Positions 1 to 50,302 of a stretch of 50,302 bases of DNA are shown here, piece after piece; position 1 is the stretch's first letter, and every line of letters begins with the position of its first letter. The notes under the pieces were generated by a model. It worked only from the letters and a program-made list of their open reading frames with translations, was not told where the DNA came from and searched no databases. The stretch is taken from NCBI GenBank assembly GCA_032718475.1, contig JAUCBJ010001485.1:1-50302 (forward strand), written 5' to 3'. The DNA is from Nemertoderma westbladi (Eukaryota > Animalia > Xenacoelomorpha). The position numbers and the translations under genes are program-made.

Positions 1-147
1 ATTTGTTATAAAGTATCGGAAGAAAGAACTATTGAAATAAATATGTTAATGTTAATGCTACGACTCACACGGGTTAGATCTACAAAATAATATAGCGCAT
101 GCCACACCACTTTGATTGAACCGGAATGCTAATTAGCCCACCAGTAC

Positions 148-1934
148 TTACCACCACATGGTATTGCAGGACATTGCTTTCGCCATGAGCACCAGCCAGT
201 GCATAATCTTGTGCTTTGGCAGCCTCATGGAGTGAATAAGCATGGTGGACAGCCCATAACTTACCACCTCTACTGCTCTTAATAATCGGACCTTAAGTTT
301 CTGATTAATTCTATGTGACCTCCAAATCATGGAAAGCCCATTCAAGGCTGCCCAGCCCAAGCCTTCCCTTATGTATTCGAAGGTCCTTACCTGACTTGGG
401 TAGCCATGATCCCAGGTAACAGAAGTCGTCCACCTACATGCTCAATTTGAGCTTATGTTTGGGCTTACGTTAGTTTTATTAGTTTGAGCTTATGCTCATC
501 CGGTCAGAGACTTGCTGAGAACTTTCAAAGTTAACTTCTAAATGTTGGTCTTTTTGGGAGATAATAACAAGATTAACACTAGAAGCTGTCTGTTCTAATG
601 AGCTGATGCTCCCTCTGGTGATTCTGAGAGTACTCCTAAGTCATCAGGAAAGTCTAGATCAGTTAGGTACTTGGCAGGATTTACTCGACTTCTTCAGCCA
701 GTAGGTGGAGTTACCATTACCTCATCATCATTATGATGATCTAAGGACATGCATAGAACATAGTCAACCACAACTATGAACAAGAATGGCGCAAGTGTAT
801 CTCCCTGGAGGACTCCCCATAACACTGGTTCTGTGTTCAGTTCTGTGTCCTTTCACCCCATGATGGTGTCTGTTTTGTCAGTAATGTCAGTAATAGTTTT
901 GCATGCAAGGCTGTGGCTAGAGTTGCATGGTTCATTAGTGGTATTGTTTGTGTGTGTTTGTGATGGGATTTTGCTTTTGGATAGTATTAGTACTAGTAAT
1001 GTGGGGTTCATTGTGACTATGCAGAAAGTCAACATAACATAGTCAACCACAATTATGAACAAGAATGGTGCTTGTGTATCTCCCTGGAGGAGCCCCTATC
1101 ACACTTCGTATACAGATCTATCGGACTGAACTATCGTATACTGATCTGATTGCTGCAATAATTTCATCAGGAATCCCATATAATGAAAGTATGCTGAACA
1201 TACATGAGCGTGAGACTAAATCAAAGGCCTTGAAGAAGTCAACAAAGATAACAGCAATATGCCTGTCTTTATTTTTTGATATTTGTTCAATTATCCTTCT
1301 AAGTGCCAAAATGGGCTCCATTGTCCCACGACTTTTACGGAACCCATTCTGATTTCATTTCCACGGAGCAGTCTCTCAATGGGATCCCTGATGCGATTTA
1401 ATATAATTCTATTGTATAGTTTTGCAGGAAACGAGATTAATGAGATTCCCCGAAAAGAACCATAGAGTGTTAGGTTGCCCTTCTTGGGAACTGGCACCAA
1501 CTTATTTGTTTTCATTTCTTGTGGGACTCTTGTTGTTCTGTACATGTCTACTATGATGGGATAGATGAGTTTTAAACACTCAGGTATTTTAAAGACCTCA
1601 GGAGGAACACCATATACTCCACTGGCATGATTGGTTTTATTGCTCTTTGCAGCAGCTTTCACTTCAGCAAAGGAGATATCGCCAATGGGAATATCTTGGA
1701 GTCAGACACTTTTACTTTTATAAAGTTATTGGACAATATCCTGACATTATTGAGGAGCTTTTTAAAGTGGGCCTTCCAACCATTGCATTGAGTCGATCGG
1801 CCTGTGATTCTGCCTTAACCTTGGTGGTTGGTTGGCTTTTCTGCACAGTAAACAAGTTGATCGATTTCCATGCCTGGGATGATTGCCTGCTGTCGTCGGC
1901 ATCATTGATGGCATCAACCTATTGTATGTATCAA
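148..1934 (-). mobile_element. Degenerate RTE-like non-LTR retrotransposon, RT and C-terminal part (left half, interrupted by a Gypsy element)
   Basis: Minus-strand frames give LINE RT motifs: WKAHFKKLLN, PVPKKGNL..FRGISLISFPAKLYNRIILNRIR, IFVDFFKAFD, GVLQGDTLAPFLFIVVVDYVL (~757-820), YLTDLDFPDD (~640-670) and WAALNGLSMIWRS. There are multiple stops and frameshifts. Confidence 0.85.
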
Positions 1935-4900
1935 CCCCCCCCCAAGATCGATGAAATCTGTCAATACCGATATGAGGCGATCTTAATAAGAGTTTGAGTG
2001 GAATCACTGCGTCTGAATCTTAGTTCTACAACTACGTCTGAGTGGTACATCATTCTCCAAAGTCTTGCCATCACAAAGTGTTGTGTCATATCCGGTTGGT
2101 TGTATGGTATTATCGCGGGAGATTGTTGCTGGTTTCTCTGTCAATGGATCTTCATGGATACATGGAGCTATCCTTAGGAAACAACGATTTCTTAGCAATA
2201 CTCGCCCTGAAGGTAGAAGGATGTAGTAGCTTCTATTATTGTTACAAACTTGAGTTATCCTCCCAATTCTGTCCCATTTTCTAGTGTTGAAGTCTTGAAT
2301 GAACAGATAGTCTTGATAGCCAATGGTTTAAGGGAATGCGAGTGAGTGTGAGTCGTAATATTGTTTATAGTTATATTGTTGTGATTCAGCAACACTATTG
2401 TCAATGTAATCTTGGACTTGACGCCAATTCGTATCTAAAGCACCGGTGAAGGCTGGTAGACGAGTTCGCATATTTCGACTGTAAAGGAGGACTGAGGGGG
2501 AAGGTGGAGGGTGTGTTTCTCCACTCGAGAACGCCTTCATTGAATGCTCGATTGTCGAAATTTCCCAAGCCGGAACTGCATTTTTTAAGTAGAGCTTTCA
2601 TGCTCTTCTGCAGCCTCTGCTACTCCATTGCTTTGTGCATATCCTGCACTGCTGATTATATGTCTGATGTTCCAGTTTTTACAGAATACTGCAAATTCAT
2701 CAGAAGTGAATTGACTCCCGCCATCTGTTCTTAATATAATAGGGACCCCCGTCCCGTATCACTGAAGTATTGCTGCATGCTGGCTATCGTTGTGCTTGAT
2801 GTTGTTGGTGGTTTGGTATAATTTGCTACTATAGACCAACCACTAAATCGGTCTATGTAAATAAGGTGGTTACGACTGCCATGTGAGAAAAAATCTGCCG
2901 ACGTCTGCTCAAAAGGACAATGTGGTAGTGTTTCAGTTTGCATTGGTTCTTTTGACTGACTTGGTGGTGGACTTGACATTCTGCACAAGCTTCAATTGTG
3001 TTTACAACATCACTGCAAATACCTGGCCAATAATATAGTTGGCGCATCCGTTCTAGTGAGCACCTCAACCCTTGGTGTGCCATGTGAAGTCTAACTAATA
3101 TTTCCCTGCATGCATTAGCTGGTACTACAATTCGATTCCCCAATAGAACAAGGCCATTGATTACAGCATAGTGTTTTATAGTATTCTTGTGAAGCTTTAA
3201 CTCAGTGGGAATGTTGTCTTGTTTGTTTCGAATTGTTTCAACCAATAGCTTGTATTCATTGTCATCATGGGCTGCTTCGTAGAGGATAATGTGCTGGATC
3301 AATATCTTTGTTTCTTTCACTGAGAATGCTTCTCATCTTAAGATTTATTTCATCAGCAAAGATGTTATCACCAGTATTTGTGTTGGTTACAGGCTTTCTT
3401 GATAAGGCATCCGCGATACCATTGGATTTACCAGTGATCCATTCAGCCTTTAAATTATACCCGATGATCTTCTCCTTAATTCTTTGAAGCCTTAAAATGT
3501 CAATCATATGTAGTTGTTTATTATTTAGGATGGATATCAGAGGCTTATGGTCGGTCTTAATGGTGAATAATGGACATCCTTGTAAGTATATCTTACATTT
3601 TTTTAATGGCCCACTGACAGGCCAATAATTCTCATTCCACAACTGCCCAGTTTGATTCTGCTTAACTCACAAACCGGCTGCCACATGTAATAAGTCGGTA
3701 CTCACCCTGGTAATCTTGTGTGAGCGTGAAGCCAATAGCACATTTTGATGCATCAGTGTATAGGACAGTGCTTGCTTTGATGTTAAAAGGGGATAATGTT
3801 GGAGTTTGTGTTAAGGTTTGTTTAATGGATTTGAATTAGCTCTCATGTTCTCAAGTCCAAAAATAAGCGTTTTTCGAGCTCAGTAGTCCCTTCAAAGGTG
3901 CTGCCAAAGTTGTGAGTTTATCACTGAACATAGACATTGGTTGATCAAACCAAAAAAACGATCTAAGCTCTGAAATGTTCTTTGGCGATTCAAATTTTTG
4001 TATTGCTTCAATCTTGACAGGATTATTTCTTATTGCTCTCTCTGCCAATGCGCAAACCGACGAATTCAACTCAGGTTGTCCAAATATGAATTTTTGTTTT
4101 GAAAGCGTTATTTTGTATTTCCTACACCATTCTAGAATGCGTCTTACAATATTGATGTGGTCATCTAATGTTAAAGTGTGAAATAAGACATCATCTACCA
4201 TTTTCTCAGTGCAGGGTATGCCTTCGATTGCAGTGTCTCCCCACATGCAAAATGTATCACCTGCTGAATTGAGACCCATTGGTGATCAAGAAAATAGTAG
4301 CAACCCCAAGGTGTTAAGAAGGTTGTTAGATGTTGGCTTTCACTGGATATAGGTATTTGCCAATACCCTTGTACGGCATCCATGGTAGTGAAGTATTGTG
4401 CATTAGGGGTATGACTGGCAACAATATCTTTTGCACATGGGAAAGGGTGAATAGGGCGTTCTACGAATTGATTTAGCTTTGAGTAATCTAAGCATATACG
4501 TACCCCACCATGTGGTTTTTGTACTACAACCATTGGTGTAACCCATTGTGGTGGTGAAGATTGAGGATCGACTTTCTTTATGACACCCAGATACTCTAAC
4601 CTTACGAGTTCAGCCTTTGTGTCAGACTCAAGATGCACAGGTATTTTCCGACCAGTATATATCTTGAAAGGAATCGCATTAGGTTTGATATGGATTTTCA
4701 TAGGAGGGATATCCATTGGATTGAATTCTGATGTGTCAAAGACATCTGAAAATTCTCGTAGTAGCTCATCATGTATGGAATTGTTGATTCTGACAGCATT
4801 CACCTGTGAAACGACTTGTATTAGTACAGGATATGAATCTGGTATGATATGTAGTATCTTTAATGTGTACCATGGCAGAATGAACGTTCCAGCTATTGTT

Positions 4901-6721
4901 GTTACCATGGCTTTGATTGACATTTGCATGCCATAATACTCGATTTGAAGCTCAATGATGACGCAAGATTGTATTAATTGCATATTTGCTGCATAAACTT
5001 GAGGCATGGTGTGTCAATAAATTTAGTCATGTTGTGCTCTTGAATTAGTTTATATGGCATGATGGCTGCATTGGCACCTGTATCAGGTAGAGCTTCACAT
5101 GAAAATGAGTAACCATGGCATTTTGCTGTTATTTTTACCACTGGTGATTGAGATAGACCTCGAGCTGTTGTGTTTCGATCATGAATAATTGTCATGTGGG
5201 CATTATTTGGGACTCTATAAATGGTATTTTCCTCTTGAAAGGTAATGGTGTTTATGTAGTGGGATGGTCCGTATGGAGCGGAATTATTATCTGTGAAGTG
5301 ATAATCATATGGAGCGGGATTGTTATCTGTTAAGTGATGATCCTGGTTTTGAAAGGTATTTGTATCATCGTTTTGTTGAATTTGGAATGCGGCTCCATCA
5401 ATTTCATGAACTTGATGTCCTGTTCTGCAAACATTCCTTAAATGGCCTATCTTTCCACATGTTGAACATTTGGAATACTTAGCGGGACATTTGTTTCTAT
5501 CCCAGCATGTGGGACTCCCACACCCATAACAATAAAATTTTGGCTTTTGTTTTACATTACCTTTAGGGTATTGCATCAATGTTTTATGTGGGAGGTTCTA
5601 TAGAGCTTGTAAGGCTTCAGCTGCGTCGCCATCAGAAGGTAAATTCTGCTGCAGAACTTTAAAAGCCTGAGAACTTCTAAAGCCTGAGAGATGATACTTT
5701 GATCATTAATTTTGTGTGCTTGCTGTAGAGTGCTTTAAGTGCAGACGTTTCATTTTCAGCTAGTTCGAATGCTGTGCAGACAGACATTATATTAGCTAAG
5801 GTATAGTTATCTTTGGTTAAGGCAAATAGCTTCCTTTGAAGTTCCATGTTGCTAACACAGGAGCATATCTGTGTTATCATCTGATTACAGGCACAGTCGC
5901 ATGCTGTATTAGGCTCTGAAGTTCCTGGAATTCTTGAAGCCATAGGTAAAATGATTCAAATGACTCACGTTGTTCTTGGTTGCATCGTGCGAAGTCAACT
6001 CGCTGTATTGTATGATGCTGTATTTCTCTGCAAAGTATTTTTCAAGAATTGTTAAGATTTCGTTAACAGATAAGTTTGCCACTGAAGTTACACCAAGTGT
6101 AAGCCGCATTTTGGTCAAATGTTTTCTTCGAAGCATGATCTAAGTTGGCCGCGTTATGCTTCTTGAGATTTCTGTCCATGTTATTTGCTGTATAAAAGTC
6201 TAGAAATTTGTCTCGCCACGATTTGAAACCCATCAGCGTTGACATACAAACCAAAGGGGCAGGTTGACATGTTCTATCGATTCTGATGGTGGGGCCAGGG
6301 CCGTTATTGGGGCGTTGCAGGAGCTTGCGCTGACTGGTATTTGTATTGAAATTCTTCCAATTGGCTCTCTATCTGGATGAGTTCATCACCACGAGTTTTG
6401 ATTCGCTGTGAGTGGATGTCATCTTGGTTAGGCTGCTCGAGGGAACAAACTATGACATGTTGGTCCTCATATTTACTGATGCTCGTTTGTAGAGCTTTGA
6501 ACAGTCGCTCAATGGTATGAACATCGAATATTCGTAGTTGTCCTGCGGGTAGACTGTTAAACTTGTTGAAGTTATCATCGTAGCATCGACGAGCTGTCTT
6601 TATCTTTCCATAAAATGATGCGCGAGAATTTTTAGACGTAGCTATAATTTTATGCTCATCTGCCATTGTATAATGTGTTAAAGCCTACTGTATAGTGTAT
6701 AATAGGGGTAATATTAGTAAA

Positions 6722-6733
6722 CTCGCAACGCCA
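6722..6733 (-). promoter_or_regulatory. tRNA primer-binding site TGGCGTTGCGAG
   Basis: A TGG motif directly abuts the LTR end. It resembles tRNA-Ser-type PBSs, but the tRNA identity is not verified. Confidence 0.6.
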
Positions 6734-7002
6734 TGTTTGGGCTTGAAAACAATGTAATAGAGTAAGTAATGTGAATAATATATATTGACTACATTTGATA
6801 CACTTCTCTGTTATATACAACCAATACACAATATATAATAGTAATAGTAATTACAGTATGTAATAATTAACTTTCATACAGGTCATACTGTAGGTACCCA
6901 ACACCAGTTAATAATTATCTCTAATATTATTATAAGTATTGATTAAGACCACAACTGTCCCACCTATCATACCTATAGTTTATCATATTGTGGTACTCAA
7001 CA
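6734..7002 (-). repeat. Probable 5' LTR of the Mag-like element (~269 bp)
   Basis: The minus strand starts TGTTG and ends AAACA, and is immediately followed by a TGG-starting PBS and then the gag ATG at 6666. There is no second LTR to confirm the ends. Confidence 0.7.
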
Positions 7003-7460
7003 CAGCCTTAACTGCATTCTTGGCCACTGTGTCTGTTTGAGTCAGGACTCTTTCTGTGCCTTATAGAGGTCATTTTTGCACTTCCGAATTTTGTGGTCAG
7101 TCCAGGGGGTCTTTTTCCTGTTTCGAGGGTATACAGGAACGGTCTCTGCAGCTGCTAACTTAACTGCTTCTGTGAAGGCAGTATAGCCCTCACAGTGATC
7201 TATTGCCTCAGAGGCAAGAACCTCATACTTGTTGCTCATCTGTTTGTGCCTGTGATTTCGTTGTTCTGCTAGCATGCAGACGAAGTCTTACCTTGGCCAC
7301 AATAAGGCAGTGATCACTGGGGAAGGGTCGAAGTGTAAATGCATTGTAGTCTTGTAGCTCCTGTATTTCCTACAAAACAGACACCATCCTATATTATTAA
7401 TTTGAGCACGACACCCTGAATTGAACTGTTTGTACATTCCCTTTAAGCTCGTATCATTGT
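7003..7460 (-). mobile_element. RTE-like LINE, APE endonuclease end and linker (right half of the element at 148-1934)
   Basis: The frames FNSGCRAQI, RPFPSDHCLIVAKVRLRL and SNKYEVL..AAAETVP..KKTPW are collinear with the RT part left of the Gypsy insertion. Confidence 0.75.
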
Positions 7461-7613
7461 CAGGTATAGTATTGCGAGAATCAATCGACTGATAATGCTG
7501 GAATGTCAATATTTATCAGACTCCCTTTGGGTCATACCCCATGCAAGCTTAGTTAGTAAAAGTAATTGATGTAAAAAAGCGTAAACAACTTTTATACGGG
7601 GGGGGGGGGGGAG

Positions 7614-7890
7614 ATCTGGACATTGACGAAATCACTTGAACAACTAATTTTCGTTGTTGTTGTACAAGACTACTAAGGGCGAAACTAAATATCAGCTGGA
7701 GAAAACACATGACAAACGTAAAGGTAAAGTCATGTCAGATTTACATTTCTGGAAACCGAAAAGGTATGTTTTCCCATAGTCGACCAGCAATGATATATGT
7801 AGACCAACTTGAAAGGGTTACTAAACTTTAGAGAAACGAAATACTGACAACTATGAAGAATCGGGAAGCCTAGAGGAATCTAATTTCTGA
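7614..7890 (+). mobile_element. 3' fragment of a second RTE-like LINE
   Basis: WTLTKSLEQ..CTRLLRAKLNISWRKHMTN and RPAMIYVDQLERVT..TTMKNREA are typical RTE C-terminal motifs. Confidence 0.65.
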
Positions 7891-7981
7891 ACTAGCTCGA
7901 CCTAGTAATAGTAAATAATACTTATATATAATACCAAACTGAAGGCTGGGGTCATCAATGGTAAATTATAATATATTTCAG

Positions 7982-8176
7982 TGGAAAATTGCACTACAAG
8001 TGCTGGACCTCGACCATTCCGGAACTGTGTCTTCCCATTCAAGAAGAACGGTATCGAGTACATGTTTTGTCCAGTAGAACCCGAGACCCAGGCCTGGTGT
8101 GCAACCGAAGTAGACATCAATAACAACTTTGTTCCGGGTTCCGTTAATTGGGGATTTTGTTCCTCCAACTGTCCCT
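7982..8176 (+). CDS. Host gene exon encoding a fibronectin type II module (phase 1-1, 195 nt)
   Basis: It has a tttcAG acceptor and GTAAGT donor. The translation ENCTTSAGPRPFRNCVFPFKKNGIEYMFCPVEPETQAWCATEVDINNNFVPGSVNWGFCSSNCP carries the FN2 signature CxFPF..Y..C..WCAT..WG.C. Confidence 0.9.
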
Positions 8177-8385
8177 GTAAGTATTTATCAGTAATTATAC
8201 CTTCCATTTTTCTGTATAGAAAACGTGTATACAGAAACTGTATATGAAAACTGTATGTCTTGCACATAGACAGTAGTATCGTATATTATTAATGGTATAT
8301 AATCCAATCAATTTTCACATTAACATTTATTATTTTGTAATATATGTTTACATATAAATTTATAGCAATTTCCTTTTTCTGTGTG

Positions 8386-8730
8386 TAGAGAAATATCTCA
8401 GTTTAAAGCGTCTCTCTGGGCTCGGACTCAACGTGTGACCCCCCTGTAGAGAATTATCTCAGTTTTAAAGAGTCTCTCTGGGCTCGGACTCAACGTGTGA
8501 CCCCCCCCCCCCCCCCCCCCCCCCTGTAGAGAAATATCTCAGTTTAAAGAATCTCTCTGGGCTCAGACTCAACGTGTGACCCCCCTGTAGATAATTATCT
8601 CAGTTTTAAAGAGTCTCTCTGGGCTCGGACTCAACATGTGACCCCCCTGTAGAGAAATATCTCTGTAGAATCGAGTCTCTCTGGGCGCGGACTTACTACT
8701 ATAGTGACCCCTCTGTAGAAAAATATCTCA
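8386..8730. repeat. Minisatellite, ~60-bp unit, about 5.5 copies, one with an expanded poly-C
   Basis: The unit GTAGAGAAATATCTCAGTTTAAAGAGTCTCTCTGGGCTCGGACTCAACGTGTGACCCCCCT is repeated head to tail. Confidence 0.9.
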
Positions 8731-8736
8731 ATAAAG

Positions 8737-10230
8737 TCACGTCTGTCCGAGATTTAAACATTCACTTTTTTTCTCGCTGACGTGTTTTGAATATTTTAAC
8801 GGAATCCTCTCGCACTGACTGTGACTCATCAATACACTTGTTGTTACCAAACACATTAACAACAGTTCTAAATACAATGTTCTTGTTAACTGCCGTGTGA
8901 GCGTCACAGCCAAATCTAAACTCCGAGTTGACACAAAAGTGTTGGAGTAATGCAAGCGCTAGATCGTCGTAGATGTCGTCGTAGATCGAATCGTAGATGT
9001 GAGGAAGTGCAACTGTCCCATTCCTCGACCTTGTATAAATGTTGCCATTTAATAACACCGGGAGGAACAGTATATACCGTGCTATTAAGAGAGTATTTAA
9101 ATGACTTATTGATCTTAAACCATCCCATTGAAGCAAGGTTGTTTCGAATATTCTTAAGAATATGAACCGGTCATACATTAAGTGAGGCGCATTTATGTTT
9201 GTTACAGTTTGCTATAAGCAGCAACGTTAACAGGCGCATTATCACCAATAACAGCAAGCAAGTTAAATTTAGTTTGTGATATTAACTTTCTACATGTCTC
9301 AATCCCCGTCTTAATAACCTCTTTATTGGCAGTAACCACCGGAACAGCGTGAATAATAACTGGGATCGAGTGTTTCATTGACGACACCATATAACACATA
9401 AGTCCAGTGTAAAGTTTGTCCGAATCAGAATCTTTCCCATATAAATGTCCGTCGCTATACATTTCCTGCTGTTGCATATAATCTCATCCACGATCAACAC
9501 AACATCGTTAGAGATCTTTCCCGAGGTTCTGAGAGCAGTTAATGCAGTCATCGAGTCTACATTTCCAGATGTAATACTTCGGAGAAGTCTCAGCGAAGGA
9601 AGAGGGACTTGCGAGTATCTTATACGCATTAACCGAGGTGTACCGGAGTAGCAATGCGAATCTGATCTGCTCAGCCGTATACTTTGGGTGACCTTTAGGT
9701 TTGGACAACCTTAAGGCCAACAGACTCCGAATAACTGAGTCAGATTCATCCTTATTAGTCCGGCAGTAATTGAGTAGTTCGGAAATAACAGTTGTTGATG
9801 TTATTATACAGTTATGAGTTGCTCGCAACCATGATGGTAGTGGTAGTGGACATGAAGGTCATCATCAATAGTGAGACATTCGTGTACTGAAGGAATGCCT
9901 AAACTAAAGATCAACCAAAAGATCGACACGGAATTCTCATTGACTTTTACCTCGTACTCCTCAAACTCAATCGACGCCTCTAAATACAACTGGATATCAA
10001 TAAGAGACAAAACTCGAGTTCTCTTACTGAACTCTTCCATCTCATCCCGCTGATACACTCGTTTCAAGGGTTTTTTGAGTGACGCAGTTACTTGTTTTAT
10101 AGAGGATACAGGGATACAGGCCGGGTATATCGAAGGAAACGCACCGGATTTTAGCGTTAAACATTGGGCATTCCTTTTGATCCATTGATCCTCAAAATGT
10201 AAAATACACACCTTGGAGTGATCATTAATA
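8737..10230 (-). pseudogene. P-element/THAP9-like DNA transposase remnant (frameshifted, truncated)
   Basis: It has the THAP tail KVCILHF..LKSGAFPSI, FALLLRYTSVNAYKIL/PLPSLRLL, the catalytic LIVDE and AVIGDN, and the D(2)H motif D.VHILKNIRNNL (~9140-9175, frameshifted). Confidence 0.85.
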
Positions 10231-11039
10231 ATTAGGCCTACCGATAATACAGTAATAATACAATAGGCAGATAGGCCCTAATACAGTAATAAAAATATTT
10301 CGACGCCGGCCACCGGCTGCATCAACAGGCCGAGTGCAGCATCTCTATTACAGTATTATTGCTGTATGGCCAATACAGCATATTATTGCAAATTATGCAA
10401 TAATAACACTACACAGAAATAATACAGTAATACATAATAGACTACAGGACCGAGGCTATCAGATACCGGTAACTACTGAACTAACTGACTAACAGTGAGT
10501 GACAGTACAGTTGTAGGCATAAAACATAATAAAGGACAGACAAGCGACAGTGTAGAGAACTCCTGATTTCTCTTTAATTAATTTCTTTATTTAACTAAGT
10601 TATTAGAAGCTTCTTGTAGGAAGTAATTAAGAAACAACCATTATTTATAAAGAGAATCAAGTAGGCCCACTAAATTTAGTGGGCTGCTGCAGCATACCAG
10701 GTCGTATTATAGTAGGTCAAGCCTAACCATTCCGATAACGCCTCAGAGAAAGGTTGACCTGGAAATACTACTTTTTTTTTAAACCAAAACATAAAATTAA
10801 GATATATAATACAACTTCCAATGCGATAAGCCATTGGACATATCCACCTATACATATCAACCATAGTTATAAAGTTACTATAGAGTTCGAATTAATGTTG
10901 GAAACCAGGGAATCTTCATTGTCCTCTACGTCCATTAGATGTCAATGTTCGCATTTGCCATGCGAATGGGGGCCTCCCAGCAGACTTGTCAATGTCGAGC
11001 GGTGCATGCACCTCGGAGGCACATTAGCCTGTCCAGATT

Positions 11040-11560
11040 TTAGATATCGATGGAAAATTTATAATTCTGTTGTAATTCGCAGATGAACTGGCAAACTATT
11101 AATAAAAATAGTCGGTGCAGTGAAGGAAAAGCAGCGACCACCGTAAGACTTTGAGGGTCCAGAGATAATTCGATCTTGTAGCATAGTAAATAGGTTTCAA
11201 TTGTTTAGTAGTCGGGTAAATTATTATTTAAGGCCTTCCATATTATTTCGCTTAACATTTATTATATTGAAACACGAAAGCAATTGGACAACAAGCCAAT
11301 ATAGTGGCTTATGAGCCGTTTGCCATATACAAGCAATGACACTGGTACAGTAGTAGTAGTAGTAGTTTTTTGACGATAGTATAGGACGATATACAGTATA
11401 TTAAATAATGTACAGTAATACAGATCATCCAATGAATAAGTTGAAATCTTAGAACTCTAATGAACATCTCCAATAAAATAAGTTTCTCTATCTGTACTCT
11501 TTCAAGCACATAGCACAGTTCTGCTCCATCGGCCCTTTTCAATTCTAACGTTGTGTGACA
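11040..11560 (-). mobile_element. Highly decayed L2/CR1-type LINE 3' fragment (duplicated at ~14590-15110)
   Basis: Minus-strand YGGRCFSFTAPTIFINSLPVHLR..IFHRYLKS and PLYWL..IWKALNNNLPDY resemble the L2 ORF2 C-terminus. Confidence 0.55.
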
Positions 11561-11704
11561 TCAAGCGTAGTCTATAGAAACTGACACTCAAATAATTGGG
11601 TGCATACTGTAACTTATTTGTGTATAACGGATGCGTACTGAGGTCTGTCTGGATTGAGAATTTCCCTGTATGTACAAAATTTAGTCGCTGTGTCCAGCCT
11701 TTAA

Positions 11705-13246
11705 CCCTTTCCAGCCCAGTGCTTTAAAATAAGTGTGGGCCAATGCTCCGTAAAATTGGAAAAATTGAAAGTTTTATTCAGAAATGTCCATTTTACTTTT
11801 CTTACACAAAATGATCTGTAGATTCCGAATTTCTGGATGATTTTTAATTTTTTTCAAAGTTATCGATTTATTGATTAGTTATTGATTTTGATCAATTTAT
11901 TTATCAATTAATTGATTTGTACAATAGTTCATAATTAAAAATAATTTTTACATATTCTGACTTAAATTTTTATGTAGAATTTGAATTTCAAGTAAAAAAA
12001 CATTTTTGAGCAAAATTTATTGATTGATTGATCAATTATTGATTTTTATTTATCAATTTATTGATCGATTCTTTGATTCAATAAGAAAATATATTTCTTT
12101 ACATTTTTTGACCCAAAACATTATGTAGAAATCGAATTTCGAGATAAAAAAATATTTTTGATTTCGAGTTATTGATTTATTGATCAGTTATTGATTTTGG
12201 GTGAACAATTTATTGATCGATTTTTGTTTCAATAGGAAAACATATTTCTTTACATTTTCTCTCCCAAAAACTTTTTGTAGAAATATAATTTCGAGATAAA
12301 AAATATTTTTTATCACAAGTTATTGATTGATTGATCGGTTATTGATTTTGATTGATCGATTCTGATTGATTGATTCGACAGTGAGGCTGAAATGGATCCT
12401 GGTCTGGATCAATCGATTTCCAAACATTGGATTCAGGGAGCATAAAGCAGTCATCGTCGTCATCGCTACTACCGGTACCACTAACACTGTCGTCGTCACT
12501 GCCAGCTGTGTCAGCCTCACTACCATCTTCGTCTATGTCTTCATCTGAATCCACTCCCGAAAAACCATAAGAATGGGGTGGTTTTCGTTGCCGTACTGGG
12601 TATGGCATTCTCAGCCAATTTCCAACACTAGCTGACTAGGGCGTTAGGTCTAGTCCAGTAGTCGGCTACCGGTATATCCTACACGACTATATCCGGGTTG
12701 TTACATTCGCATGACAATACCGTAGTGTCCGACAGTCCGAAATTATAGCAAATTATAATGGCTGAATGGAAATATTACTACTTAGGGATGGACTATTTAG
12801 GGTTAGTACCTAGGTTACTTACCGGTAGGCAGTAACCAAAACAATAAACAAACATCTATTGGTGCAATAAGACAGCCTACAGGCCTACCAGTAACAGAAT
12901 CCAGACTTCGGTACCTTAGATAATGTCTAAACGTATGGGGGGGGGGGGGGGGGGCTAAGGGGAATACTGATGTATAACAAGTCGTATAAAGCCTTGAATG
13001 TACAATTGTACTGAACTGCAGTATCAATACAACACTCTAATAAGGCCTAAATAGGTTTGAATTTACCGCCAAAAGTTGGTGTGCAGCATATTATATTGCC
13101 TAGAAATGCTCCAACAGCTCACAGAACATCCCTAGTACTGCTCTACAAAACAAACAAGCCGTACATCTCAAAGGATAACCATGGCATAAATATATGCCAT
13201 GGAGCATTTAGTGGTGGCATAGATATATGCCATGGGCTGGAAAGGG
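11705..13246 (-). mobile_element. Non-autonomous piggyBac element (internally deleted)
   Basis: It has 14-bp terminal inverted repeats (TIRs) CCCTTTCCAGCCCA / TGGGCTGGAAAGGG at a TTAA-containing target, and the empty site is present in duplicate copy 2. It carries an acidic transposase-like N-terminal remnant (12339-12608), twin GGCATA.ATATATGCC palindromes near the right end, and AT-rich internal tandem repeats (~11800-12360). Confidence 0.9.
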
Positions 13247-15930
13247 TTTAAAGAGTTTTTAACTAAATATTATCTGTCCTCTGTATGAATATTTAGTTGC
13301 TGGATTTATATATTGGTATTGGAATTATTATTATTATTTTATTATTAGTAATATATAGTCAATGGATAACTCGCAACCATGATGGTAGTGGTAGTGGACA
13401 TGAAGGTCATCATCAATAGTGAGACATTCGTGTACTGAAGGAATGCCTAAACTAAAGATCAACCAAAAGATCGACACGGAATTCTCATTGACTTTTACCT
13501 CGTACTCCTCAAACTCAATCGACGCCTCTAAATACAACTGGATATCAATAAGAGACAAAACTCGAGTTCTCTTACTGAACTCTTCCATCTCATCCCGCTG
13601 ATACACTCGTTTCAAGGGTTTTTTGAGTGACGCAGTTACTTGTTTTATAGAGGATACAGGGATACAGGCCGGGTATATCGAAGGAAACGCACCGGATTTT
13701 AGCGTTAAACATTGGGCATTCCTTTTGATCCATTGATCCTCAAAATGTAAAATACACACCTTGGAGTGATCATTAATAATTAGGCCTACCGATAATACAG
13801 TAATAATACAATAGGCAGATAGGCCCTAATACAGTAATAAAAATATTTCGACGCCGGCCACCGGCTGCATCAACAGGCCGAGTGCAGCATCTCTATTACA
13901 GTATTATTGCTGTATGGCCAATACAGCATATTATTGCAAATTATGCAATAATAACACTACACAGAAATAATACAGTAATACATAATAGACTACAGGACCG
14001 AGGCTATCAGATACCGGTAACTACTGAACTAACTGACTAACAGTGAGTGACAGTACAGTTGTAGGCATAAAACATAATAAAGGACAGACAAGCGACAGTG
14101 TAGAGAACTCCTGATTTCTCTTTAATTAATTTCTTTATTTAACTAAGTTATTAGAAGCTTCTTGTAGGAAGTAATTAAGAAACAACCATTATTTATAAAG
14201 AGAATCAAGTAGGCCCACTAAATTTAGTGGGCTGCTGCAGCATACCAGGTCGTATTATAGTAGGTCAAGCCTAACCATTCCGATAACGCCTCAGAGAAAG
14301 GTTGACCTGGAAATACTACTTTTTTTTTAAACCAAAACATAAAATTAAGATATATAATACAACTTCCAATGCGATAAGCCATTGGACATATCCACCTATA
14401 CATATCAACCATAGTTATAAAGTTACTATAGAGTTCGAATTAATGTTGGAAACCAGGGAATCTTCATTGTCCTCTACGTCCATTAGATGTCAATGTTCGC
14501 ATTTGCCATGCGAATGGGGGCCTCCCAGCAGACTTGTCAATGTCGAGCGGTGCATGCACCTCGGAGGCACATTAGCCTGTCCAGATTTTAGATATCGATG
14601 GAAAATTTATAATTCTGTTGTAATTCGCAGATGAACTGGCAAACTATTAATAAAAATAGTCGGTGCAGTGAAGGAAAAGCAGCGACCACCGTAAGACTTT
14701 GAGGGTCCAGAGATAATTCGATCTTGTAGCATAGTAAATAGGTTTCAATTGTTTAGTAGTCGGGTAAATTATTATTTAAGGCCTTCCATATTATTTCGCT
14801 TAACATTTATTATATTGAAACACGAAAGCAATTGGACAACAAGCCAATATAGTGGCTTATGAGCCGTTTGCCATATACAAGCAATGACACTGGTACAGTA
14901 GTAGTAGTAGTAGTTTTTTGACGATAGTATAGGACGATATACAGTATATTAAATAATGTACAGTAATACAGATCATCCAATGAATAAGTTGAAATCTTAG
15001 AACTCTAATGAACATCTCCAATAAAATAAGTTTCTCTATCTGTACTCTTTCAAGCACATAGCACAGTTCTGCTCCATCGGCCCTTTTCAATTCTAACGTT
15101 GTGTGACATCAAGCGTAGTCTATAGAAACTGACACTCAAATAATTGGGTGCATACTGTAACTTATTTGTGTATAACGGATGCGTACTGAGGTCTGTCTGG
15201 ATTGAGAATTTCCCTGTATGTACAAAATTTAGTCGCTGTGTCCAGCCTTTAAAGAGTTTTTAACTGAATATTATCTGTCCTCTGTATGAATATTTAGTTA
15301 CTGGATTTATATATTGGTATTGGAATTATTATTATTATTTTATTATTAGTAATATATAGTCAATGGATTTCCATATCAATGAAAGGTTTCCGGATCCAAG
15401 CAACCTATCCAAAATGAGTAGCCTGGAGCCCCCAATTTACCAGTGTTTCCGCATTCTTCAATTTATTCCGACAATGGGTAGCAGTTGAGTTTATTGAATC
15501 GGTTGGTTACCTGAGCAACGACCTTGTTGATACGGTCTTTCGAAATAGGATAATCTATGGTGGCAGTGTCATAGACTCCAGTGTAGCTACAAACTTACAA
15601 GTATCAACCTTGCTATGAGTTAAACCTTTATTCCCCAATTTTGGAGTCGCACAACTCATTGAATAAATAGTCCCGACTAAATTCTCTGACCTAAGAGCGA
15701 TAAGTGAAAGCATTTCCCCAGGATGGAGCGATGTATCTAAGAAAGTGCCGCATGCTCCAAATCACTCTGCAACTGGATAACACTGACAGCCTTGACGAAT
15801 TGGACTGCGTCGGAGGTCGCCAGAGCCAGGTCTATTTCAGAAATCCATGTATCACCCCTGCGGAATTTGAGCCCTCCCCCCAAACACGGAGTCGAGTCAT
15901 GGGTAGTTATTCAATCGGATGTCTGTTATT

Positions 15931-17178
15931 CAGGGCGACTGACTCTAGTTGTCACATCCCAGGATATCCTGGAAGGATATCCTAGTATATACCACGGTAG
16001 TTTGAGTCTGAAATCATGGGATATACCGGGCTTTTATAAAAGTACTCAATTACACATGCGAATTTTATCCATTTACATTGTTTACATGTATGATTTACTC
16101 AATATTATTTTGTTTACAAATATGATTTTGATTTACTCAATATTATTTTACTTTACTCTTTACTCAATATTATGCAATTTACCCAATATTACTAATTACA
16201 TTATAAAGTAAAGCAATTGAGTCAGTTATCATTGAGTGAGTTTAACAGTTTTAAAGTTATATTGAGTGGGCATTGGCAGTCGTCGGTCAGTTGGGCAATC
16301 TTATTTATCAGCATTAACTTTCAAAACCTTCAAACATTTCACAATTTTGGATACCTTTTCTGGTTAAAGTTTGCCTTTTCTGAGATACAGAAGGTAGTTG
16401 CGGCAATCATGAAAATTTCATTCAACTGAACAATTATTTGGTACAACAAATTCACTGCAAAGAGCTTCTTAATCTTGGCTGGAGGAGGCATCACCTTCTC
16501 ATTGTGGCTCTCACTATCATCACTCTCAGTCGAGGAAGTGGTGGACAGTACAAGTTTTTATGGCCTGACCGGAAGCATCATCATCTTGAGCCCATTTGGT
16601 TGGGTATTGTTTGTGGCACTTAATAACATGATTTTTTCGGTTGTCAGTTCGAGTTGAAACTCTTGTACCACACCTGAGGCAGTTTGATTCATCATCGAAA
16701 AATTGGTGCAGTTCCGATCTTGGTTTTTACCAACAGTAGCCATTTAAATATAATATATAATGTAAAATATTAATATATACTAATATATACCTTACCTACT
16801 AATGTATAATATTAATAGGCCTTGCTCATTAGCATGCCGGTACCACATACTAACATAAATACAATGCAGTAGAAGGCACTGTTTCCTGTCTGTCTTTTCT
16901 GCATAGTGCAAATATTCCTGATGTGAGTACAGTACTGCTACAAATTATACAATTGTTATTCCAGTAGCAGTACTGGACCAGTAGGCCTACAGCAGTACAC
17001 ACACCTGCACACAGTAGGTAATACTTAAGGCAACAAGGCTTTTGTAGTACTGCAGTATATATACAGTAGCAGGCAGCATATTATAGCTGTGCCAATATCT
17101 CAGGATATACCGAATATCCTGGGATTTCCCGACTACAATTATTTTTTGGGATTTATGCTAACTATGTGACTGACCCTG
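15931..17178 (-). mobile_element. Old hAT-like defective DNA transposon with a BED zinc-finger remnant
   Basis: It has imperfect TIRs CAGGG.. / ..CCCTG and GGATAT(A/C)CC subterminal motifs at both ends. A shifted frame at ~16600-16730 reads KPRSELHQFFDDESNCLRCGTRVSTRTDNRKNHVIKCHK. No TSD is recognisable. Confidence 0.5.
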
Positions 17179-18497
17179 TTGCAGTGAGTATTCTTGTCAA
17201 TTTCTTTCTGCTGGCATTTAAGGGGAGCAGTCCTGTAATTTTTTTCCATTCATTTACTAATAACACATTGGTACACTTTACAGGATTACTAAATGTTCAA
17301 TAATGATCATGTTTACAGTTTCTGGCACAGAATCTTATTGCGGATCGTGTGGGTTAAAAAATTTCTTAAAAAAATTTTATTTTGAACCAAAATTTTGGAA
17401 AAATTTGGTGCCAGCACAGAAAATTCCAAAATGTTAGTTTCGGAAATATTGTTTTGACAAACCGAAGCGTAATTTGTAATTTAATCAGGATAACTATTGA
17501 CTGGCTGAATTCAGTGGAAAAAACTGATCTAGAATCTCAAATTAAAAATAATAGACAGCCTGGAAATTGTCACAAAATGGTACCGAAACTTTTAAAAATC
17601 CACAATCCGAGAAAAACAGCATTAAACATTTTTATTTGAAAAACCCGCTTTTTCTCAAACTTAATTTTAAAATGAGTGAAGATATCTAACTTTTTCCACT
17701 AATTTCCAGATATTTAGAGAAAAAAAATAATTTCACTATTTTTTTTTTTATATAAATTAGTGAAAAGGTTTTTTTTTACTTTTTTTTATAAAATTAGTAA
17801 AAAAATACTTGTTTTCACATTTTTCTTGAAAATTAGTGAAAATAATGTGATTTTTATTGAGATTTGTCTCCGGCTGTCGTTCCGTTCGGCGACATGAAGG
17901 CTGAACGGATGAGATTTTTAATTAGCCATTTTAATTAATTAATTTGATTAATTAATTATCATGTTTTTAATTATAATTGGCTAATAACAAAAAAATTTAA
18001 TATTTATCAAAATTCCATAAGATAACTTTTAAAGAGCTGCCAAAGCTCGTTCGAATGTACCAAAAAAAGAAAATTGGTTTGAAAATGACGGAGGAGTAGT
18101 AATTTGAAATTGAAAAAATGTCATTCCGAGAAAATGCCCTTGAAAGTTTAAACCTTCCAGCCAAAATTGGTCTGTGATCTGGTTGGTTAATCATTTCTGA
18201 CACGAAGGATGCACACAAACGAGTTAAAAATATCATTACGGGGGTTTTCGGGGTCGCTGATTTAATTACCGATGTCAGTTTTAATGTTTAGTGGAATCTA
18301 GCCAGTCTATCTGTCTGTCGGTCTTCTGTCATTCTTACAATTGGACGGACAGACCGTCATACGGAAAAACACCAATAACTTGAGAACGTGAAGGGGTCTC
18401 ACTAATCGGTTTTCAGATTTACAATCCTCATAAAATAGTTATTATTTCATAATTAATGCTCATCTTAATATTCTAATACGAAATTACATTTCTCAAG

Positions 18498-18670
18498 CAT
18501 GTGGAAGAATCAATTATACAGAACCGGTTGGCACAATAACATCCCCCAATTATCCTACTGGCTATTACAACGACCTCAACTGCGAATATCACATTAATCT
18601 AAAACCTGGAAACACTATGCAGCTGACTGTTACAGACTTTAGCACTCAGACAACAAGTGACAAACTAATT
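18498..18670 (+). CDS. Host gene exon, N-terminal half of a CUB domain (phase 1-0)
   Basis: It has a tctcaAG acceptor and GTAAGT donor. It translates as CGRINYTEPVGTITSPNYPTGYYNDLNCEYHINLKPGNTMQLTVTDFSTQTTSDKLI, which has the CUB G.I.SPNYP..Y...NC.Y.I motif. The phase is compatible with the FN2 exon. It is not in the ORF track. Confidence 0.9.
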
Positions 18671-18782
18671 GTAAGTTCATTATGGGTTGTTACTGGTAAA
18701 TTAACATGAAAACTGCAAGCAACACGAGCTACAAGCTCTCGTTTCAGATGTTTCATATCGATTAAATAAATAATATGAGCCT

Positions 18783-19475
18783 TGTACACGGTTCCATTTA
18801 CTTAGTATTCTGCAAACAAAAATGGCCATATGGATGATTTAGATCAGCAGAACTTCTGTGCAATATTATATATTTGGGGCCCCATTGGATCAGTTATTGC
18901 ATTTAGTTGCCCCTATAGAAGACTACTTCGTCTTCTTAATGCTTTATGACAGTATTATATCAGGCGCTGATCCAATGTAACCCCCCTTGTGTAACTGTTA
19001 TAATGTTGTGCAGTGCATACATATTAATTTATTGAGTTGGCCTGTAATCTATCCTAAGTGATTTCTAGTGTAACTGCCAATGGGATTGCTTAGTGAGCAA
19101 CCAGCTGGAGTGAATTGATTACCACATTGTTCTTTGTACATTTCTGCATATTTAAGGCAGTGTAGTTAATATCCCGGCAGTCACCTAGAGTCATTTACGG
19201 TAACGATATTATTAGGTGTTTACCCGTTTATACTGGGAGCACAAATTCTTAAGATTGTTATTCATATTATATTATTATTAGAATATACTATCTCTAATCT
19301 GAATTCTCTCTTTTATAATTTGTTAACAACCATGCATAAAATGGAAACAGCGTTCCTGGGAGAGCTCCTATTCCTCACCGATAGATCCTTAGCCCCAATC
19401 TAGTTTCTGCTGCTAGCCGATCAACTCAATTCTTTCCCTTTCAAAAAACTCACGAACCTAACGCATTCGTGTACA
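18783..19475 (+). repeat. 5' LTR (693 bp)
   Basis: It has an 8-bp terminal inverted repeat TGTACACG...CGTGTACA and matches 29004-29696 apart from one substitution seen by eye. Confidence 0.97.
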
Positions 19476-19476
19476 A

Positions 19477-19488
19477 TAAGAATTTGTG
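19477..19488 (+). promoter_or_regulatory. Putative self-priming PBS TAAGAATTTGTG (complementary to LTR positions 19240-19251)
   Basis: It lies at the PBS position, 1 nt after the LTR, and lacks TGG. It is the exact reverse complement of CACAAATTCTTA inside the LTR. Its function is inferred. Confidence 0.6.
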
Positions 19489-20215
19489 TGCAGCGAATTG
19501 GTGCGTTCCATCTCGCCGAAAGAGTTGAAGTTTTGGAAGCAGACTATCTGTTGGACTACGGATTTTCTAAAGGAGACATCGTATCTAAAGGTTGATCTTA
19601 TCTATCTATTCACCGACTCTAGGATGATTAGAGAAATTTCTTTATCAGGCTAAGTACCCGTTATTTATTACTTCGTGACTGAATGAAATTCTAACAGGCT
19701 ACTAAACTCGATTCAGAAGTTATTCTCGCTAACATTGCGTCATATGTTTTCCGGTCGTTAGGGACACATCGGGCAAACCGACGTTGTTTGTCCGCCGGTA
19801 CTCTCGTATCTGTAAACGAGGGATTATAATCCCTAGCCTCACGAAATAATTTTCGTTGTGTTAGTTACTTTTGGCTGTTTTTTTTTTAAGTTCTGCTGAT
19901 CGTATTTTGGTACATTGGTTTAATGATTTCGGCCAATGATTTTATAATTTGTTAATATTCTGTCATAATTTTTGCAAGACGACTCATACTGCCCGGTGCG
20001 AAAACCATTCATATCCGGTCGGTTGTTTTAAGACAATTTTTACCCTGATCTTTCCGTATTATAAACGGAATTATTATACCGTTGGTGAGCTCTGTAAATA
20101 ATTGGTTTAATTATTTTCAGGTTGCCTGCGGGTAATTTACCTTTTGTATGCTTGGTTTATTTTGTGTTAAATTTTTTAGGACTTTAGTATACTGCACGTT
20201 TATTGCTACAAGAAA

Positions 20216-23200
20216 ATGTCAAGTCTTAATGTTGGTATAGGACCTGGATCCCCAAGGAGTGGAGTGTCTCTGGTTGGTGACCCGTTGCTGGTTGGCGCCC
20301 CCATCGCTGACCTCACTGCGGCAAGTCATTCCGAGTTGGTGTCCGGCCACAAACCGTCCATTCCAGCACCAGCTGATATCACATTAAGTACAGCGGTCGC
20401 GTTGAAAAGGTCTCACTATCGGGGTGAGCCGTGTTATGATGAGGGCCCGCGGCATGCCCCCATTGGTTCAGCAAAGGGCCCCTTAACTCGCCTGAGGGGC
20501 AACGGTGCCCCCAGCTCAAACATGGTTGCTAGTGTGACAAGTGTGGGTACCATAAACCGAGGTTTGGGACAACTCTATCGCCACCTGGAATCGGAGTGTG
20601 AGGAGATCAACAAAGCACGGGTAAGTTCCACTGTTGACTCTGCCATTTTATACACACTGACACAGAAACTCATTGCCAGGTTTGTCAAGATTAAGGATCG
20701 TGTAACACAATTAGAGCGTTACTATGAGTGTAATGGAACCAGAGAGGACTATGAACAGGTAACTTCTAAGTTTAATTATTATAGAGACTTGTACCATAAA
20801 GCTATTGAGACTCCAGCTCATTCTGTAAGTATCCAGGTCACTCCCCCTAGAGAAGTAATTAAAGCTATTACCCACCCGCCCTCAGAGGTACAGAATCTGC
20901 AAAGGACATCCGGTGAAGTATTAAACTCTAATTATTATGGCCCGCCTGGGCCAGAACAGGTAGTTGGTGGCACCGCTAATTTAAACATCGATGCTTTAAA
21001 TCCCAATAAGGTTAGTACTTACTCTGTGGGACATGGGGTCCCTAGGCAAAGACAGGTTAGTGTGGGGGGTGCATCACATTTGTCAGGTAGCTCCTCGAGC
21101 TCATCCAAAGTTCAGCGGCTCGCCGAAGCCAAATTAGCAGAACTAGAAAGCATCCAGGCTCAAGAGACCCTTAGGCGCCAGGAAATTGTTGACCATGAAC
21201 GCCATCGTATTCAAGTAGACCTTGAGGCTACACGAATTTCGGAGGCCGGCCAAGAAACTATCTTGAAAGCCACAAAAGCAGCTGAGAAGGCTAAGGAACA
21301 AGCAGATGAAGAAACTAGGAAGGCAGAAGCACAGGCCATCAAAGCTGTTGCTGAGGTCAAACGTGTAGCTGCGGCCAATGAACGTCTACAGGTACTTGAA
21401 AGTGCTGAGTTATGGTGTCGAGCGCAAAATGTCAGGGACCAATGTAGTCTTCGCACCAGAATTTTGGAAGCTGAAGGCAGCGCCCCTGAAGGTGAGGAAT
21501 TCGCCAGTGTAATGCATGTTGATTTGCCTCTAGTTGCAACCGGATATTCAGTGGCCCATCCAGAACCTGCAAGCACAAGTACCAGCCAGTTTGTTCCACA
21601 GGTACGACAGGTAGACAAACCCATATATTCCAGTAACATAGGTGATAGCATATTTACTACACCGCAGCCTGAACATCAACCGTCTACTCGACCACATCGA
21701 CTGAAATTTGACAATCATGTTCAGGCTGCTCGTACTCCTAGGTTTTTAGATAGACAAGTTAAAAGTAGTTCCACTCACACTTACACCCTCAGTCTAGGTA
21801 AATCTCCTGAAAATCATTATATTCCCCAACCTAGTAAGGGCGACCTTCCTTGTGCCCAGGTGCTTTATAAAACATCAGATAGTGAGCATCTCCCACAAGA
21901 TGAGCCAGGTTCCGTCATAGAACCCCCCAATTGGGAACCTCCCATAGAAAGGGCCCCTTACCAGTTATCTAAGGGACCGCTGACCCCACAGTTTTATGCA
22001 AGGCCAACCTACTTAGATCAGCATAACAATAGTAGTGAGTCCCACAACCAATGCAGATCACAAAACAACACTGACCCAGTCATACACCACAAGGGGTATA
22101 CTGATAGGAGTAGGCACCTTGACTCCAGGAGAACTGGAGGCCATCTGTCTGGTGATCCTGGTGGGGGGCCCAGTGATCCCGACAGTGATAATGACCGATC
22201 TACAGACCGGCGGGGCAGAGATGGACGCCAATCACGTCGTACCTCCCCTAGACATTATTCATATAATTCACCCAATATGGGAATGTTAGAGGTTTATGAG
22301 CGTTTAGCATTGGCTCTAGAAGCCCCACGAGCTGACCCAACGCCATTTCTTGGGGATCCCAAGAAATTTGTGTCTTTTAAAAATCGCTTTATGGCTCAAG
22401 TGCATTCGAAAGATGTCACTGATGACATCAAATTACGCCATTTGGTCACCTATGTTAAAGGTGAACCTCTGGACCTCATAGAGCATTTTGAGGGTATGAC
22501 TAATGGATATCAGCTGGCATGGGAAACCCTAGAAAAGAACTATGGGAATCCGGCTTTAATAATTAAGGCTGTCATCGAGGATGTCACACGATGTCGCTTT
22601 CCCATAGAAACACCTAGTGATGTAAGGAGGTATGCCCATGATGTGCGACGCACTATGGATGTGCTATGGACTTTAAATTGCCCACAGTACGTCAACAACC
22701 CCGATTTTATTCAGCGAGTAGCTGTGAACCTTAATGATAGGATGAGGTTACGGTGGGCGAGGAGAGTTGCTAGGTTTAGACAGGACCGAGGAAGTGACCC
22801 AGGACTTAGACAGTTAGTGGCTTTCTTAGAAGAGGAATCTGACGTCCTAAACTGTCCTATGTATGGTAGGCCAGCTGCTGAATCTATTCTCAGAGAAAGG
22901 ATGGGGGACAAATTCCATGGTTTTGGGACAAAACCATTGCCATTAGCAGGTGACAAGTGTGACCGCTGGGCTGCTCGTGATGTTCATCACGTCCCGGAGA
23001 CACCACGCTTCCCCTCAATCGACGGTAAACAACGGCTTATGACGTCATTCCATGAGGAACATTGTGTAGTTCCTGAGGTTATGGAGGAACCATCCTTTTC
23101 AGAAGCTAGCGGTGTGGATACTGACAACATTGATAAATTTTCCTGTGAGGCTTATGCAGTAAATCCACAGCATTCCTGCCAAATGTGTAAGGAGAATCAT

Positions 23201-26200
23201 GGTTTATTTAACTGTCAGCGGTTTCGTGAAATATCTCCGAGGGCAAGGTGGGAGTTTGTAGTTGAACATAAGCTATGTCTGAGATGTTTGAGACGTGGAC
23301 ATTGGCGTGATGGGTGCAAAGCCCAGTTCCGTTGCAAGGAGTGTCAGCGACCCCATTCCTCACTGCTGCACCCCGAAAATTTTGAAACAAAGGACACTGA
23401 TGAGCGACTAAAAAACTTTTATGCGGCGAAACGAGACGATGCCTCTTCGAGACTAAAGGATTACTTACCAGATAAGGTAACACAGAGTAGGCCACCATAT
23501 GGAATATATCAAAGAGTAACAGCTATGGCTACTGATATGATGGACCGCAGAGTCCAGGGGACAGATCAGACTGCTTTAGCTGCGGTATTCCTTAAGGTAC
23601 TCCCTCTAGCGGTTTCAAATGCCGCAACTGGGGCAGTACTGACTACATTTGTGCTGCTCGATGACGGTTCTACAGGTACGTTTTTGGACGCCCATGTAGC
23701 GAAGTGTTTAGACATGAACTTGCAGGCGCTAAATATTTCAATTAATACTGTACTTACTAAGGATGAAACCAGAACAGTTATGCAGAGTAACTGTCGAGTA
23801 TCATCAGTAATGCCAAACACCGACATGGTTCTGGCGCTAAATGATGTGGTGGTCATGGATGGACTAAGTTTGAGGTATTCTAGACCGGGGTCGTGGTCTC
23901 TAGAACAACTGTCTTATTTGAGGGACATAGACTTAGCATATCCAGAAGTGGATGTTGACAAGATTTCCATGATTGTTGGCTTAAATAATCCGTTGGTGCA
24001 CAAAACACTTGAGGAGGTGTGGGGTCCAACAGATTACGACAAGTTGCACAATCCTCACGCAGTTAGAACACCTTTAGGTTGGACATTAGCAGGTCCCATT
24101 ACATCAACTGTGGCAAACTCATGCTTGGGCTCGAATGAAAATTATAAGGCATCTGCTGATTCATCCCCTCGCATACGAAATGGCTCAGTAGCTCAACCTC
24201 TTGAATTATTAGGAGCATCAACTAATTTTGCTGACAATAAGGATAAAGTCTTTGTATATCATATAGACTGTTGTCCCTGGAGGGGAGACAACAGAATGGA
24301 CGACGAAATAACATCGGACTTGATGACTAAGTATTTTGACTCAGAAGCATTTTATTGTCCATCTAAAATGCAGACCAAATCAGTAGAGGATCGCAGGTGT
24401 GAGGAAATTTTAGATGCCACTACAACCTTTGTTAACGGACACTACTCTGTAGGTATGCTGTGGCGTGATGCTAACAAACCATTAATCAATAATAAACAAC
24501 TTGCTATTTCCCGATTACGTTGGATTAAGCGAAAGTTAAAGGGTATGCCCGAGGAACATAAAAAGTACCAGGAAGCTCTACATGACTATGAAATAAAGGG
24601 TTATGCTCGTAGGTTATCAATGGAAGACAAATTAGCACCAGACGGACCAAGGAAATATTATGTCCCTACTCATCCTGTTTGGAATCCAAATAAGCCAGGT
24701 AAACTGCGCATAGTTAACGATGCAGCCGCCACATATCGAGGTATGAGTTTAAATAGTGAACTTATGGAAGGACCTAACAATTATAACTCGATCCTGGATG
24801 TTCTACTTAGATTCAGGGAACATAGGTTTGTATTTGCATGTGATGTAGCCGAGATGTTTCATCAGGTTAGGACTCCTCCGAGGGACTCTCAATCTCAGAA
24901 TATCCTATGGTATGAAGGTGATGTTGAACCAGCCGATTTTAGTGGATATATTGTTTATCAGATGCTAGTTAGCATGTTCGGGGCCAAGGACTCTCCTTGT
25001 AGGGCCACCCATGCATTACGTAAGACAGCGCTAGATAATGTAGCATTGTTTGACGACAAAATAATTAAAGCAATAATACATGACTTTTATGTAGACGACG
25101 GACTACATGGTGCAGAAACAATAGACGAGACTGTGAAAACCGCCCTCGGTATTATTGAATGCTTAAAGCTTGGTGGGTTCACGTTAACAAAGTTTTTGTC
25201 GAATTCGCGCGATGTGCTTAAATGTATTCCAGCCGATAGACGTGCTAAAGAAGCAATAGACCTCAATTTTGATGAATTACCTGCGACGCGCGCTCTGGGT
25301 GTGAAATGGATGCCAGAGACGGACTACTTCACTTTTAAGATCTTTAATGAGAAGTGCACCCCCTCAAAGCGAGGCTGCGTGGCAGCAGTAGCATCTGTGT
25401 ATGACCCATTAGGTCTTATAGCGCCAATATTACTCAAGGGTAAGCAATTTATACAAAAATTATGGAGTCAGAAACTGGCATGGGACACAAAACTAGACAT
25501 TAAACTAGACACAGAGTGGAATGCTTGGTATGCGAATCTGCCAGTACTGGCGAAGTTAGAGATTCCGCGTTCATATTTTTATGGCCAAGTTAGAGACCCT
25601 ACAGACATCTACGAACTACATCACTTTTGTGACGCTAGTAAAGTTGGTTACGGTTGCATATCTTACATTAGACGAGTACAGAGATTGGGGGACATAACAT
25701 GCGCCATGGTGCACGCTAAGACTCGGACGGCTCCAATCAAACAGGTTGATATCACAAGGTTAGAGTTGCAGTCAGCACTACTTCTAGTCCGCAGTCACAG
25801 ACAGATAATTAATGCACTCACATTACCGTTTGATGCTATCTGGTTTTATTCAGACTCCAAAATAGTACTTTGCCAGATAGCGAACGAAGCGCGTAAGTTC
25901 GACACTTATGTAGCCAATCGTGTAGAAGAGATACATAGATTTACCATTCCAGAACAATGGAGGCATGTTCCCGGGAGTAAAAACCCTGCGGATATAGCTA
26001 GTAGAGGGGTAAGTCCAGACGACTTCGTTGAAATATATCAGGACTGTTGGTTCAAGGGACCACGTTTCCTCAGTCAACCAGTTGACCAATGGGAGGGCAG
26101 CATGCGTGGTGGGAACCCAATGGGTGGTATAGACATTCCTAAAGAATGTGAGTTAAAGCAAATTAATACTAAACAGACAAGGTCGAAAGTTGTGAGCGCA

Positions 26201-27766
26201 ACCGACGTACAGAAATGCATTCCAGATTTAATTGGGCGATTTCTGCAACACTACAGTGATGTCACCAAATTGTTTCGAGTTGTGTCATATTTTTTGATAA
26301 AAATACGCAGAATTCGACATAAACGATCAGGTAAGGTTAGCAACCTACCGGAATACAAACTTCGTAATGAATGCTTAGAGCAAGCTAAACTGAAAGTTTT
26401 GCTGCTGGTACAGCATGACGCCTATGGAAAATATACCGACGACATACGGACAGGTAAGTTACACAGAGTACCTAGATCTTTAGCTGGATTGTGTCCATTC
26501 ATTGCTGATGATAACTTAATACGTATGAACACTCGAGTCGCTATTGTAAACACCGTAAGTTACCAGACAAGTAACCCTATAATTCTACCAGCAGGACACC
26601 ATGTAGTGGTAATACTTGTAAGAAAAATTCACCAGGACTGTGCACACATGGGCGTAGACTATGTGATAAATAAAGTAAGACAGCAATACTGGATATCAGC
26701 ATTGCGCCGTTTAGTAAAAGCCATATTACATAAATGTTTTATATGCCGTAAGCGACTAGCGAAACCAGGCAGCCAAATTATGGCGCCTCTACCGGCAGCA
26801 AGAGTTATCGAGTATTTACCTCCGTTTTCTCATACCGGCGTTGACTTGTTTGGTCCTTTCTACTTGGTCCGTGGGCGTGGCTCAGTGAAACACTTTGGAG
26901 TGATATTTACTTGCATGACGTCACGAGCAGTGGCCTTGTATTTATCGATAAACTACAGCGCAGATGCGTTATTGTGTGTCTTACGTAGATTTATTTGTCA
27001 TTACGGGGGGGTCGAAAGATTTTACAGTGACCAAGGGACTCATTTTACAGGGGCCGAAACGGAGTTAGGAAAACTGCTAGAAGAAGCTAGAGCTAAGAAT
27101 ATATCCACCAACGGAATTATGGCAAACAACTGGTGTTTTAATACGCCATCAGCGTCATGGCACGGTGGTGTATGGGAGAGATTAATCAGGACGACTAAGG
27201 ACTGTCTGCGATCAATGATTGAGACTCGTAACTTGAAACACAAATTGCTGTCCGAGGAAGTTATGAGGACCATGCTTGCAGAAATTCAATTACTTATTAA
27301 TGACAGACCTTTATGCGCCTTAACAGATGACGTAGACTCTTTCGACGCTTTAACCCCAAATCATTTATTATTGCGAAGAAAAATTGGTGTACCATTTCCA
27401 GCTCATTTTCCACACGAGATTTACAATGACGATGAACTTTTTCACTGTCGTAAGATGTGGACTTTGTCACAATTTTTGTCAAGTCAGTTCTGGTCCAAGT
27501 GGAAAGAGGTGTATGTGGACAGCTTAAAGCGACGACAAAAGTGGCTCAAAACTGAGCGCAACTTTGCTATTGGTGACTTAGTACTGGTAATGGAACAGAA
27601 CGTACGACGTCATGACTGGTGTGTCGGACGTATTGTGGACATAGTTCCAAGCGATGACGGGCTTGTGCGGACAGTTCATGTGAGGACAAAATCTACTGTA
27701 TTGTGTCGCCCTATTAGGAAATTATGTTACTTAGAGGTGAGTATGGACAGCACTAATCATAAATAA
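20216..27766 (+). CDS. BEL/Pao Gag-Pol polyprotein, 2516 aa
   Basis: It contains a DUF1759-like Gag (PTPFLGDPKKFVSF), three Cys/His knuckles (CQMCKENHGLFNC, CLRCLRRGHWRDGC, CKECQRPHSSLLH), protease LLDDGS, AVRTPLGWTLAGP, RT KLRIVNDAA..FYVDD, RNase H HHFCDAS..ELQSA..SDS, and integrase H..HMG..CFIC, GVDLFGP, SDQG, VWERLI. The order is PR-RT-RH-IN. Confidence 0.97.
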   Translation: MSSLNVGIGPGSPRSGVSLVGDPLLVGAPIADLTAASHSELVSGHKPSIPAPADITLSTAVALKRSHYRGEPCYDEGPRHAPIGSAKGPLTRLRGNGAPSSNMVASVTSVGTINRGLGQLYRHLESECEEINKARVSSTVDSAILYTLTQKLIARFVKIKDRVTQLERYYECNGTREDYEQVTSKFNYYRDLYHKAIETPAHSVSIQVTPPREVIKAITHPPSEVQNLQRTSGEVLNSNYYGPPGPEQVVGGTANLNIDALNPNKVSTYSVGHGVPRQRQVSVGGASHLSGSSSSSSKVQRLAEAKLAELESIQAQETLRRQEIVDHERHRIQVDLEATRISEAGQETILKATKAAEKAKEQADEETRKAEAQAIKAVAEVKRVAAANERLQVLESAELWCRAQNVRDQCSLRTRILEAEGSAPEGEEFASVMHVDLPLVATGYSVAHPEPASTSTSQFVPQVRQVDKPIYSSNIGDSIFTTPQPEHQPSTRPHRLKFDNHVQAARTPRFLDRQVKSSSTHTYTLSLGKSPENHYIPQPSKGDLPCAQVLYKTSDSEHLPQDEPGSVIEPPNWEPPIERAPYQLSKGPLTPQFYARPTYLDQHNNSSESHNQCRSQNNTDPVIHHKGYTDRSRHLDSRRTGGHLSGDPGGGPSDPDSDNDRSTDRRGRDGRQSRRTSPRHYSYNSPNMGMLEVYERLALALEAPRADPTPFLGDPKKFVSFKNRFMAQVHSKDVTDDIKLRHLVTYVKGEPLDLIEHFEGMTNGYQLAWETLEKNYGNPALIIKAVIEDVTRCRFPIETPSDVRRYAHDVRRTMDVLWTLNCPQYVNNPDFIQRVAVNLNDRMRLRWARRVARFRQDRGSDPGLRQLVAFLEEESDVLNCPMYGRPAAESILRERMGDKFHGFGTKPLPLAGDKCDRWAARDVHHVPETPRFPSIDGKQRLMTSFHEEHCVVPEVMEEPSFSEASGVDTDNIDKFSCEAYAVNPQHSCQMCKENHGLFNCQRFREISPRARWEFVVEHKLCLRCLRRGHWRDGCKAQFRCKECQRPHSSLLHPENFETKDTDERLKNFYAAKRDDASSRLKDYLPDKVTQSRPPYGIYQRVTAMATDMMDRRVQGTDQTALAAVFLKVLPLAVSNAATGAVLTTFVLLDDGSTGTFLDAHVAKCLDMNLQALNISINTVLTKDETRTVMQSNCRVSSVMPNTDMVLALNDVVVMDGLSLRYSRPGSWSLEQLSYLRDIDLAYPEVDVDKISMIVGLNNPLVHKTLEEVWGPTDYDKLHNPHAVRTPLGWTLAGPITSTVANSCLGSNENYKASADSSPRIRNGSVAQPLELLGASTNFADNKDKVFVYHIDCCPWRGDNRMDDEITSDLMTKYFDSEAFYCPSKMQTKSVEDRRCEEILDATTTFVNGHYSVGMLWRDANKPLINNKQLAISRLRWIKRKLKGMPEEHKKYQEALHDYEIKGYARRLSMEDKLAPDGPRKYYVPTHPVWNPNKPGKLRIVNDAAATYRGMSLNSELMEGPNNYNSILDVLLRFREHRFVFACDVAEMFHQVRTPPRDSQSQNILWYEGDVEPADFSGYIVYQMLVSMFGAKDSPCRATHALRKTALDNVALFDDKIIKAIIHDFYVDDGLHGAETIDETVKTALGIIECLKLGGFTLTKFLSNSRDVLKCIPADRRAKEAIDLNFDELPATRALGVKWMPETDYFTFKIFNEKCTPSKRGCVAAVASVYDPLGLIAPILLKGKQFIQKLWSQKLAWDTKLDIKLDTEWNAWYANLPVLAKLEIPRSYFYGQVRDPTDIYELHHFCDASKVGYGCISYIRRVQRLGDITCAMVHAKTRTAPIKQVDITRLELQSALLLVRSHRQIINALTLPFDAIWFYSDSKIVLCQIANEARKFDTYVANRVEEIHRFTIPEQWRHVPGSKNPADIASRGVSPDDFVEIYQDCWFKGPRFLSQPVDQWEGSMRGGNPMGGIDIPKECELKQINTKQTRSKVVSATDVQKCIPDLIGRFLQHYSDVTKLFRVVSYFLIKIRRIRHKRSGKVSNLPEYKLRNECLEQAKLKVLLLVQHDAYGKYTDDIRTGKLHRVPRSLAGLCPFIADDNLIRMNTRVAIVNTVSYQTSNPIILPAGHHVVVILVRKIHQDCAHMGVDYVINKVRQQYWISALRRLVKAILHKCFICRKRLAKPGSQIMAPLPAARVIEYLPPFSHTGVDLFGPFYLVRGRGSVKHFGVIFTCMTSRAVALYLSINYSADALLCVLRRFICHYGGVERFYSDQGTHFTGAETELGKLLEEARAKNISTNGIMANNWCFNTPSASWHGGVWERLIRTTKDCLRSMIETRNLKHKLLSEEVMRTMLAEIQLLINDRPLCALTDDVDSFDALTPNHLLLRRKIGVPFPAHFPHEIYNDDELFHCRKMWTLSQFLSSQFWSKWKEVYVDSLKRRQKWLKTERNFAIGDLVLVMEQNVRRHDWCVGRIVDIVPSDDGLVRTVHVRTKSTVLCRPIRKLCYLEVSMDSTNHK

Positions 27767-27888
27767 ATAAAAAGACAGTTGGTACATGGCTAATTAGTAA
27801 GTCCCCGCGTCATGAATATGTAAGTACTAAATATTTATATAAAATGTATGTATCAAAGGTACGTCGGTACTTCACACCTCCAATGTAG

Positions 27889-28272
27889 CTACTTCACAGT
27901 GAAGAACCTCACACACTGATACTGAAATTACATTACACATGCCACACACTACAGTTTGTGGGAATCCGACGGCGTTCTATTCGGCCTACAACTTTTTCAA
28001 CGCGACGTCAATTCAATTCTCGCTATGAACTAAAATTATTTAATAATTACCTACGTCGGCTCATACTTCCAAATTCATCAACCGTTCGGCGGCGCGGGTG
28101 CACACCAGCTTCGGGTCTTCATCCAGAGGTTCTTTACTTCGAAGGGACCTTGTCAAATACGGATTTCAATAATGAAACGGAACCAGATATGTTTCTTTAT
28201 TATTTGTTCAATAGGGAAGTAGAGTACAACCCAATTCTATTCCCTGATGAACATTTTTTAGAGTTTGCTTAA
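27889..28272 (+). other. Open frame downstream of pol (127 codons), unknown product
   Basis: The frame is stop-free from 27889 to 28272 with no ATG near its start. A candidate acceptor ttcacAG lies at 27898-27899. No recognisable domain. Confidence 0.3.
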
Positions 28273-28427
28273 TTAATAATTAAATGTTACTCGGCATTCA
28301 TGCCTAAAAAGTTTTACTTCAGTCCTGATAAACTCGAACTGCCTATTATTATTTATGTAATATTAATATCCGTGCAAATAATTAGTTTATCACAACACTA
28401 ATACAATATAGTGTATAGTGGGTAGTC

Positions 28428-28730
28428 TTTTGTGTTTATGTAAGTTTCACTATTACTGTATGTACGACAGAACATTTTTGTGTTTATGTAAGTTTCACTA
28501 TTACTGTATGTACGACAGAACATTTTTGTGTTTATGTAAGTTTCACTATTACTGTATGTACGACAGAACTTTTTGTGTTTATGTAAGTTTCACTATTACT
28601 GTATGTACGACAGAACATTTTGTGTTTATGTAAGTTTCACTATTACTGTATGTACGACAGAACATTTTGTGTTTATGTAAGTTTCACTATTACTGTATGT
28701 ACGACAGAACATTTTTGTGTTATGTACGTT
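28428..28730. repeat. 47-48-bp tandem array (~6 copies) in the BEL 3' UTR
   Basis: The unit is TTTTGTGTTTATGTAAGTTTCACTATTACTGTATGTACGACAGAACAT. Confidence 0.95.
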
Positions 28731-28985
28731 TCAATATGTTAGTTAATATTATATGTACTGTAATTATGAGAGGTATCTGTATCTATATTTAATATGTACG
28801 ACATAATGAATCACATCCTGAATTATATATATTTTCAGATCAGATATCCTATATTTTAAAAATAAACCATTTTTTCAAAATTTGAACTGATTGTTTCTCT
28901 TATTTTTTCTATCTTTGTTTTATGACATAATAATAGTGCCTACTGTTGTGAACCGATTTGCTTCGTAATCTATCCTGTACACATC

Positions 28986-29003
28986 AGGAAAGATTAGGGG
29001 GAC
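28986..29003 (+). promoter_or_regulatory. Polypurine tract of the BEL element
   Basis: AGGAAAGATTAGGGGGAC lies immediately before the 3' LTR. Confidence 0.8.
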
Positions 29004-29696
29004 TGTACACGGTTCCATTTACTTAGTATTCTGCAAACAAAAATGGCCATATGGATGATTTAGATCAGCAGAACTTCTGTGCAATATTATATATTTGGGG
29101 CCCCATTGGATCAGTTATTGCATTTAGTTGCCCCTATAGAAGACTACTTCGTCTTCTTAATGCTTTATGACAGTATTATATCAGGCGCTGATCCAATGTA
29201 ACCCCCCTTGTGTAACTGTTATAATGTTGTGCAGTGCATACATATTACTTTATTGAGTTGGCCTGTAATCTATCCTAAGTGATTTCTAGTGTAACTGCCA
29301 ATGGGATTGCTTAGTGAGCAACCAGCTGGAGTGAATTGATTACCACATTGTTCTTTGTACATTTCTGCATATTTAAGGCAGTGTAGTTAATATCCCGGCA
29401 GTCACCTAGAGTCATTTACGGTAACGATATTATTAGGTGTTTACCCGTTTATACTGGGAGCACAAATTCTTAAGATTGTTATTCATATTATATTATTATT
29501 AGAATATACTATCTCTAATCTGAATTCTCTCTTTTATAATTTGTTAACAACCATGCATAAAATGGAAACAGCGTTCCTGGGAGAGCTCCTATTCCTCACC
29601 GATAGATCCTTAGCCCCAATCTAGTTTCTGCTGCTAGCCGATCAACTCAATTCTTTCCCTTTCAAAAAACTCACGAACCTAACGCATTCGTGTACA
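29004..29696 (+). repeat. 3' LTR (693 bp)
   Basis: It is a direct repeat of 18783-19475 and is followed by the TSD AGCCT. Confidence 0.97.
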
Positions 29697-30521
29697 AGCC
29701 TTTTACAAATATATTATTATATTTCAATCATCCTAATATTTTTTTCAATCTCATATATCAATTAGTTCAAAATATCGTTTTACTTCTGCGATAACTCCAG
29801 TGGAAGCAGCCCTCCACCAACGTCATCCCCTTCTTACCAAAGGAATTGTCCATATAGTAGGGGGGGGGGGGGGGGGGATGGATCAAATCCCAACATTTGT
29901 GGATTCCAGTTTGGACCCCTTAGACCTTTTCTAGCATATGAATGGAATTGCTGGTGCAAATATTTACAAAAAATATTTAGAATTAGCAACTTCTGGACAC
30001 TTTTTGTACATATACAATTTTCCGCTATATTTTAATGGTGATCGTTTCAATGTCCGGTGATTGTTTCAATGTCGGTTAGTCATCATTTCCAGTCATTTTA
30101 TGAAGTCTATTTCAGTCTCGGTTCTCAGTTAAACTGCATTGATCGATAGTACATTTCTAGGTGTAGACTGATATCTATCTACCTATTTTAGTGGAAAATG
30201 TGAGATATAATGTTATGCATCAAGCACTTTGGGTGTGGGACCTAAATGATGGGCCATGTCAGCTTGATCCATTACTAGGTAGCGCCATGGGCCTTTGGCC
30301 TCATGTCTGTTTATGTATAACTACATGTAGGATAGTTTTGGCATGGCCTTATCTGGCCTTTCGGTTTTGGTTTTATCATCTTACCGGTACGTCTGTCAGT
30401 TGACGCTTGAGCAACACTACTGCTGTATTGCATTACCAATATACCTTCAGGCCTTACTGCCTTACCTGTTGTGTTTTCACCTCTTGCATATTGGAGTATT
30501 ACCTCTTACCACTTATTGGCG

Positions 30522-30532
30522 TGGTGGCAGCG
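30522..30532 (+). promoter_or_regulatory. PBS TGGTGGCAGCG (tRNA-Leu-type)
   Basis: It abuts the 5' LTR and is complementary to the 3' end CGCUGCCACCA typical of animal tRNA-Leu(AAG/TAG). Confidence 0.75.
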
Positions 30533-30864
30533 ATATCTTACCTTTGCCTCGCCTTGCTCCTTCATCTCAACACGACAAGTGCGTCAGCATATGGCATACA
30601 GGTCAGCAGGTATATCTTCTTACCGTCGTAGCCTAAATCATAGGCTGTGATATAGGCCTACCTAATACCGCGTCTCAACTGCAGAACTAACCCAGAACTG
30701 TACTACTTACCACTACCGGTTGCTGGTTGAGCCAACTGACAACCAACAACCAAACTGTGAATATTACCTATAGGGCCTAGCCATAACCAGATTCGGATTC
30801 ACAGACAATAATTACCGTCCTTACCGGACTGCTGGATAACCATACCTATCTTATCAGTTCACAA

Positions 30865-32802
30865 TTGCCTGTCTATATATACGTCGTACAACTCAGTCTG
30901 CCAGTCCGACTCTACTTAGCATTATTACTACATATACCGGTACCCCAGTACCTACCACAAAAAAAAAAGCTCCTGGTAAACTGGTCAGCCGATATCCAGT
31001 ATCCGCATAGAACACCGATATGTCCACAGCGACAGGTTCCCTACTTACTACAAAAATTATACCTCTCTAAAGTTGAAACCATTAATACCTTTGAAACATG
31101 GAGACAGAATCTTTTATACACTTTAGCTTTAGACCCAGCCTTTGCCCCATTCACCCTTGATTCTGCCCACTGGGAAAAGAAATCTCGCCTTTCTCCTACC
31201 CGTGGCTTTGTGGATGATGGGACTGATATTCCTGCTACATGGCGCTGCACTGCAGCACAAAAGGTAGTAGCCCTAGAACTTATGCTAGGGCAAATAGCAA
31301 ATTATTGCCCCATTGTATCTAGAAATTCAATAGTTAAAACGTCCACTTCACTCCAATCTATGAATGAATCCTCTATATCTCCAGTTATTCGTTCGACGGC
31401 TAGTTGTGAGATGGATGATGATCTTGACCATCCATTATATACAACTCGCTCAACTTGGCTAACCACACAGTCTGAATGTCCAGATCTAAATCGTGTTAAG
31501 GCTCACCTACTCCAAGGCACCCATCCCTCAAAGAAGTTGACCAACATTCGAGATACAAAACGGTACTTAGGGGTAGCTTCACTATCCCGTGATGGACTAG
31601 TTGTCGTTAGAAGGGAACGGACCTTCATCGGAGCTCAAGAACAAATTGTTGTCCCAAGGCCATCTCTCATTGGCTTATTAACTGCACTCCATCTCCAACT
31701 TAATCACTTTTCTAGATCATTCTATGCACTTGATATTGATCCAGCTATTTCTTCTGTTGTTACCAATTGCCACCAATGTACATCGCTTGCGACTGCCCCT
31801 AGACGTGAAATTCCACAATCTACCACCAAATCCCCTCTTCATATGGGATCATCATTTGCTGCTGATGTCATTCGGCGTGAAAAGCAGTATATATTAGTCA
31901 TCCGTGAATCAATCACATCATATACCTCCGCATGTCACTTATCTGATGAAACTGCCACTAGTCTACGTGATGGCCTAATCCGCCTATGTATTAACTTTTG
32001 CCCATGTAATGGTCCCCCTGCTGTAGTTCGCGTAGACCCTGCTACAGGATTCCGTTCCCTTGTAAAAGATACCAAACTTTCGCAATATAATATCACACTG
32101 GAACTTGGTGATGCCAAAAATCCTAACAAAAACCCTATCGCCGAACGTGCTATTCAGGAGGTCATAGGAGAGATGTTGAAAGTAAACCCTTCAGGTGGTC
32201 CCATCTCCCCAACATTCCTAGCTATTGTCATTACCAATGTAAATTCCAGAATTCCGAATCAAGGTCTCTCATCACGCAAAATTCTCTTTCAAAGAGACCA
32301 ATTTAATTCCAGTGCTATCCCTGTTGATGATGAATCCATCGTCCATAACCAACATGCTTCTCGCCAGTTAAACCATCCATCCAGTGTTGGTTCAAAGAGC
32401 CATGGTTCCAGGTCCAACCCTACATCAACAATTTGTGTTGGCGATATTGTTTACGTATACGCAGATGGATCTAAGTTACACAGCCGACCTCGTTATATCG
32501 TTTGTTCAATCAATGGGAAATGGTGTTTTCTAAGAAAATTCACCAGGAACCAGTTCCGAGAACGTTCGTATCGCGTTTTAACTTCTGAATGCTACAAGGT
32601 TCCTGGTGGACACTGTTCTCATGATCATATACCTACCAAACCCACTGATGTCTTCGACTCTTCTGATGATGGTTCCTACTCATTCATTGGTCCTGGCATG
32701 GATGGCGATCCTACAAATCTCACCAATGTTGAACCTCACCAGACAGCTGAAGCGGATCCCCCACTCCGGCGCTCCAAACGTCGACACCTACCGCCAGCCT
32801 AA
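30865..32802 (+). CDS. In-frame fusion of Gag N-terminus to retroviral-type integrase
   Basis: The Gag-like ETINTFETWRQNLLYTLALDP..LELMLGQIANYCP is joined at ~31355 to an integrase with HLQLNH..CHQC, FAADV, VRVDPA, IAERAIQE and VGDIVYV. The probable native ATG (31020) is out of frame. Confidence 0.75.
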   Translation: MPVYIYVVQLSLPVRLYLALLLHIPVPQYLPQKKKLLVNWSADIQYPHRTPICPQRQVPYLLQKLYLSKVETINTFETWRQNLLYTLALDPAFAPFTLDSAHWEKKSRLSPTRGFVDDGTDIPATWRCTAAQKVVALELMLGQIANYCPIVSRNSIVKTSTSLQSMNESSISPVIRSTASCEMDDDLDHPLYTTRSTWLTTQSECPDLNRVKAHLLQGTHPSKKLTNIRDTKRYLGVASLSRDGLVVVRRERTFIGAQEQIVVPRPSLIGLLTALHLQLNHFSRSFYALDIDPAISSVVTNCHQCTSLATAPRREIPQSTTKSPLHMGSSFAADVIRREKQYILVIRESITSYTSACHLSDETATSLRDGLIRLCINFCPCNGPPAVVRVDPATGFRSLVKDTKLSQYNITLELGDAKNPNKNPIAERAIQEVIGEMLKVNPSGGPISPTFLAIVITNVNSRIPNQGLSSRKILFQRDQFNSSAIPVDDESIVHNQHASRQLNHPSSVGSKSHGSRSNPTSTICVGDIVYVYADGSKLHSRPRYIVCSINGKWCFLRKFTRNQFRERSYRVLTSECYKVPGGHCSHDHIPTKPTDVFDSSDDGSYSFIGPGMDGDPTNLTNVEPHQTAEADPPLRRSKRRHLPPA

Positions 32803-33519
32803 TTGAGGGAATATGTATGCGACTTTGACTCTGATGATTAGCTTATCACTCTCATGTTCTGAAGCATCCAGTATCAAATAGAACAATACGTATTATACAA
32901 TTATAAGTATTATTGAACGATTAGTAGATAATTTTATGTGTATAAATAATTGTGCTAACTGTAGCATGTATAAACATGTATTAATCCAAGCTTTGTAGTT
33001 CTTAGTGTAACCGTATTATAGATTTACGAACTGAAACCTAAGAACAGGAAAAAAAACTAGTTGCGCCATGGGCCTTTGGCCTCATGTCTGTTTATGTATT
33101 ACTACATGTAGGATAGTTTTGGCATGGCCTTATCTGGCCTTTCGGTTTTGGTTTTATCATCTTACCGGTACGTCTGTCAGTTGACGCTTGAGCAACACTA
33201 CTGCTGTATTGCATTACCAATATACCTTCAGGCCTTACTGCCTTACCTGTTGTGTTTTCACCTATTGCATATTGGAGTATTACCTCTTACCACTTATTGG
33301 CGTAGCCTAATGTCCTGAATGGACTACACTTGTGCTGTTGTGTTTGTTACTATATAAAATACTAACCAGATAACCTCATACTGTAATTCAAATATTAATA
33401 AATACTAGTCTACCTGATTACACCTTGTTCCTTACTGCTTCCTCCAACACCATGTTTCTTCAAATTCTATAGAACTTAGTTTATTGATTATTTTTTAAAT
33501 ATTATCAGTGACTAGCGAA

Positions 33520-36500
33520 AGGCAATTAGAGAATCCTGTAGGGTTGTGGCAAGGGAAGAGGATGTGACTATAGAAGCGGATAGCAATGCTGTGGATCTGA
33601 GTGATGCTGACTGCTGTCCACTAGGTGTCGGCTACCGTAGTGCACTGACTCGCCCTTCGGCCCCGGGTGGTCTACAAGACCTTCAAAGGCTACCGTAAAG
33701 GCTCTCCTGTGATCTAGAGGTGCTCCTGATAGCAGAAACGCCGTCGGCTCTCTTCCGATAACCACGGCCTTGAATAGGTTTAATAAACCTATTATTATCC
33801 AATCCTCCTGTAAGATATATCTCTTCTGATATATCTTTATCGCTCCCCTTCGGATCTGATATATCTCCTGTTTCCCTGGCCTCGCTCCCCTTTTCAGTGA
33901 GTTCGCCAGTTCCGATCCGTACTCTTCTCGGACTTGCCCCAGTCCATCGGCTTGTGGCAGACAAGCCCCATGAGCTGGCCCATCGCCACTGCTCCACAAT
34001 GTCCTGTGCCCGCTCCGTGCTCCTCCCGGAACTTGCCCCAGTCCATCGGGCAGACAAGCCCCATGAGCTGGCCCATCCCCACTGCTCCACAATGTCCTGT
34101 GTTCTCTACCACACCCAAAGTGCCAATTTTTCCTAGTTTTATTTTGATTTTATCTATACTGCCCCCTGTCTGTGCTATCATCCTATCTACCTTCCTACTT
34201 CTTTCTTACTATGTGCCCTACTACTACTAAGCTATGCCTACATACCCTTTACTTTCTTACTACGTGGCGCTCTCGGTGCCCACAACTTATAACTTCTATG
34301 GTACTATGTACCCTAATACTGCTACTACGGTATACCTACATACCATACCCTTCACTCTCTTACTACGTGGCGCTTTAGGGGCCCACAACCCCTCTGCTAC
34401 TACTTCTATGGTATACCTACATACCATATCCTCTACTCTCTTACTACATGGCGCTTTTGGTGCCCACAACCCCTCTGCTACTACTTCTATGGTATACCTA
34501 CATACCATACCCTCTACTATCTTACTACGTGGCGCTTTTGGTGCCCACAACCCCTCTGCTACTACCTCTATGGTATACCTACCCTACATACCATACCCTC
34601 TACTCTCTTACTACATGGCGCTTTTGGTGCCCACAACCTCTATGGTACTATGTACCCTACTACTTAGTGCTACATACTATCTACTACTATTACTTTCTAT
34701 TATCTTACTTCTTATTTTATTATTTGCTTATTATTTATTTTTTAATTTATGTGTGGGAAGGGCGTCTCGCCCTCATTCCCACCCCCCTCAGTCCAACATA
34801 TTACATATTGGACGACTCAACAACCTAAGGGCGATTCTTCCAGCAGGCAATTATCCCACTGCCCCCCTATAGGTCCTCTTATTCTTCGCCCCAACTCTTC
34901 TTCTCAATTCCAACTCTTTTGGAATTGACCTTCCCTTCTCCTTCATCCTTAAGTCGGGTCTTTCAGTCATGTTACAAATCTCCTCGTGATCGTCCCCTGG
35001 CGGCAAAGTGCCACCTTTCATCTTGTCGTCGTTTGGCGGTAGAATGCCACCCTCATGTCATCCTTGCTGGAACATGCCACCTCTGCTGGCCTCCCCCTTA
35101 ATATGTGCACCGGCATTAAAGCCCCCGATGACCCCCGGTCATCCTGCGGTACACATACCGCATGCCCCTTCGCACTCTGCCACCCCCTTATGCGTATACA
35201 ATACGCCCTCTCGCACTTTCCTGCCTCCTTTGTCACATTTTATCATGGGCTTCTCTGCTCCTGGTCTAATCTTCCCACATCCTCTCCCTTTCCACCTTGT
35301 TTTCTTACTCGACCTCCTCCCCACAGGTATGCCTCTCAACTGGACCGGCGTCTGTTCCGGACACCTCTCCGGACACCTCGCCGTCCACTCTTCTCCATCC
35401 CTATACCGATACTCCCCATTCTCCTCCGCCCTCGGCATCGTCTCCCCAAACACTACCCGTGGTGCTGTTCCTGGCTGCTTGCCCAGCCTGATCGTGCCTC
35501 CAGCGAAATCCATCGCCAGCTCCTCGTGCACACAGGCCCGCTTGCCGGGTTTATCCCAGAAGGCTCTCGCCCCGCTGGCCATCACCACTCTCCCTCCCAC
35601 CCAGTCCGTATTTGAGTGGCCGATCCTCTCAATGGGTGGCATCTCCCCGAACTCGTTGTCATCCTCCTCCCTCGCTGGGAGTGGATCCGGACCCGGTAGC
35701 CCGGTAGATCCACTGTGCCCCTCTCCGCCTCAGTTTCCACCCATAACCTTCCACCCCTCCTGCTCCCTTGGTCTCTTCCTTGCATAATCGCCCTCAGAGC
35801 CACCTGGTATGGGCATCACTTGCAATCCCGATATCGACTGTTTCGGTGATCCCTCCGTCCATCCCAGTTCCTCCCCCGGAAACTCGCCCGAGCTCCCTGA
35901 TCCGCACCTTAGCTCGTCCAAGTCCTGGGCTTCGAACCCGTACTCCTTGTTTTCTTCCTTGGCCTGCTTCTCTCTCGTATGGGTCCTCCCCATTGCCTGT
36001 TTCTGGTTTCTCCTCTGCTCCCTCGTCCTCCACTTCTCTCATTGTGCCTGCGAACATGCACCCTGAGGATTCCGGCATGTTGAACGGAATTCTAGACTTG
36101 ATTGGGCCACTGAGTGTCCATCCAAATGGCGTGGAAATCGCCATTGGGCCTCTCTCTCCATCTTCTCTGAATCGGCAGGAAAAGCTGTCAGGCAGTCTAT
36201 TCCGACTATGAGAGATACTTTCGGGACGTCCAGTTCGGGCACGGAGAAATATTGTTCGACCTCGCTCTTCGTGGGTCGTCTGGCATTAATATTAATCGAT
36301 TCTATTATTTGAATGGGATCGATGGTCGCCCCATAATCCCTGTCTGGCGCTACCGCTGATATTTTACAACGCCCCGTTCTCATCCTAAAGACTTCGTCTT
36401 TATTCGAGATAGTGGTTACTGCCATCTTACTTGGCCTCGTTTGTAACCCTATTTTTCGGCCACCCAATCCTCCGTTAGCGTGAACGCTGCTCCACTATCG

Positions 36501-39500
36501 ATCAACATTAATGTTGTAACCGATAGCCCGTCCTCTCCTGTTATTCTCACTGGTACTATTTCGAGTAGTACCATTATCTTTCTCTTTGCTCCCGTTGTGC
36601 TCATAGCCATAGTTTAGCCTCCAGTCTCATATCCTATCGGTGTTTCTCTATACTCTCCGAACCTGTGTCCTTCCACCACGCAGCGATGACATAGTCCATT
36701 CGTATATCCTGGATTGTAGCATTCCTTGCATAGCCCTTCACGTATAGCGCATAGATTCATATCTACCGGTTTAGTGTTTTGGTTATTTGGACTTGGCCTA
36801 CTGGGTATGTTGGGATTATATTTGTTCGTGTTGTTATTTTGTTTCTATCCCTGCCACGGTGTGGCCCTACTCCCGGCTATCTGTGGACTTGTAGTCCCCT
36901 GCGTGGCCGCATGTGGTAGCGACTGTCTCACTCTCGGGAATGCATCTGCCGGATTATGTTCGGGTTTAGGCCTGTTGTATTCAGCTTTTGGCGCCTTCCC
37001 CAAACTATCCTCGCTGTAGACTGGGTCTGTAATCAACTCATAGTTAAGGAAGTTCGACATCTCTTCTAGGCCTGGCTCCGCACCCTTCTTCTCCCGGGTG
37101 GAGAAGGCGATCTTTCTCCATTTGTTTCTTAGCCAGATGGGTAGTGCCTGCGCTATTGTGGTGATGTTATTCAATGCGTTGAGTTCGTAAGGCGCATCCA
37201 AGGTCTTCAGCACAATCAGCGCCTTTTCGACCTTATTCGCGAAAGTCTTGATGCTGACAGGGTTATCCTGTAGTCCACCCGATGTTATTCCCCTCAAGGT
37301 TTGCCGGATGATCTTGGCAGGGTGTCCGAATTCCCTGTCTAGGGCCCGCCATGCAGTCGTGAATCCACCCTCGATACCTTGATACTGCCTTACAATGTCG
37401 TACGCTGGGCCCCCTGTGTAAACTTGTAAATATTTTAGGCACTCCGCCTGTGTCAGGTTCTTTGTCAATATTTCGTTACTGTACATGCGTCGGAATTGCA
37501 GATATTCTTCCGGTCTGCTTCCATCGAATTTGAACGGCTCCACTGGTGGCAGCTCCATCCTGGTCTTAAGCGCATCGATGAGTGTCGCCATTCCCATCGC
37601 CTGTACTTCTAGTGGGCTCGATGGATGCTGTACAGACTCCCCTGCTGCTGGGTGCGGTTCGCCCGTCGGGCCTGTCGACCTCTTTTGCGTCGGATATATC
37701 ATTGGGGGTAACGGCCCCCTCCATATCTCCGTATCACACGATCTATTCTGGTCCAAGGGGTTCGGGGTTTTTGTTCTTGGTTGAGTATATTGCTGATATT
37801 GTAATAGGGGAATGTCACCCTGCCCCCCCCCCCCCCCCCACCGACCGGTGTTATATTTGGTATTGGGGTTGATGTTACCATGTTAGGGCCCTAACCTCTA
37901 TCAGCAATAGCTCCCCCCTCCCCTGGGTATATGTTATATCCCTGCATATTATAGTCATACTGGTGTGCAGGTACCGGTATAGCCCTATCAACTTCTTGCC
38001 TACCTACCGGTATGTCTGCCGCGACTTCCGGATCTAATCCCGTTGTCCGTGCTGCCCTATCGCCTACACTATCTCTTCCAGCATGGCCTATAGTATGTGC
38101 AGTAAGGCCTACAGTATGTCCTGCAGTCTGCCTGTGTCCCTCCGGACCGAAGTTTAATCTTCTCGAATAGTCCAAGAAGTTCGCCCCGCGACCACCGTAC
38201 TCTCGATCGGCAGCTATGTCCCTCCGGGAAGTTTCTCTTCGATCCCCTCTCCTGTCCTCGTCCACGTGCCGGTACATCCTGTACCCTTCTCCCGGTGTAT
38301 GATATATCTCACCAGGCTGTGTCTCTCCAGGGCGATGGCAATCTCCTGGAGTTCGACCCCACTGACTCTCTAACTCCATCTCTGCTACCGACTGTTCACT
38401 GTCCGTCCTTGCTCTCCGGTTGCTCGTAGCAACGCTTCTTCTATTCTCTTCACTTCTTCTCTCTTCAGTGTAGCGATCCCCTTCGTGAGATCTCGCTTCA
38501 ACCTCCCGGATAAACTCCACTGTTCTTCTTCCGTCTTCCGACTGGGCTCGACGTCTTGTCGCTTGCCCGCTCACGGCGCCAACCTCTCTCTCTCTGCCCG
38601 GTTGGACGCTCCTGGGGATACTCGCAACCCCCCTATTATTCTCCGTCATTGGGTGCCGCGGTTCACCTAGCTCGCCCCGCTTGTCCGCCGACGCTTGTGG
38701 GACATTCCCCCCCCCCTCTCACCACTAATCTTTCATGGTGGGGTGCCCGTGCCCCCCCCCCCATTCGCCACCTCTTACTTCACTACCTCCTACTTCGCTT
38801 CTACGCCCCTCTCTAGTCGACGCACTATCTCTACTCCGGCTGGGTCTACTCACCCTCGCCTCTCCCTGTGCGACTGCGTGGCCTTGCAGGCTCCCGTCGG
38901 GTTGACTCACCCCCACTACTCCCTGCGTAACTACGTGGCCTTGCAGGCTCCCATTGGGTTGACTCACCCCCGCTACTCCCTGCGTAACTACGTGGCCTTG
39001 CAGGCTCCCGCTGGCCGGACCACCTGTCTCCCCTATGTTCGTATTAATTGCACCGTTATTAACAATATTATTTTGATTAATTTCCTCCGGGTTATTATCA
39101 AACGTAATATTGTTACCTAAATTATTTAAATTATTTTGTTCAGAATTAGGGCTATTATTTGGAATATTTTGCACATTTAAATTAGTATTATTATTTGGAT
39201 TATTTTGCACATTTACATTAGTATTATTTGGATTATTTTGCACATTTAAATCAGAATTATTATTACCGGGGAAAATATTATTTCCTGCAACAAAAGTTTG
39301 ATTAGGGTTGTCTACTACGTTACTATTAATATTAATTCTAACGTAATATTATTACCCCCCCACCCCGCCCATACGTTTACACCAGTCCTGGGTCTGACGT
39401 CCAGTACCTGTAAGTGGGGTATTAACAAACGTTTCCATTACTTCTGGCTCCTCATAAATACTACCCGAACCAGCCTCACTCTCCGATAATCCCAACTTTG

Positions 39501-41315
39501 CCAGTTCTAACCGGCCTTTTGCTTCGCCTGGTATTGCATAAGCCCCCTCAACCGGGTATGCATATCATCCCGCATACGCTTTCCCGCTCTCTCTCTCTCT
39601 CTCTATCCTCCCTCAACCTTTGGTCGGCCAACTCTGCCTCTCTCGCAATCCTCTCAACGCCTCTCCTCCTCCGCTCTTTGCACTCCCTCTAATCCCTCTC
39701 CTCCCCTCTCAGTTTCTCCACCCTCTCAGCCCTCTCTTTACATCTCTCTCGCTAACTCTCTCTCCCTCTCCAATAATGCAGTTCCCTCGTCCTAGTTGCC
39801 TCTCCAACTCCTTCTGATCCAGCGCCACAAGGTCTAATTGACACGCCAGATCTATCTCTAGCACCCTTCTTGCTTTTGCGGAGGATGTAGCGGACTTATC
39901 GGTCGCGACGGACTCCCGTCGCCTCTCTGTCCTACTAACTTTCCCCTGCTTTCTGAGGTTCTTGCAAACCAACGACACCGAATCCTCGGGGTTAACCTCG
40001 GGTTTGCCGTCGTGCGGGTCCGCCCATCGCACTAACTTAATTCCCCTAGCATCCACTAAGTAAGGCCCTATGTACACTACGTCTGGCTCCATTACCCCGG
40101 ATCGCCACAATTCAAACAGTTCCGTGGCGACCCCCCTCGCTCTCTCACTCGCCAGTTCTCCCTGTCCAAAACGGACTAAATAGCGAAAATGTTTATTCGA
40201 CTCACCTAGCCTTTGGTATAGTTTAGGCTGGTCTACCTTTCTTACGTTCTCTTGGTCTCTTTAAGTAGTTTCTTGGTGGTGTTGTAGGCCCGTCATAGCC
40301 GATCACTCGTCCCGACGTCCTCTTCATCGACTCTGCCTCCTCTCCTTGTCCGGCGACATACCGGCGACCCCACTGTCGCCGTTCCGGTGGGCCGTCCGTC
40401 GCCCTCGGCCTGTGGCTGGCCGGCGACTTCGGTACTCCGACAGACATCGTCATCGCGCGTCGACTCGTCTCCCTCTCTCCTCCGTAGTTGACGGCCACCC
40501 TCCGCTTGGGCCATCGGATCGTCCCTGGTTGGCGAATCCGGTGTGGTGGGCAGATACCGTCTCGTCGCGGCCTCGTGGATCGTTTGGTTGGTGTCGTCCG
40601 GGGTCTGCGGCGACATCCTCTCTCCCTCTGAATCTCTGGGCTCCTGATCGCTCATCTTCTTGCTGTCTTTGCAGTCACAGTTTGTTAGTTGTAGTTGGTG
40701 AGTTTATGACTGTGACAGGATCCTAAGATCCCGACCGGGTTAGATTTGTACGCGTCACCGTTCTGCTGGGCAGTTGTACTGGGTCGGTTTGGCCAAAGGC
40801 CGTCGGGGAAAAATAATAGAGTTTTGATTCTCAATGTTTATACTCCGAGCGATAATAGCACAATCGCTAAATCGGTGATGAATATCACGACATATAATGA
40901 CAGCAGAATACACAGATATTAAATTGTTAATGTGTGACGACGTGTGAAGCGGTGACCGGTCATAAACTGTGTAACTAATGAACTGACTGGTAAATCAGTA
41001 ATGCAGAATAATATATGATTAATACACACGGATATTGATTTCACCTCTTACTGTACTTGGCCCTCTGTACCCAGTGGATGCTTTCCTATCTCTAATCACG
41101 TGCTTCCCTCTCCGCTATTGGCTAATATACTAATTGTCACTTTGGCACTCCCCGTGAGTGTTTCCCCCCGCTGCTAGCATCTACTAGCTGTTTTCCCTCC
41201 GAGGTGGTTTGACCTCTCACCTCTCTCTGTGGCTTTAGGGCTTGTGTCCCCCCCCCCCCCCCCTCCCGTGTTGGTTATGAGGCGAGATTAATATTGGTAA
41301 TCTCGTATCCCCAAC
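33520..41315 (-). mobile_element. Decayed BEL/Pao-derived element: gag and protease only, pol absent; boundaries approximate
   Basis: It shows VNPEDSVS..SSAKARR, a DUF1759-like MELPPVEPFKFDG..YLQVYTGGPAYDIV..LDREFG, decayed knuckles, protease LMLIDSGA (~36490-36515) and AISTPFGWTLSGP. The block is GC-richer than its flanks and has many stops. No paired LTRs were found. Confidence 0.75.
33932..34660. repeat. Two tandem repeat blocks: a duplication with ~100-bp period (33932-34100) and an array of ~78-bp units (~34255-34660)
   Basis: CTTGCCCCAGTCCATCGG..CACTGCTCCACAATGTCCTGT occurs twice, and CTACGTGGCGCTTTTGGTGCCCACAACCCCTCTGCTACTACTTCTATGGTATACCTACATACCATA recurs 4-5 times. Confidence 0.85.
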
Positions 41316-41348
41316 TATATTGGAAAATGCCACTGGTCCCATTCTAAG

Positions 41349-42510
41349 GTGGATAGTGCAATGGAATTGAATCCGCTCACAGTTCTAGAATCCTGTAATG
41401 AGTGGTTTGTTGATAATAAGCTATCCATTCACTACGGTAAGACTGAAAGTATTTTGTTTGGTTCCAAAAGAAAGTTAAAGAAGGTAACTAAGTTTGAAGT
41501 CACTAGTAATGGACATAAGATTGAAAATAAAAAGGAAGTTAAATATTTAGGCGCCACATTGGATAACTGCTTATCAGGAAAAGTACAGTGTAAAATATTT
41601 TCTCGAAAGTTAACAGTAGGCTTAGGTTTCTATACAGAAATAAAAATAGCTAAAAAATACACCAACTCCTGCAAGTTACTTTGCTCTTCTTTAATACAGT
41701 GTCACATGGACTATGCATACTCTTCTTGGAATGAAGGCTTAACCAAACAGCTTTAATGTAAATTACAAGTAGCTCAGATAAAGTAGTACGTTTCATTAAA
41801 GACTACAAACCTAGGCACCACCTAACTCCAGGTGACTTTTCTGAATCTGGACTACTTAACTTAGATAGTAGAGTTAAGCAGCTACGCCTTAACCATGTGC
41901 ATAAAGTGTATAATGGTAAGTGTCCCAATTACCAAAAACAAAAATTCAACAGAGTACGCGATACACACTCTTACAGTACCAGAGCTAGTGCTTCAAACTT
42001 CTACCTCCCGAATTGTAAATCCTTTAAATCTGATACTTTCTTTTTTAACGGCATTAAAAATTGGAACGCTCTGCCTAATGAAATTAAAAACCTAGATATC
42101 AACATTCTTTTAAATCTGCAGTTAAATCTCACCTCCGTGTGCAATGTAAAAATAGGTACAATAGTCCTACAGTAAGTTATTAGTTTATTAATTATTTTCA
42201 ATTTATACTGTAATTACGTTTTATAATAAATTGTTCTGTACATGACATCTTTATCGTTGAGTCGGGCATTGTCACGCTCTTGGTAAAGTTGTACATGTAT
42301 ATAGTGTAATTAAGTTTTATATTCGTTTTAGGTTAGCGTATTGTAATATTGTATTTGTAACCAAGTAACATAAAGGACCCCCTTGGAAATAAGCTGCAAA
42401 GCTTTAGGGGTCATCCTATGTTATGTTGGACAATACCTTTATACCGGTATATTATTGTTTGGTGTATTTGTTATTGTTTTTACATAATGTATAAATAAAT
42501 CTTTCTATCT
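41349..42510 (+). mobile_element. 5'-truncated CR1/L2-type LINE with 3' UTR
   Basis: It reads EWFVDNKLSIHYGKTESILFGS, VKYLGATLD, LIQCHMDYAYSSW and HSYSTRAS..FFFNGIKNWNALP, and ends with AATAAA plus a TCTA-type tail at ~42495-42511. Confidence 0.85.
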
Positions 42511-43330
42511 ATAAGCATGTATTAAAGATACCAATAGAAAGTAACAAAAGTGAAAACAGACCCCACTCTCAGTTTTAATACTTTCAATCCCATAATTGAT
42601 TGTTTTGACTCATTAGTGGGGGTAATGTCTTGTGAAGCTAGTTTTATAACATAATTTTGGAAACTATCAGTGGAATTATACTTCCATGCTATATCAGAAT
42701 ATATCGGTAATAAGCTTACACTCGAAATTTTTTCAGGAAGTTGTCAATTTTGTGTTAGAACAAGTACTTTTGTGTTTTTTTATATTCTTAAACACGGGTG
42801 AACATTTCTAAGGGGTCCAAACTTTGGTCCATACAAGTTCATTAAAAGTGTATTTGATCCTCCCCAATATATATATATATATATATATGTTTTATTGACC
42901 ATAATAATAAAATAATACACGGCACAACAATGTAATAAATCGTCTCTCAATTACATTAAACTAAACCCAAAAACATTATTATTGTCCAATGGACTAATTA
43001 ACGTAATACAATAAATTTAAATTAAATCTACTGTAAGCTAACCTGTAATCTACTGTAATCTACTGTTCATTGATTGTCACCAGGCTCGAGTGGCTCTCCA
43101 GCAGCATTTGAGACAACAATTTTCAGGAATGTGAATTGTGCAATAGAATTGCTCCACTATAACCTTTTTAAACATTGGTCCTCTAAATGTAAGATGAATT
43201 CAGTTGGTCTTACTGTTCAAGCATGGGATATATAATAAGCCTACTGTAATCATAATAATTCGCACATGGTACAAAAATAATATGAATAAATCTAGGATAT
43301 ATATTATACCATTCCATATTTCACAACTAG

Positions 43331-43487
43331 GTGTTTGATGGTCCTGATAGTAGCAACACTCAACTGGCCACATGGGAAGGTACTGGTGTTTCTGGTCAAA
43401 TTATCACATCGACTTCCAACGATATTACCTTTACGTTTCAAACAGACAGCAGTGTCATTAGTACAGGATACTCTATTAACTATTCTG
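43331..43487 (+). CDS. Host gene exon, C-terminal half of the CUB domain (phase 0-1)
   Basis: It has a caactAG acceptor and GTGAGC donor. The translation VFDGPDSSNTQLATWEGTGVSGQIITSTSNDITFTFQTDSSVISTGYSINYS completes the CUB begun at 18498-18670, in the correct phase. Confidence 0.9.
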
Positions 43488-43699
43488 GTGAGCTGTTATT
43501 ATTATAGACGCCCTTGTGCAGTACAATAATATTTATTTGGTGTTAGTATATATGAGGAATACTTACATAAATTTTTAAGGGTGTAATGGCATCCACATCA
43601 CTTTCAACAACATCACAATAAGTATATAATCTACCTTAATCCTCATTTTCGAATAACATGCGAACCAATTTTACTAACCTGTAGTGCTATTAGACACAT

Positions 43700-44050
43700 C
43701 TAATGCAGATGCTAAAGCTGCCCCGATGAGTTAGACACCCCCTGTGGCAACTGGTTTCTGTGGCTCGAGATACCAGAAAACATTTCTGGATATATCTATA
43801 TTCAACCCGCAAGCCCCGACCAACATGGCTCGTACTCTAGAGGGTTCCCACCTTCACCACGAGGCACAGAAGTGGAACCAATTGGAGGTCGAATTGGCCA
43901 TATTTACACCTCTAATCATGTCGGCGTTTGGGGGACTGTCACCTACCTTGAGCATTCTTTGAGCATTTCTCAATGCTATCATGGATCCCCAGGCAGTTGA
44001 GTTTCTCCCTGCTCTGTGTAGCGCTGATGTGCCTGCGTGGGTCCCGTTAT
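43700..44050 (+). mobile_element. CRE-clade-like non-LTR retrotransposon 3' fragment (restriction-like endonuclease region)
   Basis: It reads ATGFCG..QKTFLDISIFNPQAPTN..HHEAQK..FTPLIMSAFGGL and QLSFSLL..ALMCLRGSR. Confidence 0.65.
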
Positions 44051-44220
44051 TCTCGAAGGCGGCCTATCCATGGGCTTGGGGGAGACCTTATTACAGCTCG
44101 CAATTGCCGAGGTGGTTTCCAGTGGTTACAGATGCATGACTTCCAGGTGCTTACTGGTGCATTACTTCCTGTTACAAATGACACTTCTGGCAGAACTCAA
44201 CACAATGACTAAATTCAACT

Positions 44221-44974
44221 GAAAGATATAGGGAGGACAGACTCCCGCAAACAAAAGGTAAAATGACTATTACAAGCTTTCTGTCTCTAATAGAGGCCTT
44301 CGTCAGGTAAGCATTATTACGATATTTACTGTAACAGCAGAGCACGACAGGCAGGCTAAGTAGAGCCAATTATTTTGAATAAACAGCCAAAAAGAGGTAC
44401 TAAAGATTATACAAATTCATCAACTCATAAAGAGCACAAAGTAAGGTGTAGGACAAAAATTAACCATTAAATATAATTACAGGCCTTCAAGCAGGTAAGA
44501 TAGTAAACCCATCATATTAGATGTAGCACCAAAAATTATATATTGAATATAAATCTCCACTTATAGACATAAGATTAATTACAGACATACAGTAGGCAAT
44601 TACATCCGACTCACAACGTTCAAAGTTAAATTTTTGGTGCTACATCTAAAATGATGGATTAATAACTTACCTGCTTTAGGGGCTGTAATTATATTTAATG
44701 GTTAATTTTTGTCAAAAACCTTACTTTGTGCTCTTTATGAGTTGATGAATTTGTATAATCTTTAGTACCTCTTTTTGGCGGTTTATTCAAAATAATTGGC
44801 TCTACTTAGTCTGCCTATCGTGCTACTGCTGTTACAGTAAATATACTATAAAAATATATATACAGTACTATATGCAAATATACTTACCTAACTAACAAAG
44901 GCCTATTAGAGGCAGAAAGCTTGTAATATCCTTTACCTTTAGTTTGGGTGAGTCTGCCTCTCTTTACATCTTTC
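44221..44974. repeat. Long inverted repeat (foldback/MITE): arms ~44221-44538 and ~44628-44974
   Basis: For example, GCCAAAAAGAGGTACTAAAGATTATACAAATTCATCAACTCATAAAGAGCACAAAGTAAGGT has its exact reverse complement in the right arm. The spacer is ~90 bp. Confidence 0.92.
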
Positions 44975-46469
44975 TTTACCCTTCCCCCGCAATACCCCGA
45001 TGTTTTTTTCAATAAATTTAACTGGTTAAGTATTAATTTAATGTGCTACATAGATGAGAATTTATATATGCATTTTAATCATTATCAATTATTTTATTAA
45101 AAAATTTAAAAAAAAAATAAAAAAGTTATAAAGGCAAAATAATTATGTGCACTGTAAAATTACAGTGATAATTTAATATGTCTAGTAAATTACTACCATT
45201 GATTGAGCAAATGATATGGCACACCCTTCCGTTTTTAGGAATTACGTTATTTCAAACATATTGAAATCGTGCTCATGAGGTCTATCCAGTTTATGATAGT
45301 CTCTATTATTGGAATTATTTTTATTTGTTATTGACATAACTGCGATAAATTTAAATTCTACTGTATATATTACTCTTATATATATCTAATTGAAAATTAA
45401 TAAGTTTCAATGTTCTAGAATAATGTCGCCAGAGTATCATTAAAAAGATTAAATACTCTTGATATAGTATAACGAACTCATAAGATCTTAATACAAACTT
45501 TTTTTTAATATGTTCCAGAATAAAAAATATTTGTTCTAGATTATTTTTTTTATAAACAAATAGCTAATTAAGTTCTAGAACATATCAAAAAAAGAATTTA
45601 TAAAAACTAGCTAGTACAAAAAATTTGGTGGGGGGTGTACGCATACTGGCCCAGTACCCTGAGTCCTTTTCAGGCTCGTACTAATGACGACTCAAACTTT
45701 CTCTGATAGTAAATCTTTCCATTACCTATTGAAAGTAATCAAGGTTGAGGAATTTGTAATAGTTTAGTATATTCATTTAAATCATTAATATAGTCAAGTA
45801 GACAGTACCGACCACCGTTCAAATTGGGTATGACTGCAGTTTTTTTTGCTGAAAGTGTTAACTTGTATAAACCATTTGAAATTATGTTATATTTCACATA
45901 GTCCGCATTGAGCAATTTTTTCTAGAACACTATTTATCTTAACGACAGATGTTTTACATAGCAACAATAATGAATTAACACGCAGGGGTATATTTATCTA
46001 TTTAGACACTGGTCAATCATAAATAAGGAGAAACCAAGCTCGAGAAAATAAAAATGTAAGGAATAAGGATTATGTTTGCAGTTATGAGTTACAAATTTTG
46101 TAACATTGCAGTGTTATGGCAAACACTGTTACTGGTAGTGAACTTGTAATACATACAAGGCTCGGTGTGCAATTTGGAGCTCATCACTGTGGCCAAGTAA
46201 TGCACCGACATACCTGTCTGTCAGGAATATATGCTGTCAGCACCCTAACTCTCGCTAGACATGTATCCTCAAGAACTGGTGGAAAATATGTTGGAAATAT
46301 GTTAATTCGAATGTGGACTTTGTGGCCGACGCATTTATGGACAGAATGGCGCAGGTTTATCCTTTTCGAAGTACTGTAGCAGTGGTTACCCAAACTGAGA
46401 TGTTGTTTCTGTAAGGTGATGTCCGGTATTACCAGTGGACCGTGAAATGAAAGGTGAAGGAATGTCGAT

Positions 46470-46710
46470 GAAACAACTTCTGCATTTGCAGTAATTACTT
46501 TTAGTTGAATGTTTGATAATATATTTATTTGCACAGTTATCACAGTCCTTGTTCGCACACTTGCAATAAAAATTGAAAGCCCTATTTACAAATTGCTCCC
46601 ACATCCAACCAAAGTTTGTAGGCTATAGTGGCGGCTGCCGGCTGCATATTATCTACAGCCGCTCTCCAGAATAATACTTGCGAGCCCGCTCTTCTTATAT
46701 TCATTCTTGA
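46470..46710 (-). pseudogene. Remnant of a transposase-like C-terminus with a Cys-rich (CXC-like) tail
   Basis: Across a frameshift it reads NIRRAGSQVLFWRAA..PTNFGW..CKCANKDCDNC..YCKCRSC. Confidence 0.45.
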
Positions 46711-46869
46711 CTGCTGCAGTTTCCTTTAATTCTAAATTTTACATCTGAAATAAATAATACTTTCATTATATTTTGTGCAAGATAATTCGCAATGCTAGGT
46801 TAGCTTTGCAGGAATTAAAAGTTCTAGGAATTCGAATAATATATCAATATCTGCATTATACAATAGTAA

Positions 46870-48130
46870 AAAAAGCCAATCAAACAGTCGGACTGAAGGC
46901 ATCTCTTCGAAGATAGGGAGGGCCTTTAGTCGCAATCAAAATTCATCCCTCTCCAGGGAAAAATCGACGCAAATAACAGCTGGTTACTCCCAAAAATAAA
47001 ACTGTAACCTGTTCTGTTGACTTTCGTTTATCTATTTGGTTAGAATAACGTGCCACTGTAACATGCTTCTGTCTCCCTCTTCAGTAGCTGCTACCCGAAG
47101 GTATGACTGGTGCTACTCGTATCCCAAGGTTTGTTCCCAGTAATTCAACAGGTACTCATTTTATCGACCCCAGTGAATGAAAGAAGGTCGAGCAGAATGA
47201 GAACCAACCTGTTGAAACTTAGAAAGTCACTAAATATTGCTACAATGAACGCACGCACTCTAAAACTGCTTAGCAAACATTATTGCAGCTCTGGCAATGG
47301 AATATTACATCGACATCATTTGTATTCAAGAATATCAGATTAGTCATGAGCCATCAAGTATAATGAATGACATTTGAAATGGACGTTTATAACGTCCATC
47401 CACTTCCAGTCTGCAAATTCAGCAGAAAGCAATTCGGTCAAAGTTTCAATTGGTTGAGTATGAATTCTCCTAAGTCCATTTACACTTCTGACACTAAACC
47501 CCATCGAATATAAAAATTCCAGGATCATAAACTAATATAATGACATTTAACTGCGAGGCATACAGTAGTCAGCTCGTTCAACCTAATTTGTTCGGACCAG
47601 ACCAGACTGCATGAGCTCAGACTCAGTTTGAGAGCCAGTAAACTCAGGACAAGCAAGCGAATCAACTATGACTGGGAGAAACTCAGAACTGACAATGCAG
47701 TAAAGGAAGCTCACACAGTAAAAAGTTCAAAATCGCAAGAGAGAAGATGTTAAGATACTCCTACTCCAAAGTAAAAACTGAACAACCAACAGCCGAAAAC
47801 ATCAACAAGGTTGAGAAACAACCAGGCACCTGCCGAACTCCAAAGAAGTATTAAAAGCATGTCCAATTATAAAGCGAGTGGATTAGGTGAAATCCCTGAA
47901 GAGGTATGGAAAACCGGAGTGCTAAAAAGACCATTTTCGGATGATTGCAACCGGATGTTAAAAGGGGAAAATCCACCACCAATTTGGACTAAAGGTCAAC
48001 TAAAGCCTCTCCCCAAGAAAGGAGACCTCGGTATACCAACAAACTATCGTGGGATCTGTCTGCTTGTGGTAGCTGCCAAAATATACAATAAAATGATTCT
48101 ATATAGGATTAGGCCTCACATAGAGAATGT
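46870..48130 (+). mobile_element. Internally deleted RTE-like LINE (5' UTR, endonuclease, start of RT)
   Basis: It reads LNIATMNARTLK, IDIICIQE and KASGLGEIPEEVWK..PLPKKGDLGIPTNYRGICLLVVAAKIYNKMIL. Confidence 0.8.
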
Positions 48131-49589
48131 TGCTCTTTTATGTTGCGTTTTATTCACATTTTTTTTTATATAGGCCTATGTTATAAACAAATAAAGTTGA
48201 AAAAATATTTCTATCATAACAAAAAAAATCTGCCATATTTTAAAATAAATAAATAAAATCTGAAATATTAAAAAAAAAATACAATAATATTGTATAAATG
48301 TTGGGTAACGGCAATATGTTCCAGAACATTTATATGTATCAAAACTTAAAAATAGCTACATAAAAAGTATTATAAAATGATCAATAATGCTTGATAGGGC
48401 CGTGGTGATGGAGACGTTTTAAAATTCTTTTCCAACAACAATTGTAAAGCGAAAATACAAATCTTTTTAAATATAAGTATTATACAATATTCTATATATT
48501 AAATGGTGGTGTACATTAAGTATATTACCTTTAAAATTGACGTAACAACTTCGATAGAATCGGGTTCCCAAAATAGTTAGGTCTTCAAGCTCACCATCTC
48601 CCAAATCCAACGGAATCTTCAAATTTCCAGCTACTGTAATTCTTCGTATCGTGGCAATCTTGTTTCGCAAATGGCAAAAGTCCTTTCTCATATTGCTATC
48701 GCTGCATTTTTCTAGCGTTTCCAACTTTTGGATTTTTTGGATCTATCGCCTTACATAAGGCGGTAGATCCAGATAAGGCAATCTTTCTCAAAACTAAATG
48801 TCACTATTAATCACAATATTTTTTAATTATTTTAGTCAAAGCACTCGTCGCCTCCAACTCTCTTTAAGGTCATTTTCATTGCCTAAATGTAACTTATTAC
48901 TGCAGTGTTTTGAATCATAATAAATTTTCATTGCCTAACTAAATATAACTTATTACTGCAATGTTTTGAATCATAAAAACATAATATTCTAGAATGTTTA
49001 ATGTTGTTGCTAACACATTCTCTACATAGATTAACATTTTTTTGGTAATTTTGTTATGATTTTATCCTCCAAACAAACGGCAATAAAAAAAATTGCTCAA
49101 CCTTTCCCAAAGTCTTTATAGCGAAAATGTATTGTTATAATGTTGAACAACATCATGAGCAAATAAAATTGCAGTCATACGCTGGAGAACGGTTCGTCAG
49201 TAAAATGTACCAAGCGTCTACTCGACTAATATATATGTGCATTGATAATATATTATTTATGTTTTACATATTTTTGTTGGATTTTAGCCGAAAGTATCAA
49301 ATTAATTAATAATCTGGAATAACTAAATCCACAGCAACAGTCTTTCTTCAGGGCTTTCCGGTTCTAATTGAATGAATGTTACATTTCTGAATGTCTAGGG
49401 ACCATTGGGACGTGCTGTCTCCATCTGTGGGGAATTCTGTACTACAATCGGCCGTCTGCGTCCTTACAGGTTCCCGCCCCTTTACATGTTCCAGTTCTTT
49501 GGAAATAGTCGTAAGGTTTCTCACATGGTATGTATCACTCTGTGAGTCACCACACACTCGGACATCACATGATACATACAATTCCATAA

Positions 49590-50302
49590 GGGGGCATCCA
49601 TCCATAAAGGACGTCCGAGTAAATTCCCGATTTTCAGACCCCCCCCCCCTCCCCTTGTCCAAGCTTGTCCGGTTTTTGCCACCCCCTCCCCCCCCGCAAC
49701 TTCGGACGTCCGAATTTTCAAGACAAAAAAGGTAACTGACAGCCACTATATTTGCTGCAACTTCATATTATTATTAATTAAAATCAACTCAACTAGAACT
49801 CTACCACTCCTCCCGAATACGGACATCAGTTCATCTTCAGCTTCACCACCATCTTCCTCGAATCTCTGTACAACTTCATCTACATCTTCACCACATACAT
49901 CTACTACACCTCTACCATCTACTACATCATCCTCGATTCCATTAAATTCCTCATCTACATCTTCCTCGCACCATTGGAACACCTCCTCGGTTTCCTTCCT
50001 AGTTTCTTGGGGGGATGTGCAGCCATATGGCGCCCAACAGCTGTCTTGTTTGGTCAGTATTGCCCACAAACATCGCATCGACAGTCATCTATCTTCTTGT
50101 CCATAGATGGACAATAACTGTCGAACGCCAACTGTGGAACGCCTATAAAGCACACGTTCACCTATCACTTAAGCACACGTACCCAATTTTGGATTGGAGA
50201 TTTTCTTGGCTTTAACATCGTCTACCGAGAACCATTTCAATGCCCTTGTTTGAATATTGAATTACGGCAGATGGCGGGACAGAGCATTGTGGGGGGATCT
50301 TT
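49590..50302 (-). mobile_element. 3' end of a Zator-like DNA transposon (runs off the window)
   Basis: The terminus is TAA|GGGGGCATCCATCCATAAAGGACGTCC (GG end, TWA target). A minus frame at ~50005-50135 reads PQLAFDSYCPSMDKKIDDCRCDVCGQY*PNKTAVGRHMAAH, a Zator-type C-terminal CCHH finger, followed by an acidic tail. Confidence 0.65.

Follow-up and report, generated by a model that had tools for sequence, protein, structure and literature searches.

The xenacoelomorph Nemertoderma westbladi carries a young, intact BEL/Pao retrotransposon that probably primes minus-strand DNA synthesis with an RNA segment derived from its own LTR instead of a host tRNA. The branch that includes many of its distant relatives likely starts DNA copying with its own RNA as well, as judged from their LTR sequences. 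Among the LTR elements of animals, BEL/Pao is one of three major superfamilies. Self-priming itself is known, and it would be new for BEL/Pao, which is described as tRNA-primed. The element lies in a stretch of 50,302 nucleotides, which we call the window (Table 1).

Structure and family of the element

The two LTRs of the element differ by one mismatch over 693 bp, AGCCT stands on both sides, and the gag-pol frame is open from 20180 to 27766 with its first ATG at 20216, in agreement with the initial annotation of a young, intact BEL/Pao element. The frame contains DUF1759, Cys-His knuckles, a protease, a reverse transcriptase (YVDD), RNase H motifs, an integrase and DUF5641, and its Pfam matches were Peptidase_A17, DUF1759, an integrase zinc finger and DUF5641 (PF05380, E 1e-43; PF03564; PF17921; PF18701). 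The Pao-type Pol with the order PR-RT-RH-IN, the BEL gag (DUF1759), the TG..CA LTRs, the polypurine tract and the target duplication are all those of BEL/Pao (Belpaoviridae). The ICTV profile of this family describes an 18-nt tRNA-Arg/tRNA-Gly site, host-tRNA priming and a length of 4.2-10 kb (PMC8742986). The window element agrees with it in its LTRs, single gag-pol frame, domain order, polypurine tract and 5-bp target duplication, but lacks the tRNA-Arg/Gly site behind the 5' LTR and, at 10.9 kb, is slightly longer. Belpaoviridae are delimited by Pol phylogeny, and the tRNA site is only descriptive in the profile. Membership in Tf1/sushi goes with a Ty3/gypsy chromovirus-type Pol, and the Pol found here is of the BEL/Pao type; the element thus does not belong to that group, even if it may function as Tf1 does.

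The closest homologues share at most 46% protein identity with the element (RT-RNase H). Those with names come from cnidarians, echinoderms, hemichordates and one nemertean, and none of the named BEL/Pao clade references (Sinbad, Suzu, Pao, BEL, Tas, Dan, Flow and Sailor) was among the matches. Neither ARAGORN, run on the window, nor Rfam, run on the element, gave a match, and there was no sign of an element-encoded tRNA-like primer. The element is present in three DNA sequencing runs of one organism (X1, X2 and X3), and the read depth in these runs suggests several copies.

Table 1. Coordinates of the element and of the predicted priming signals in the window.
Feature	Position	Strand	Remarks
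5' target-site duplication AGCCT	18778..18782	.	same AGCCT flanks the 3' end
5' LTR	18783..19475	+	693 bp, TG..CA; from self-comparison
Favoured TATA-like box TATTTAAG (predicted)	19149..19156	+	no difference listed in the sister LTR
Initiator-like CAGTC (predicted)	19178..19182	+	predicted start A19179, 30 nt after the TATA-like box
Alternative TATA-like motif TATTATTA	19207..19214	+	would give a start near 19240
Predicted self-primer segment	19239..19252	+	19240-19251 perfect, G19239 wobble, 19252 is A in the window copy
Primer-binding-site position, without TGG	19476..19489	+	complementary to 19239-19251
TGG-initiated motif (rival, displaced tRNA site)	19499..19507	+	23 nt behind the LTR end
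gag-pol, single open frame	20216..27766	+	2516 aa counted from the first ATG
Tandem array, 47-bp unit	28428..28737	+	in the 3' untranslated region (1.2 kb)
Polypurine tract	28986..29002	+	5' of the 3' LTR
3' LTR	29004..29696	+	693 bp; from self-comparison
3' target-site duplication AGCCT	29697..29701	.	

A complement between the LTR and the site behind it

The LTR segment 19240-19251 is the exact reverse complement of 19477-19488 (12 nt), G19239 can extend the duplex by a wobble pair with U19489, and the 3' end of the segment faces U5. The initial annotation had described this complement, and had placed the LTR end at 19475 with no TGG directly behind it; its coordinates proved correct, the first TGG being 23 nt away. 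A complement of at least 12 nt at offset 0-3 arose in 15 of 20,000 dinucleotide shuffles of the LTR (7.5e-4). When mock LTR ends were set at every window position, 0.33% reached the same complement, a rate inflated by an unrelated long inverted repeat in the window. In duplexfold, the two 21-nt segments formed 13 stacked pairs (-16.0 kcal/mol). A binding site complementary to the element's own LTR-derived sequence, with the 3' end of the segment towards U5, is the way in which Tf1 works. Two observations support self-priming: the complement exceeds chance in the only position at which a primer has to bind, and relatives preserve the match between LTR and PBS although its sequence differs among them.

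In host DNA contigs (one per run, from two studies), position 19252 is T at summed depths of 358/438 in X1, 333/355 in X2 and 612/612 in X3, and T19252 would pair with A19476 and so lengthen the duplex to 13 pairs, right up to the LTR end. No variant inside either 12-mer was listed in these contigs, which drop rare variants. The X1 contig has the same flank as the window insertion; X1 may therefore be the window's own source.

The duplex had a mean pair probability of 0.95-0.98 in folds of 19179-19500 or 19240-19500. When the fold was extended to 19560, its probability fell to about 0, and forcing it cost 6-7 kcal/mol. Tf1 has a stem between U5 and the leader, and a stem of this kind (19460-19475 with 19487-19507, -15.3 kcal/mol) would cross the duplex in the window element. 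We rejected it as a conserved Tf1-like feature, as a comparison of own with swapped segments in 16 elements gave no general energy excess; for the window element itself, 4 of 30 swaps were as good.

Promoter motifs and transcript start

Two TATA-like motifs had been pointed out in the LTR, one at 19207 and one about 60 nt further upstream at 19149, and the promoter motifs favour the upstream one. TATTTAAG at 19149 stands 30 nt upstream of A19179 in CAGTC, which we take to be initiator-like. A diverged sister LTR in the host contigs, about 85% alike over 19138-19244 and readable for only 30 bases past 19244 so that its primer site is outside the view, shows no listed difference within the 19149 box, has lost just 2 nt between this box and 19179, and carries 8 inserted bases at 19205-19211, in and around the 19207 motif. 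A TATA box was recognisable in 4 of 15 intron-type relatives (described below), 142-224 nt before the donor, and in none of the other 11 under the same strict pattern, which deliberately took in the TATTTAA variant. We consider a start at A19179, with the paired segment internal and about 60 nt after the cap, appreciably more probable than a start at 19240.

If transcription did start near 19240 from TATTATTA, the first 12-13 nt would be the primer, which is the strict Tf1 mode and a sub-case of self-priming. The pyrimidine-purine step C19240-A19241 lies 33-34 nt behind this motif, and the experimentally known self-primers, in the available parts of two papers, are all 5'-terminal (PMC7175516, PMC4600332). 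The insertion in the sister LTR and the upstream TATA boxes of the four relatives argue against this mode, and we regard it as rather unlikely. Of the proposal made in the initial annotation, tRNA-independence is thus what the complement and the relatives favour, while a start near 19240 with the first 11-12 nt as primer is the less likely reading.

The alignment of the sister LTR (X1, X2 and X3; 19138-19244) ends inside the predicted primer segment. Its following bases resemble the segment to about the 13th position and then diverge, a break that, speculatively, is the pattern expected of U3/R exchange at the cut site. In addition, short contigs from X1 and X2 match window positions 19245-19290 from 19245 or 19246 on and are unrelated upstream, where one of them ends in a pyrimidine-rich CAG; they may represent an intron-type relative or a chance match in AT-rich DNA.

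Complements in related elements

Relatives comprised 79 metagenome loci and 26 loci from a genome collection, the latter evidently animal DNA binned with prokaryote genomes; two scans of viral contigs found no related locus. Full BEL/Pao elements stand in records labelled as prokaryote genomes (L082 and others), and one two-LTR copy lies inside a 1.44-Mb Wolbachia chromosome record, either as host contamination or as a real insertion.

Read by eye, the LTR ends were of two kinds; that of L038 was set one base off. TGG-type loci have TGG 0-5 nt behind the LTR (8/8 loci). Self-type loci lack TGG there, and their post-LTR bases match their own LTR, usually only after the bases before a GTAAGT-like donor are joined to those after a pyrimidine-rich AG. 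Among 19 self-type relatives, TGG was absent within 40 nt in 10 and scattered at 10 to 33 in the other 9.

These distances bear on an alternative in which the TGG motif at 19499 is the site of priming by a host tRNA (Gly or Arg type) and the 12-mer is incidental. The motif resembles what we take to be a tRNA-Gly 3' end over about 9 nt, and it can also pair with U5 at 19460-19465. Priming there would follow the ICTV family rule of an 18-nt tRNA-Arg/tRNA-Gly site (PMC8742986). We nevertheless find it very unlikely, because the motif is 23 nt from the LTR end, far beyond the spacing of the TGG-type loci, because its use would put 23 surplus bases behind the terminal CA, and because self-type relatives show no such motif at a constant position.

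The first test used 20 of the 79 loci, picked by eye because a single stretch holds both the LTR start and the gag start; any ACA or TATA could serve as the LTR end, in the null as well. Under strict splice filters, a complement of at least 10 nt was found in 10/20 loci against 15/1,260 in the null, and under relaxed filters, which were set after failures had been seen, in 14/20 against 30/840. Among the remaining six loci, two were of the TGG type, one had an uninterrupted 11-nt complement, and three showed neither feature.

The second test used 12 loci whose LTR end was fixed by two copies; in L073 the end was placed at TATA, 10 nt inside the aligned repeat. Three loci were TGG-type, all without a self-complement. 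Four had a junction complement (15, 11, 11 and 11 nt) that forms only across a predicted GT-AG LTR intron, L004 and L090 had a contiguous 11-nt self-complement, and three had neither TGG nor a self-complement. A self-complement of 11-15 nt was thus present in 6/9 non-TGG loci and 0/3 TGG loci, compared with 7 and 0 of 3,900 random internal sites and 2 and 0 of 156 swaps in the nulls. In every scored locus of this test, the complement replaces the TGG site and never accompanies it. The six loci first seen after the filters were fixed gave one TGG, one junction, one contiguous and three neither, so that all three failing non-TGG loci belong to this later-seen set. By eye, L095 was one base short, and L103 had a junction match of 12 nt that lay 8 nt away from the aligned end.

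The initial annotation had proposed covariation between the paired segments as a check. Between distant families the complement is kept through sequence change, with 19 distinct paired 10-mers among 20 elements (mean identity 4.3/10). No covariation was seen within the element's own family or with the sister LTR, the primer site of which is out of view. The same variation bears on a tRNA half or another host small RNA pairing at 19476-19495. Half-tRNA primers occur in Copia lineages, according to the available part of one paper (PMC6317226), yet here the site varies by family and still fits each element's own LTR, a pattern not expected from a fixed set of host RNAs; we therefore hold such a primer to be highly improbable.

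The pairing might also be structural, serving packaging, dimerisation or translation control, or be chance in one element, with priming by another route. The duplex does lie outside the predicted optimum of the longer folds, and the placement of the window element among self-type elements is not statistically secured; fungal GalEa Copia elements, in the part of their description available to us, have no PBS and a conserved hairpin of unknown role (PMC5445492). Against this stand the position and polarity, which are those of a primer, and the replacement of TGG by the complement in each scored locus, and we judge a structural or chance origin improbable.

The complement of the window element is contiguous, and its best junction match under the splice filters was 6 nt or none. 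By its sequence, the element appears as the contiguous, intron-less form of the intron-split complement found in most relatives. An intron at 19013-19239 would give a 16-nt complement, as AG stands directly before 19240 and one upstream GT adds 4 pairs. This junction was set aside for its weak splice sites: the GTGCAT donor and GAG acceptor fail both splice filters. Furthermore, there were 27 GT sites to choose from, the donor would lie upstream of the favoured TATA box, and the second exon would supply 12 nt, against the 3-8 nt that it adds to the complement in relatives. That the window element also splices its primer is therefore extremely unlikely.

The predicted LTR introns of L035 (L035:6213-6250) and L056 (L056:7152-7184), which form one branch, are only 38 and 33 nt long (approximate), with 3 nt of the complement from the second exon. 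Of 14 intron-type LTRs, 8 have AATAAA or ATTAAA at 11-86 nt behind the acceptor (L001, L019, L040, L043, L047, L061, L077 and L078), and the window LTR has only variant signals behind the primer segment (19282 and 19335).

Phylogenetic placement

In an RT-RNase H-integrase tree, the TGG-type (7 rows) and self-type (23 rows) elements were split on one branch with an SH-aLRT of 100. The tree was built with a mixture model and a quick search from the loci with a readable LTR end and the five top homologues, near-duplicates left out and L095 dropped for low coverage; it counts two near-misses on the self side and includes four rows labelled by eye only. Two further trees, one of them with six such rows, gave the same split. 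The window element falls on the self side on a long branch. Among the loci with a readable LTR, L001, with a junction complement of 11 nt, is the closest to it. Grouping it with the TGG elements was not rejected by the AU test (p 0.178). Given the long branch and this test, its membership in the self-type branch is likely but not secured. The contiguous forms (the window element, L004, L014 and L090) are scattered among the intron forms in this unrooted tree, so that a loss of the intron is something we infer.

Proposed priming mechanism

In the mechanism that we propose, transcription would begin at A19179, and the 19240-19251 segment would lie within the transcript, about 60 nt behind the cap. 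The segment is predicted to anneal to its complement at 19476/7-19489. The element's RNase H, by analogy with Tf1, may then cut just 3' of the duplex and expose a 3'-OH directed towards U5, from which reverse transcriptase would copy U5 and R back to the cut before transferring to the 3' LTR. Because the primer would serve as template for the new PBS, the two segments would stay matched.

According to the available parts of two papers, the first 11 bases of Tf1 pair with the PBS and RNase H cuts between bases 11 and 12 (PMC7175516; PMC4600332). Tf1/sushi elements are described as self-priming, and the same mode is predicted for Tcn1 and for the TAR lineage of Copia (PMC6317226; PMC4600332). 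As far as these sources go, the window element resembles Tf1/Tf2 of S. pombe, Tj1 and other Tf1/sushi elements in its lack of a tRNA site, in a PBS that perfectly complements a short segment of its own LTR in primer polarity, and in an RNase H suited to the cut, present in the window element as motifs. Unlike them, it is a BEL/Pao element (Peptidase_A17, DUF1759 and DUF5641), its segment is probably internal rather than 5'-terminal, most of its BEL/Pao relatives have the segment split by a predicted spliceosomal intron, and the conserved U5-leader stem of Tf1 was not found in its relatives. Self-priming of the TAR lineage of Ty1/copia (Houba, Osr-1) and of the plant Tcn1 clade was likewise predicted from LTR-PBS complementarity, TAR being a prediction outside Ty3/gypsy; these belong to other superfamilies and hosts, and an intron-split primer is not mentioned for them in the available part of the paper (PMC6317226).

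We found neither self-priming nor a primer made by splicing reported for BEL/Pao in literature listings or in the available parts of open papers (PMC3118150, PMC554778, PMC3601003, PMC8220671, PMC3286476, PMC6934838 and PMC5445492); within this scope, the initial annotation's statement that it knew of none stands. The BEL/Pao diversity paper (PMC3118150) and the Sinbad paper (PMC554778) make no mention of a PBS or tRNA in the parts available.

A wider scenario is possible, and we put it forward tentatively. In a large BEL/Pao branch of marine animals, tRNA priming may have been replaced by a primer cut from an internal part of the element's own transcript, which in the ancestral form arose once the spliceosome had removed an intron from the LTR. 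The window element would then represent a precise intron loss, as expected from reverse transcription of a spliced 3' LTR, and have its primer ready-made. Reverse transcription would in that case be licensed by splicing, and the intron could persist only by remaining unspliced in the 3' LTR. If a tRNA-free BEL/Pao branch is real, it would be a further independent origin of self-priming, would account for PBS-based annotation missing such elements, and would be expected to evade control exerted by 3' tRNA fragments. An internal or splice-made primer would tie reverse transcription to RNA processing, which is not described for Tf1, and the young, multi-copy, intron-less window family would offer a natural contrast to intron-bearing families.

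Other features of the window

Within the element, the longest match between LTR and internal sequence is a 14-nt perfect complement between U3 (18842-18855) and the 5' leader (19888-19901), which could pair the 3' LTR with the leader end to end in the transcript; as one among about 9,500 positions, it is only modestly unlikely. The 3' untranslated region also includes a GC-rich patch (near 28030-28180), which had no Rfam match.

A second, decayed BEL-like gag/protease region lies at 35941-37888 on the minus strand, with an LTR-like end at 40747 that resembles that of the window element; behind this end there is neither TGG nor a self-complement (5 nt). A 671-aa open frame without a Pfam match is enclosed by 249-bp direct repeats (98%) at 30274-33303. 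The region 9822-15368 contains a 1,883-bp segment twice without a difference, at a distance of 3,548 bp; this duplication is either recent or an assembly artefact. In addition, the window contains a MITE-like inverted repeat at 44341-44824 (arms of 169 nt, 93% complementary) and, at 2853-5013 on the minus strand, fragments of another retroelement (RVT_1 and integrase zinc finger).
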